A DNA stretch of 62,278 bases, the filler included, from Hausera hauseri (taxonomy: Eukaryota), in NCBI GenBank assembly GCA_046269625.1. It is 12 parts of 12 records of this genome, joined end to end, with 100 filler letters (N's around TTAATTAATTAA, not from the genome) between each part and the next. Parts side by side here need not be neighbours in the genome. Positions count along the whole stretch, not along the records: positions 44,450 to 50,719 come from JBJURY010118764.1; 11 more parts are not named here. One strand, given 5' to 3'. The position numbers were made by a program, and so were the translations under genes. This document shows positions 1-62,278 of the stretch, in pieces (the stretch's first letter is position 1; each line of letters opens with the position of its first letter). Under the pieces are notes generated by a model. It worked only from the letters and a program-made list of their open reading frames with translations. It was not told where the DNA came from and ran no database searches.

Positions 1-35
1 ATTCCCTAAATCCAGATCCTTACAACCATTGTGCT

Positions 36-52
36 CCTCACTCGGGGCACCA
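36..52 (-). promoter_or_regulatory. LTR-retrotransposon primer-binding site complementary to elongator tRNA-Met 3' end
   Basis: Minus strand reads TGGTGCCCCGAGTGAGG, a 16/17 match to the complement of the metazoan elongator tRNA-Met end (CCTCACACGGGGCACCA, recalled). A near-identical site sits at 18015-18031 in front of a gag. Confidence 0.8.
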
Positions 53-59
53 GTTTATA

Positions 60-3000
60 TGTTGGTGGTACAGGGGTTAATCAACCTTAGATCGTACCTA
101 ACATATAAAATTAATTTTTTAGGAGACTATTCTTGTAAACGCTTGTTCATGTTCCAATTGAATTTCCGCTAACTATTAAACAAACCAGTCTCATTATTTG
201 AAGGCACGTGAGTCTTCATATCTTTAATAGATTTTGATAATAATGTTGGCCGATTTACATTCAATTATAAACATTAGTTGATATACATATATCTTCCTAT
301 GTATGGGTATCTTGGTTTGTATATAAATCCTCGTGTGTACAGATATTTGCAAATCCATTTATCTATATTCCTGGATTTGTGTACTCCGTGTAACGGTGAC
401 TAATATTAAGGGCTATCTTCTGTTAACTACATCTATCCTTTTCCACTGGTTACTGGAAATGGTCATTATTCCGATTCCAAAATTTTTATGCATTGGATTC
501 GTAGTTTAACCCCCTTTTGTATCTACGTAAACACCATAATATTCCATTAGCGTTACTAGGGCCTTCTATTCGTCACCATTATGTTCTCTATTTGAGGTCG
601 GCAATTTCAACTTAATATGTATTTCTGAGTATTCATGGATATTCATCTATCATCACTGCATGAATATAATTATTAATCAACTATTATCATAATCACTAGG
701 GTTAACGAAAGAATGTACATAATTCTACATTTATTATGATTCTTCTTTCTAATTTGTCACAATTCTTTCCATGGTTCATTATAGTGAGGTCTATGGAATA
801 GCCAATATTAACATTAACCAATAAAGGGTAAATATGATGATTCTAATGCCTGTATATATATGAATAGGATAACAATTGAGGAATTCATTCAATACTGATC
901 AGTGATATCAGTCAACATTTACAAAACCCATTTAATTTTACATTCTATGATTTGTACATTCAATGCAATTGTGATTAATATCAAGGACCATTTTTCATCA
1001 ACCATATCCATCCTGTTCCATTAACCAGACCTATCCCTCACCATTGATATAGAATAGTCAGTGTTCTAATTCTGAACAACCCGAATTTTCAATATATTGT
1101 GCTCGTAATTTATGCATTTAAAAATATCATAAGATTTCATTAGGGTTACTAGGATATTCTATTTATCATCGTTCTTTTCTCCTTATGGTTTCTAATTTTA
1201 ACTTAGTATACATTCCTAATGTTGATCTGTCATTACCATACAATTAAATTAACCAATGTTATGGGTCGATATAGTATTTAAATAGATATACATGATTGAA
1301 GTGAGTAAAGGTAGATTTATTAAATCACGATGGGTTGATGAAGGACATGCATAATCTTATGTTTACTATGAGTCCTTTTTTAATTTATTACAATTCTTCC
1401 TAAAATTCGGTTATAAGAGGGGCTACGAAGTATCAATATCAAGGTTGACTAATGAAGGGTAAATATAACAATAATTCTAATATTTATATACATAACAATC
1501 AATGAATTCATTTAATATTAACCGGCGACATTAGTCAACGAAAGAGTGGGTACGATAATCGGGAATTATAACACTTAAATGTTCATACTTACGACCAAAA
1601 CGAATACCGGTAAGTTTATTGAATAATACTAAGAGATAAGAAAGGGGTAAATATAGTTTTCTATCTGTCATAATTCTGTACTCAATTCATCATGGTTCTC
1701 CCAATGATTCACCCATGTATGAGTATATACAACACTAAATACCACTATCATTCAATAAGAAATAAATATAATAATTTAAACATTTGTACATTAGTAGAGC
1801 AACCAACAACACCAGTTAATGGAAATGTAATTAGGATGATCCAAATATTTATATGTGAGGGATTAATACAAATATGAATGATTCCAATCGAATAATAATA
1901 TAATTAGATCTTTCATCGCACAATTTCCTTAACATTCCAATGGGTATATCCTTTGAAATTAAATATGAGCGGTTCTCAGTAAATAATAATTTAACCGAAC
2001 TTTTCTTCGTGCTATTTCTATGAAACTTCGATACGTAAATTTTATCTCAGAGGTTTAACTTATGGTTAGCATCATAACTAACAATCGGGTCCCTACCATT
2101 TATTTCTAGTGGTAATCTTATCCGTATCGGATGTGGAACAATCCTCAAAGGTCATTATTCATACATAATCTATTTTGTCGTTATCGTTATTCAGACTACT
2201 TTATATTATGTACTCGAATACGGTTTCTCTGTATCGATCATCAATTAATATTCTTTAGACACAATTTGTATGTTGTCTAAATTTGTTAGGGATATCTTTC
2301 TGATAAATGATTCCGTCATTAGTCAAATTTATCCATACGTCATTTTGTGATTTTATATATATCTTCATTTCCATACTTTACACTATCCTAAATCCTTCGA
2401 AAGGAGTTCGATCATAATGTATCTTGAAAGGAATAACTCATATCTCCTCTTCCAATGATACTATCATTTCAAATATATATACTATTGTTATTTAACTTTT
2501 AATTATTATTCACACTCATTCGCTCAATCTTATCAGAAGAATAAGTATAAAACAAATCGTTTAAACCATGGCCAACAATGGAAAACATCGGTATCTTTCG
2601 TATTTCGATTGGGGGAAAATCAAAGTAATACGTTAAACAAATAATACTTTAATCGTTGATCGTCATACTAATCAGTTAGGATAGCTGGTTCGTAATCACC
2701 TCCATGAGAATATCATAAATTATCAAATGTTCGTTATCCATATTCCTTCTGCATTAACGATTCAAATGAGGAACGTATTCGTAATCAAGAAACATAGTTA
2801 TTCTTTGTTGACAGTTCTTCGGCTCATCTGGGCATTTGACCGATCGCTTCATCTTTTCGAATTAGAATCGACTAATTTGAACCATGTCCCATCAGAGGGA
2901 ATATTATGAACATCTAAACCATACCCTTACATTCATTCATTTCAACCATACAATATCTTCCAAATAACATTCTTCATTTAATTGACTAAAATATATTTAA

Positions 3001-4165
3001 AACACAGATATACAATTTAATAAATCAAATAAACGGCAAGAAGACAACTTATGAAATTATAATAAATTATTTACCCAAAGAATCTCCCGTTTGAGCCAAA
3101 TTATTATCGTCTCGTGCGGCCATTATTCGTATAATAGTTTGTATTTTGTTTAACTAAGTTTGTCGTCGTTTGAACCCTTTATCTTCAAGGTTTCAGATAG
3201 ATTATAATGGACTTGGAGTTGTATTTCGGTAGAATTTGATTATACCTGTCTTCCAATTATTCAAAATTTTATCAAGCGAAAACCTACTTATCGGTTTCCT
3301 TTAACTTCAATATCTTCAATTAGAATAAAATTTCAGTTTCTGTAATGTGAGAGAGTTTTTGTGTGGTGAATATCGTTGGTTTTTATACCAACCCTTTCTG
3401 TCAATCTTTTTTCAAGTTCATTTTCTAAAATCCGTCTGTCACTCATTAATGGGTTTTTTAAATTTGTTTGCTATTGATTCAAAATTCATCTGTCGCTCAT
3501 TAATGGGTTTTTTAAATTTGTTTGCCATTGATTCTACGTATTTCTAGAATCAATTTTAACATCTGTTCTTGGTTGGCATTTTCTAATATTCAAACATTTC
3601 TGAATCCAACATGTACCTTGAATGATTGGCATTTTCTAATATTCGTCGATGATCGACGTATACTTCGATTTTCAAATTTCCAAATGATTGACATTGTTTT
3701 TAGATTTCAAGTGATTTGCATGCTTATAGGCATTGTTTTTAGATTTCAAATGATTGGCATGCTTTTAAATTTTTAAATAATTAACATTTTTTCTATTCTA
3801 TTTCGACAATAATGGCTTTAAAATTCTATTCTATTTCGACAATAATGGCTTTAAAATTTAATTCTATTTACCAGTTGCCTCTATGCCGTTATGAATTTGG
3901 ATAACAATCATACATATACGGTATCAGCTTAACAATAGTTGATTACCCATCAATGGGTTTTACAAGAAAATAGAAGAGAAAGAAAATATATTTACATAAT
4001 TCCAATTTTACAAAAATAGTTCAAATATTCGAAAAATGTAATTTAGATATAAAGTGTAGTTCGAATGTTAAATGTTCCATGATGTAATTCGAATGTTAAA
4101 TGTTCCACGAAATATAGTTCTTCGGAGTTCAAATTCGATTATCCTACTGTTAATGATCCTTAACA
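60..4165 (-). mobile_element. Putative very long (~4.1 kb) LTR of a Ty3/Gypsy-type element
   Basis: On the minus strand it starts TGTTA at 4165 directly after a PPT and ends CAACA at 60, 7 nt before the PBS. TGTT...AACA termini; no long intact ORF inside. Confidence 0.55.
3425..3870. repeat. Cluster of short tandem repeats (~54 bp x2, ~40 bp x2-3, ~33 bp x2-3)
   Basis: TCTGTCRCTCATTAATGGGTTTTTTAAATTTGTTTGCYATTGATTC twice; CATTGTTTTTAGATTTCAARTGATT twice; TTCTATTCTATTTCGACAATAATGGCTTTAAAA twice plus a partial copy. Confidence 0.85.
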
Positions 4166-4178
4166 TTTCTCCCCCTTT
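4166..4178 (-). promoter_or_regulatory. Polypurine tract (PPT) of LTR retrotransposon
   Basis: Minus strand GAGGACCGAATCCTTCTTT-AAAGGGGGAGAAA-TGTTA resembles the typical Gypsy 3' internal end, PPT and LTR start. Confidence 0.75.
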
Positions 4179-4301
4179 AAAGAAGGATTCGGTCCTCCGG
4201 ATCACTCTGGGTACTTGCATCGATGAAACTGAGGTTTCTGGGTTTAATCGTCAAGGTCGCATCGTTCACGGGGTTCATCCAATGGCATAGTCTTTGGGTT
4301 C

Positions 4302-4401
4302 NNNNNNNNNNNNNNNNNNNNNNNNNNNNNNNNNNNNNNNNNNNNTTAATTAATTAANNNNNNNNNNNNNNNNNNNNNNNNNNNNNNNNNNNNNNNNNNN
4401 N
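4302..4401. other. Artificial contig-joining spacer N44-TTAATTAATTAA-N44 (first of 11; others at 8467-8566, 14263-14362, 18534-18633, 23303-23402, 27670-27769, 31722-31821, 38229-38328, 44350-44449, 50720-50819, 54894-54993)
   Basis: An identical 100-bp N-flanked palindromic 12-mer with stops in all six frames recurs 11 times, and features are truncated at these points. Confidence 0.99.
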
Positions 4402-7400
4402 AAAACATGAGTTATATGGGCAATGTACAGTAAATTATCAACAAGCAAAAATTGAAATAAACTCCTGAAAAATCACCATATACTATATAATAAATTATAC
4501 TATATAATTATTTACCGTTTTAAGGCTATTTGAAAATGAATGAGGGCCTGTTATAGATGAATTGATTCATTTAAAAATTGTCTCAAAAATTTCACATGGC
4601 GTTCAAACAGAACGAAATATGATAATATTAAATATATTTTTAAATTTGCGAAGTAAAAATTTAAACCCTTAAAATGAAATAAACATGTTAACTTCACACA
4701 ATTCTGATAGAATTATTTATAGAAAAACGCCGAAATTGTTCACTGTTTAAACTGTTTTACTGTTTGACATTCATTCAGAAAGTTACTTATTTATTTTTCC
4801 AGATGTTAAGCCCTGATGTCAAGACAAGTGTACTAAGGTCAACTCATTGAGAAGTAAATCGAATATAGCCTCATTACAACCATGGTAAGAAGTTAAATTT
4901 GATTGACCATGAATTATCTGAAACCTCGTTCAAATTTATATAATTTAAATGATATTTTCTCATTACCCATTGTACACAATGTTATGTATAGGTGTTCAAT
5001 TTTTGAAGCTACGTCTATAATTCCTGATCTGTCAATAATAAATAACGAAACATGAAAGAATTGAAATTTAAGTAAATCACAATTGTTGTTTTTAATTTTG
5101 GATAATTAGGATTTAATGATAGTATATTAACGGTTGACTCAAATTTTCTTTCATCATTTAGCTCATTGCAAGAGATAATATGAACCAAGCATTTTTGAAT
5201 CATAATTCAATGAAACATAATAGAATTTCTTTGTCAGATCCGTAATCAAAACGAATACCACATTTACCTGAACAAAAATAGATTCTATATAGAATTTGGT
5301 AGGTATTTTACTTCCACACAAATCTTTTTTTTTCTGAACAAAGCTAATTTATGAAAATTTAACAAAATGCAATAGATTTTTTATTCGTATTATTCGTTAA
5401 TTTTCCATTAGATTTATAAGATTATTTTTATTATTCAATAATTATAAATGACGGCATTATTTCAAAAAGCAATCCGCAAAATCGAAGAGAATTTATCATC
5501 GGCATTGACAAATATCGATGACGACGACGACGTTCATGGAATTTACTTGGTTCGTAAATCAGCATTTAATGAAGTAAGTAAATCGTTGAATTTGAACAAG
5601 ATAATTATTAACAACAATTACCATCACAAAAGCAGCTGATGGAAGTTGTCAAAGCCAGTCGTCCGTTGCTCAGTCAAATCAAATTCGAGTACAAAAGTCT
5701 CATTTACCACGTTAGCAGTGCGCAAATGTTTGCCCGAGTAATGGAAGATGAAATACAAACGGCAGTATCTTATCCGACGACGATTCAGAATTATCGACGT
5801 CTTTGTGACGATTTACGGCAGAGGTAATAGATGTGATATCGGACTATTGAAATAAGCATGGTAATGCATACCGAACAAGCATATTTTTTGAGTTAGGTTT
5901 TTATCGCTGTTTGGTAGAAATGAATGCCCAGGTTTTTCCCAAAGGGGAGTGTATGTAACACGTATTATAAAATATAAAAAGCTTCTCGAATTCTCTTATG
6001 CAGCTCTGTTTTAGACACTTCTTGCGTACGTGGTTTCTAATATTACATTATTGTAACTTTCAACTTCATTCATATTTAAATGTCTAAAAAATTATTAATG
6101 AATTTGTCATTTGTTTCGTCTCCCAACGGGCATAAATATTCAGTTGGATTTATTTAAGAATTTCATTGAGCTCCATCAGTGGTTTATTAATTCGGTCATT
6201 TTACTTTCCCGTTGTCTACGACATTTAGATATCCAACAGACGAAAGAAAATCGAATGATCGAAAGCCCCAATTATTTATGATGTCACATGACCATCTAAT
6301 ACCGTCGACGAAATATTTAATCCCTTGTCATATTATCAAAATTTATGGTGGGTACATACGATGCGACGAATTATGGTTATTTCAGTTACGTTCGGCTTCT
6401 CTGACTACCATGCTGTTTTGTTTTTGTTTGTCCTTGACAATTGATTAATGATTTTATATAGGGAAAATTTTTTGTTTTTTAATTTGTCTATTCTGTATGA
6501 ATTTACAGAAAATGGTTGAATAACGCTACCATGAGTTAGGCATAAACAATTTCTTTATCGTTTGAATATACAGCAACGATTACGTAAGCAATACATAAGA
6601 TTTTTCTATGAAGAATTATAGAAACATACGCAAAATTTTGACACAGTCATGCACACTATTTATACATGTTGCCGTTCACATTTGAGTTTATCATTAATTA
6701 AAATACCTTGACTTGATAAATACGTCCTGGCATGTCTTTTACGAGGTCTTGAAGAATCTTGAACTATTTTCGTTTTCTATACTTCGATGGTATCATTCCT
6801 TGATTCCTTAACTTTTATAATTAATATTATACCACAAATATTATTAATAAAACATTTATTTTCTACAGACAAATAGTGGAAAATTTTTTTCATTCCATTT
6901 TTTACAAATATCTTAATTCTACCAAAAAATAAACAAAGAAATCAATATTACATTTCTTGTGTAAATTATTGATAATGATAGAAAATAGTGCAGAAACCAG
7001 TATTTATTACATTCAATCTATTGTTGAATTTTTGAGGTGTTTAGAAACGATTCTGCTGTTCAAGATAGTATTATGCAAGTCATTTGGTACCTATTAATTG
7101 AGTTGCACTTACAGACAAAATGGTACGAAAATAAGTCTTTAAAATTGAATAGTAGACCCAAAACTTCTATGAGTTATTACGAAAACAATCATCATTTGTA
7201 CGAAACACAGACATCTAAAATCTTATCTGATATAACAGTTAGACAATGATTTTTGAATTTCATTTGTTAATTCTAATCATTAAAATCCAAAAGCTTGGAT
7301 TTTTACCACAAACATTAACGAATGTATGATATAAGAACTTAAGAAAACTAATTTTTGCTATAACGCACAATTTAGTACAATTGCAAAGTAAATTAATACT

Positions 7401-7821
7401 AATTGCTCATCTCTAATTCAAGGTGATTGATTACTAGGCTCTGCATACAATGCCTCTAATTGATTATCTGGGTGATTTATTTTTTTATACATCACTTCAG
7501 AAATATCCGCATCAGTTTGAATTCAATTTAAATTCGATTTGAAATTTCTATTGACTCAGATATTATTCAAATTTTCAAATAGGATGGGAATTATTTTGCA
7601 GAAAATCTAGAATTTGTATTTTATTTCATCAAAATAATAAATCCTGTGTTGTGTGTCACATCGTATAATTTTGTTCTCTGCGTTGAAACTGCCCATAATT
7701 AATTCCTAACAAATTTCATTGGACGAATTTTCGTTGAAAATTATTTTGTACTGCTCAATAATTTAGTCTCATCGACAATGCTGACATAATATGTGCGAAA
7801 AATTATTGTCAATACATTTTC

Positions 7822-8391
7822 ATGCCAACTGTATCAAATCATTCGAAAAAGTACTGGATATCTTTCGCATTTAACAAAACACTGAACACTTACATTTCAA
7901 CGATTCACATTCAGTCGTCTCGATCGGTTAAAGATAAAAGTTTTCGTCCTTATTCCGTCTTTGATGGAATTCAAACTGCTGTAATTTTGGCCGTTATGGT
8001 TGGTGTGATATTCGTCTATGGAATTGTCAAGGCGAAATGCAAACGGGATGAGGATATTTATGAACGAGACCTCATCAGAAAGTCCCGTCAAGATCCTCAT
8101 AAGGCCCATGATTGGTCAGACAAATTAATCAAGTACAAACGGCGATATTCGTTATTTCAGAAATTCAAGGAATTACATCCGCCAGAAGCGAAGCCATATC
8201 CGAGTCGGAATTTTATTTCTAAAGTCTACTTGGTGAGAAATTGGTTGAGAAATTCTAATTTCCAGAAGGCATTGAAGAACAATTTGTCATACTCAAATAT
8301 CGAAGTTTATACTTGTTCAAGATCGTATAAATTAGAAACATCCATTCATCTTTCTACTCTTTCGGTAAATAATTCTTTAATGCTCAATTAA
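7822..8391 (+). CDS. Hypothetical single-pass membrane protein
   Basis: 189-aa ORF in very AT-rich DNA with one hydrophobic stretch (IQTAVILAVMVGVIFVYGIV) followed by basic residues. No family recognised. Confidence 0.4.
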   Translation: MPTVSNHSKKYWISFAFNKTLNTYISTIHIQSSRSVKDKSFRPYSVFDGIQTAVILAVMVGVIFVYGIVKAKCKRDEDIYERDLIRKSRQDPHKAHDWSDKLIKYKRRYSLFQKFKELHPPEAKPYPSRNFISKVYLVRNWLRNSNFQKALKNNLSYSNIEVYTCSRSYKLETSIHLSTLSVNNSLMLN

Positions 8392-8566
8392 TAGAATTTA
8401 TCCTCATCAATAATACTGCTGCTTCATTCACAAAATGACAATAGAAATAGATGATATATTTAGTCCNNNNNNNNNNNNNNNNNNNNNNNNNNNNNNNNNN
8501 NNNNNNNNNNTTAATTAATTAANNNNNNNNNNNNNNNNNNNNNNNNNNNNNNNNNNNNNNNNNNNN

Positions 8567-9555
8567 TTGATAAGCATAATTAAATTAGAAATTTCATTTT
8601 TTTGAACACCACACAACTTCTGAAAAATAACAACACTATTTGTTGGCGGAATATCATAAATATCTAATTTCAATATGGGAATTTTCAGACCACAGTAAAA
8701 CGTTTGTTGTGTATTTGGTTCAAAAACGTAGTTTCTTAAACATTCACATTTTCTACAGTGTCCATTAAAGTAGAAAAATACGTACATGTACGCTAGAAAT
8801 GGCAGTAACAATGCAATCACCATGGCATTTAAAATCAATACGGAATTGTGGACGGTTATACATTGGTTTGGAACAAATCCTTTATATGAATGCCATAATT
8901 TTATTACAATACCGAGATTTCTACCGACAGATTCTCTTCCCAGATCTTGTTGAATGAACAACGAATAATTGCAGATTAAATAATTATTTTCCACGGCATA
9001 TTTAATCAAACGTTTCGCGGATTTCAAGAAAGACAAAGTTGGAAAGGTATTTGCACAATTGCCAATGTATGCGATGGCTATTGTTTCTACGTTCCATGCT
9101 AGCACGGCAGCCGACTGATGATTCCAACCTCTTCCTTCATAAATATTTCCTTTTCCGTCTATTAGAAAATTATAAGGAATATCATAAAATGATGGTGTTG
9201 CACCACTACCATCAAATAGATTTCGTTGAATTTGTCTTAAAACACCAATACAAGAATTCTTAATCATACATCCGTAATTTTCTTCCGAGGAAATGACGAC
9301 CTTCTTTGGTTTCATCGAAAACGGAGTCAAATAACCGATAGGTGGTGCTCCATACCATTGATCCTTCGAATTTATGTCTAATATCCCTGCCTTACCATCG
9401 AACGTTGATCCATCAAATATGCTGCAAAAGGAAAAACTAACGATTTTGAAATGTTTATTGCTGTCATGTACCAGCCAAAAGTCTGTCAATCCAGTGAATA
9501 TTTTAGTTGCCCAATTGAAATTCGTTCCATTAATAACAATTTTAATTTCATTTGA
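8567..9555 (-). CDS. PGRP: Peptidoglycan-recognition protein (amidase_2 fold), non-catalytic, with C-terminal TM helix; 3' end truncated by spacer, 5' exons unresolved
   Basis: Signature FYDIPYNFLIDGKGNIYEGRGW, plus INSKDQWYGAPP, CIGVLRQIQ, IAIAYIGN and LIKYAVENNYLICNYSL. Hydrophobic LILNAMVIALLLPFLAYMYVFFYF follows the domain. Confidence 0.88.
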
Positions 9556-10189
9556 AAATCAATCCATTCAATCTTATTTGATGTTAATTAATTATCTAGC
9601 TGCTTAGCAGCTTATATTGTTTTTGCAGCTTATATTCAATTGAATTGATATGGCTATATAATTCTGTCTTAATTGTGGCCAACTAGTAATCAAGGCCTTT
9701 AAATTTCTTTCAGCTAATTCCGAATTGAAACATGTCGGCGTTAAATTACTTTTAAACATGTCGAATGAACTTTAACTCCGTTATTTTTGTAACAACAACG
9801 GTTCTGAACGAATTTTCGTAAAAGTTCATTAAATTTTCAAATTTATGTTTTCATGATAAAAACGCCATGATTGTGAAATATGATTCATCTGTACTGGTTT
9901 CTGATTAATTTCGGCTGATTGTAATTAATTTCAACTGAATTTGATGACTGATTAAATTTGTGGACTTTTTATTTTCGATTTTGTAATTTTAGCCAAAGTA
10001 CAATAATCCAAAATTTTCGCATAATTTTCTAAATTTGGATTCTCATGTCTTTTTACAATTTGTTTCTTCATTAACAGTCTGTAAAATAAACCTGTATATA
10101 AAGAAATGTTCAAAGCAAATGTTAAAAGCATCCCGCATTTATTTACACATTAGGCATATCGAACCGAAGTCATCCGATGTCATTCAATT

Positions 10190-10600
10190 CTATAAGGGGC
10201 TTCTCTGATCCTGACTGATACTTTTCATGATGTAAAATTTGCTAGGTACTTTAGTAAATCTCTCCAATTTGATATAACGTGGTGATACAGGAATTCGTCG
10301 TAATGTTTGAGAAACATTAGAGTTTAATAAATCTGAGTGAGACGAAAAATTATTTTGATTTTCTTGCATTTCAACGATATCATCTTCTCCAGGTGCTTGT
10401 TCTGGAAAATCTTGTGATTTCTTTACTTCATTAATTATTTTCATTTCTTCATATGTGAATTCTTCTTGCTCTTCAGCCGCTGACTCTTCTGTATCATTTT
10501 TGATTTCTTTTTCTTCATATCCTGATTCCACCTGCGTTTCATTTGCATATTCATCTGCTAATTTCGATTCTTCAAATCTCGTTTCTTTCGCATCAGTTGC
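10190..10600 (-). CDS. Acidic low-complexity exon, possibly an upstream exon of the PGRP gene or of a neighbour
   Basis: 113-aa Glu-rich ORF on the same strand as PGRP. Splicing to it is not established. Confidence 0.3.
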   Translation of the reverse strand, partial: ATDAKETRFEESKLADEYANETQVESGYEEKEIKNDTEESAAEEQEEFTYEEMKIINEVKKSQDFPEQAPGEDDIVEMQENQNNFSSHSDLLNSNVSQTLRRIPVSPRYIKLERFTKVPSKFYIMKSISQDQRSPL

Positions 10601-12967
10601 ATCTTCTAATCGTTTTCATTTGTTTTGTCTCTATCCACTTTTATTATATCCTCTAATGGAGTTTCTGCTAAGTTTTCTTCGGTCATTTCCTCTAGCAGGC
10701 ATATCATGCAATTATAAAACAATAACGACCGTCTATATCTTACTACTCTCGGCGAACTATGATTATTGTCGTCTCTCAGTCGTCTGAACCCTGCCAGGGG
10801 TCATGCATCCATTATTTTACGCATTCTATTTTTATATCACGCACATTCATTCAACCAACATGAACACCTATTTATACACATTCATACACACATATATACA
10901 CTATATATTTATATTTACACTATATACATCCCCTACTTTATAACTTTTCACTTAATCTTCTTGATGTTGACGGATTCCCCAACTAATCAGTCAGGTTCCA
11001 ACAAGTGACCCAAATTCAAAACGTTTAAATCGGGATTGTTTGAAGTTTGCAATATCAACTGAACATGCCAGACATTTCAAAATTTTGAGAAGTGACGTTA
11101 TCATTTGTATCTTTGTGAATATTTACAGAAATTTGAATCAATTCATTTTCAATTATCGATTTCATATTTTATGTTACTCACAAGGAACACTCGAAAACTG
11201 CGACAAACATTTATTGCGATTTATTAAAAATGCGAGTAACATTTTAGATGTGATAATTCACTTAATCAATAGAAAATTTATTCCATCAAAAATGTCAATA
11301 AAAATTATGGACTGATCAGTAAAAAATTAAAATCAATGAAAAATATTTCTTTTACACATGATAGCTTATGGATCTAAAATGTTTCACGAATGGCTGTTTA
11401 AGTAATGACTCATTGGATGACGCATCTGGAATGAATAATAAAATGAAAATGTCAAATAATAATAAAAATATTTAATTTCATTTAATAGCAACTTTATTCA
11501 AGAAAACAAAAACAACGAAAGAAAAACATTTTTGTTAAACATATTGATTGCTTTTGTTATTTTTACAATTTTATATATTCTTTGTTAATTAATTAACTTA
11601 ATTGAAATGAGGTAAATTTTACATTAATTTTTTACTCTGTCTCTGCGGATTGGTGAATTACTACAGGGTAAAACTAAACATTCGAAATGCCACTATCGAT
11701 TTTTCCTATGACAAGCAATCTTTAGTCCAATTCATTGTGGAACGCATCTGGTTTCCTGACTCACTTATTTGCCTCATTGATATTTTCTGTTCCTTCTTCA
11801 ATGCACAAATTGACACTGTCAGTGAAGAGATTGTTAATTTGAACCATCAGTACACAACTGAGGTGTAGTTCTGCATCACCTTTCGGTAACCATTCACTGG
11901 ACATGATGCACATTTTCAACTATTCACTTTGACAACGCAGTTACATTCTCAAAAAGCATGCGCAAAGCCCCCCCCCTGAAGAGACGTCACAGCAGAGATA
12001 TCCCACAAATATTGATTACCGTATGTGGGATCAAAGTGAAGTCAATTTAATGACAGTCCATTACAGCAAATAAGCCTTCCAGTCAGTCTCTCATGGAGTC
12101 TGTTAACAAAGAGCACACAAATTCACCAATTATCCAATATCAGCATTTGCTGTTTCCATTTTGGCTGCTGGACTGCAAGTTTTCGTTGCACCAGATTTTT
12201 GTTATTATGAGAAAATATTTTCGACGTACCCAAATTTTAATTATTCAAATAAATTAGACATTGTAAAAAATAAAACAATTAAAATGAAAATTGCAAAATA
12301 TTTACGAAATAGAAATGTGAATCATTTCTGCATTGGACATTTTTGATCCGATCTTGTTCACAAAGAAATGTGCAATTTGTAGAATTCGTCTAGTTAAAAC
12401 ATCTTATTCATATAGTTTATTTCTGACCATAAAGTGCCATATTTTATACATCAAAATGATGAAATATTTGTAAATATCAAATATACACTGGGCATGACTT
12501 TTCAGATTTTCTGATGAGCTAAAATGTGTCCAGCATTTCATAAACAACATTTTGAAATCATCAAATATTTTGTTGTACGCTAATCTTCATTACGACTGAA
12601 ATAATTCTCAATAATCATACAAATTGCAGAAGGAAATGTCATGAAGGAAAAACCTTTGAAGATTATTGATTGTCGCCATTTTGAAATTAGATGTTCAATG
12701 AAATAACACCAACAACAAATCATTACAATCTACAAAATGACCTGCTGTTGTAGAATAATCAATGTTCAACAACCCAATTATATATATAGTCGTGGCCACT
12801 GGATTAGTATAAATGTGAAAATAATATCTAATCGGCGATATTTAAGGAATCCATGTATTATAATAAAATGGGATTATTACAATGACGTGTTTTTGCTAGT
12901 TGGATTGGTGACTGATTGTGGCTGTTTTCATCAGTATTTATATTGATTTTTTGTTATTAGAGTAATA

Positions 12968-13428
12968 ACACATCACTCTATAAGTTTCCGGTCTAGTGAA
13001 GAAAAACAATTTTTTTAGAAATACGACTTTATTCGTCAACATACTCTCCTTCAAGAGTAATACATGTATTCCAACGCTCCTCTAACTTTTCGATGCCTGT
13101 TTTGTAGAACGATTTGTCTTTGCTCTCAAAATAGGCCTCAATTTCGGCAATCACTTTTCCATAATGCTTATCAAGCCACTGTTTGGCTAAACCAGTATTT
13201 TCCCCATCAAAAAACAATGTTTAATCAACACGCGAAATTCTTTCTTATCCATTACTTTGTAAAAACAAAACATAGGTCACTAAAACCATTGTAACCTGTA
13301 AACTATTTATCAGAATGTCATTAAATTTTGGAATGTATCGTTTGAAGGATGCTACTACGCAGAAATCATATTGGTCTGTCAACAGTATTGCCATGTGCGT
13401 CAGACCGAAAACTTACTGAGTGATGTGT
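12968..13428 (-). mobile_element. Internally deleted mariner (irritans/Himar1-like), ~460 bp
   Basis: TIRs ACACATCACTCTATAAGTTTCCGGTCT / ACACATCACTCAGTAAGTTTTCGGTCT, each flanked by TA. Himar1-like N-terminus (MDKKEFRVLIKHCF...AKQWLDKHYG) is joined to the C-terminus (VIAEIEAYFESKDKSFYKTGIEKLEERWNTCITLEGEYVDE). Confidence 0.9.
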
Positions 13429-14362
13429 TATATATATCAAATACAATTTATGACATCTAAAATTAGGCATGTTGTACCAATCCATCTTTATTAAAAGTAA
13501 TATTCCAATCATGTATAATATTTATACATCTTATTTAATTAAGAAATAACTCAATCCTCCATTTGCTTTTTAGTAGCATAATGACTTGTTTTGTCTCAAA
13601 TCACAACTGACTTTAAATATGGATGACTTTATTGTTGAAAATAATTTAATGCAATTAAGTGAGTTGATGAATTTCAATTAAAATTATATTAGTGCTCCAC
13701 AGTTGATAAACCATTTCTTTGGTTGCTAAGAAACAACTGCCGTTAATATTTCCCGTCAAATATAAGGGACTCAGACAAATCCCTTTCCATTATATGTACC
13801 AGGAATATGTTCTATGGGCGGTGATGGTCCATGGAACGATGATTATAACTGATTGAAATAAATCAAATCCATTATTTTATTTGAATTACGTATTGCTTCT
13901 AACATTTTGTAATCAGACGCAATTTCCTTTGTTATTTTAAGGGTCATAATTATTGCNNNNNNNNNNCGGCCGTTTTTCGAAATCCATGATTGACATTATT
14001 GTCTGTCACTATTGCCAGGATAAGTAGAAGACCATTTTACACGAATATATTGTGATCAAGAACCGCATTTTCTGTAATGCATGAATTACAATTGGCCAAA
14101 AATTAACGCGGCAGAAAATAAGTAGCAATGTGAACTGTTTGGTAAACTAACAATGCAAAATGTGATCTATAATGCTGGAATATTCCTTCAACATTTTTTG
14201 TCTCAAGTGCCTCTAATTTAGTAAACTATTATTATTCCATCACACCATACAATACAATACATNNNNNNNNNNNNNNNNNNNNNNNNNNNNNNNNNNNNNN
14301 NNNNNNTTAATTAATTAANNNNNNNNNNNNNNNNNNNNNNNNNNNNNNNNNNNNNNNNNNNN

Positions 14363-17085
14363 CTTGATTTGAATTTATACGGTTCGTCACCATTATTTTG
14401 TATAGGAGATAAGATATCGCCGTCACTATTTTATTTTTTGATATACTTGTTCCCATCATTCGCGAGAGTATATCTCTTTCTTGTATCTGGTTTATTCTAT
14501 AATCCGTAGGAATATCTGCGAATAGCTCACCAATTTTGCTATTTCGTTCCTGATAGTCTACATCAGTGAGTCCGGTATTTGCAAGTTTGTATTGAACTCA
14601 ACGAATCCATTGTGCATCCTTGCTAACACGGTTTGCAGTAATGTTGCCAATAATATGTTGCCTACATCATGCTCATCTTCAATTGATGCTCATCTTCATC
14701 GACAGTTTCATCATCTCTCGCTTTTCTGCCTTTTAATTGATAAAGTTTTGTCGTTCCTTTGGGTCCATCACGGTTCCTTTTATGTATCTGAATTTGTTCT
14801 GATATAGGAATATTTGTTTCGACTCCTATCTGTTGGGCTTCATGATGTGGTTCAGCTTCTTGTATTTCTTTCTATCTAACATCAGTAATAATTTCACCTA
14901 TTATTTTTTGCTCAGTTTGTCTGAAAGCAGGATTGTATCTAATTGCCCACATACCTACTTCGTATACAGGGTGCGCGGGATAAATTGGCAAACCTTGACC
15001 AAATAATTGAAAAAAGTCAATTCCTGAAAATATTTATTTTAAACTTAAAATATGTGTTTGTTAGCTTGTTTTGCAATACTTTACTCAAAGAAATCACTGT
15101 CATGATCTATGACTGCCTCAATTCCGGTCCAGAATCTTTTGCAGGTCTTCACAATTGCCTCCCTCTTTATGTGTGTCATCGCCTCTATCACCTTGGTCTT
15201 CAGTGATTCCATGTTGTTGTGAGGAATATTATTGACACCTCTTTGACAAACGCCCTACACGCAATAGTCGAGAGAGTTGCAGTCGGGAGAGCTGGATGGT
15301 CAAATTTCTTTCTCCCAAAATTCAGGCAGGTTGTCCAGCAGCCATTTTTGAGTTTTCTTGGCAGGGTGCGGAGGTGCGCCATCTTGTTAGCGACAAAATG
15401 TCTCCCAGCAGCAACCTGCCTCATCCAAGGCTCCACCACTGTCCTCATCACATCACTGTAGGCCTCTGTATTCACCTTTTGCCCCTTCTCAAAGAAGTGA
15501 GAGGGCATCATATCCCCTGAATTGGAGATGACGCCAAGGACCATGATGGTGGATGGAAACTTTGCCACCATGACTATCTCTACTCCCTAGGGGTCAGAAT
15601 ATAGCCACCTGTTGTTTCGTCTGTTTACCCTTTGATCCTGAGAGAAGTTTTTCTCATCGGAAAAGAAGATGAGCTCTCCGTGAGTTCGAGGGTGTTTGAT
15701 CCTAGCTAACTGAAACTAGGCCTTCTCAAGCCGCCCTTTCTTGGTATAAGCATTCATGAATTGGCCTCACTTAAGCGCATATGATCGGCAGTGAATACCC
15801 CCTCCACTACTCGTTTAATATTGGAGTCAGAAACTTGTAACTACTTCGCGGTAGAACTCATGGACCTGCCTGGATCGCTGTTGATCATGTCTTTCACCCT
15901 CTTCATGAAGTCATTGTCTTTTGTGTCGCTGAGCCTTTTGTGAGGCTTTGTGACGGAGGATACGTTTTAGGCAACTTTCCAGCTTTTATCTCAGAGTTGT
16001 ACCTTTTCTATTCATTGTACATTGTCCTCAGGAGGATGTTATTGAACTTTGAGATCTCTTTGGTAGTCCTACCGGTGCAAAGTCCGTGTATGATGGTTGC
16101 TCTAACATCTTGCTCCTTGCTCATTTTAAAATAAATCTGTCTAAAACATATAAGTAGATTAGAGAATCAGATTTCAAGTAATTCGGTTTGGAGGTTTAGA
16201 TTACATGTCGTCTTACATATACAACAATTCAAACATATTGCCTATTTATCCCGCACACCCTGTATGGTTTCATAATCTAGCAACATTCGTCCGTAAAAAC
16301 GTAAATTTAATTCTCCTCGAGGTTGGATTACATCGTTGATTTTATGTTTCAATACATCTATCGAATCCAACGACTTCGCTTTTAGAACATGGAAATTTTG
16401 GTTATATTGTTGGAGAGTAACCACCTCTTCGGGGATTTCTCCAACCGTTCTGACTCTATCAGCGTATTGGTCGATTGCATATCGTACAATGTTTTGATAT
16501 GGACTCTTGGCAGAAGCATATAATAACAACAGATCCAATAAATTAGCAATCTGTTGATGGCTAAGTGTAGATGGCAATAACATTAAAATGTGTTATCTGA
16601 ATTGAGTGCCATCAATTAGTTCTTGATTGGCATAGCTCGATATTTTTCGAACTATTTCTATGCCATCTTGATCCAAATCTACAGGTGAAGCCTCCATTTG
16701 TGGTGGTGGTTCCTTCAATTTCTTTCTTCTTATCCTTTTTACCTTCTCGCTTGACTCACTCTTCTCACTTCCGGAAGGTGAGTCTGACAAGGGGTCTTTA
16801 AACCTTCTTTTTGTATCAAAGGTTTATCTTTTCTTTTAACCTTTCTAACTTCAGTATTCGACTCTGATGCGGGGGTCTATTTAGGCCTGCCTACTGGGGC
16901 AATCGAACTATCATTATTCATTTTGTGCCTTTTTCCCCAAATTTGATGTTTTAATTCAGCTACTTTATCCTCATCGTCTATCGTATTTGTTTTGCTTTCT
17001 TTCAATTTGCCTCTCACCTTTTGTTGAAGCTTTTCTAATGTACATTCAGGCTCTGTATCTGTAGTTTTGTGTTCATTATCTGTAT
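14363..17085 (-). pseudogene. Decayed orphan coding region continuing 3' of gag (interrupted by the maT element)
   Basis: Consecutive minus-strand ORFs at 16877-17098, 16593-16790 and 16242-16583, and readable sequence beyond the insertion (YEVGMWAIRYNPAFRQTEQKIIGE). No protease or RT motif in ~1.4 kb. Confidence 0.5.
14967..16262 (-). mobile_element. DD37D (maT) Tc1/mariner transposon, decayed, inserted into the retroelement coding region
   Basis: TIRs CAGGGTGCGCGGGATAAATTGGCAA / CAGGGTGTGCGGGATAAATAGGCAA, TA duplication at 14965-66 and 16263-64. Motifs IFFSDEKNF, MVLGVISNSG and QDGAPPH...SPDCNSLDY, with 37 residues between D2 and D3. Contains stops and frameshifts. Confidence 0.92.
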
Positions 17086-17974
17086 CAGATATTACCAATT
17101 ATATCGGTATTCTTCTTTTTTGAACTTGGCTGTGCCTGATTAGGACAAGAACGGGTCATGCGCCCGTATTTCTGACAGACAAAACATAATGACTGCCCAT
17201 TCTGATTAACTACTGGTCCCCTCGTTGCAGATTTTTTGAGGTTAGTTTTGAAAAGTAACCTTCTTCTGTTGTTGTTCCGACTGATTCTGGAACTTATCAA
17301 ATGGCTTTTGTTGAAAATGTTTCACGTTTCTTAATCATTTCTGGGAGGCTTCTTTGTATTTTCCAGCCGTTCATAAGTAACTCAAATTTTCCTGGCTTTA
17401 CTGACAGCTTCTTTGTAAGTGTCAGGATCAGCAACGATAATATAATTTTGTATTTCTCTGGTAACTCCGTAACAGAACTCAGCCAGGAGAGTATATTCCC
17501 TTATGTCTTCACTTTCATAGGCCCTCTGAGCCTACTTCTGAAGGGCATATGCATATTCTTGCATAGTTTCACCTTTTCTGATGTCTCCTGTTAAATTCTC
17601 CAATTCGACCCATTCCTGATGGGTCTACTAAGAGCCTTTCCTCCAGACACTCTTTAAGGCTATCCCATTCAGCTTTTTTCTGCTCCTCTACTTGTGTATA
17701 AATACTAAGTGCTACTCCTTTAAGATGAAGTGGAAGGCGTTTTATTCTAAGCTCGTCTGCCCATCCGAAGCTTTCTGAGTATATGTGATACTCACTATAG
17801 TCCTGATCTAGTTTGCCTCCGAATTTATCCATCAGCAAAACCATTGTGTCATTGTTGCCTAAGCTGTCACCTAGTCCTGAACTAGATATCTGGGGACTGT
17901 CTCCTATTTGGAAATCTTCTGTCTCAGAATCGGATGGGCGTCTTGCCGAAACCGTGTTTTCAACAGTTATTCAT
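17085..17974 (-). pseudogene. gag: Ty3/Gypsy gag (capsid plus zinc knuckle), frameshifted
   Basis: DKFGGKLDQD...FGWADELRIKRLPLHLKGVALSIY capsid-like segment and CFVCQKYGRMTRSCP knuckle (H to R). Begins ~40 nt after the PBS. Confidence 0.8.
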
Positions 17975-18014
17975 AGTGTCTTGTTTACTAAGTAAATAAA
18001 CCGCCAGCGTGCTT

Positions 18015-18031
18015 CCTCACTCGGGGCATCA
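18015..18031 (-). promoter_or_regulatory. Primer-binding site (elongator tRNA-Met type, TGG to TGA mutated)
   Basis: Minus strand reads ...CTTAACA-T-TGATGCCCCGAGTGAGG, lying between an LTR end and gag. Confidence 0.8.
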
Positions 18032-18032
18032 A

Positions 18033-18533
18033 TGTTAAGTTTATAGGTTCTAAATAATTTAGGCCTCGCGACTTCAAACTTAATCTTTAATTATTCTTGT
18101 ATTAACTTGTGGCGTTACTCTGTATTACTTGGTCCCAGAGTGTGATTTGATCGCTAGAGGCACATTAGCGATAGTCCCCATTATTTATTCGATTTTTAAA
18201 CAACCGTCTTTATGAGACGGTGTATCGAAGTGGGGCCTTAGGTTCATACAGTTGTTATTAAGGTTGGTTTTAAGCAAATTTGACCATCTATTGATGTTGT
18301 CCTATTTTTCTGCCAATGTTCTAAAGTTTAAAAACCTAGTCACAGTTTCGTATATTGTGTTTTTATTATTTTTATTATTTCATGACAAAGAGTAATTATT
18401 TAAAGAGGAAATTAAAGAATAATATAATCTTAAATTTGTTACATCAAAAAGGCATAAATCAAAATTTAAGATGTACAAGAATATTTATTCATCCATTAAG
18501 CAAAGTCTCTAGAGTCGGATATCATTACTTTGC
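18033..18533 (-). mobile_element. 3' part of 5' LTR (truncated by contig end)
   Basis: Ends in TAACA 1 nt before the PBS; non-coding. Confidence 0.6.
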
Positions 18534-18633
18534 NNNNNNNNNNNNNNNNNNNNNNNNNNNNNNNNNNNNNNNNNNNNTTAATTAATTAANNNNNNNNNNN
18601 NNNNNNNNNNNNNNNNNNNNNNNNNNNNNNNNN

Positions 18634-19032
18634 GCAATCATTACGCCGTCCTAGTATATAAATGCATGTTCAAGTCCAAACAACATTTTATTCATCATTC
18701 GAGTGAAAATAGCAAGTCCGCTTGTAATACCGAATGACATGACATTAAATTCGTATACCCTATCATGAGTTTTAAATGCCGTCTTGTAGCAGTTTTTACT
18801 TGCCAGTATCCGGATTGCAAGACTAAAGTGGTAACCCATTTTGCTCCTGAGAGTATATATAGAGCTTATTTCACGAATGGTAATGGAAAAGTGCCTTTCA
18901 TCATCATGGCACTCAGAGTTCTACAACTGATACAAAATCGATGTTTTGTCGAACCTTTCTTTTTAACAATGAGTACAGGTAAATACCAAGATCTATAGCT
19001 ATTATCGGCACACGGCCTGATGATACCGTATT
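18634..19032 (-). pseudogene. Ty3/Gypsy reverse transcriptase fragment
   Basis: GIIRP...SWYLPVLIVKKKGSTKHRFC and KTAFKTHDRVYEFNVMSFG...IY*D. Clear homolog of the RT at 51313-52152. Confidence 0.88.
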
Positions 19033-19059
19033 TAAATATAAGTCTTCTTTGTCGTTTGC

Positions 19060-19900
19060 GATTATGTTAGACAATATGCTGTTCAACATCCATTTTCCAT
19101 ATACTTTCTTCGTATGCCTTTAGGAATTTACCGAAAGGTGTTACAAATCGCAGTTAAAATTTTACACGAAAAACTTGTCAACATGAATATCTCATATCAA
19201 CATATGATTGTTAGAATTACTGCTATGATTAGTTGTACTAGAAAATAATTGGCCAAAAATCCAGAGGCGGCTTATCCAAAAATTAAAAATCTTCCCCAGA
19301 TTTTATATAAGATTTTTGTGGTTAAACTTTGATAGTTGTTAATGCCAAGTAACGGTTCCAATTTTGCTTGATAGCGAATATCCTCTAACACAGTATACAT
19401 AGCTCGATTCAGTTCGTGCGTATGCTGACGTGGAAAAGTAATGGATTGTCTAAATGCTTCAACTTCTTTTTGTTTATAAATACCTTTAGTTGTGGTATCT
19501 TGAAATTTGTTATCAGTTATTCCTTTTACCAAGTTAGTTCCCGTCAATTTACTGGGTTGTGTTGTTATGTCTCAGTTTGGTAAGTTTACCCAGTCAATCT
19601 GAACACTGGCTCTCCTAAACTGGCCTTGTATTCCTTTTAGATCATTGGTTGAGTTGAGTTTGCCAAAAAAATTCTAGTATATGCACTGCCAGTCTCGGCG
19701 TACTCTGGTATAAAACAGGAATTTGTAGTATATAACTCTTTTCTACTACATTAATTGGGACGTCTCTTTTCTGGCATTTGTAAGTCAACAAAACTTCACC
19801 AGTGACTCAACCGCGAATATCCCTCTTCGGAATTAGTGGCAACGCTAACTCAGTATTGGCATATATCAAGGCTATTTTAGTTCTCATGATGTCCATGTCG
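19060..19900 (-). pseudogene. Chuvirus/gB-like (class III) envelope glycoprotein, C-terminal part, copy 1
   Basis: DIMRTKIALIYAN...GEVLLTYKC, KGIYKQKEVEAFRQSITFPRQ and KIWGRFLIFG*AASGFL. Collinear with copy 2 at 53452-54893. Confidence 0.75.
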
Positions 19901-22744
19901 AATTCGTTTGATTCATTTCCTTGATTAGCGTCAAGTGATGTCACATTTTGCACTACGTCTTCGATTCTGGTATCATTATTGCTTGAAGATGGTCTCGACT
20001 GGTAATAATCTTCTTTCTCAAATAATTTAGGCCAATTTATTTCTTGAAGCAGTTTCTTACAAACTTTTCTGGCTAAGCTAATGGCTTTATTATGCTTGTT
20101 TTCTCGCCATGGGTTTATTTTAATCTCTAAGTATAGGAACACTTTTCTTAACTTTTCTGTGCTATTCTCTACCATAATTTTCTCGGTCACCACTTCCTCA
20201 GTCAAGGTGCATTTAGACAATTTTAAACATGAATGTTTCATTGTTCTAGCTGCATTATATGTAACTTTCTTTTACTGGTCTGTTCCATCGCAGAGGAGAC
20301 CGGATTAATTTGCGATACGTATTACGTTTTCCATAAGCTTAGTGAGTTCATCACTATCCCAATTGATGGTAGGTATCGACATTTGCCTTAACTTTCTGAT
20401 TAAATCTCCGTTAAAACGTCTCCTCGTACATTGCTTGGTCTTTTAACTGGACGTTTTTGCTTTGTTGTAAGTGGCACAACTTACCAGATTTTTATCATAC
20501 CATTCTTTATCTTCCTCAGTTTTGCAAGTATTCGAAATACATTGCAGCATTTTGAACTCCTATGATTTGTTCTACACATTTCTCGGCTTTGTCTTTATGT
20601 ATAGCTTCTTCTTACGTTTCTTCATCTGCGATTACGGTCACTATATGTTTTGTTTCACTGGGGATAATTTCAACATCTATTAACGTCCAATGTCCTGTGT
20701 CTGAAGTAGAGTCGATAGTTTACTTCACTTTTAGACCGTTGTTTATTAGCCGATGTTTTACATTTATAACAGGTGAATCTGTTGTGCACTCGCATTCCTT
20801 TTCATCCATCCATTCAGACAACACTTTTACTTTTAGTGTTACATCAGACTTAGCCTTTAAGATCTTAGCATATTTTTATTAATAGTTTTGGCACAGCAGT
20901 ATAAATTGTGTTTCCGTTAGATCATTTAGTTAAAGTAGGAACGAGTTGTTTTAATCTATTTCCGTGATGTTTACATTAATTAATTCAAGTAAATCATTCT
21001 CAGTTAGCACCGGATCTAGAAGCATTTATGCACTCGATCTTCAATTCTGTGGGTAGACTCTCGCTTATTAAACGTGTGGTGGAGTTTTACCCTTGTTTTC
21101 GTCGATTATTGCATCCAAATATTCATCCCATTCTGCATCTTTTTATTGAAGTATCTGGTTGTCAAATTAGATTCTCATTTTGTGAAATATATCGTATTTC
21201 ACGTAGTCACTTTTCAATCTTAGCTTCTATACTGTTTGGAACCCGATTCCATCATAGTAATATGTTGTAACACATTTAACAACTGGCATAGTTTATCTGC
21301 TTGAATAAATCCTTTTACTTGGTAAGTAACAAATTCTGAAACAATTCACGCTGCATCTTTGCGCAAATTCTGATTTATTGGATATTTCCGGCTCGATAAA
21401 AGTATACTTTTTCAGTATATTTCAAGTTCTTTACTCAATTCATGCATTTCAGTTTTTCTTTGTACAGTAGGAATTAAAGTTTTTTGCATGCAAGGTATCT
21501 GGTTTTGCAACTGTCTCATTTTTCGTCATTTATTTCGTCTATTTCTGCTAATATTGATGTTAACTTGTCCATTTCCTTCAAAATTCTGGAATCAGCGTCT
21601 ATTTCTTCAATTAAGTTCTTTTACAAAATTAGATTCTTCAAAGGTAATAAGATGGTTATTCATTATTTTCATTAATTTGCCGTGCCATATTTGATCCCAT
21701 CCTAGTATCTCATTAGATGAGTTGCGGAAAAATTTGAACACATTCAATATGGAGTTATTATCTAGGAACATATGCCCAATATTTTCAGCTCTTGTATTAT
21801 TATTTCCTTTATGGGTTTGTTGTCAGATACCGGATTCCTTCCAAACGGACATCTACAATTTTTGGATAAAGGCCATGAGTCATACTTTTTTCGACTGAAA
21901 ATTCGTTTTTCAATCATTCACTTGACAACGACACTTCTTCATTTTTGCTCATAAATTTCAGTCGCCGGAATTCATTCAAGCGTGCTAGGATATTAGCTTC
22001 TGCTCTCATAGCATAAATCAAATGGTTTTCCTCTCAGATGGGTAACCATAACATGCTTTATCATGTTCATCAATCTCTCCAAATTACGTTTTTCTCAGTT
22101 TTCGGTTTTAACCCACAACTCTAGGGTATTAGTTCCACTTTTATCTACACGTTTAATTCATATTTCCATTTTTCTAACAACTCTCTTGGTATTTCTTCAG
22201 GTTTATTAAAATTTAGTCCTTCGTCAAATATTCCTTCATTATGTAACATCAATTTCTTATACATTCTTTTCGCGAATTACTGTTTCTTCCTGGAAATATA
22301 TACTTGTTGGGCCATTCTTTAAGTTTTTCTGCATTATGTCGTATCTCTTCATTCATTGGAGTGTTTCTTATATCTCTGAGTTCATAGGCATTTTTCCATG
22401 AGTTTCTGATTTTCTACATATTTTTATCGAATTTTTTAGTTGGTGTCGTCTCATCCTCACTTCGAGAAAATAAGCATATGTAATTTATACCGCTTGGTTT
22501 CTCAACCATAATCGGCATATCTAGACTGGGTCCTATGTTATTTTCTACAATCTTTTCGGTCTCTTGGGTTTTCTCTGAATTTTCTTTAGTCAATAGGAAC
22601 TGTCCTTAGGTTCCCGTTTAATTGATGGGTTTCTACCTCTATTTTTCGCAATTTTAAGTATTACTCCTTTCCAGCTACATCGGCTTCAATAAACTTTTTC
22701 ACGTTTTCAACTATACATGATCCGACAAATAATTTTAAGACTGT

Positions 22745-23302
22745 GCCTATAAAACGAGACAGAAACAAATTTTCTCACCTTCATTATTTTATTTATTCAA
22801 AGTAATCTCATCTTACTTAACTTCAATTTCAACTTGTGGAACAAAAGAATCTCGCGGAGCAAAATTAGGTGAATATGACGAATAATTGAGCACACAGACT
22901 TGATTTCGGGCCAAAAATTGGTGAAAAATAAGTGAATTACGAGATGACGCGTTATTGTGCTACAGCGACCAATTTTCTGGATTTTGATATTCATAACAAA
23001 TACGACGGATTCTTGTCATCAAACACGTCAAAACCTCGAGATAATAGTCGCTAGTAACTATTTAACGAGTGGTCAAAAACGAATTCTTTGTGGATAATTC
23101 CTTTGTTAGCAAAGAATATGATGAGCATTGTCTTGATTTTTAAAGCATTTTTCGATTTTTTCTTGCTGGTGGTGAATTTTTCGATTTCCATTCCTCACTT
23201 TGACGCTTCGTTTTTGGATCATATTAGAAGCACCGTGTTTCATAACCCGTAACAATTGAATTCAAGAAGTTTGTATCATTTTAGGCGGCTGCAGTAACGT
23301 CT
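22745..23302 (-). mobile_element. Mariner transposase remnant (catalytic part)
   Basis: FLNSIVTGYETRCF*YDPKTKRQSEEWKS and MLIIFFANKGIIHKEF; heavily decayed. Confidence 0.75.
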
Positions 23303-23789
23303 NNNNNNNNNNNNNNNNNNNNNNNNNNNNNNNNNNNNNNNNNNNNTTAATTAATTAANNNNNNNNNNNNNNNNNNNNNNNNNNNNNNNNNNNNNNNNNN
23401 NNTCAGATATTCTATTTCGAAAAATTTTTTGACCGCATGTCGAACTAAGCATTATTCGAAAAATCTGATGATGTCATTGGATACCCCATGTGCTAAAACC
23501 CCTATAACCGATTAAATTATTCCATGAAAATGTACTATATAGTTAAACATCAATAAATCGAATTAAGCAAAATGTGCATTTTATGTTCAATGAAGATAGT
23601 TAGGAAACAATATATGAGGAATAGGAATATGACGTCAGATATTCGAATACATTTTTCGACATCGAATGTTTAGCTATTGGAACTCAAAAATTCCCTTGAT
23701 ATGACATATGTTACCAGCACATTACCNNNNNNNNNNACTTCGCCTAAATTTCCTGCACATTACATAAAATCCCCAACACGTTACATATA

Positions 23790-24690
23790 CAGTCTCGAAA
23801 AAATTATTGCATACCCCAAAGTGTCGAAAAAAAGAAAATGATATTGTTCCAAAAACATTAATGTTAGATCAAATTATAACTCACTAACTGTTAGTATTTA
23901 GTGAATGAACCACTACTTCGGAGTACAGCTTCAACACGGTCTGCCATAGATTTGACCAAATTATTCCTGTAATCGTCATTTTGCATAAGCAAATTCCACT
24001 CATTGTTGACAAGGCGAAACAGATCATCAGACTTTTGAATGGTATCAATGGAATCGCTGACCTTTTTCTTTAACATCCGCCAAACATTTTCTATACAGTT
24101 AAGATCAGGACTAAGGCGTGGATGTTCTAAAGTTTCGATGAACTTGTTGAACCATGTTTTTGTAATACGTGCGGTATGAACTGGGCAATTGTCTTGCACA
24201 AATTACTCACCATGTGGTAATAAATAATTTCTAAGAATGTCTATGTAACGGTCAGCATTAAGTTTTTGTTCGATTTTAACTAGCTGACAATAACCCGATG
24301 CTGAAAAAACTCCCGAAACGGATACGTGACCTTTACTTCTGTAAACTACTTTTGCTACACAATAATCATGATGTCGTTCATTGGCTTTTATTCTAACGTA
24401 CTAATCAAAGTCAAGAGAAAGTTGAAAATACGATTAGTCAGAAAAGCATACCTTTTTCCAGTCATCAAAATTCCAGTCACACTTGGTAGTAGCCCACTGC
24501 ATACGTTGTTCCATGTGATGTTGTGTGAGTCTAGGTTTTCTGCTGGGAATACTTTCGAAAAAACCTTGTTCATGTAGTCGACTACGAACAATCTGAGAGG
24601 AGATATCGATATTTGTTTCTCCCACAAATCTCATCACAAATCGTCGGGTATGTAGGGTTTATTTGCGTTTAACAATCTGCAAAATGAGTT
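23790..24690 (-). mobile_element. Tc1-like transposon, 3' part with right TIR
   Basis: TA-CAGTCTCGAAAAAATTATTGCATACC terminus. Motifs WNFDDWKKVCFSD and QDNCPVH...SPDLNCIENVW (33-aa spacing, probably DD34E with a deletion). Confidence 0.88.
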
Positions 24691-24699
24691 TTTGCTGAT

Positions 24700-27610
24700 C
24701 TCAACGAAGTGTCTCTGTGCGGCTTGTATAGTTTTGTCTGTTGGAGTGCTGTCCAGCTCAGTCAGCTCCAATAATGATCTGATGGAAGTGCCAAATAATG
24801 CTTCTGCAGGTGAGCAGCCTGTAGAAGTCGATGGTGTGATCCGCCAGCCAAGCAGAACGTACGGAAGGAGTGTAGTTTAACTGCGATTGGACTCAGCGAG
24901 AATTTTGAGAGACGTTTTCATTGTTCGGTAAAAGCGTTCGAGGAGGCCGTTCAATTGGGGATGATATGGTATTATGTGAATGCGGTTAATTTCCAATCGA
25001 TTGACAAGAGCTTTAAACAGGTTGGATTCGAACTGTGGACCTTGGTCTGAAATGATGTGGCGAGGTGATCCAAACTTCCTGATCCACGTGCGGATGAAAA
25101 CGTCTGCGATGGTTTCTGTGTTGGTGCTCCGAAGTGGGACGGCTTCTGGCCATCGCGAGGAACGGTCCACCATTGTGAGGATGAAATGATGACTGTTGTT
25201 TAAGATTAATGGGCCCACAAGGTTAATGTGAACAGATTCGAAACGAGACGTGCAGGAAAAATGAAATAGTAGTGGCTTTAGATGCTTAGTAACTTTGTAT
25301 TTTTGGCATGCCACACACTGCCTAACCCATGCCTGCAAGTCAGAGTGAATCGACGGCCATACTACTTGGCGTTGTAAGAGTCGAAATGTGGCCTTGGCAC
25401 TGGGATGATGCAACTAATGTACTTTGTGGAACGCTTCTTTTTGAAGCAACTCAGAAAGAATGATTTTGGGATTATTAGGTTTGGAGGTGTCGAAGGCCAC
25501 ACCGTCGATGGTTTTGCAATATTTAAAAGATTAAAGGATGTCAGGAGGTGGCTGGTTTTGTTGAAGTTTGGATTGAGAAAAAATTGGTATAAAATCAATC
25601 GAGCTGACCGATCGGGACAAAAAGTCAGCTACTAAATTGTCGACTCCGTTTAGATAATTAATTATAAAATTAAACGTTGATAAATATGATATGTGCCTCT
25701 CCTGACGTCGAGAAGGCGATTTTATGGCGAGAATTTGGAGCAAGGGATTGTAGTCCGTTTGTATTGTGAAAGTTCGTGCAGTTAACGAATGGTTGAAGAG
25801 TTTTATGGCAAGGACCATTGCAAGCAACTCTCTGTCAAAGATGGAATATCTTTGCTCTTGTGCTGTAAATTTTCAAGAAAAGAATTCCAATGGCTCATGG
25901 GATCCATTTTAACTTGATGGAGTACAGCACCTCTAGCTGTTGTGGATGCGTCGGTGGTTAAGAAAAGTTCTGCATGGGAGTCTGGATAGGCCAGGATTTC
26001 CACAAATTTTAAATTGTCCTTGAGGTGATCGAAGGCATAGACTAAATTGGCGGTCCATTGAATAGGCTGTTTCTTTTTGCCAGAGCTGAATGATGCAAAT
26101 AAAGCGGTTAGAGTGCAACAGTGCGAAACGTACTTACGAATAAAGTGCCAACTTTGAGGAAATAACGCATCTCTGTTGATGTACGTGGTAACTGTATGTT
26201 TTTGAGCTGCGTGATGCGGCCTGGCTGAGGTGAATGTCCGGAGGAACTAATAATGTCCTGGGAAGTTGACTTTATGTTGAAGAAAAGAGCATTTAGAGAA
26301 AATGATTTGCAATTTGTTTTGGTGCAAGCGCTAGACGATTAAACGTAGTTGTTCGGAGTGCTGCTTTGGGGAAGAACATGCAATTAAGATGTCATCAATA
26401 TAGGGATAGGCGAAGTGTAAACCTGAAAGAACTGTATCGATATGCCTTTGGAAGGTCTGGGAAACACTAAAGAGTCAAAAAGGCATAAGGAGGTACTCGA
26501 AAAGGCCGAAAGGTGTAATGACATCCGTTTTTGGAATGTCTGCTGGGCCACCGGAATTTGGTCACATGCTTTGTGTAGATCAATGCAGGAAAAGATGGTC
26601 GAAACATGGAGCCTGTGTAGAATATCGTTGATTAATGGTAGAGGGTAGGCATCCATTGTTGTCGTGGTGTTAAGTTGGCGGTAATTACCGCATGGACGAA
26701 AGGTGCCATCTTTTTTGCAACCACATGTAGTGGTAAAGATCAGACGGATTTGGATCTTCTAATTATGCCTGATCGTTCCAGTGCGAGAAAATTAGCCTTC
26801 ACTGCCCGTCTACGACGAGGCGATAGTGGACAGATCTTTTGACGTATTGGTCTTTGATGTGCTGTTACTATGTGATGAAAGGTGGATTGATGTGGTGCAA
26901 ATGATTTGTCCTTTTTCAGCAGACGCGTGCAGGAGGACGAAATGCATTGCTGTAAATCAGAAGGCAACGATGATAAATTATCCGATGGTGTCGATGCATC
27001 GTGACTGGATGCAGATGAGATATGAGTTATAGACGAGGTATTGTGACTGGGTGGTATTTGGTGCAGGATGTTCATGTTGTAGATAGTGTTGGCAGCTGTG
27101 TTATTAGTAATAAATGCCACGCAGTTGGCAATATCGCATTTGTCACCGTAATAAAAATTTCTATATAATAAATTATTATAAAAATAATTCAAATCGGTCG
27201 TCGTTTACTTCACTGTTGACTCACTGGACGCGATAGCGGGTGTGGTCATCAAAATGCTGTAATTTGATTAAGATTATTTACGCTCTTTAAGGAACATTGT
27301 TTGCAATCTACTAGTAAATTGTAGTGGGACAGAAAATCTGAACCAAATATAGGTGTGCGTACATTAGCTATTGTAAATTTCCATGTGAAAGTGTTTGTGA
27401 AGTGCGGGAGAGTGAATGTTAATGTGGTAACTCCAAAAATTTGTAAAGATTCACCGGACGCAGTGAACAGTTGCTTTTGTGAAGTGTAATTGTGTTGTAT
27501 GTGTTGTGTTGGTGGCAATAGAAAGATTGCTGCGGTGGTGTCTATAAGAAAGTTTATTTTTTGCTTTGTTGGAGTGATGACTGCTGCTTCCAACGTGAAA
27601 ACAGCAAAGG
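24700..27610 (-). mobile_element. pol: Ty3/Gypsy pol remnant: protease-RT-RNase H-integrase
   Basis: PR FLIDTTAA (27249-27593). RT KKDGTFRPCGNYRQLN, DAYPLP, IDLHKA. RH LTTDAS, TDYNPL, NLVADFLSR. IN HPSAKAT...CVACQ, HINLVGPL, SDQGPQFES, YHPQLNGLLER. Confidence 0.93.
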
Positions 27611-28838
27611 AAATGTGTCGGCTATGGTTTTGCTGGTTGTTGCCTTTGCTAAGACTTGCCGTGTGTCCTNNNNNNNNNNNNNNNNNNNNNNNNNNNNNNN
27701 NNNNNNNNNNNNNTTAATTAATTAANNNNNNNNNNNNNNNNNNNNNNNNNNNNNNNNNNNNNNNNNNNNACATGGTGATACTCGACGTAGAAACCGATCG
27801 AATTTGTCTGTGGTGTAGTAACAAATTTTGTTTTCTATTGATGATTAAAATGATCATTTTTACTAGTTTTACAACTTAGTAAATAACTGCAACGTAATAT
27901 ATTAAGAAACTGGAAGGATATATCTTTCAAATTACTATTTTGACAACAGTTTTGTCAAAAAATTTTCACACAAATTATTTTATTCTAAAATAAATATGCA
28001 ACACTTGTTTTCATAGACATTGTCAAATTACACACATTTTACTGATAGCTATACGTTACTTTATTAACAGACCACATCGGCATTTTTTCAGCACTTTCTC
28101 TTTGAAATCATGAATATCCACTTTAATTCTGCACTGTTGACTTGTAGGAGTTATATTTAATATTTCCCGACCAATAAAGTCCGTTAATTGAGCTTTATTA
28201 CCTGCAATGTAAACTGGTGCATTGATCTGATTAACATGTTGAAGGACACTTGCGTCTATAGCCGTCATAGCGAAGTTCACTATGTGGCATGACGGCAATA
28301 GCCGTCCAAAACGAAACGGTCATTTGTAGATACTACAGACATAGCGACACAAATGTGCATTTACCGGCGTACAAGTAGAAGCCTAGTGTCATGTTTTGGA
28401 AACAATTTTTTAGGTTGAATTTCGTTTTCCACCTGTTACACGACTTGCAGCTTTAGTACTTCTAATATTCTAAAAATTACAAAAACATATAGTGTTAATT
28501 TTCGAACTTCACTTGTTTCTACTGTCCGTCAATGTGTTAATTATTGATCTCACAAAGAATGGAAAAGTAACGATTAGCAGTGATTTGTTAAAGAATTTTG
28601 ATGATATCGAATTTGTCGAAGTCGGGTGAATTTAGTAAAACAAAAAGCGAAATATTTCCTTGTTTCGTTTGTATTTGTTTTGCTAATTTTATCATTGGTG
28701 CGATCATTTCACTTACCTTTTTCCACGAGATGAATTGGATTATTGTTATTTATAGTTAGGGACTCCCCCCCCCGCAAGTAAAAGAAACAAACCCAATTTA
28801 ATAGACAAAATAAATACCAAAAAGTCACAATGGAAATA

Positions 28839-31497
28839 TCAGAGGACATCTTTTTCATCAATATTCACAACTTCACCATACGATAAAAATTTGTAATGGA
28901 ATTTGGAATTTGGACATGAAAGCAGTGACGGATCGGAATCCAATTTTGATAGATCGAAATCTGTGGAATCGTTGAGAATTGTAGTCATCGTCTTCTTCGT
29001 GTTATCATTCGTATTTTCCGGACTGCCATAATTGTCATAATCATCTTCATGGATCCTTGCAATAGTCAATTCGAAATCACTGATATTCAACAAACGCAAC
29101 AACGGATAGTGTCGGTGCATTTTGTCCAGCTGAATCACATCCTGATGGTATTTCTCTGAACAGCAATAAAGTGCTCCCGGATCAATCGGATGGGCTTCAG
29201 AATTGAACACGTATCCTCCTGCCTCGATGACACACTCACCACCGGCAATCGTATCAATGACATGATAATGATTCAGACTTGTTGCCGATGTTCCGGCATG
29301 GATAAAATTGTCTTCATCAAACAATAAATACAGATATTTTGTCGTTTCTGCGAGGAAAAATGATTCCATTCGGTTTTCCAGTTGGTGACTGCGAACATCA
29401 TACACCTGAAATTGGAACTTCGTAGCATTTCGGTTACTAATGTAAATTGCCGCCATTTCTACCATAGCAACATGAAATTTATGACATCTAAACACATCCA
29501 TATTTTGTCGACGGAACAATGCCAAACAATTTCAACGATTCGGTTGCTAATGTAATCTCTTCTAGGAAATTCCCTTAGCAACCGAATACAAGTGTACAAA
29601 CGATTCAGGATTATGAATTGTTTAAATTTATCATTTAATACACTATAACTGCGGAAATTTAAATTTGACGGCACTTGTACATTATCCCCCACAGTCAGCT
29701 TTATCATTCCCTTTTATCGTACCGATGAGTGGGAGAATTATGTACAAGAGCCGTAAAATCGAAATTGCAAATTTCCATCACCACGATCATTGGAATGACA
29801 AATTTAAACAAGCGATTCGATTTGTAACTCATTTACGTACCGTGGCAAATCCGCAACTCGTCCGGGCAACCGTTTTGATCGAATGTAAAATGTCGACGCC
29901 CATCTGAAGAACGGCAGGATCTTTCGTAGCCCGATAAACGTACATGACTGACTCGATCAATTCTGGTCGTAAAGGATACGAATTCCGTTGCTGCATCGGT
30001 TCGGCTTTCGGGACACTGTAGAATTCGGGAGTAAATCCGAATTGTTTCCAGACCTGATGGTAATTGTGCAGTGATCGTAAAGCGCCGTCGATATCACCAA
30101 CGAGTGTCTAATCAAATAACAACACAAACACACACAGACACACAATTCATACCAGCAAACCCGGCCAAAATGCCTCCAGACTCTGGAAAACCGGCATAGT
30201 GACAGTAGCTTTGTCCATGTTCACCCAGAAATGCCAATCATCGTGACGCATGTGTTTGTTGATGCGCAACAGATATTCTATTCATTACGTATGATAAATA
30301 ATGACAATGTCCACAGAAACAGCACAATACCGTCGAACATTTTACGTAATTCCGGTTTCCGGAATAACACAGATCCCTTGACGAGATATTCGAAATAAGA
30401 GTCCACACCGTCTCCAATGCCACTGTCTGTAGCTGTCCATTTGCCTTTCATGACATCGATGTGGTTTCCTACAAGACCGGCTTCAGTACGGTGATTCCAC
30501 ATGGATCGAAGAGCGCGCATTGCTACTTCTTCAAAAATGAGGTCACCTGAATGCGGAATACCAAAGAAAAGAACATTAGATTCATTAAATATAACAGTTA
30601 AATATCTTTAATTTAACCACATGAAATGTGATCAAATAAAGTATTAAATCTTAATTAGCTGCATATACCAGAAATTTTCCGTAACGATAAAATGAATTAA
30701 AACAAAGGCAAATCTACACAAATGATTTGTTACAACAAATTAGCACAACATCAACGTATTCCATGAAATTGCACAGACAAAAAATAACAAACCTGTCAAT
30801 CGAGACAAAGCCCCAAATTCAACAATCAAAGTTGTCACACCAGCCGTACAAGTAATCGTCGTCTCACCAATCGGCACACCCGATTGCAAATTCACAGTTC
30901 CATACGGCATACCCGTTGTCGTATTGAATGCTGGTAACAATCGACGTGCAAATGACTCACTCAACCGCAACAGAGGACCACTGCATGGCCAGCCCGGCTC
31001 CAACGGCAATCCGCCACGACGGGACAGCAAATGAGCACTCAACAAACCTCCGACAACTAACAAATCATTATTCAACAATACTAAACGGACAATTAACCTC
31101 GAATGTTTGTCTCAAAAACGGAAACGTTGCTATTTTTCATCGGATTTAATTGAGTCACCAACAAATTAACAACTCGACGGAATTCCGTTTTATTACCCAT
31201 AATAACAAGTGTATCCAATGCGTCAATTAACGACAATGAGAAACTGCCCCATGTGTTCTGTCCATCACACGTCAACGGACGTAACTCATCCAGTGGATAC
31301 GCATATTTCATGTAGCTGTCGTAGGCAAATTGAAACATTTCCTTCACTTCCCATCTGATAAAATATTAATAAAATTCAAGTAAAAATGGATTGATTAACG
31401 CTAATTGTTTCAAATTATGTTGATGGGTTTCGGATATAACTGATATAAATCCCGCAATGTTAATGATATAGAAAAGAAGAAATTTCTTTCTCCACAT
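28839..31497 (-). CDS. EDEM2: ER degradation-enhancing alpha-mannosidase-like protein 2 (GH47); 7 exons, introns at 31355-31399, 31057-31097, 30547-30792, 30278-30330, 30108-30152, 29406-29840
   Basis: Signal peptide. Motifs [94 protein letters not shown]2-type C-terminus (LLSCP...) with no PA domain. GT-AG introns preserve frame. Confidence 0.93.
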
Positions 31498-31821
31498 TTG
31501 AACTTCATCAAAACTGTATATTAAAACAAGTAAATATAATCTATTCTAATTTCGGTATAATTTATTATCTTAACTACAGTGTTCGGTACTTTTCCATTAT
31601 CCCTCTGGAAGAGCAATGTGAGTAAGAGAACTAGAAGATTCCATATCACTTTATATTTCAAATATATAATTGACATTATTCAAACAAATTATCACATTTT
31701 CTAACTTCCCTCTCCCGCCGTNNNNNNNNNNNNNNNNNNNNNNNNNNNNNNNNNNNNNNNNNNNNTTAATTAATTAANNNNNNNNNNNNNNNNNNNNNNN
31801 NNNNNNNNNNNNNNNNNNNNN

Positions 31822-32810
31822 TGTAGCATCGAATATGTGTTGGCTCCGAACAGAAATTTAATGGGTTTCCAAAATTCGTTTACTATATACACGGAAATAC
31901 TGTGCACAACATTGTGAGACAACGATAAATATATGGGCCCGATGATATTTACGTGAGCAGTTTTGCCCGGTGTTTCGTATGTGTCCGAATCCTGCCCAAT
32001 AGAAGTCAATAGTTGTTTACGGTCTCCGCCAACATATAGGGTTAGATCGATTAAAATATTGATTCGTGAAATGCTTTGTAGAGACGTGGTTTGTGTTTAG
32101 CAAGAATGGGCCGAGCGCTGCCGGTTTGACCGAATCCTCATTTCTTAAAACCCAGATTCCGTGCCAATAGTTTATCAAGGGGAAAATATGTAACAGTATC
32201 ATGTAGTGTAAACAAAATACTACCATCAGAGTTTAATTCAAATGTCTTGAGAGCCAATTTAGCTACAACCTTCATGGTTGCGCACAATTCTGTTTCCTTT
32301 TCCGCAAGAAAATTAGTTCCTGTTGTATGAGAGTAAAAGAATGATTCAGTCTTTTGCCAGTTCACTGTAATCTCGGTGGTTTTAATGGTGTTCAATTTTC
32401 CACTAATTATACTATGTCCACCGAGCTTCATACATTTCGAACGCACATTGACAGATTGAAAACTCCATGTCTGAGCGGCGGCTAGTGATTTAAATTGCAA
32501 TTTAATCGGATGTTTGTGTTTTAGCACCAATCGATTGTTTAAATGAAAAATATAAACAGGGAAATATTGCCGTTGGTAATTGCGAACATAGAATGTTCCA
32601 TTAGAGTCTCGGACTAACTGCAAACGCTTAGATGCAGTATATTGATTTATTAGGATATAGTATATTCCATTGTTCTTATATATTGTTATTGGTGAAAATG
32701 TAAACGTGAATTCCACGAAAGCCACTTCCCAGGCTCCCTGGATTAGTCCAGCGGTTGGTCCAACGCCATGGTAAACCGTTCAGCGGTATGGTTATTGTTG
32801 TTGTCATGTT
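31822..32810 (-). pseudogene. Polinton/adintovirus minor capsid (penton)-like protein, frameshifted
   Basis: N-terminal NNHTAERFTMALDQPLD/IQGAWEVAFVEF and C-terminal PIYLSLSHNVVHSISVYIVNEFWKPIKF fit polinton penton patterns. Directly follows the integrase. Confidence 0.65.
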
Positions 32811-32849
32811 CTGATAATCTGTTACTATCAAGTATTAAATAAGTGCTCA

Positions 32850-33921
32850 TCACTCAATCTGCGATGCAAAAATCCAACTCGGTGTAGTACATCCGTGCCA
32901 CTCGAGGAGATATTGTTTATTCGAACCTTTGCCGCATAAACGTAGAATTTCCTGAATACGATACACATCGGGTTTCTCGGGCAGTATCTGCAGTTCCTGT
33001 TCGTAGAATTTACCGCGTATTTCCTCACCGTTTTCATCCTCTAAAACGTACATGACAGGTGTCTGTTTTGTGTTGATTGCCGAAATGCGGAAAACCTTGT
33101 CGCTCCAGTTCTGATTGAAATTCTTAATGAATGGCATCGTACTTATTTTCGAAATACGTACATAATCACCAATTTTAAATTTTGGGAGTTCAGTTGGTCG
33201 TCCTCGTCGGTTTTGATAAAGCCACATGTCCAAACCATCGATTAGGTCAACCGACAGTAATCCGTTGAATGATTGTATGTGTCGAATGATTTTATGTATG
33301 AATGATATCCGGCAGTACATCTACCCAGCGTTTGTTGCCTTGCTTCGTAAAGAATTTGTTTAGGCGACCTGGCAATGTTCGACTAAATCGTTCAACGAAT
33401 GCAGCCTTGTATTGGGAAAACACGGAGTAGTAGTTTACGCCGAACCGTTTCAAGACCGCTGCAACGTGCGCGTTGTACAATTTTTTGTACAAATCCGTTT
33501 GTAAATGCTACGGTTGTTGTTGCTGTTGCATCAGTGTCTGAACAGCGTCGAAAATCTCTTTACCGAATTTAGATTTCACGGCAATTGCACGTGCAAAACG
33601 ACTAAACACATCAACGCATGTCAGCACGTACTGATGCCTATTGTTGATGCTGGTGTAAAGAATTACTTCCATCAGATCCGTTTGCCGTACATTATTTACA
33701 CCGGCAGCACGGTATGCACGAGTTGGAAACTGCCTTCTCATCGGTTTGTTTAGTCTGTATGCTAACTGTTTTCCGAGCCAACGTTGGGTCTGTTGCCGAG
33801 TCTGTTTGACAGTCTTCGCCAGTTGGTCGACGCTAGTAAACCCCTCGGGATGATGCGGTTAGAACCAAACGTCGCTCATCGGTGTTGTTTTCGTCGTCGA
33901 TGGTGCTGGTTTTGCTTGCAT
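32850..33921 (-). pseudogene. Polinton-type retroviral-like integrase with C-terminal chromodomain
   Basis: WLGKQLAYRLNKPMRRQF, QTDLME, YVLTCVDVFSRFA, KAAFVERFSRTL, PKFKIGDYVRISK, NWSDKVF, GKFYEQEL and chromodomain YRIQEIL...QYLLEWHG...SWI. Confidence 0.92.
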
Positions 33922-33989
33922 TACAACAATTAGAACGAAACGTAAATGAAAGATTCGGTAAACTGGGGCAAAATGATGAAAACCATGCA

Positions 33990-36900
33990 TTTATATCGCC
34001 GAATCACCATATACTTACCGTCACTGTTTATACTATGCTGCTTCTGTAGAACCAATGAGTCCATCCAGTAATGACGTGACAATCGGTAGAATTTCACCAA
34101 GGAATCCGCCGTCTTACTGGTACATTACCTCTCCTTTCAGTCGTTTACTACGGGCGTTTGCAAGGCCAATTAGTCCTTTTAGATACCTTAGTAAATTCCG
34201 CTTTTTACTTTCGCCTTGAAGCATCCGATTTTGATTGTGATCGCGCTGCTGTACAGAAAATGGTTCTGCAGGAAGTTGGACGTGTCCAGTAGTCCATCTG
34301 CCATCATTTGCCGGAGCAGCTAATATTGATTGATGTTTTTCGGCTCAAGGAAAAAGCTGTCTGTGTCATCGGCAACGACACTGATCTCATATCAGCCGCC
34401 GCCAAAGATTTGCCGGTAACGTGTCAAGTCGCGATATTGAAACTTGTACATTTGCATCTTGCTCAGGTTTAATACCACTTGTCCGATATAGCTTGGATGT
34501 CCAGTACGACTTCTTCTCTGTTTAGAAGCACGGCGACTAATCCATCGGCAATATGCCTTGATCGTCTGGACTGAGCCTTGCTGGTGTACGTAACCAGTCG
34601 TTTTGCGTTGTTGCACAGGCGTACATTAAGCCGCTTCTTCAGATTCTTCACTGTTTTCCCGTACAGTAAATTGTTTTTGAGCTTGTAATAGTTCTTTTCG
34701 AACTTTGTATAAGCTGCGGCTCGTTTCTCCGAATTTCCATCAATGTACGTCTTGAATATCGGCGCCTGATTGAAGCGGATTGCACGATGCAGCTGTGTGA
34801 CGGGTACACCGAGCTGCATGTAAAACTGCAGTAGACGCCAATGAACTACGTAATTCGATTTGGGTTCATGTGTCATGAGCAGTTTCTTTACTTTTGAGAA
34901 GGGGGAGACATTGGCTGATTGGTGACACGGGTAATTCGCCCAAAGCGTCATACAGCTGATCGGGTACCACGAGATCAACTTCCGTCAGGTAGCCGATTGA
35001 GCTGCTTCCTGTCGTGTTTGCTGCTGGCAGACTGTTTTTAGACAATCCATCCAAATGAACCGTACAGCAAGGGTTGCGAAAGTGCCCAGCCGTACAGGTT
35101 ACTAATGTCAATATACAGGTGGTGGTAGTATCATTACCACTGGCTACGTGATGTTTGTTGACAAACGTCATGTCGCCACGAATGCCAAGATCAAACAAGC
35201 GATATATTTCCGGGTCTTGCAGCAGCTCAATGTCCCGATCAAGTGACATTAGAGCGGATGCCCAACTCATCCCCGATATGGAGTAAAAATTAAGCGGCTC
35301 CAGCCTATCGTTCTCCAATGCTTTAACCCGAAACGCTTGGAATACGTCGGCTAACAAGTACACGTCCAGTTTCAGGTACTGGAGCATGTACTCAAACAGA
35401 TTGCGGCAGCCCAGCTCTGTCCAAAATCCCTCTGCTTTCTGGTACTCGTCCTCTGTAATTCCGGCCCATTGTGGTGTCAGTTGCTCTGTTGTCTGCAGTT
35501 GTCATACGATACAGCAAAGTCATATGGGAATATGCCTTTGCTGCGTGCAATATGCCCGGGTAACTGCGTCAGTGTCAGCGGCACATCTGGCAATGCATTT
35601 ACGAGCTTTGCTAGACACTCATTGAGGAACTGCAATGAGTCACGAAATCGTAACCGTAACCGATTTATGCGTGTTGATAGAGACAGGTACTTCTCCATCG
35701 TTGTTGGGATTATGGATAGCTCCCAATGCGGAAATCCGTTTATGGCTCATTTTAAAACATAGTGACAGTCATAACTCCTGAAGTTATGAAATATCACCGG
35801 CAGGAATGTCCGCATCTGTCTTGCCAAATTATATGAATTGCATGCTGCTCTCAAATATTGACCGGTAAAATGATCATGACCCGGTACGAGCCGTTCCAGT
35901 GCATTGAACGGTAATATTTTGTGGCACAGCTAACATTCATCTGTGGCTTCAAACATCAATGGTTCATATTTATATGTCCACATCAAGGGTTTATTGCTAT
36001 TCCTACTGTACCAGGATGCAACTTCCGATTCTACTATTGTTTCCAACTGCTTTAGGAAATCTCGTGCGCAATTTCAGCCATGAAAAACGTAATATTGCGG
36101 TTTGCCTTCAGCTTTTATTGGGATAACCAGCATGTCAACAGAAATTGGAATATGTTTTTGATCATATACGTTGTGCCGTGGTAGGATTGCCTCAATATCA
36201 GCATATACAACGTATGGCAAACTTTTAGTTTTCAACCAGTCACTAAACCTCAGTTCCTTTTTTACTGGCATGACATACATTTTGTCTGCACAACGTCACA
36301 TGCTTTTCCCATGTCGTTTGTGACCTGAAGCAATGCAGACACACAGGACACCGTTTGTATCGTATTTGGTTTTTGATAAATTAATCATGATCCATATTCA
36401 GCAATCTATCCAAATTTGTCACGGCCACGTAATGATACTTTTCCACCCGTTCCTACAGTAACACATTTACTGGGCATCCGTTTGAATTTCGATTTCTATA
36501 GATTATATTCACATGGGGATTCCTATAGAATTCTTCATCTACTGATATTTCAGCTATTGAATTGTACCGGAAAACGTTGATTTACAGCGTCGGATTAAGC
36601 CGTTCAAACGTATGAATAGATTTTAGTTTCATTGGCATCCAGTTTTCATCGAAATCCCATTCGGAAAAATATAGCCGATACTGATATGGACGCTTTGCAT
36701 GTTTTCTGTCCACTTTGTCATATTTTAATACGGCCAAAATACTGTAAAGAAAACAGTATTCATTGTTAATATTTTTTACATTCACTACCGCCACAGACTG
36801 ATTCAGAGCTGCAGGTGTCGGTATGAATGATCGCCCGGACAGGTAAATTATACCACTCGACTTTGTTATGATAAAGCCAAGAGTGACAATTTTTATAATT

Positions 36901-37490
36901 CGCCATCCACTACCCTTTTCAGTGTAGTTGGCGATTTTCTCCTCTAGCTTTTCGCCTACGTTGGCAATAAAATCTTCGGAATACGGTACGGCTCGATGTG
37001 ACAGGTACCATTGTTTTCTGTCACATTCCAAATCTTCAAATTCTGCAAGTTGGTTTTGGAATTTGGTCACCTCTGTTTCCAACCGGTTACGCACATCAGC
37101 GGGTACACCCTTTAATTGCGTTGCTGTTTTCACTGACATATCCACCTGCATATCAACGTACGATGTGTTTAGATCGTACTTGACTGTAATGTTTGGAATA
37201 CTGGCCTCCTGTTCTTGTTGATGCTGTTTCTGCTGCTGCGGCTGCTGCTGCTGTTGTGTACTGTTTCCTATTAAGTAGTCAAGACTGGTTTGAGGCCTGA
37301 CGTTTTCTACTGGTTGCTGTTGTTGTTGTTATTATTGTTGTTGTTGACAGAATGCTGCTGCCGCTATCCATAAATATTTGTTTCTTTGACTGCTTAAACT
37401 GGTTTAAGTGGTCCTTCTGCAGATTATAAAATTGTTCATAGTTGATTTAACCTTCAACTATTGAACAACAGGGGCAAACGTAGGCCCGTT
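33990..37490 (-). pseudogene. Protein-primed family B DNA polymerase (Polinton/adintovirus), many stops and frameshifts
   Basis: EKGSGWRI, YCFLYSILA, YVVYADIEA, HDHFTGQY...ACNSYNL, IFHNFRSYDCH, FRDSLQFL, KGIFPY, YLKLDVYLLADVF, YIDISNLYGWAL, KLKNNLLYGKT, VADDTDSFF. Confidence 0.93.
37215..37360 (-). repeat. CAG/CAA microsatellite (poly-Gln) in the pPolB N-terminal region
   Basis: TGC/TGT repeat runs on the plus strand translate as QQQQQPQQQKQHQQEQ in frame with the PolB N-terminal ORF. Confidence 0.7.
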
Positions 37491-37552
37491 TGTTGTGCAG
37501 CGTTGTGGTTATGCCATAGCACTGCTCCATTACACTATGAGAACCATCAACG

Positions 37553-37804
37553 TCATACACTTTTACTACAGTATCGCGGGTACATGGGGCAATGCACAAC
37601 CATCATCTTCTTAGACCGAGTAAACGGCCCGAGATGATGCTTGTGCATCTCATAAAAATTGGAGTACGGACAGCGGGTTGGCACATCACACGTTGGACAC
37701 ACATACCTGTCCGGACCAACTTTGTAGTATTTAGCCATCTCTTGATGGCACTGTTCCCTTTCGCATGTATGCGATAGACGTAATACATTCGATATTGAAT
37801 GCAT
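37553..37804 (-). CDS. Small Cys/His-rich (zinc-finger-like) Polinton accessory ORF
   Basis: 83 aa with C-x4-C, YVCPTC, HKHH and HCPMYPRYC; same strand as and just upstream of pPolB. Confidence 0.4.
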   Translation of the reverse strand: MHSISNVLRLSHTCEREQCHQEMAKYYKVGPDRYVCPTCDVPTRCPYSNFYEMHKHHLGPFTRSKKMMVVHCPMYPRYCSKSV

Positions 37805-39865
37805 TTCTAAATGAGAAACAAATTGAATTAAATGTTAAATGTCATACAAATATTATAAACGCATTTATAATTTAAATTAAAATTCACTTAAATCGCCGTA
37901 CCTTATACCGCTCCTTCTATGCTGGTGGTGGTTGTTGTGGTGGTGGTGGTAGTCTGAGGGCTTAACTTATTCAGCTACAAACATTTACAATTCTCAGAGT
38001 ATATTGAAAATGAAATTCAGAGATTGACGATGACATTTTGACCGGACATGTATTTGATGTACAGTTTTTATGTGAGCTCACAAAAAGGAGAATAATGAGA
38101 AGGCAAAATTATATTGAATTGATAGTCAGATCTCTGTTCGTAAAACGTATTGAGGATGAAATGAGACAAAAACGACAACGACAACGATGTATTAATTTCC
38201 TCATTGGACTTGTATTTTCCGTTTCATTNNNNNNNNNNNNNNNNNNNNNNNNNNNNNNNNNNNNNNNNNNNNTTAATTAATTAANNNNNNNNNNNNNNNN
38301 NNNNNNNNNNNNNNNNNNNNNNNNNNNNTGGTGAAACGTTTTTCATATTGTTAATCAGCATTATACTTTGTACGTTTTTTACACCTTATAAAAATCCATG
38401 TGTAACAGTTTCAAACTCACATGAATTTTTATAAGAAGTTGCCAAAAACGTTTTACCAACAAAATTCAAAAGAACGCAGTGATGGCTCAAAAATAAATAA
38501 TAAGAACATACTTTTTAGGATAGCAAAACACAATGGTTTACGTACAAAATGTTAAATAAATGTTGATAAAACTTCATTTTGTTCAAAGAGCTGGAAGAGA
38601 ATGTCAAAGTAACTATGGTAATCAAAACTGGAAATATTTTGGTTTACATAATTACACATCTCCAATAAAGTATTCGTACTAAATAGATAAAACATGAAAC
38701 ACATCGTTAAACAAAAGTAATGAAGGTGAAAACAATAAATTTATTTATTAATTAAAATATTTTGAAATGCATAAATCTTCGGAAAGCAAAGTAGGAATTC
38801 TAGTTTATTGATTGTTACGTGCAATTGAAACAATGCTTATGCATAGTGAGTCTATTCGGTGTTTTAATGAAAGACGAGTTTTCTACATTCCCGCCACAAG
38901 ATGAACACAAAAGATCTCGATACTCATCCAGAATTAATTTGTTTTTGAATAATGGTTGGAGTATCCGAACACTGACGCCATTTACGAATTTTCTCCACTC
39001 CCCGTTTCATCGTAATAGTAAAGCACGTTTGGCGACGAACTGAAATGGAATTGGCCAAGAAAGCATACAATCTAGTTAGTGGCCAACTATCTGGAAGCAG
39101 AATAAGTACCTAAAGCAAAAATTGAGCAATAATAAATAAAAAACAACGTTGCCAACACTACAAGATATTTCAATGTATGAGTAGTATAGAAACGTCGGTT
39201 CTGGATCACATCCCTGCCCCCCACTGTTCACAAAAAGAATGTGGATATAAAAAGTTAACAAGTGGCTTTGATCAATTTCCGTTCCTTTTTTCAACCAATA
39301 TTTTACAAATGTTAGATTTATAGGATATCGTTCATTTGATACAAAAGTACAATGTATTCGTCTAATTGCAATTGATATCGCTGATATTTCTTCGTTATTG
39401 TTACATTTTTGGGTTTTACACACGAACTGTTAAAGATTACCGGTAGAAATTAGACGAATATTTATTTGTTAGTCAGAAGACAAGTCAAATATAAATGGTC
39501 GAAAAAAGTCGACTATTTGTACCAATTTCAAAATTATTATTGGACAGGGGAATTGAAGAAGTGCGAAATGACAACATTTGACAGCACTCATTGAGATATT
39601 TCATATTTTATAGCAAAATTATTGTCATACTATTAATAAATATAAAATTTTGTACTTGCATAATTAATTTTCAACCAAAAACCTGACCAAAATTAAAACA
39701 AATTCCAAAGTTCGTGATAACTTGAATTAACTCAATGGTATTCGGGAGTAACTATAAGACACATACGAACTGTAAATTTGGGTATTTTATAACAAATAGT
39801 CACAGACGTACAAAAAATATGATGCTGATTAGTTAGAAAAAATTTCTGCCAACCAAGTCAAAATA

Positions 39866-41081
39866 TTACGTTGATTCATAAATAACTTCCGTTTTTTTCA
39901 GACATTTATTTCGCCCATCTTCCTGGAAGCTTATCAATTCCTTCCTTGTAAAATGTGGTTGGTTTGGACTGGAAGAAATTTTCGACAGCCTCACTGACTT
40001 GCTCTTCAGATTTCAAGGTTTTTCCATTCAAAAAGTTTTGTAAGGAACAAAAAAGGTGGTAGTCTGTCAGGGCAAGGTTCGATGAGTAAGGTGGGTGTGG
40101 TAAAACAGACCATCCAAGCTCACAAATTTTTTCTTGGGTCATCCTTGTTGTATGTGGTGGCGCATTGTCGTGTAAAAGAATGATGTTTTTGAGATTGACG
40201 AGTGCAGGACCCTTTTCGTTAAATTTCTTTCTCACTCTTGGCAGATGCTAAACGTATGTATCTGCAGTAATTGTTATATTTTACTCTAACAACTCGTGAT
40301 GAATTATACCACGACAATCCCATCATACGCAAAATAAAATATTATTCCATGGATGTTTGCTTTCGGATCTGGTAGGATGGTTGATCCTTATCAAGTCACT
40401 GTCTTTTGCGGACGATATTTTCATAAGTGACCCATTTTAATCGCCTATTATAATCCGATCTAGAAAAGCTCGATTCTTACCAGTGGGAGCAGATTTGTAG
40501 CGATTGACATGCGATCTTCTTTATTCCTTTCACTGAGATTGTGAAGTATCCATACTGCTAACTTGCCGACATTCCCTAATTTCTCCAGGTTGAGGCTGTA
40601 TTCAAAAGTGTGATGTATTCAACCTTTCTGCTATATCTCTTGTTGATTTACGTGGATTTTGCGCCAATATTGCCTTTAAAATATTGTCGTCAAGGTCGGA
40701 AGGACTACCCTCCCTCAGTTCAACTTTTAACTTCGTATCGCCAGAACGGAATTTGGCAAACAAATTTCTAACTGTCCGATCAGTTATTAATCCTTTATCG
40801 TATACACTGCATATTTTTTCAGCTGTCGAATTAGCACTATTGCATTGTTTAAATTCCCAAGGCATCACATGACGTATATGCTCTTTTCACTCTCCATTTC
40901 AGGGGCTATAGACAACAGTTTAATGCAACGTGCACTATACACAACAGTTGTTAGGCGACTACCTGAAACCTAGTTTATTTAGTGCAAGTAAAAACTTGTT
41001 TGTCCCAATGACTCATACTGGGTAGATACGAACAATAAATTCTGTCTGACTGCATCGGAAGTCATTTATAACTCGACTTAA
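39866..41081 (-). mobile_element. Mariner (DD34D, cecropia/Hsmar1-like), near full-length, decayed
   Basis: TIRs TTACGTTGATTCATAAATAACTTCCG / TTAAGTCGAGTTATAAATGACTTCCG. Motifs EFKQCNSA...ICSVY, FAKFRSGD, LHDNAPPH, HPPYSSNLALTDYHLF. Confidence 0.9.
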
Positions 41082-41949
41082 CAGTTTTAACCCTGTACCA
41101 TTGAACTAAAATATAAAATGGTTTGCATAAATATGCGTGTAATATATGACCTTTATATGTTTATTAGTTTATTAAACAAAATATTATATTTTGTGTATAT
41201 TTTTTGTTTCATATGGGAGAAGTACTTAATTTAGAAGTACCGATAATTAGATAGAAAGGAGCACATAAGATGAGACCTCCTCCAGGGACGAAGAAAAGAA
41301 GTGGCTCGCGGATGAGTCATGGGGTAGAAAAACCGATACACATAGGCACGATTAATATGGTGGAGATAGGAGACACAGTTGTGAAAGTGACACACACAAG
41401 CACATGTACTGCATAAATTCGAAGTAGTTTAAAAAATTTGAATTTGGTGCGAAAAAAATTTTTTTTTCTTTAAATTTTGGTGGTCGGGTATAAATATAGG
41501 TGTGCCAATAGCGTGGCGTTGTTTCAACAAATAGTACTAAAAATGGTATGTTCTTAATTCTGCTCTCCTAAATTATGTATATACTTAGAATTACAAAATA
41601 GATTTAGAAGCTGAAATTAAACGGCTCATAAATGAAATATGCAGTGGGAGAATTGATTGTGTCCAATTTCTAAATTAATTGGAGCAACAATACTTTCTAT
41701 CAAAGAAAGACTATGTAAAAATTGTTCTATCGACAAACATTAAAGAGGAATTTAGAGAAAGACAGAGAAATGTTTTATTTGTGTGCAGTATCCTTACTGG
41801 TGCATTTGTAATACTTTTATCTATATTTGTTCTATAATAAATGTCAATCTTTGTATGTTATAAATGTTCACAATACTAAAACAGTATTTACTCTGATTAA
41901 AATCCTTATTAACAAACACATTAAAGAATGAAATATTTATTGACATAAA

Positions 41950-43596
41950 ATATAACCACGCATTTGTACAATAATGTCCATATGACACACTTTTGTTTTT
42001 GTCAATCAACTGTCGTTTGTTGTCGAAAGGATCCAATGCTTTCTTTTTTGAGTTTATTATCATAAGCTGATGGTTTTTAGTCTCCATTCGCTCCTGGTCA
42101 ACCATGGTCTCACAATCGGTTTTATAAGCCTGTAGGTAGCTGTCGAACTGCAAGTCTGTCTGCTTGCGATTGATCCCTTTGCATTTGAGGATTGGTTGCT
42201 TCGAGTTATGAAAGCATAGGATTTGGGCCGTAGGAAAATGGTCTCTTGATACTGAACGCTGCCCTTACTCTCGTCTTTAAATTTGCCTATGACAGCTGCG
42301 AAACGAGTTGAGTAGATGGATCACTTTTTTCATAGTTCCAAGTGTTCAATTGCTCGTTTGCTATCATTTCCGGTAAAAGTTGTGGTCTCAAATCAACACT
42401 ACACCATTCGATGAAAAAACTGTCTGTGTTAGCGGCAACGATATTAATTTTACAATTAAACTGTTGCCTATATGTCTCCAACTCGATATAATTCAGTTCA
42501 TACATGCGCAACTTGGACAGATCAAGTACGGCCTGCCCGATTTACAAGGGCCTATCTAATCTAACCATAACTTTATCGAGGAACATGACAACCAGGTCAT
42601 CAGCCATTATAATGCTCTCTTTAAACTTTGCCTTGCTGGTATATGTAATAAGCTTCTTAGAATTATTACATAGTCTCAAGTTGTACCTTTTCAGAAGATT
42701 CTCAACAGTCTTGCCATATAAGCTGCTGTTTTAAGCTTAAAAAATCCTTTTCAAAAGCATTAATCGCTACAGCTCTTATAGAAGTAGTTATAACGATATA
42801 ATCCTTAATTACATAACCTTGGTTAAACTCAACAGATCGATAAACCTTTTCAACTACGGCGCCTAACTCGAGATATAACTGTAAGAGCCTATAATGAATA
42901 ACATAATTAGACTCATGTGTCAGCAACAATTTCGTTACTTTGGAACTATGAGGACATTGGTGTATTGGAACTATAGGCAGTTAATCCAATTTATCACGCT
43001 TGTCAGCCGGAATACTTAAAACAACCTCAAAAACTATGCATTGTTTTTCCTTAACAATGTCAACATAAGGCAATTGTTCAATAAGACTATTTAATTTTTC
43101 CACATCATAAATCCAAGTCAAATTCGCAAATGGAAAAGGTTGATAAAGCCCAGCCGTACAAATTATTTACATCTATATACAAGAGACTAGTGCTCTCATC
43201 AGTTATAATCCTATGCTTATTTACAAAAGTCATACCACCGCAAATACCAGATTGTAAGAACTGATACATTTCAGGATCCTGAATGAGCTCAATCTTACAT
43301 TGACTGGATTTCAGCGCTGTTCCCAACTTAATCCTGGAATGGAGACAAAGCTAGTAACCTCTAAACCATTTTGCAACTTAACCTCTTTTCTAAATCTCTC
43401 AAAAACATCACTTAACAAGTATACATCCAGTTTTATGTATACTAACATATAATCTAAAAAACAGTTACAACTATATCTCAACCAAGCCAATTGTGCTTCA
43501 CGATAATCGCTATCACTGACCCCATCCCATTTCGGTGGCAACTCCTTAATAGACTGAAAATCACTGAAAGATTTGTCTGCAGTATATGGAAAATAT
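41950..43596 (-). pseudogene. Second Polinton-type pPolB fragment (C-terminal half)
   Basis: IFPY, YIKLDVYLLSDVFERFR, GICGGMTFVNKH, LYIDVNNLYGWAL, NSLYGKTVENL, AANTDSFF, ALDPFDNKR...YGHY. Confidence 0.92.
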
Positions 43597-43644
43597 CAGA
43601 AGGAAAAGCCGATTCAGTAAATGGATAGCTGTTAAAATTGGAAG

Positions 43645-44298
43645 CTAAATGTGATGCAGCGTTGTCTTATCCAGTGAAGAATTGATATCGGTATTCTGCT
43701 TAAAGACATCTGCATCCAATCCGGGAAAATCGGCAATAGAATTAGACTGAGAGTTATTAAACGTTATCTGTCCGATTGAATCATCCTGATGGCTTGTACC
43801 TTGATATGGTATAGTCGAAATGATCTGAGACTTAAGCGAATCGTCAGAATACGAAGTAGATAACCGAGATTCCAAAAGATTAGTTTGATTTGAATTAACT
43901 ACAAATGCACTGTGAGTGCTTTTGTTGGGCAGGACTAAATTGAGATCGGTGATTTCCACAATCGGTAAAGTTGACAGTTTATCACGAACATTGTTGGAAA
44001 TTGATCTTAGATAAGGTTGAGGATCTTTTCCAATTAATTCTGGTACGAATGACATGTAACTTGTTGGAAGATTCAGAATACCAAAAAACCTCTTTTCTTG
44101 AGGTGTCAAGGACACATTATTTGTCGCTTTATTATTAGCTTGAGAATAATTTATGTTACCACAAGGCTTATACTGACTGGACCTTCCAGTTTTGCAATAG
44201 TAAATTCGTTTAAAAAAAGTTAGTGTCATCATCGTCATCAAATTCCAACAAAAATGAATGCACATCGAAATGACCAATTTTCCACGTTTCACTTTCAA
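43645..44298 (-). CDS. Hypothetical Ser/Asn-rich protein (exon fragment)
   Basis: 217-codon open frame; no recognised domain. Confidence 0.3.
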   Translation of the reverse strand: MKVKRGKLVISMCIHFCWNLMTMMTLTFFKRIYYCKTGRSSQYKPCGNINYSQANNKATNNVSLTPQEKRFFGILNLPTSYMSFVPELIGKDPQPYLRSISNNVRDKLSTLPIVEITDLNLVLPNKSTHSAFVVNSNQTNLLESRLSTSYSDDSLKSQIISTIPYQGTSHQDDSIGQITFNNSQSNSIADFPGLDADVFKQNTDINSSLDKTTLHHI

Positions 44299-46829
44299 TT
44301 AAAACTCGATGTGTGCCAAGACGATACGAATTAATCCGATTTAAATCGANNNNNNNNNNNNNNNNNNNNNNNNNNNNNNNNNNNNNNNNNNNNTTAATTA
44401 ATTAANNNNNNNNNNNNNNNNNNNNNNNNNNNNNNNNNNNNNNNNNNNNCTTCTTGAAACAAATCCCATTGCTTGACTAAATCAATATTTTCTAAATATT
44501 TGGCTTCATTTTTGAGATAAAATTCCATTAAATCAAATGAATAACTTAATCATGCAATTATAAGACAATAGGTTTTTGTAAAGACGGACGAACGGCAAAC
44601 ACACAAGTTTCTATTTATTCAAATTTTAAAACAAAAAAAGTTTTTTGAACAAATTACCCATTGGGTATTTTTGGTCACAACAAGGTATGGTGCTCACAGC
44701 TGCCGGTGCCCTTTGGCCCATTTTGTCGGGCACGGCCGGGCATCCCCTGCCGCCGCGTCGGGCCCATAGGCGGGCCCGATCTTCTGCCGCGAAATTTTAG
44801 TCTCTATCATACTCAAAACATTTGTACACAAAAATTATTAATTGTGAAATCATCAAAGAGACAATGAACGAAGCAAAAGCGATGACATCGCCGAGAGAAA
44901 GCCGAAACCAGTCTGTTAAATGCGCATCACTTTCTCTCAAACAATCTCATCAACATACTATCCGGTATTGCAGTCGAATACATCAATTGCAGCTCGAATT
45001 CTGGGTCAGGAACGCGGTTTGTAGCAGGTCACAACAATCACCACTATTAAGGATCGTCAAATCATTTTCAATCAACGCACTCCAATCGGTCGTCAAGAAT
45101 CAACATAAATTAAATCGTCAAACATCAATTCGAATCTCGACATGAATGATGTCACATCAAAATAACTCAAAACAATTCATTAGACCAAAATAAATAATCC
45201 AAATCATCCAATTCAGATTTCAGATATAATGTGAAACAATCATCAAGAATAACTAAAACAGAGAATAACTCATGCGTCAGACAGTCGCTATCTGTTTCGG
45301 ATTTCCAGAAAAACATTCGATGCAATCATAAACATCTTCACATTAAAGGAATGGAAAATATACGCTTGGATAAGAAAGGCACACGAACGAATCATAACCA
45401 TGTGACTGGACCTGTGTCCAAGTCATTAGATATGATTCACGGAATTCTATCCAAATTCACTGAAGCCATTGATAAAACTGACCAGAAAAAGAATTTCTAT
45501 CTCGAAGTTGCAGGAAAAATAAAAATTATGAAAAGCTATCTAGTCCACATCGATATCGTCATGACAGTAAAAAAATGCTAAATATTCTAATAGAGGGCAA
45601 TTTGGTAATAATAGAAACGATCGACGTGCAACCCCAATTCTACATCTAAAAAATGATAATTCTAAATCCCAGAGCGGTCTTTAAAATGGATTAAGTCCAA
45701 AATTCTGTCCATCCATTCGTAAATGTTTAAAAGGGACTAATGTCGATTATACCAGTTTTCAAAGGGAAATCATATTACGAGGGAAATCGCCTATTTATCA
45801 TAACAGCGAGATCAGTTCTAAATCACAAGAAGCGAACAATAGTCACAGAAAGCAAAGAAAACGAAAAAGAAGTTTAAACAGTATTCAAATTCCCGGTGTG
45901 TCCAGAGTTGTAGTAAGATCAAATATATTCCGAAAGGTCATCGAACATCCAGTTCTCCCATGAGATCTCATAAACAAAACAATAACGACTTGGAAGAATT
46001 TTACTCGATCTTTCCTCTTATTTATCGAAATTTTCAGACTTTACCAAAATGAACACCAGAAATATAAGTTTATGTTTTGCGTCAAATTTTTTTTGCAACT
46101 TCCAAAACGATGAAAGTTCAACATTCCCAATGTCACTGATCTACATTTTGTTCACTTAAAATTTCAACACGTCACACAGTTTAATGATTTGGAACCCCGT
46201 ATGATTTAACCTAGACTCCCTTGTCGATATCAGACTTGATGGATTGTTGATCTTTATATATATTTTGGTAATGATGAACCGAGTGTCGGATTTGTTGGCT
46301 TTTTCTTTTTATGACAGTTTTTTTAGTGTAAAAAACATTGTCGCGTTTGTTTTAATAATAAAAGATTCTAGCCCAAAATTTTAAAAAAGGTTATCGCCTC
46401 CACATTAGAATTTGAATTTTATACGTCGTTGTAAGAATTTGTTTTGTTATTTTTTTAACTTCAATTTGAATTTAATTCTATAATACGAACATTTTACAAT
46501 TTTGTTCGAATTTGATTTATCCACTTTTTTCTGAGAAGTTACGTCTCAACGTCGACTTAGGTGTCATTGAGTATTTTCAATTCGAACAATAATATAAAAT
46601 CTACTGATGATCGAAATGGATATACAAAGTTTTCATTTTGAGTAGAGTTGGACTACGTTACATCGTTTCTTTTTCCAGTAACGTTATGAAGAAAAAATCC
46701 ACGTCTGGATTCCGCTTATCAAATTAAAAGGGTTGATAAAGTGTCAAGATGACAACGGCAAGATGACAACGAAACGTTCTTTGATACAAACGAAAATCAT
46801 ATTAATCATTTAAATTCCCTTCTGTTTAG

Positions 46830-48720
46830 CAAATCGTTCCGAATATTTCTGCTGCAATTGGCAATTGCTGGAGCTTTCTATCCAAATTATTTCCTCCGAA
46901 CACATTACGTTTTTTGAAGAAAACGCTCAACGTCTCTTCGGCGGTCTCGATCGATTCCAATATGTGGAAGTGGGGAACCTACCCATGGACGAGGGTTATT
47001 TGTATCGGGACCGCATCGCATCTCATTTTAAAGAGAATCCAATCGTTGTCTGTCGTAATACTAAAGACATTATAAAGTTCCCTGACAATTTTTCCAATCC
47101 ATACAGTAACATGTTTCACTCCCAAAGCAACCGGACTGCCAATATCTAGGTCATTTTGGCCTCACGTGTGGGTCAACTGAGCAGTTGGAAACCAAAAATT
47201 TCGTTGTACGGGTTAACACACGAGAAGAATGAACTCAAACAACTAATCGATGCACAAATCATCCGAGAAAACAAATTGTTACCACTGAATTATAAATATC
47301 TTGCCGGACCGAAGAATCACGTCGGTTATCCATCAGTGGAATGTAACTACGTGAGGGTGTTCGTCACCCATACAAAGGAGTGCGGAATATTCTATGGTAT
47401 ATATAAGGACGATAAGGGGAAAGAACATGACTTATTTTCGGAGATCGCCAACTATGTATCGTCAAGAAAGAAACAAAAACTCAATTCATTGAAAATCGGT
47501 GACTGTTGTCTAGCACCGTTTGATAGTGAATTCTATCGCGCAGAAATCATTGGGAAAAAGGCTGATTTGATGACGGTGTACTTTGTCGACTACGGAAATA
47601 CGTACAGTGTACGATCTGTATATACGTATGAACTTCCGGAACGGATACTGAAGATTTGCCCCTTAGCCGTGAAATTTGCACTCAGTGAAATCAAACCAAG
47701 TGCTGCATGTCACAAAGACGACCCATGGACTAGTACGGATCGGGATGTTTTTCAAATATATAAACGCATACATAAATATACCACTTTGATGCAAAGTCTA
47801 TTTGGTTGTAGATAATGTCGTCCGAGTAAGAGTGTGCATGGTCGATCATAACAACCGAATACTCAATGAAGAACTCCTAATCATGGGAACTGCCGAGTAT
47901 GCTGAAGAAGGTTTTAGCAGTCAACAGGATAATATGCAGCGGGTCAAGTGTAGCAATAAACGACAAATAGATTCATTTTCCGGCGAAACAGTAATGTCGA
48001 AACCGAGATTCGTAAAAAACCTGGGACTGAACGATAGCGAATCGGACATTGACATTGATGATTTGGACGATGACATTGTCACGACAAATAAGTTGAATAC
48101 ACTGATGGAGTCAGTTAAACATAAACGATCTATTTAAACCGTTACGTTGAGCGCACCTCACCATCCATTCTTGATGAAATTCCACGGTGTAACGGAGTCT
48201 AGCAAACGACCTTTTAGCACTGCTCCCGATTCTGTCTGTTCTATTTTGATCGAACCAGAACGACAAATTCACTTGACTCGTTTGTTAGTAGCCGGTTGTG
48301 TCCAGTCGTGTACTGCCGGTGAAGAGGATAACGACTTAATGTTACGAAATTGTACTCTAATGCCATACATTCCCGGACTTCCGCTTATCATGGTCTTCAT
48401 TCTTACTCCATCCGCAAAAAACTTGTCACTGATTATCATCGCACCAGATACACCGGAGCCCGATTTGAACTCGGTGTTGACTCTGAGGGTTGACCTTTGC
48501 ATCCGTCCAACGTCATATATCCGTACTGACGTAAGATTTGACGACAGCGACAAAAGCATTAATGGCATTCGTGATCTACTGAACATGACACTCGGCAGCA
48601 CAACTTATTCTCAAGACGTCATGGAGAATTATCAGTCGGGCAAAGAAATTATTAGCCTCTGTTCTTGAAGCACAATCGAGATCTCGTCAACAATGAAATA
48701 GTCGGTGAGTACAGTCAGAG
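46830..48720 (+). pseudogene. spn-E: spindle-E/TDRD9 C-terminal half (Tudor and C-terminal region), disrupted
   Basis: LAIAGAFYPNYF, RLFGGLD...GYLY, Tudor IGDCCLAPFDSEFYRAEI...VYFVDYGN, VYLVVDNVVRV, DSVCSILIEP...RLLVAG, LRNCTLMPYIPGLPLIMVFILTP. In-frame stops at 47147 and 48135 plus at least 2 frameshifts; no evident introns. Confidence 0.87.
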
Positions 48721-48799
48721 TATGGCGTTCGCCGACATGGACCATTGCACAATTACATATAAAACGGATTTCAACAGAATTTTTATACCGCACATTTCC

Positions 48800-49235
48800 A
48801 TTGATGGTGTCCCAAGGAGTATCCGATGGATTCGTTCGCCGATTTTAGGCGATCCTCGCACAGAGCGAGCAAAAGCCGACTGGATCCGACGATTCCAGGA
48901 GGCAATCGATGATAATTTAAAAGATCTGAACGAGCCGATTCTAAGCAGGTTCCATCGAACTATGACTTCTCGAATGGCACGACCTGAAGAATTACCAGTC
49001 GTTGAAAATAAACAGAAACGAAGAAAGGACAACAAAACCATTGTGGCTAGCACGGTCATCAAACAAATCCAGGTGAATAAAATAAATACTACTTTCATAT
49101 TTGTTGCTGATAAAACCGTAATGCATATGTTTGCTAAATTTGGTTATGACCAGTGGAACATTGATTTAAAGCTCAGTCCGACTATGGTTGCCGGTTTCGA
49201 TACATTCCACACCAAGATTGGTAAGAAATCGGTTA
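48800..49235 (+). pseudogene. piwi: Piwi-subfamily Argonaute fragment (MID/PIWI junction with first catalytic Asp)
   Basis: FVADKTVMHMFAKFGYDQWNIDLKLSPTMVAGFDTFHTKIGKKSV aligns with the Piwi consensus SVATKIAIQMNCKLGGxxWxVxIPLxxxMIVGxDVYH...KSV. Ends abruptly at a GC-rich block. Confidence 0.7.
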
Positions 49236-49963
49236 CCCCGAAATTTGCGACCCGCCACGGTGATGCTGAAGCCCCGGCCGCCCACCCTATACTATTGGGT
49301 CAGACAGCACCCCTCGTTGCCGCCCCACGACACGCCCTCGGCCACACCACCTCTCCTTATTTCCTATTCATTTTCTTAAATAACAAACACATTTGCACAA
49401 ATTCAGCAACACATTTAAACACGGTGGCAATCTATAACTTCATCTCCACTATTCTTTGCATAAATGTCAACGCAAAAATGTCAAAATCATCATAGTCATT
49501 ATCATTGTAAATGCGTTCGTTTTTGTAAAAATCGTGAATTTTATTTTGTACAACGACGACGACGACGAACACACAAATTACCAGGAGCCCATAATTGACT
49601 ACTACTACTAACACGGAGAATGGTCGCGATCAAAAGTCACATTAATGGAAATATCATATTATTTCTCATGATTTGTTCGCTCTTTAGTCTAAAGTTCAAT
49701 CACGAAATATTGGACATTTGAAGTCAAGACTGTTGTTGTTGTTGTTTGGAAGCGCACTGTTTTCAAAATCAGCAATGTACTTCAATAAATTATGACCACT
49801 GACATAAAATATCATGGGACTTAGTTTATAGTCATTTTGAACATTTTGACAACCGAATATGGATCAATCGGTGAAAGTTCGTTTCTTTTACTTTTTCTTT
49901 ATATTACTATTTTATTAATTTTAAGATTTTATTAATTTTTATTTTTATTATTAATTTTTTTAA

Positions 49964-50340
49964 TGACGCAGTTTCAGACACTTGCATATTCGGACTCACC
50001 GTAATGAGTTGAGTCGGGAAAAATATTGGACTGACCCAGTTTCGTATATCTGCATATTCGGACTCACCGTAATGATTTGGGTCGGAAATTTTTGACTGAC
50101 AGTTTCGGACACCTGCATACTCGGACTCACCGCAATGACTTGGGTCGGAAAAAATTTTATTCTGAGCCGGTTCCAGACAAACACATTTCCCCACCTATCT
50201 GATTATAACAGATTTTTGAAAAAAAAATTGTGATCTAGTTTTCTGACAACACCATTTCCGCACCTATCTGACTATAACAAACATTTTTTGTTTGACCTAG
50301 TTTTTGGACAATACATTTTCCCACCTACCTCGCTATAATG
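49964..50340. repeat. Two juxtaposed tandem arrays: unit A (~65-68 bp x3) then unit B (~62-67 bp x3)
   Basis: A core CAGTTTC...TGCATAYTCGGACTCACCGYAATGA starts near 49964, 50032 and 50097. B core GACAA..CATTT..CACCTAYCT..CTATAA near 50170, 50237 and 50299. Confidence 0.9.
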
Positions 50341-50438
50341 ATCGTTTTGATTAACGAAAAAAAACAAAGTTTACATCAAACTTTTATTTTTATTTTATAT
50401 TTTGTACAAGTACTGCTACTGCTACTAAATCATTCGAG

Positions 50439-50719
50439 TCAATTTGGATTACACAAACCACAAGGATTAACTAATTCCGAAGAAGGAGAAGAAGAATGAT
50501 CGAGACAATCGGAATTAATCATATTGCAATATTGCTTCAAGAAAATTTCATCTTCTGACTGCCACGTAGAAATGTAATTCGTCTGATTACCAATACTACC
50601 TCGTTTGACAAAATCGTTCATAAATTGACGCACTTGACGAGTATTATCGTCCAACTTCGTCATTTTTCCATATGTGCAAAAAATCTTACGGAATAAAAAT
50701 TCCATATCACCAACAACCT
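50439..50719 (-). CDS. Terminal exon fragment, weakly carboxylesterase C-terminus-like
   Basis: GDMEFLF...FMNDFVKRG...W loosely resembles the carboxylesterase D-L-YLF...W.NFAKTG pattern; truncated by the spacer. Confidence 0.25.
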
Positions 50720-50819
50720 NNNNNNNNNNNNNNNNNNNNNNNNNNNNNNNNNNNNNNNNNNNNTTAATTAATTAANNNNNNNNNNNNNNNNNNNNNNNNN
50801 NNNNNNNNNNNNNNNNNNN

Positions 50820-52935
50820 GCGCGCTGGCGGTCTATTATTTCCTCAAGTCAACTTTTCTTCATTACAGTGATTGCGCTTGTTTTAGTCTTTAATCTTGAT
50901 AGGGCATCTGCGTCTACATGTTTGTTCCCTGGCTTATACTAAAATTCAGTATTGTATCTTGACATTTCCTCGATCCATCTATTGAGTCTGCTTGTCGGGT
51001 TATTTGCTCGGCCTTTTAAGGTCGTAACGGCCTTGTGATCAGTGACAATTATAATTTCCTGCCAGTATACGTAAACGTTGAAATGTCGAAGTGCTTCTTT
51101 TACAGCTAGCGTTTCCAATTCGGTAACGGAAAAATTTTTCTAGGCCTTCTTTAAGGAACGTCCTCTATAAGCAATCTGATGTTCTAACTCTTCATCTTCT
51201 CTTTTCTGCACTAATTTGTATCCAATGCCTTCTTTACTGACGTCTGTCTTGATTATGAAGGGTAAGTTAAAGTTTGGATACCGTAAAACAGCTTCACTTG
51301 TTAATATCTTCTTCATCTAGTCGAAGGCTTTCTGTTCGATATCTGTACATTTCCGTTTAATTCCTTTTTAAGTAGGCGGTATAGAAGTGCATGAATTTTT
51401 GAATTATCTGGTACATAGGTTGCGTAATATCCGCAGAGTCCTAGCCAGTGCCTCAACTCTTTCTGGTTTTGTGGTTCAATGCAATCTGATATTTTGTTTA
51501 ATAACGATTTATCTTGTTTCAATCCTCCTTCTCCAACTATATGGGTAAGGTAGGATACTGAGTTTTGAGCCCATTTGCATTTCTTTCGATTTAGCTTCAA
51601 TTCAGCTTGTTCTAATCTCATCAATGTGTGTTCAATATCCTTTAAGTGTTCCTCTTCAGTTCTTGATGCTATCATTAGGTCATCTAAGCACGCAAAAGCA
51701 TGATCCAATCCCATTAACATTTTGTTCATCATTCTCTTAAATATGGTTGGCCCGGTAGTAGTACCGAATGACATGACGTTAAACTTATAAACACCATCGC
51801 GTGTTTTGAATGCTGTCTTATAACGGTCTTAGTCCTCAATTACCACTTGCCAATATCCGGATTGTAAATCCAGGGTGGTAAACCATTTTGCTCGTGAGAG
51901 CCTGTCTAAGGCCTCTTTTCCTGACGGTAATGGAAAGGAGTCCTTCATCGTAAGATTATTTAAGGCTCTGTAATCAACACAAAATCTATGTTTTGTGGTA
52001 CCTTTCGTCTTAACCATGAGGATTGGTGAATACCAAGATCTATAACTGGGCCTAATTATATCGGCCTTGAGCATTCGTTCGACTTCTTTTGTTATCTCGG
52101 GCCTTAATGAATGTGGCGGAGGATACCATTTTGGCATCTTCTGGTCTTCCAAATCTATTTCCTTGTTCGATTCCGGCTTTTTTTGAGTGGAATAGTCAGT
52201 TTTAACGCTCTCGCTCTACCAATATCTTCGTCCTTAGCAATAATCGATTTATATCGGCATAATCGTTCATAGAATTGACAATAAGACTAAGGTGAAAACT
52301 TAGTCTGTGCATTATTAGCTATTCTGATAGGCACTCGACAGGAGTATACTCTTGTTAATATACTGCTGAGTAATATATTCGGATCCAGCGTATCCTTTGG
52401 TTAAAAATATACCGGTTAATCGTCATCTTTCTGTATCTAGGGCGCAAATTATCATTTCTGTTCTCGGTGGGATGTCTTCATCTACGGGTATCCATGCCTC
52501 TCCAATTTTTCTTTCTTTGGCGTTTTTATGCCTTTCTTCGGCTTGATTTTTATTAACTTCCATGCTTGTAAGTCAATTGCTATATTTGGTAATCTTTTCA
52601 ATAGATCACATCCTAGAACTACGTCGTCGGTTAATTGCTCCATAACTGAAAATTCATGATGGAAAAACTGTCCAACTATTTGAACTTTGGGTTCCATTTA
52701 AACATTGGTTTTGACATTTAGCCAAATTCCCCTGTACTTTCTGAATCTTTCGTATATAGTGGGTATAATTGTCCTCTCAGTGTTTGAGTTATTGAATCAT
52801 TTTTGATGTAAGACATCTCGGATCCTGTATCGATTAAGGCGTAAACTTCCCAATCTTCAATAATGATTTTGGCGAAGGGTCTTCCTTCTATTACTGTTCC
52901 GAAACAGTTCGATGTACCCTTTGAGCGTTTCACTG
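50820..52935 (-). pseudogene. pol: Ty3/Gypsy pol: aspartic protease, RT, RNase H (integrase beyond contig end)
   Basis: PR RPFAKIIIEDWEVYALIDTGSEMSYI and VVLGCDLL. RT HRFCVDYRALN, DSFPLP, FTTLDLQSGYWQV, KTAFKT, ACLDD. RH YPNFNLPFIIKTDVS, ELETLAV, TDHKA, HVDADALSR. Confidence 0.93.
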
Positions 52936-53451
52936 CCGATATTTTATGTCCATTGATTAGGATTTCGGGGGAGGATACTATATTCTCCTACAACTGTCTT
53001 CATTTTTCGTTTGGATATAACATGTTGTTTTCTATGTGCAATTCTGCCGTTTCGTGTGTACTAACTAATGGTTTTCGATTGTTAGTGTGTAGTTCAGTAT
53101 TCTGGAAGGTTTTAGCCCTTGGATTGTCCCAAACCGTTTATCTGATTTCTATATTTCGAGGTTCTCTCGGAGAATACAACATCTTGGAATCATCTGTGGA
53201 TTGTCGGTAACACATTTTCCGTGGGATTCCATAAGGTTTTGTTCCTTCATAAGGGTCTTCTACGTTAAATTTGTTTTTTTATAGATTTCAGTCTGATATG
53301 AACTCATTGATAATTTGTCACAGTCTTTATAGACCGGAGCGGTAGGGGGTAGCATATGCAATGGTGCTTTAATGACAGAGTACGTCTAATGTCTGTTTAT
53401 TCCTGATAATACTTCTCTTCCCTTAGGTTCGTCATCATCTGAATTATTTCT

Positions 53452-54893
53452 TTACGTATTAGACTTTGTAAATTTCCGCTTCCGCAAGAATATAGACCTT
53501 CCTGTTCGTTTACGATTATAATAACCGACATGACGCTCTACGTCAGATTTCCATCTGTTTTCTTTGTATGTCTTTAAGAATTTTACAAAGGGCGTTATGA
53601 TCGTCGTCAATATTTTACAGAAAAATCCAGTCAATGTAAATATTTCGTACCCATTTATTACTGCTTGGATGACTGCTTTAATCATTTGTATCAGGAAGTA
53701 TATGGCTAAAAATCCGGATGCGGCTTGTCCGAAAATTAAAAATCTTCTCCAAATTTTGTAGAGTATATCTGTGGTTACTCGCTGATAATGATTTACGCCA
53801 AGTAAAGATTCCAATTTAGCCTGATATCGTGTATCATCTACTACAGAAGCCATGGCTCGGTTTAATTCGTGTGTTCATTGTCGCGGAAAAGCGAGGAATT
53901 TTCTAAAGACTTCGATTTCCTTGGGCCTGTATATGCCTTTCGACGAGATGTCTTGAAATATATCGTCCATAATTCCTTTCGCAAGGTTTGTTCCTGTTAA
54001 TTTAGTTGGGCAGCAGTGATACCTCCATTTGGCAAACTAACTCAGTCTGTTTCACTGCATCTAAACATTGGTTCTCCTAAACTTGCCTTACAATTTTTAA
54101 GGATTGTTGTTTGGGTCGCGTTATCTAGTAATACTCTCGTCAGTGGTATAGCTAACCTAGGAGTATTCTGATAGATAACAGGGAGTTCTTGGATGCAACG
54201 TTTTTCTTCCACGTTCATGGGTACATCTCTCTTTTCGCATTCATAAGTTAACAGTATTTTGCCCATAACCCGACCGAAAATTCCCTCTCTCATAGGAATT
54301 ATTGGAGAAGCCCGTTCTGGGTTGGCGTATATAAGGGCCAACTTCATCCTCATGATCTCGGTATCCAATTTGCAGTCGCTAGTTATTATTTTGTGATATA
54401 ATTCAGCTATTCCGACGTACCCTTTGTAGTAGAAATAATCGTCTCTGTTTTTCAGATAATCCTCAATTCGGATATCCTGCGTTTCTAGTTTGTAAGTCTT
54501 TGCATTTATTTCTGCTTCTGCGACGAAAAACGCCTCATAGTTAGTAGCAAACATCACTACTTCACAACGAGAAATCATTTCTTTCTTAATAAATTTTAGT
54601 CTATGCTTATCAGAGATTAATATAGTGGGCGTAGGATGTTATGATACGTCTTCGCGTGTCCTTGAGTTGGTATCAGATTTATCCGCATATCGCTTTCCGG
54701 TAGTTTCATGAAACTTTAATTACTTAATTTTGATAAAATTACAGCTTCTTCCAGAGGGAGGTTCCCATATTATAACAGAACTTCTAAAAGCACAGGTTCC
54801 ATCTTGAAAATGACATTTTTGATTCTCGGTATATAGTTTAGTGACACTATGGAACATTACTTTCTGTGCTCGCATCTCTGATTCATAGAAATC
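53452..54893 (-). pseudogene. Chuvirus/gB-like (class III) envelope glycoprotein, copy 2; N-terminus cut by contig end
   Basis: Cys pattern CHFQDGTC...IIWEPP...CNF, CEVVMFATN, GRVMGKILLTYEC, CIQELPVIY, PLTRVL, GIYRPKEIEVFRKFLAFPRQ. Membrane-proximal IWRRFLIFGQAASGFLAIYFLIQMIKAVIQAVINGYEI matches the recalled chuvirus G pattern W.KF..FG..SAG......IK..I...I.GY. Confidence 0.78.
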
Positions 54894-57138
54894 NNNNNNN
54901 NNNNNNNNNNNNNNNNNNNNNNNNNNNNNNNNNNNNNTTAATTAATTAANNNNNNNNNNNNNNNNNNNNNNNNNNNNNNNNNNNNNNNNNNNNACTTATA
55001 TTCCACCCCGTATTTTTACCATATCATATTTATCATTTACATTTTGGTAATAAATCGTTTTCATTCGCGATATCGTAAAGTACAAGAATATTCTGGGTAT
55101 GTTCCTAGAGTATGCTTTATTAGATGAAATTCTTCGTCTGACATTCGAAATCTCCTTCAACATTAAAAGTTTTCCAAAGGCGTTACAAAAAATTATCATC
55201 AATAAAATATTATTTCCTTTCGCAGAATTGTCCTACTTCAAAAACGTTGAATGATATCGATGGAAAGTAATGGGAAAAAATAAAACGGCTAATAGAAAAA
55301 AGCGAGATTATTGCGAAAAATATTATCAAGCATTCATAGAATTACACCAAAATGACAAGAACTACATTCAGCACCGCACAATGTCCCGTTCGACGACAAT
55401 TTTCTATAGATTTTCTCCCATTTTAGATGAATAAAAGTGCAAACTTCGTTCGTACAAAAATGAATCGGCTCAAAATAAATTCAATTCCTGTAAAAATTAG
55501 TGAGTGTTATATCTCAAAATTTGGCGAATGATCAAAATATTCAATATTGATCGATCTGAAATATCTCAAATTAAAATAAACAAACATAGAAATTGATCCT
55601 CGCCAAATGTTGATTTACTGAAATTAAAATAAATAACAGTGAAAAAACAACTACCTTGGCAAATGATCTTGACAATTCTGAATTGCTATAATTGATTTGG
55701 TGATATTATGTGACAATTTTGAATGGCTATGTACATAATTTTTATTGACTAAGTAATGCTATGTATACTGTAAATTTAATATATAAGCCAGCACATTTTA
55801 CGGTAAAATCGAACATTCGAACACTAAAATATCATGACATTGGTATTGTTTTTAAATTTACATGTGAGTACTTATTGATACACATTATGTGTATTTTGTT
55901 TCATCGAATATTTGGCGTTTAAATGTTTTTACATTATAACTTTTGTATATAATCGTATTTGTGTTCTTTTTGGCCTTAAAAATTAACTGAGTAAATAAAC
56001 AAGCGTATTCATTAAAAATAGTCGAAAAGATCCCTACCTGACGATGGCTCAAATAATACAAATAGTTTAATAGGATAGTAAAGCATAGAAATTAAAGACA
56101 AAGTAAATCACATTGACCACGACACATGATCAGCTTCCTAAATAGGTAAGGTTCTTAACATATCTCTCTCGCTCTCGTTCTTATTTTATCTCTATTAGCA
56201 TGACTCACTGTGTTTTATAAAACTAAATGTTTGTTAATTGTAGTAACAGGACGTTAGCCAATCAAGAAGGAAAGTGGATTTCAATTTCCGAAGTTTATAA
56301 GAAGAATAGCTAAACAAGTTGAGGCATCCCTGCGAACTGTACTAAAAGTAAGATCAGTTCGTCCGAAAGGCCCAATCAACAAACGTCTGGAGAAAAGTGT
56401 TATACAATTTATTCAAAGTCATCCTACAGCATCCATACGGGACAGCAAAAAAGAAACAGGTATCTTAAAGAAAGAAATAATTTCAAAACGTATAAAAAAC
56501 AAAAGTATCAAAAAAGAACTCAGGAGCAGAGCCAGACTGCAGCTAACATAATTCATTTGATAGTCTTTATTACGCTTCCAAATTCATTTTATCTGACAGT
56601 AAATTTGTTTCATTTTTCATTTGTGGGGATAATTCAATTTCATTTTTGTTGACAATTTTACACCGCAAAGACAAGTCTATATAAACATAGGATTTTTAAG
56701 GACACCGACCATTATTTTTTTGTTATAAAACTCTATGCTACGTCCTATCGATAAGTAAGTATATAGTATAAATAAAGTTTGAACCAAAGTAATTTTCCTA
56801 ACCAGGACCCTTTTTGTTATCCCGGTCAGTAAAAACCGGGTGTTTAAAATCCTATAAATAAAGTACTATTCGGCCAGAGTCCCTCCTGCGTCCAAGTACA
56901 CCATAAGATCAAGTAATTTCTACCAACTAACAGGTTGCCACACGTAAAACTAAAATAAACTAGGCGTATGATCCAAAGGAATCACGTTTAAGTTTGAGGT
57001 CGGGACACCCAAACTTCATCTCTAATCTCAAACTCAACAAGAAAAATAAGCCAATATTGTTCGAGAAAAATCAAATATAAATAAAATACTAAGTCTCTTA
57101 CAATAATTTTGAAACAAATTCTAGATCATTTTGAAATT

Positions 57139-58047
57139 ATGAAAAAAATAAAATTAGGTTTGATTTCTGATGTTCAATACTGTGACTGTGATGATGGCTG
57201 GAATTTTGAACAGACTGTCGAACGATTCTACCGAAACAGTGCCCAACATTTAGCCAATGGCTTACGCTATTTTGCGGAGAATAATTGTCGATATGCTTTA
57301 CACGCAGGTGATTTGTTGGACAGAAAATGTACAGCATTTAATAATGTAAGATGCGCAACATCCCACATGGAGAATTTGTTTAATCAGTGCGATATTGAAA
57401 CATTTCATGTTGTAGGAAACCACGAACTATATAATTTCAGCCGACAAGAGTACAGTTCGTCATTTATGGGTCAATCTGCTCGACAATACAATCCATCGGT
57501 GATTGAGCGCAGTTACTATGCTGTGGATTTGTCAAATTATGTGCGGTTACTGGTGTTAGATACGTATGATATCAGTGTCCTTAATGGTGATAATGATCAG
57601 CAACATGAGGCTGGACAATTTATTTCATCATCCTGCAACACAGATGGGAAACATTTCAGGGATTTCAATGGTGGAATTGGAGTTACTCAACTGAAATGGT
57701 TGTGTAATGAATTAGAATTATGCAATGAACAGAACAAGGTGGTCATTATATCAGGACATGTACCCATATTGAGTATGGATGAGGATTGCATCAGCCTGTT
57801 GTGGAATAAGGATGTTATATTGGATATTATTGAACATTACTCATGTGTAAAGGTCTACATTTGTGGTCATACCCATGTTGGTGAGATAATCAATAATGGT
57901 AAGTTCATTCATTTAACATTGCCTGGTGTTGTTGAATCACCAAAAGACGCAACGCCATATTGCATATTGACAGTCGACAGAAATGAATTGGAAATTAGTG
58001 AGATATCAAATTGCTGGGATAAAATTGTGTTTCGATTTTCGATTTAA
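57139..58047 (+). CDS. ADPRM: Mn2+-dependent ADP-ribose/CDP-alcohol diphosphatase
   Basis: Intact intronless ORF with GLISDVQYCDCDDG, R.YRNS, GDLLD, GNHELYNF, LDTYDIS, FNGGIG..QL.W, HVP, LLWN, GHTH and LPGVVE. Confidence 0.9.
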   Translation: MKKIKLGLISDVQYCDCDDGWNFEQTVERFYRNSAQHLANGLRYFAENNCRYALHAGDLLDRKCTAFNNVRCATSHMENLFNQCDIETFHVVGNHELYNFSRQEYSSSFMGQSARQYNPSVIERSYYAVDLSNYVRLLVLDTYDISVLNGDNDQQHEAGQFISSSCNTDGKHFRDFNGGIGVTQLKWLCNELELCNEQNKVVIISGHVPILSMDEDCISLLWNKDVILDIIEHYSCVKVYICGHTHVGEIINNGKFIHLTLPGVVESPKDATPYCILTVDRNELEISEISNCWDKIVFRFSI

Positions 58048-59989
58048 ATAAATGTTTTATTAATTTTATTTTGATTTTACTTTATTCAATAGTATGTCAA
58101 TGTCCATTACTTGAATACATGAATAATCTACATCCTAGTATTAAATTTACGTGCGAATGTGAGAAAAGAACTTCATTCCCTTTCTGGATATTTGAGTGAA
58201 TCGAGTTTAACGCCAAGTCACTTTTATCAACATTCAAAAAAGCAGTAAAAGTATAAATAGTCCTTACTGATTGAGGGCAGAATTGCTGTTGCACAGCGGC
58301 TGTGGTAGGGCTAAACAAATTAAAATAAATTGAGGAATTTGTAATTTTATTTAAATATTTAAATAAAAAGGAATTCGGTGCTTATTTTGGTCTATATCAG
58401 GGATATAACATTACTTCAGGAAAACGGTTATAACAGTAACTATATATCCAAGATTACCAAGGAAATTATCAACGTTATTATCAAAGAAGACACTAAGGTC
58501 GGCGCAAAAGAAAGCAATGCATCACCTACCGAAAAACGATACAAAATAAAATCTGAACCTCAAAAACCCGTCATTCTTTTAGACAATTTAAATACGCCCT
58601 CAAAAAAGCCACTTGCAGATTTCAAGCAATCAAGTTCATTTCGAGATCCGTTTGAAACATAAACGGAAATAAGGAAACAGTAATAATTTTGCACATTTTT
58701 CTAAATGTAAATCAGAAATTAAAACAACAGATTTTAAAATGTCAGAGAAACCGCAGAATTCTACACGGAACGACACACAGATAAGTAATGTTATTAAGGA
58801 TTTGAAATTGACATCTTTTGGAAATATACTTAAGAAATTTCATTTTGCTTTTTATTGGTTTCTGAATTTTTTTGCGTTTGTGATCATTTAGCAATTATGA
58901 CAATGTATTGTCTGAGTTACGTAAGAAACTTATAATCAATTCCAGCGGTTTAATTTAGGAATTTAGCTATATATTTCGGCACTTGTTCATTTTCCCCCGT
59001 TAATATGCAAATTGAAGCTTGAGATTTCTTCCTAGTTTCTTTTCCTTTATGAAAAATATTGTCGTTCATATTTCTGTCATATCTTGTCCATTGAAATGAC
59101 CGTCAACTGGTGTGCAGGGACAAACACTCTCCTATGAAGATTTTGACAGTAATCCTGTTCACTTTATGTAATGATAACCGAAACCGATTCGCCCTGTTGC
59201 CCATGCTTTGAGCTATACTCAACCACCAAGTTAAAATATAATGACAACTATGACAATATCACGAATCATAACATCAAATACGTATAGGTGGTTGCAATTG
59301 CTATTGACGAAATCAACATACACAAATTACCACTGATTTCTTTCTATATTTGTCGAGTTTCAATCAACACACAAACAACTCGTGCGTGTGCATGCAAAAT
59401 GCTAAGAATTTTGAATCACGACAATTATTGGCATTTATAACAAATTGGTATTTTTGTGTACATATATTTTGATGTTAAACGATATTTGATGTTTATTTTT
59501 TGAAAGATCAAAGGTGACAATTCACAGAAGCTGTTGCGGTATTTCATTGCATTCTATCTCGCCAAGTTCAGTAGCAATTTTCAGATCAGAGTCGATTTTC
59601 ATCATTGCTGTAAACCGGTGTCGGCAATTGCATAAAATCGTCCATTTTCCTATGATATCGAATTCTGTCCATTCTCGGTTATTATTAGTCGATAGCACGA
59701 TTATTGTAACATACTATAGCTATTCTGATGTTGAACGATTTACTTTTATCGAATAAATTTTAATTGGATACTTTAACTTTGGTCGTCACGTAATTTCATA
59801 TTTGAACTGTCGAACTCAGTCGTTCGTTCGGAATTTGATTGTACTAACTCACCACTAAAGGATAATTATGAGTTTTAACTTCTGCTTCCCTTGTTGGGTG
59901 TGTACAAGTTTATATTCGTGTTTTCGTGTATCACTTTACTTCACAGTTTATCGATTTTTTGGAATCGCTAATGATTGTGTGTGCTTGTG

Positions 59990-60907
59990 CCAACTGATTG
60001 GGATAATACTGCGTGTTCCATGTCGGCAATATGCCCAGCGTTCGTACTATTTAAAGACCTCTACTTTCCGATTTTAGCATGAAATCCTTCCGTTCAGCTT
60101 ATAAGCCAAGGTTGTCTGCAAAAAACATTTCCGATAGTCTGTCTTTTGCTCGTGCTCATGCTCAATGTTCAGACGATCAATGACGTAAGATTGTTTTCAG
60201 ATGAGGCAAGCGTGTCCAAATTTGGAAGTTATACCACTTTTGGTCGCTCCACCTAACTCCCACTATGAACCCCGATTCGTCATCCCCTCTGTCTAAAAGC
60301 CGTCCACAGTGATGATTTTGGGCTGCCTGGCTCCATCATGCGTTGTTGGTCTGTGGCTTACGCCTCCGCATACCAGTATCAATTCAATTCTTTATCTGGA
60401 CGTATAGAAGCAAAATCTTCCCATTTGGATGCCGCGACGGGGAGCAACGACTTTTATGCACGACGGTGCGCCGTGTTATTCTGCTAAGCTTGTGTGTGGC
60501 TGGTTTGATGACCAAGATTTCCATATTATTCCCAATTGGCCAGGCTCATCGCTCGACCTCAATGTCATTAAGCAAGTCTGGTCCAAGCTCAAAAAAGAGG
60601 ACACATCGAAAACCCTCTTCCGTAGCAGTGCTCCGAGCAGAAATCCAGGATGTATGGAATCACCTCATCACACTTGCTTTTTGCGCACGTTTGGTCCTTT
60701 CCATGCTTCATCGCATTCAGACTGTACTGCAAGCAAAAGGAGGCAATACAAAGTTCTGACAGTCAAGGGTTTGTGTATATGAGATAGAAATAAACTATAA
60801 CGATTTTCGTACTTTCCACGAAATTTTTGTAACAGTTTTTTAAATGATGTGACACGTTTATGAAACATGTACTGTTTGGCATTATCGAGGACTTTCGGCA
60901 GGGACTC
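59990..60907 (+). mobile_element. Tc1-like transposon remnant (DD35E spacing, E to K)
   Basis: LFSDEA, VMILGCL, HDGAPCY...WPGSSLDLNVIK, AKGGNTKF*. The right end reads GAGTCCCTGCCGAAAGT on the minus strand, next to TA. Confidence 0.85.
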
Positions 60908-60997
60908 TACACACTTGCTTGAATGTCAGTACTGTTGCAAACACTCAGTAGAAACAGGAACCCTGCCTCAATAATTAATTGCAATAGATACTATATA

Positions 60998-62278
60998 CAG
61001 TATTGGACAAAAGTCTGAGACCAAACATATAATCATAAACAAATACATTTCATAATGGATTTTCTCAGAAATATGATATTACTTGAATATCATATAGTTT
61101 GTATGGTATATAAATGTTCAATATACAGTATTTAATATTTTGAATGATGTCCTTTGTACTGAAGAACTGCAGAAATTCTTCGAGTCATGGAGTTAATTAG
61201 ATTCTCACAGTAGCCTTTTGAAATATTAGATGACCAAATTTTAATGATGTTGTCACATAAATGTTGATATGATGTTCACTGTAATGATGCAACATGTTGC
61301 TTGACAATATACCAACAACTTTCAATTTGGTTCAAATCGGGTGATGATCCTGGCCATGGGGAAAGAAGGTTAATGTTGCTGTTGGTAAGCCACTGTTTTA
61401 CAGATTTTGCATTATGGCATGGAGCGTCATCATGTTGAAAGTAAGTAGTGCCACTGGTTATTAACAAAGCAGGTAACTTATCTTTCAAAATATCTAAATA
61501 TTCCTCTGCATTGATAGTGGTGTTTTGATGAGTTAAGTAAATACCACCAGGATCATTAGCAGATATTGAGTCGCATATCATGACTGAAGGACATTGTTTG
61601 ACATCAGACTTAGTATGTTTGGAATTATATCGTTCATTAATAGGACGGTAAACACGGGAAACAGAAGGTGTAAATTATTTTATTTGTGTTTCGTCTGAAA
61701 ATAAAACGTTTCGCCAATCATTTTCAGTCCAATCTTTATATTTCTTACAGAATTTAAGGCAATCCTGAATGCTTTTCTTAGAGAGCATTGGTTTAACAAC
61801 TGTACGCCTTACCTTAAGTGCAAATTTTTGTGACAATCTTCTTCGAATTGTCTTACTACTGATAGAGACAGTTGAGGGTAGTTGATGTTTTATGGCCATA
61901 GATGATAGCATAGGTAATTTGGAGCAGATTCGATAAATAAGGGAGTCTGTGTGACATGAAGTACATGTTCACCGGACGGACCTTTTCATTGATTCCAACA
62001 ATCCAGTTTCCTTTATGCGAGTAAGTGTATTATAAACTGATGTTTTTGAGACTGCCAACCAAGCAGCAATAGCTATTTCAGTGTCCCTCTTCTTTCAAGA
62101 TAGTTATCTGAGATCTAATGGCAATGGACAATTCAGTCATTGAAAAGTCGTTACTAAAACATAAAAAGTATCACATCTCTAATGGCATACAGTCATCAAA
62201 AAGTCAAGCAATCCATATGTAAATGTTACACAAGACACTACATTAATTATCTTCTGATAGAACATTAATACCAGATAC
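60998..62278 (-). mobile_element. Tc1-like transposon (DD35E), decayed
   Basis: TA-CAGTATTGGACAAAAGT terminus. Motifs SSKTIRRRL, WTENDWRNVLFSDET, QHDDAPCH...WPGSSPDLNQIESCW, TKDIIQNI. Confidence 0.88.

Follow-up and report, generated by a model that had tools for sequence, protein, structure and literature searches.

Decayed copies of an envelope-bearing Ty3/gypsy retroelement family, probably of the Burro/GYPSM1 kind, with env ahead of pol

Two contigs of the analyzed DNA carry decayed retroelement copies in which a fusion glycoprotein precedes a Ty3/gypsy reverse transcriptase (RT). With a probability of roughly 0.88, both copies are dead insertions of a single env-bearing Ty3/gypsy LTR retroelement family of the Burro/GYPSM1 (GAG-ENV-POL) type, which replicated separately under selection and then decayed. 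The finding is a real, decayed family of an already published kind, and it leaves knowledge of gene order unchanged; the env-before-pol layout is not new, because it has been published for Burro/GYPSM1 (PMC6431247) and for GAG-ENV-POL errantiviruses (PMC13524379). What it adds is a divergent family within a known class and a direct measure of purifying selection on env together with RT, which agrees with the idea that the envelope was in use in these elements.

When functional, the element would have carried a class III fusion glycoprotein between gag and protease-RT-RNase H-integrase, an ORF structure that is seen in relatives. The whole was probably one long ORF, which the element's own protease would have cut, and the envelope may have mediated spread from cell to cell. 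Two lineages would have replicated apart from each other while, as dN/dS shows, env and RT were under purifying selection. Each copy would then have decayed, and copy 1 would have lost 1.4 kb with the linker and protease as well as the front part of env.

Two copies with the glycoprotein ahead of RT

The window, that is, the whole stretch of DNA analyzed (62,278 nucleotides), consists of 12 AT-rich eukaryotic contigs with N-linkers between them. Copy 1 (18634-19906) is found at one end of contig 18634-23302, and copy 2 (51668-54372) lies on contig 50820-54893, both on the minus strand. In each copy a class III (chuvirus/gB-like, PF24664) glycoprotein is located upstream of a Ty3/gypsy RT, and the two copies, on their separate contigs, are 68-70% identical. 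They are joined by two blastn blocks, one for env (19035-19904 versus 53489-54370, 67.6% over 887 columns, E 1.6e-79) and one for RT (18634-19000 versus 51668-52047, 69.7% over 380, E 8.9e-45). An earlier note had recognized a second copy on another contig with the same glycoprotein-then-RT order, which these blocks and the Pfam matches bear out; the glycoprotein and RT motifs that it quoted do lie where it had placed them, all on the minus strand. Its estimate that about 1.4 kb of copy 2, the linker and protease, is missing from copy 1 also holds: between 19036 and 19031 the diagonal switches from an env offset of 34454 to an RT offset of 33035, a shift of 1,419 nt, and it is the linker, protease, and spacer of copy 2 that are absent. 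No gag, LTR, or integrase was found on either copy's contig, both of which are 4-5 kb long and cut by their ends.

The env of copy 2 occupies 53455..54893 (minus strand), covers PF24664 profile positions about 198-605 (Pfam, E 1.3e-18 and 5.1e-20), and is broken, its 5' part being cut by the contig end. The segment that copy 1 lacks (52070..53489, minus strand) comprises the end of the env tail, the linker, a retropepsin, and the protease-RT spacer. Pfam matched neither a protease nor a dUTPase in copy 2; the identity of the protease rests on tblastn to that of a relative, P0001 (E 3.9e-7), and the protease-RT spacer resembles P0001 at 1194-1319. RT and RNase H follow at 50885..52069 (minus strand), also broken, with Pfam matches to RVT_1 (E 3.1e-30) and RT_RNaseH, and the contig ends before integrase. 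Alignment of copy 2 to the polyproteins P0002 and P0008 continues past the stop that ends the env frame, which makes a continuous env-pol ORF the likely original state of this copy.

In copy 1, blastn, Pfam, and the codon alignment delimit the C-terminal part of env, with membrane anchor and basic tail, as a pseudogene at 19036..19906 (minus strand; PF24664, Pfam E 1e-15). It has 6 stops in 282 aligned codons, one of them at 19069 just ahead of the basic tail, and the frame shifts near 19688, 19597, and 19147. The N-terminal part of RT (18634..19030, minus strand) is broken by 2 stops and further indels and cut by the contig end, and its RVT_1 match falls below the curated cutoff. Between the two lies the env-tail/RT junction (19031..19036, minus strand), which is in frame at the place where the 1,419 nt are absent; no stop occurs across 19066-18869. 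The glycoprotein had been described as running straight into RT, and this is so locally, at the in-frame junction, but the stops and frameshifts of copy 1 leave no read-through. At the second break (19900..19912, minus strand) env similarity ends while the frame stays open across, over 19810-20271. The front of the copy 1 env has been lost, because similarity to copy 2 ends near 19906. A further short similarity to copy 2 env, at about 19950-19980 on the copy 1 side, was unsupported on the diagonal and was rejected.

PF24664 is the Pfam family of the Monjiviricetes fusion glycoprotein. When a profile of the copy 2 env was compared with the PDB, herpesvirus gB made up 33 of the 34 matches (best E 6.9e-4). 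The structural model of the same env (pLDDT 85.9) matched chu-like virus glycoproteins in Foldseek with an E of 5e-9; against the PDB, gp64 and gB were its top but weak matches, with none at E <= 0.001. The PF24664 match, the gB matches, and the chu-like G fold place this glycoprotein in the HSV/gB type of ENV.

The missing segment of copy 1

Read evidence came from the contigs of one run, X1 (share 0.58), which may be the window's own source. The family is large, because 2,181 X1 contigs match env, RT, and portions of the stretch upstream, and 1,517 of these are under 90% alike. The upstream break near 19906 is bridged with 2 differences by one X1 contig (19517-20091, depth 5.8). Support at the glycoprotein-RT junction, which the earlier note had singled out as a check, is partial: one X1 contig (18726-19051, depth 4.4) crosses it with 2 differences and no gap, but reaches only 16-18 letters into env, short of the 31-letter bar. 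In the microhomology check, 4 of 6 bases agree between the two ends of the absent segment as it stands in copy 2, which is not the parent of copy 1. The deleted form looks single-copy among the pieces listed (8 of 2,270), and we infer that both breaks are most likely single events in copy 1 or in its last reverse transcription.

That both breaks are in frame (19810-20271 and 19066-18869 being stop-free) is the only loose thread of the decay account; the chance of this is about 1 in 9. It would suit a decidedly improbable alternative, in which copy 1, either a deletion derivative that was replicated or a spliced RNA that was reverse-transcribed, keeps a single frame from its cargo across the env tail into RT and is mobilized in trans. 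Yet the depths of the two contigs across the breaks resemble those of the six other pieces listed (2.9-8.0), and at least four loose ends at 18988, among the 15 of 84 joints listed, leave copy 1 and run into an ordinary RT start. Moreover, the 6 env-first relatives have at least 509 residues between RT and the part of env that was matched, and the matching places in copy 2, which is only 70% alike, show no clear splice signals. We regard as improbable the proposal that copy 1 is a mobilized protease-less Burro-like derivative or spliced-RNA copy or, as a lesser alternative, that the host is not a flatworm. If the former were true, copy 1 would be a subgenomic form new for Burro-like elements; if the host lay outside the flatworms, the Burro cargo layout would extend to another phylum. 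The finding would matter more in that latter case, or if the in-frame deleted form were multi-copy or expressed. The env type and the cargo make a flatworm the probable host; searches with host genes pointed to no lineage, the phosphoesterase gene giving one match at 44% and Atlas clusters that were uninformative.

There is only a slim chance that the assembly joined two repeat copies into a chimera at the env/RT junction of copy 1. The high repetition of the family, the short env side of the X1 junction contig, and the possibility that X1 is the window's own source would all allow for one, but that contig spans the junction without a gap, and divergence from copy 2 is about the same for the env of copy 1 as for its RT. 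The env-before-pol order in any case stands on copy 2 and on the relatives.

Selection, relatives, and the known class

In a comparison of 274 env and 122 RT codon pairs, with codons at breaks excluded, env had a pS of 0.716 and a pN of 0.188, giving a dN/dS of about 0.09 with dS near saturation, and a bootstrap pN/pS of 0.21-0.33. The dN/dS of RT was 0.12, and dN was similar in env and RT (0.216 and 0.186). Env identity by codon position was 0.77, 0.84, and 0.47, and pN equalled or exceeded pS when env was read in either wrong frame. The glycoprotein value is far from the dN/dS near 1 that the earlier note had set against its own reading. With these values for env and RT, the layout was therefore kept under selection during lineage divergence, and the copies diverged mostly as working elements, not by neutral duplication. 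The proposal that env-before-pol is older than the split of the copies and was spread by replication is supported by the same two values and by unbroken relatives that have this order in one ORF. It was the order that replication carried on, and not the deletion, which appears to be subsequent decay in a single copy.

Neutral duplication predicts a dN/dS near 1, so that a chuvirus-like glycoprotein EVE integrated beside an ordinary gypsy element and then duplicated along with host DNA, as the chuvirus-like fold of the copy 2 env and the gypsy fragments often flanking such EVEs in the arthropod data of PMC10084718 might suggest, has a negligible probability: its neutral form is refuted by the measured 0.09 and by the single-ORF relatives L002 and L001, and the best sequence relatives are retroelement polyproteins.

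A HMMER search with the copy 2 env returned 201 proteins (150 listed). The word-indexed search with the same env found nothing among 742 candidates, the ESM Atlas gave nothing above 0.84, and no env relative was found in viral contigs. PF24664 is present in all 16 of the top long matches scanned, and in 10 of the 16 a protease and/or RT comes after it in the same ORF. The closest relatives in the databases have env-PR-RT-RH-IN as one ORF. RT is also present in 7 of 152 env-set proteins, six of them env-first and one (P0091) pol-first. Compared with the nearest long database proteins, copy 2 is about 30-35% identical in env and up to 47% in RT. Three metagenome loci were examined. L002 is one ORF of 3,703 aa with zinc knuckles, env, two protease motifs, RT, and an integrase motif, in that order, and L001 is a 5'-open single ORF of 3,426 aa; a stop between the gag-side ORF and env of L003 counts against the single-ORF layout. 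Gag before env was seen only in relatives and not on the contigs of copy 1 or copy 2. The nematode ERVs studied by Sacco and colleagues reportedly have a continuous gag-env-pro-pol ORF.

The RT of copy 2 groups with P0157 and all 7 env-set rows in a clade of 9 tips, with a support of only 0.61 (FastTree, 81 RT rows, midpoint root), and the family name, where given for the 75 RT matches, is Ty3/gypsy. Names were found on 2 of the 20 relatives looked up, one a "hypothetical protein" and the other a bacterial MAG protein. P0005, an animal-type retroelement polyprotein, is labeled as a Flavobacteriaceae MAG protein in NCBI and is probably misbinned host DNA. More than one retropepsin per ORF occurs in env-pol relatives, with 6 Pfam stretches in P0153, 4 in P0009, and 2 or more in P0001; P0002 is another such case. 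Besides its retropepsins, P0153 (4,844 aa) has ankyrin and C2H2 matches. In P0001, P0005, and L001 (8405-10279), the ORF runs several hundred residues past integrase into an unassigned domain with, by eye, a likely second membrane anchor, and an accessory ORF downstream of the polyprotein in L002 (12085-13470) has a below-cutoff match to the RNase_T exonuclease (E 0.0011).

As described in PMC6431247, which cites Jurka 2007 and Grohme 2018, Burro/GYPSM1 elements are giant gypsy-like LTR retrotransposons of planarians. Their env lies in frame between gag and pol within a single ORF, with ubiquitin-like and BCL2-like domains before it, and the order continues with PR, a dUTPase-like spacer, RT, RH, and IN, in an internal region of up to 25 kb (PMC6431247). 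According to the same description, the Burro env, like the env here, is akin to mononegavirus fusion glycoproteins and stands ahead of PR-RT-RH, and Dugesia japonica is reported to have decaying fragments in which stops and frameshifts occur; the relatives found here include one ORF with gag, ubiquitin-like, Bcl-2-like, env, PR, RT, and IN. In contrast to Burro 1-4, which were compared by description, the window has fragments alone, without the giant size, the LTRs, or the MATH/BIR/ankyrin cargo, and copy 1 has two internal losses.

GAG-ENV-POL errantiviruses with an HSV/gB-type ENV are reported from Nematoda, Bryozoa, and Platyhelminthes (PMC13524379). Both copies share with them a Ty3/gypsy POL and an ENV of gB type upstream of POL. 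Intact ORFs, in contrast, are absent from both copies, each of which has stops and frameshifts; as its inclusion rule, PMC13524379 lists intact elements, whereas the copies here are pseudogenes and decayed remnants. By eye, the copy 2 env has the same domain I-II layout as the Platyhelminthes_C1a rows of that source and resembles six Schmidtea rows of its supplement 2, while being unlike the nematode and bryozoan rows shown. The main text and supplements of PMC13524379 make no mention of Bcl-2 or ubiquitin cargo. Nematode non-canonical ERVs (Sacco et al. 2022, as cited in PMC13524379) have a flipped ENV-POL order but differ from the elements here, the nematode env rows of supplement 2 being those that look unlike copy 2. 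In Anakin (BEL/Pao) and the Jingchuvirales glycoprotein EVEs, as presented in PMC10084718, the same Pfam glycoprotein family is tied to an LTR retroelement; here, however, pol is Ty3/gypsy and not BEL/Pao, and env is under selection with RT.

Cargo ahead of env and other features of the window

Upstream of env, the relatives have ubiquitin-like units (Pfam, below cutoff) and, just ahead of the env signal, a helical domain that Pfam matches to Bcl-2 in 5 of 7 members (best E 2.3e-5). For a profile of this domain and for the L003 model, Bcl-2/Bcl-xL came at or near the top in the PDB, with Foldseek E values from 4.8e-3. Bcl-2-like cargo was considered as a novelty and rejected, having been described for Burro.

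Upstream of copy 1, a decayed coding-like stretch at 19912..22700 (minus strand) may be the ubiquitin-like and Bcl-2-like cargo region of the same element, for which the evidence is weak and mixed. By eye, order and spacing fit ubiquitin-like followed by Bcl-2-like cargo, and single pairs gave a z of 5.0 in 1 of 5 and of 2.8 in 1 of 7. Profile tests for the two kinds of unit were negative, leaving the by-eye reading unconfirmed by profiles. Pfam matches in the stretch were all below cutoff; PHROGs, the PDB, the metagenome scan, and tblastx within the window gave no match, and comparison with natural polyproteins gave none besides a marginal one at iE 0.017.

On a third contig (14363-18533), a decayed gag, a ubiquitin-like unit, and the start of a Bcl-2-like domain lie at 14364..17886 (minus strand), split by a Tc1/mariner-like element at 14964-16265 with 28-nt inverted ends (14964-14991 and 16238-16265). 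This front end is 52-78% identical to the natural ORF P0113. Judged from sequence, the contig is the front end of another Burro-like subfamily, because the env of P0113 is only 26% identical to that of copy 2.

Further mariner/Tc1 transposase fragments lie at 22750-23302, 39909-40247, and 60408-61674. An unrelated decayed gypsy pol (RT, RNase H, and integrase) at 24700-27200 (minus strand) has no env that we could see, and fragments with DNA_pol_B_2 and integrase matches at 31800-37300 (minus strand) presumably derive from a decayed Polinton-like element. Host-like sequences comprise an Amidase_2 (PGRP-like) gene at 8567-9558 (minus strand), pieces of a GH47 mannosidase at 28842-30607 (minus strand), a Tudor domain with a weak Piwi match after it at 47150-49492 (plus strand), and a single-exon Mn-dependent ADP-ribose/CDP-alcohol diphosphatase at 57085-58044 (plus strand).

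Follow-up and report, generated by a model that had tools for sequence, protein, structure and literature searches.

Pieces of two piRNA-pathway genes, TDRD9/spindle-E and Piwi, lie one behind the other on a short scaffold of Hausera hauseri, and the locus raises the question of how they were joined and whether the joined unit acts against the silencing machinery. A first-pass annotation of the sequence had proposed a two-gene chimeric pseudogene. The pseudogene is borne out: contigs bridge two of the junctions, the pieces come from distinct genes, nine lesions interrupt them, and the changes look neutral. Its composition had to be revised, with the TDRD9 and Piwi parts retained and Exportin-1 recognized as a third parent in the gap between them.

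The window, that is, the whole stretch of DNA analyzed, spans 62,278 nucleotides (filler included) and consists of 12 scaffolds of 4-7 kb each, joined by 11 linkers of 100 N. Since these scaffolds are separate, as had been pointed out at the start, only one of them counts as context for the locus:

44450-50719, no strand: scaffold holding the locus, 6.3 kb, between 100-N linkers at 44350-44449 and 50720-50819

The other scaffolds carry features of their own. Pieces of reverse transcriptase and of a Monjiviricetes-type fusion glycoprotein (E 4e-15, 6e-18) on the minus strand of 50820-54893 likely represent an envelope-bearing LTR retrotransposon family, and stretches at 18634-19446 are 71-73% alike to that scaffold. 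Integrase and DNA polymerase B pieces at 31822-38228 are likely a decayed Polinton/Maverick. Broken LTR retrotransposon pol sequence (integrase, RNase H, RT) and several DDE transposase pieces occur at 23737-27669, 15200-15586, 39906-40247, and 60316-61674. There are also a 347-codon open frame with an Amidase_2 match (E 1e-6), resembling peptidoglycan recognition proteins (8515-9558, minus strand), an uninterrupted 320-codon metallophosphoesterase frame (57085-58047, E 1e-13), and several exons of a glycosyl hydrolase family 47 (EDEM-like) gene (28839-31111, minus strand).

Two public runs, X1 and X2, match the locus, and neither is on record as RNA. X2 contains 0.10 of the words at a depth of 2-3 and was left out of the analysis. 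X1 contains 0.48 of the sampled words and may be the source sample of the window, in which case it is not independent of it. Across 46660-49240 there are 189 X1 contigs, 119 of which are less than 95% alike to the window; exact contigs cover 46569-46852, 47006-47402, and 49109-49400. For most of TDRD9 the summed X1 depth is about 45-115, with 13-20 at 46921-47181, and it climbs to 549 over the Exportin-1 bits, a rise that serves as a lead only, summed depth not being copy number. The contig tables list 40 of 259 substitutions, 12 of 15 indels, 6 of 48 loose ends, and 8 of 194 pieces.

The TDRD9/spindle-E part

The first-pass annotation described a stop-disrupted, apparently intron-free C-terminal half of spn-E that lacks the helicase core, and each element of this description holds. 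The half extends over 46702-48620 on the plus strand and is broken by five frameshifts (~46910, 47745, 48417, 48516, 48641-48659) and four stops (47147, 47787, 48135, 48491):

46702-46914, plus: TDRD9/spn-E piece 1 (tblastn with P0008, 46702-46914; profile match 46828-46905, E 7e-7), with a frameshift at ~46910 inside a run of six T
46913-47745, plus: TDRD9 piece 2, with a Tudor domain at 47345-47686 (PF00567, E 4e-17) and a stop at 47147 (profile match 46913-47761, 134 bits)
47746-48416, plus: TDRD9 piece 3, with stops at 47787 and 48135 (54% identity to P0008; profile match 47772-48416, 112 bits)
48419-48620, plus: TDRD9 piece 4, in two frames (shift at 48516) with a stop at 48491 (weak profile match 48422-48505)

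The profile was built from 33 TDRD9 proteins, chosen among 120 listed relatives of P0008 together with P0008 itself. This unnamed protein, the only one of 679 candidates to match the Tudor piece, is the closest to the locus, aligning to 46702-48419 at 35-54% identity, and its own best relatives are named TDRD9/spindle-E. A sub-profile extends the homology to 48525-48620 (6.2 bits against -0.5 for the best control), which is the last provable TDRD9 homology, and X1 contigs run through piece 4. A homolog search with P0001 gave 0 of 1674 candidates, and a metagenome scan with P0008 returned nothing. Near the start of the TDRD9 homology, a 14-base tandem duplication is present at 46745-46771.

Across the scaffold, sub-profiles of the helicase core (reference residues 81-710) reached -1.9 bits at most. 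The locus thus has neither the DEAH helicase core nor the open frame of a working TDRD9/spindle-E gene. A stretch that resembled a helicase remnant by eye (45569-45829) was rejected, given that 460 of 1189 control frames score just as high and that it has no relevant PDB or Pfam match.

Short introns do not explain the lesions, because GT-AG candidates are absent at seven of the nine; near the other two, removal of the candidate would delete conserved coding sequence. The window also reads straight through the gaps of P0008: 42 conserved profile columns, corresponding to 56 window codons (47198-47377), are missing from this protein, and it ends early, near window position 48420. These gaps resemble a gene model with missed exons and would thereby argue, indirectly, for an RNA route, an intron argument that rests on this one protein. 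In one X1 contig, unknown letters are inserted at the codon boundary 48020/48021; they may represent an intron or another insertion.

Exportin-1 and Piwi pieces in one open frame

Downstream of TDRD9, further pieces follow on the same strand:

48621-48929, plus: coding-like stretch of about 310 bases with no parent match, frameshift at 48641-48659, common to diverged contigs
48930-49018, plus: Exportin-1 (CRM1/XPO1) bit a, about residues 408-438 of the human chain (PF18784, E 1e-5; PDB)
49010-49060, plus: Exportin-1 bit b, about residues 529-545 (second collinear PDB stretch)
49061-49100, plus: AT-rich linker of 40 bases, open in frame (from the sequence)
49101-49234, plus: Piwi fragment of 134 bases, SMEDWI-1 type (flatworm), at the MID/PIWI boundary; 66% with SMEDWI-1 across 44 aa
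48656-49495, plus: single open frame, 279 codons long, running through the 48621-48929 stretch, both Exportin-1 bits, and Piwi

The stretch at 48621-48929 matched nothing in shuffle tests, PDB, Pfam, or Atlas. It is likely to be either the tail of a flatworm TDRD9, evolving fast, or another captured piece. Its assignment to the TDRD9 tail of other animals was rejected, since 183 of 300 shuffles did as well for 48659-48931, with no PDB or Atlas match.

Exportin-1 was identified from structure and family searches. All 27 PDB matches of 48890-49111 are to Exportin-1/CRM1 (best E 9e-4), in two collinear stretches between which about 90 codons are absent. The Pfam match, to CRM1_repeat_2, lies below the curated cut-off because just 29 of 68 positions are present. 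With the whole ORF as query, phmmer produced no XPO1 match at E 0.001. Among the loose ends listed, two X1 contigs join at 48938 with a different, XPO1-like left flank. Translated by eye, this flank preserves both the Y and the P found in the Exportin-1 alignment, whereas the window lacks the Y; these contigs therefore likely derive from the parent XPO1. In other copies (49010 allele), the internal deletion falls at an E-Q pair, which is likely to be short homology at the joint. A metagenome scan with a motif across the XPO1 joint returned nothing.

The Piwi match to SMEDWI-1 was reached by 0 of 1000 shuffles. Likewise, the ORF at 48656 has two matches among 1.84 billion proteins, both Piwi, including SMEDWI-1 from Schmidtea mediterranea; scanning viral sequences with P0002 returned nothing. 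The presence of a Piwi MID/PIWI fragment, as first proposed, is therefore upheld, while its start at ~48800 is not: among the loose ends listed, six X1 contigs join at 49101 and continue to the left in Piwi-type sequence, which by eye resembles the part of SMEDWI-1 that precedes the match and so places the start at 49101. A PAZ-like match at 48870-48990 (E 0.011) was discarded, as 592 of 1000 shuffles do as well once the XPO1 bit is removed. The linker has no Pfam match, is not Piwi (161 of 1000 shuffles), and begins like a splice donor by eye. Piwi had been placed within ~100-300 nt of spn-E; the distance is about 480 bases from the last provable TDRD9 codon. The TDRD9 and Piwi pieces do lie on the same strand, as had been reported; the Exportin-1 bits lie on this plus strand too, and both of them share one frame with Piwi. 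The chance of three in-frame joints is about 1 in 27 by arithmetic, with one joint biased towards frame.

Two of the joints recur in diverged copies. Seven contigs cover 48910 and bridge the joint at 48930, the best reaching 56 letters from its end, and 11 contigs cover the joint at 49010, the best by 44 letters from its end. It would take a collapsed or misjoined short-read scaffold, combining a true spn-E gene with unrelated repeats, to produce the locus as an artefact of assembly or sequencing. The scaffolds are indeed short and X1 holds under half of the sampled words; the joint between XPO1b, linker, and Piwi (49060-49101) has no bridge among the loose ends and pieces listed, and the lesions at ~46910 and 48135 are absent from the contig rows listed. 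Against this stand the three exact contigs, the diverged contigs across 48930 and 49010, and the derived, neutral-looking changes described below, and we regard an artefact as highly improbable. The lesions are also not errors in the sole spn-E gene, a possibility raised at the outset. The exact contig 47006-47402 carries the stop at 47147.

Several Piwi-type and TDRD9-type relatives are present in run X1, which supports the suggestion that the locus records turnover of piRNA genes in a TE-rich genome. Other contigs are open at at least four of the five frameshifts and at least two of the four stops (six of nine lesions), and others have lesions of their own, namely frameshifts at 47219, 47555, and 48255 and deletions from 47343 and 48181 among the 12 of 15 indels listed. 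Some of the open alleles may belong to one or more working tdrd9 genes; if they come from the parent gene, this parent would have no intron over those stretches. The 40 best-supported of 259 differences, which are not a random sample, fall 16/13/11 on the codon positions, and 32 of the 37 codons concerned are non-synonymous. P0008 aligns at 18 non-synonymous sites; the other allele agrees with it in 11, the window in 0, and neither in 7. The changes of the window copy thus look derived, neutral, and unselected.

The open alleles also bear on a family of in-frame fusion genes, in which the Tudor half of TDRD9 is joined to XPO1 and Piwi peptides, an intact, translated member exists elsewhere, and the window holds a dead copy. 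A contig over 48517-48680 with seven gaps matches three listed insertions that, judging from the counts, would carry the TDRD9 frame into the ORF, and a run of 192 stop-free codons was reached by 0 of 2000 shuffles. However, a lesion-free run of this length has a probability of 0.058 at the lesion rate of the window copy, the other copies bear their own lesions, and the open alleles may be those of the parent gene. In addition, the XPO1 and Piwi bits (17-44 residues) are probably too short to fold as domains. A fusion family is, in our judgment, improbable.

Flanks and route of joining

The locus was said to arise through a mobile element or by retrocopying, and this is plausible, although the vehicle was not found on the scaffold. 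The scaffold extends 2.2 kb and 1.5 kb beyond the cargo, and within it neither an LTR pair nor inverted repeats nor a long direct repeat enclose the cargo. The best terminal inverted alignment of 44450-44900 with 49200-49960 was reached by 43 of 200 shuffles, and self-BLAST gave none. No A-run of eight or more occurs between 46095 and 50218, no flanking direct repeat was found on the scaffold as a target-site duplication, and no TE protein match rose above background on the scaffold tiles. Helitrons have a 5' TC and a 3' hairpin followed by CTRR; the GC hairpin near 44760-44790 lies upstream of the cargo, not behind it. One candidate end was detected:

49232-49364, minus: putative LTR-like end (49346 to 49232), preceded by a purine tract (49364-49347) and directed antisense into Piwi

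The LTR-like stretch comprises 115 GC-rich bases after the purine tract, both of which are taken to be such from the general consensus. A tract of this kind occurs at 2 of 2485 TGT sites in the window, by criteria set after the tract was seen. Its joint with Piwi is contained in the exact contig 49109-49400 and in an 18%-diverged contig (49111-49337), and one contig has another flank beyond 49225. Because its antisense orientation is wrong for a capture vehicle, we infer that it was inserted later and was then copied together with the unit.

On both sides of the cargo lie repeats that are very abundant in X1 (44659-44867 and 49257-50300). A 63-base tandem repeat at 49969-50155, followed by a second short array at 50160-50350, reaches a summed X1 depth above 600,000; these arrays (49969-50350) are likely a major satellite or non-autonomous element of the genome. 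The GC-rich repeat at 44660-44810 has a strong hairpin and a summed X1 depth of about 17,000; it has no Rfam match, and neither an Rfam match nor a tRNA was found. Coding-like broken frames at 44801-46100, upstream of TDRD9 and common to X1 contigs, have no Pfam or PDB match, including for the ORFs at 44801-45142 and 45198-45578, and are possibly more captured cargo. A RhoGAP match at ~45995-46093 (E 0.006) was set aside as background level among 71 tiles, with no PDB match.

The pieces are sense, in frame, and intron-free, and one joint likely has short homology; hence we favor template switching among mRNAs. The locus is a mosaic of three parents, TDRD9, Exportin-1, and Piwi, and to its origin by this route we give about even credence. 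In this scheme, the reverse transcriptase of a retroelement would switch among several stem-cell or germline mRNAs packaged together, and the product would be re-copied, as for Bs1 and animal LTR retrocopies. The mosaic would have been copied several times, followed by neutral decay; we infer both the RNA route and the retroelement vehicle. The available text of PMC5131818 describes multi-parent LTR retrocopies, including maize Bs1 and cases in Drosophila, which resemble the locus in comprising partial exonic pieces of three parents on the same strand and partly in frame, and in having several copies that share switch points. The locus differs from the Bs1 type in that no flanking LTR pair was found, the lone LTR-like end is antisense and thus in the wrong orientation for LTR-mediated capture, the cargo includes two piRNA genes, and the copy is old and broken.

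Pieces could alternatively be joined at the DNA level, through a Helitron, a Pack-TIR, or template switching during replication, and multiplied by transposition or segmental duplication. Short host pieces with short homology at their joints and several copies are also features of Pack-TIR, Pack-MULE, and Helitron capture, so far as the accessible part of PMC8277862 describes them. The abundant flanking repeats, the donor-like start of the linker, and the absence of poly-A are likewise compatible with DNA capture. It would not be expected, however, to leave the identified pieces on one strand and in one frame; neither terminal inverted repeats nor clear Helitron ends were found on the scaffold, and most lesions lack an intron candidate. 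We therefore judge capture at the DNA level to be unlikely, though a serious competitor to the multi-parent retrocopy.

Bearing on the piRNA pathway

Two of the three parents are piRNA genes, which raises the prospect of an anti-silencing unit. A mobile element would keep piwi and tdrd9 pieces, and the minus-strand LTR-like end would drive antisense piRNAs that repress host genes. This end does point antisense into Piwi, at a joint common to the 18%-diverged contig, and there is precedent: Drosophila telomeric TEs have repeatedly captured piwi, aub, and nxf2, with antisense piRNAs against them (PMC7785250 and PMC13534243, in the portions available), and eight of nine such captures are of piRNA genes (PMC13534243, same portions). 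The term spn-E has 0 occurrences in the main text of PMC13534243. The locus resembles these captures in its Piwi-family piece (134 bases here, 140-235 there, from the text available), in being a repeated unit, and in carrying a piece of an export factor. It differs in that no carrier TE with its own ORFs was found, in its 1.9 kb of TDRD9, in belonging to a different phylum, and in being known from sequence alone.

Several observations count against such a unit. No carrier element was found on the scaffold, and the window copy decays neutrally. In PMC13534243, as far as its available text goes, captures of about 80% identity yield almost no host-gene piRNAs, and PMC10954484, in the part accessible, reports an overwhelming sense bias among SMEDWI-1 piRNAs that derive from poorly translated transcripts. 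The case for a unit directed against the piRNA machinery is further weakened because Exportin-1, which is not piRNA-specific, is a general export gene and fits the capture of whatever mRNAs were at hand. We consider an anti-silencing role decidedly improbable. If true, it would constitute a TART-like weapon outside insects, with piwi and tdrd9 in one cassette, transcribed antisense from an LTR, and two core silencing genes hit; the window would hold a dead copy of it.

The multi-parent retrocopy leads to a different expectation. In planarians, transcripts that are poorly translated or derive from pseudogenes feed SMEDWI-1 with mostly sense piRNAs (PMC10954484, accessible part), and clusters of a second tier look like pseudogenes (10.64898/2026.01.28.702291, text available in part). 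By analogy, a transcript of the locus would likely share this fate. If the locus is transcribed, sense piRNAs would be the most likely product, with little effect on the parent genes.

Parasitic flatworms lack Piwi, and free-living ones have an expanded FLiwi group (PMC8191739 and PMC12147562, available sections). Together with the match of the ORF at 48656 to SMEDWI-1, this makes the host likely to be free-living. The expansion, with possible pseudogenes, resembles the present case in the SMEDWI-1-type piece and the several Piwi-type relatives in X1; FLiwi copies are near-whole Piwi, whereas the locus holds 134 bases fused to other genes (PMC8191739, available sections). In the literature covered, mostly papers outside subscription, we found no report of a flatworm TDRD9-Piwi or XPO1-Piwi chimera.

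On the evidence of its sequence, the locus is a pseudogene of a known kind. As a relic, it would record repeated capture and copying of stem-cell mRNAs, including those of two core piRNA genes. Flatworm stem cells depend on Piwi, and the locus allows piRNA-gene capture of the Drosophila type to be asked about in flatworms.

Follow-up and report, generated by a model that had tools for sequence, protein, structure and literature searches.

Positions 50820-54893 of a DNA stretch from Hausera hauseri (assembly GCA_046269625.1) in all likelihood represent the decayed remnant of an internal part of a multicopy Ty3/Gypsy-type retroelement in which an env gene of the gB/chuvirus type precedes the genes for protease (PR), reverse transcriptase (RT) and RNase H (RH), and whose intact relatives carry Gag, Env and Pol in one frame, probably to be cut into mature proteins. 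With this, another env-first gypsy family is added, at high copy number in an invertebrate, together with direct DNA evidence from relatives for Gag, a class III fusogen and Pol in one frame, a conserved Tyr-Pro motif that makes polyprotein processing testable, and repeated protease domains in the relatives. These data bear on the question of how retroelements acquired an envelope in the absence of a spliced env message.

Structure of the element

The window, i.e., the whole stretch of 62,278 nucleotides that was analysed, consists of 12 small contigs separated by N44-linker-N44 spacers, and positions 50820-54893 are one entire contig of 4,074 bp, so that sequence past either end is unlinked to the element. 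According to six-frame translation and Pfam searches, the genes for a class III glycoprotein, a retropepsin, RT and RNase H follow each other in this order on the minus strand, exactly as the first-pass annotation had claimed, and env lies less than 2 kb upstream of pol on the same strand with LTR-free sequence between them. Every gene of this copy is broken by stops and frameshifts, and the copy would therefore be inactive; moreover, the contig edges remove approximately the first 175 positions of the Env profile, corresponding to its N-terminal quarter, as well as the integrase (IN).

The C-terminal two thirds of the Env ectodomain (54010-54893, minus strand), the 5' end of which is cut by the contig edge, match a class III family of the gB/chuvirus type (PF24664, E 1.3e-18; three stops), and the stem with a membrane-proximal WxxF and a transmembrane segment (at about 53727-53650, by hydropathy) follows in another frame (53550-54009, minus strand; PF24664 E 9e-20; one stop), the match to this Monjiviricetes-type fusion glycoprotein thus being spread over two frames. 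The glycoprotein that had been annotated at 54893-53452 is accordingly present, but not in a single frame, as there is one frameshift near 54010 and there are five stops up to 53454. The AlphaFold2 model of the ectodomain piece, with X at the stops, has a pLDDT of 81 and contains a 48-residue central helix. In Foldseek comparisons its matches in the PDB were weak (best E 0.013, none at or below 0.001), the rows being nearly all herpes gB, and in BFVD it matched chu-like and related glycoproteins with E 2e-9. Among PDB sequences, herpesvirus gB made up 39 of the 40 matches to a profile of 84 Env relatives (best E about 1e-4), and a modelled intact relative (P0006) matched gB with E 4e-14 by Foldseek. 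Profiles and models together support the assignment of the window glycoprotein as a class III fusogen of the gB/chuvirus type. This bears out the earlier suggestion of a chuvirus/gB-like fusion glycoprotein, and the structure prediction that had been proposed as a check returned likeness to gB (PDB, weak) and to chu-like proteins (BFVD) and not an absence of fusogen homology.

The retropepsin (52560-52880, minus strand), with ALIDTGS at 52840-52820, is disrupted by a frameshift near 52720; RVP alone matched only with E 0.03, and a home-made protease profile matched with iE 3e-5 and 5e-7 over the two frames. It is followed by a Ty3/Gypsy-type RT (51361-52125, minus strand; RVT_1 E 1.7e-30; one stop) with the catalytic motif CLDD (51690-51679), and, frameshifted from RT, by an RNase H with two internal stops (50891-51346, minus strand; RT_RNaseH E 8.5e-28 at 51274-50954), about 70 nt past which the contig ends, before the integrase. 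From the PR Asp to the RT DD there are 381 aa in the window compared to 403-412 in relatives. RVT_1 is carried by 112 matches of the window RT, the named ones being Ty3/gypsy-type or unspecific. Based on its gypsy-type RT and the order PR-RT-RH, the element can thus be assigned to the Ty3/Gypsy (Metaviridae) type. A Pol of the BEL/Pao type was considered and rejected because of the RT_RNaseH and RVT_1 matches and since no BEL/Pao name was found among the 112 RT hits.

Between Env and the protease there is a stretch of about 500 nt (53024-53549, minus strand) which, according to tblastn of relatives in the Env frame and to its coverage by sequencing run X1, is decayed coding sequence of the Env tail or a spacer. 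Two relatives (P0154 and P0010) extend in the Env frame as far as 53266-53311, and because relatives align to about 53270 in this frame the linker is read as decayed coding sequence and a non-coding linker was rejected. Its first description as decayed and free of any gag motif, LTR or PBS holds, as no zinc knuckle was found between Env and PR in any frame and no PBS-like site there by simple pattern; it is not, however, a mere linker. Repeats of more than 25 nt were not found within the contig, nor was there an LTR between Env and PR, which had been named beforehand as a finding that would speak against the proposed order. Purine tracts show no excess, with one 13-nt tract between Env and PR versus seven in the whole contig, and the distance from the Env WxxF to the PR Asp is about 307 aa compared to 129-389 in relatives.

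Further copies of the element

A second related copy resides on another contig of the window (18634-19905, minus strand; nucleotide identity by blastn 68% across 887 nt and 70% across 380 nt; PF24664 E 5e-15), where the C-terminal half of Env (19905-19035) is joined directly to mid-RT (19000-18634). This copy is a deleted mosaic which arose via internal deletion: approximately 1.44 kb comprising linker and protease are missing from it, and upstream of 19905 it no longer resembles the first copy at the nucleotide level, so that it supports the order and not the junction. As an argument against a chance nested insertion it is consequently weaker than had been claimed, since the same Env-RT order recurs but the Env-PR junction does not. 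In the 3.4 kb upstream of its Env, no Pfam family above the cut-off was found in three frames, and no match to the gag of relatives. An unlinked gag resembling that of a relative (L002) was seen at 17811-17142 of the window.

In sequencing run X1, 13,908 contigs match the stretch 50820-54893, mostly 90-95% alike; every one of 30 bins is covered, those of the linker among them. In one contig Env and RT are connected over a skip of 2,770 nt, and among the aligned X1 contigs none spans the stretch and none bridges the transmembrane segment to PR. Run X2, from another organism, covers 28 of the 30 bins, with one 302-nt contig extending from the Tyr-Pro (YP) motif through the protease. No RNA data set was listed as carrying the element, a result that is uninformative with regard to expression. 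The element family is multicopy, the summed depth of run coverage not being equated with copy number.

Relatives and phylogeny

A word-based search with the Env piece gave no match among 741 candidates, whereas a full HMMER scan (phmmer) did find relatives, and the top 150 of its 200 hits were analysed further. In 11 of these 150, all within the top 21, PR and/or RT follow Env in the same protein, while one has an RT-like piece before Env and 138 have neither. Pfam analysis of 18 longer Env hits revealed the order Env-PR-RT-RH-IN in P0004, P0007, P0016 and P0024; a Gag zinc knuckle or Gag domain precedes Env in P0012, P0018 and P0024, the last of which combines Gag zinc knuckle, Env, PR, RT, RH and IN in 2,146 aa. 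Of 115 pattern matches at the DNA level, two loci (L001 and L002) could be confirmed. In L002 a single frame runs for 3,703 codons without a stop, in the order Gag-Env-PR-PR-RT-RH-IN; its Gag is capsid-like and followed by two zinc knuckles, and a membrane protein is encoded at the C-terminal end. The window fragments map onto this frame collinearly and in order. The frame of L001, which is open at its 5' end, spans 3,426 codons and contains Env, three proteases and Pol. An LTR pair was seen neither in L001 nor in 15.5 of the 16.6 kb of L002.

The nearest relatives for Env (27-36%) and RT (40-46%), namely P0004, P0007 (HBK71150.1, filed under a bacterial MAG), P0154, P0024, L001 and L002, are metagenomic, collinear with the window element and share the YP with it. 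They differ from it in that each has an intact single frame (2,100-4,800 aa), in many cases encoding two to seven retropepsin domains, compared to only one protease detectable in the window element; among the relatives overall there are one to seven proteases per polyprotein. A literature search found no paper on repeated protease domains in such polyproteins. No relative was found in the viral contig set, and none for P0007 in the genome contig set.

In line with the earlier conjecture, the 11 proteins and the collinearity of L002 support env-before-pol as a trait of the lineage, and the guess that its genes form one polyprotein holds in intact relatives such as L002 and P0024. With respect to whether glycoprotein and protease share a frame, they do so in the intact relatives but not in the decayed window copy, in which Env and PR stand in different frames.

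Compared with the window RT, nine env-first RTs rank 1, 3, 4, 6, 7, 8, 11, 14 and 15 of 121. In RT trees (one by a quick method only, with 115 rows and four dropped as shorter than 200 aa; another with 10 env-first rows and 23 hand-picked of 112 others) the window RT adjoins other env-first elements, without support, and this weakly supported group also includes the RT of a nematode (P0359, Panagrolaimus). A single clade of env-first RTs was neither shown nor rejected (p-AU 0.052). The idea of an independently evolved enveloped retroelement is not upheld by this placement near other env-first elements, itself without support.

Proposed polyprotein processing and alternative explanations

The linker is followed by MLYP (53012-53023, minus strand), a candidate protease cleavage site in the protease frame and 62 codons before the protease Asp. 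Tyr-Pro is found 29-56 aa before the first protease Asp in nine of 11 relatives, as opposed to 1.06 expected from shuffles, in a search window that was picked after viewing these first 11 relatives, which are kin to each other; in the later-fetched L001 and L002 it lies 62 and 50 aa before the Asp, respectively, so that it is common to 11 of 13. Aromatic-Pro sites are cleaved by retropepsins, and in its simplest reading the conserved YP would be the N-terminal cleavage site of PR.

In the mechanism that we propose, the polyprotein would be made at the ER, where an internal signal sequence after Gag would thread Env into the lumen and signal peptidase would free the Env N-terminus. The Env transmembrane helix would then stop transfer, leaving the tail and PR-RT-RH-IN in the cytosol but still attached to Env, a tether that would last until cleavage by the retropepsin close to the conserved Tyr-Pro. 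Enzymes and fusogen would thus be loaded into the same budding enveloped particle without a spliced env mRNA. A signal-peptide-like hydrophobic stretch directly before Env in all 11 relatives examined suggests that signal peptidase acts at the N-terminal side; of the former proposal that the retropepsin releases the fusogen, the C-terminal side may therefore stand, but probably not the N-terminal one. Counted against the reading of the element as a whole are a second mildly hydrophobic stretch after the Env transmembrane segment (by hydropathy), which bears on membrane topology, the fact that the contig itself carries neither gag nor LTR nor integrase, the different frames of Env and PR in the window copy, and the distance of the relatives, with about 30% for Env and 40-46% for RT.

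Instead of a cleavage site, the conserved YP might be a late domain, situated in the tail of Env and serving to recruit ALIX/ESCRT for budding. YPXnL is the late-domain consensus, and YPxL or YPx3(L/I) does occur in P0007, P0012, P0014, P0018, P0005 and P0011; however, the window, P0004 and P0154 are among those without a downstream Leu at such spacings, and the constant distance between YP and the protease Asp fits an N-terminal processing site, which makes the late domain an unlikely reading, albeit one to be taken seriously. Far less probable is that the order is gag-env-pol with Env and Pol in separate ORFs, or with Pol expressed via programmed frameshifting or readthrough as at ordinary gag-pol junctions. 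The Env tail and the MLYP/PR stretch are indeed in different frames and the linker contains stops, and PMC13524379 speaks of ORFs "arranged as" GAG-ENV-POL and allows gaps of up to 2 kb. But further frameshifts of this copy lie within Env, within PR and at the passage from RT to RNase H, so that its frames carry little information, and all near relatives of sufficient length are single-frame.

That the order is a mere accident of position, in which the pol of one element has become the neighbour either of the env of a gag-pol-env element upstream of it or of an insertion derived from a chuvirus (by tandem, nested or chimeric assembly), is hardly credible. It is true that the assembly is fragmentary and repeat-rich, that the second copy is itself a mosaic and that no single aligned record bridges the transmembrane segment to PR. 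Against this, the approximately 700 nt in between give no room for, or sign of, an LTR plus gag, the family YP is retained in the linker at the same distance to the PR Asp as in L001, and the nearest relatives of Env are env-first polyproteins and not viral G proteins. In addition, when 121 sequences are ranked against the window RT, nine env-first elements are among the first 15, and the order recurs in the second window copy and in one X1 contig. A tandem or nested origin was therefore rejected, being largely refuted by the junction, the relatives, the RT ranks and the repeated order.

Comparison with known elements

Env-before-pol had been put forward as possibly novel, but it has already been published. 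Chary and Hayashi (eLife 2026, PMC13524379) report that in Nematoda, Bryozoa and Platyhelminthes the only ENV of errantiviruses is of the HSV/gB type, in the order GAG-ENV-POL, that the errantiviruses of these phyla do not form a monophyletic group and that two mites have the order ENV-GAG-POL, and they credit Sacco et al. (2022) for the flipped ENV/POL order in nematodes. In the table of that paper, in its available form, hosts of GAG-ENV-POL elements are listed with LTRs and as many as 215 copies, Enoplea and Nematomorpha being absent from its rows, and neither "polyprotein" nor "fused" occurs in the main text. The env-first gene order is real but, being published, no discovery. By their description there, these "ancient errantiviruses" have in common with the window element a Ty3/gypsy Pol, a gB-like class III Env with kinship to chuvirus glycoproteins, env before pol, a multicopy state and an invertebrate host; the window copy differs in being decayed and partial and, without the intact ORFs on which inclusion in PMC13524379 depends, is a relic of this GAG-ENV-POL element type. 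The gag upstream of env that characterises the HSV/gB-type elements is seen in L002, P0024 and P0012, and the window contig ends before this point.

The flipped ENV/POL order is also what the window element shares with the nematode endogenous retroviruses of Sacco et al. (2022, J Gen Virol 103:1739), as cited in PMC13524379. For elements with a continuous gag-env-pro-pol ORF, a literature search found no paper. Such an ORF, with an RNA-virus-like glycoprotein, is said to be present in the nematode elements, which reportedly are restricted to chromadorean nematodes and carry small-ORF or Upf1-like helicase cargo. This cargo differs from that of the relatives described here, which carry repeated proteases, a C-terminal transmembrane protein and a DEDD exonuclease ORF. 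In mosquito BEL/Pao elements, env reportedly stands after pol. These elements, which captured their glycoprotein from a chuvirus (Dezordi et al. 2020, PMC7642597), have the same glycoprotein class as the window element and a Pol that is BEL/Pao and not Ty3/gypsy. DEDD exonuclease cargo in LTR elements has been described for rotifers (PMC5408684), and Cer1 was rejected as a comparable element, since its extra ORF lies after pol and is not Env (PMC10309623).

A more far-reaching interpretation, which we consider possible but doubtful, assumes a so far undescribed clade of retroelements with giant single Gag-Env-Pol frames (up to 4,800 aa) in a host group outside the three recorded phyla. In this clade the retropepsin would have been amplified up to seven times, and a conserved Tyr-Pro would serve to detach Pol from the cytoplasmic tail of the class III fusogen. 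If true, a reverse-transcribing virus would here use a polyprotein threaded through the membrane, much as flaviviruses do. A host outside Nematoda, Bryozoa and Platyhelminthes is possible.

Host genes in the window

The window also holds EDEM2, Tudor, PGRP-like and ADPRM genes. EDEM2 is without a close relative, its best match of 84% being to one conserved exon, and in a tree of 33 rows, which included one nematode and from which flatworm and bryozoan rows were left out as too short, it sits on a long, poorly resolved branch that belongs to none of the sampled groups, these being pancrustaceans, euchelicerates and molluscs with annelids.

Protease copies and additional domains in related polyproteins

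Among relatives of the decayed Ty3/Gypsy element in which Env precedes the Pol domains within one polyprotein (env-first; protein matches P0154, P0012, P0004 and P0005 and DNA loci L001 and L002), the number of retropepsin-like domains per polyprotein ranges from one to seven, and some of these domains are located C-terminal to the integrase. A literature search for gypsy elements with several or duplicated proteases yielded no publications. In the window, the stretch ahead of the protease (52990-52880, minus strand) looks by eye as if one protease domain begins there and then gives way to the lead-in of another, a hint that an extra protease was once present here and has since been deleted.

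Judged by domain matches, the polyproteins of env-first relatives also contain host-like cargo, comprising a weak Bcl-2 match before Env in P0006 (residues 9-70, E 1e-3), a weak ubiquitin-like match in the L002 ORF (residues 848-903, E 0.018), and, in P0154 (residues 1322-1345 and 1895-1963), matches to a C2H2 finger and to ankyrin. At both intact loci, L001 and L002, the polyprotein ends C-terminally, beyond the integrase, in a second membrane protein, and an ORF for an RNase T/DEDD exonuclease lies downstream (L001 10617-12107; L002 12085-13473). Another relative, P0007 (HBK71150.1), is an animal retroelement polyprotein whose database entry assigns it to a Flavobacteriaceae MAG and calls it a hypothetical protein, probably owing to contamination.

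Related fragments and other features of the window

A decayed gag with a capsid-like region and a zinc knuckle (17142-17970, minus strand) resembles the Gag of L002 (E 3e-14) and is followed by unknown coding sequence broken up by a DDE transposon; a related env-first element may have had this as its 5′ portion, although the gag is not linked to one. The second Env copy is preceded by some 3 kb of what looks like decayed coding sequence (19905-23000, minus strand), which gave no Pfam match; near 22750-23300 there is a mariner-like fragment. Another decayed gypsy element, not related to these (24700-27700, minus strand), has the order PR-RT-RH-IN, with no env seen. Remnants of a Polinton/Maverick-like DNA polymerase and accessory genes, recognised by eye in the translations, occupy 31822-38228 and 41800-43650.

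The host genes comprise a PGRP-like amidase with a hydrophobic C-terminal stretch (8569-9558, minus strand), EDEM2 in five exon blocks (28839-31365, minus strand), a Tudor-domain gene (47150-49495, plus strand) and an apparently intronless ADP-ribose/CDP-alcohol diphosphatase (57085-58047, plus strand).
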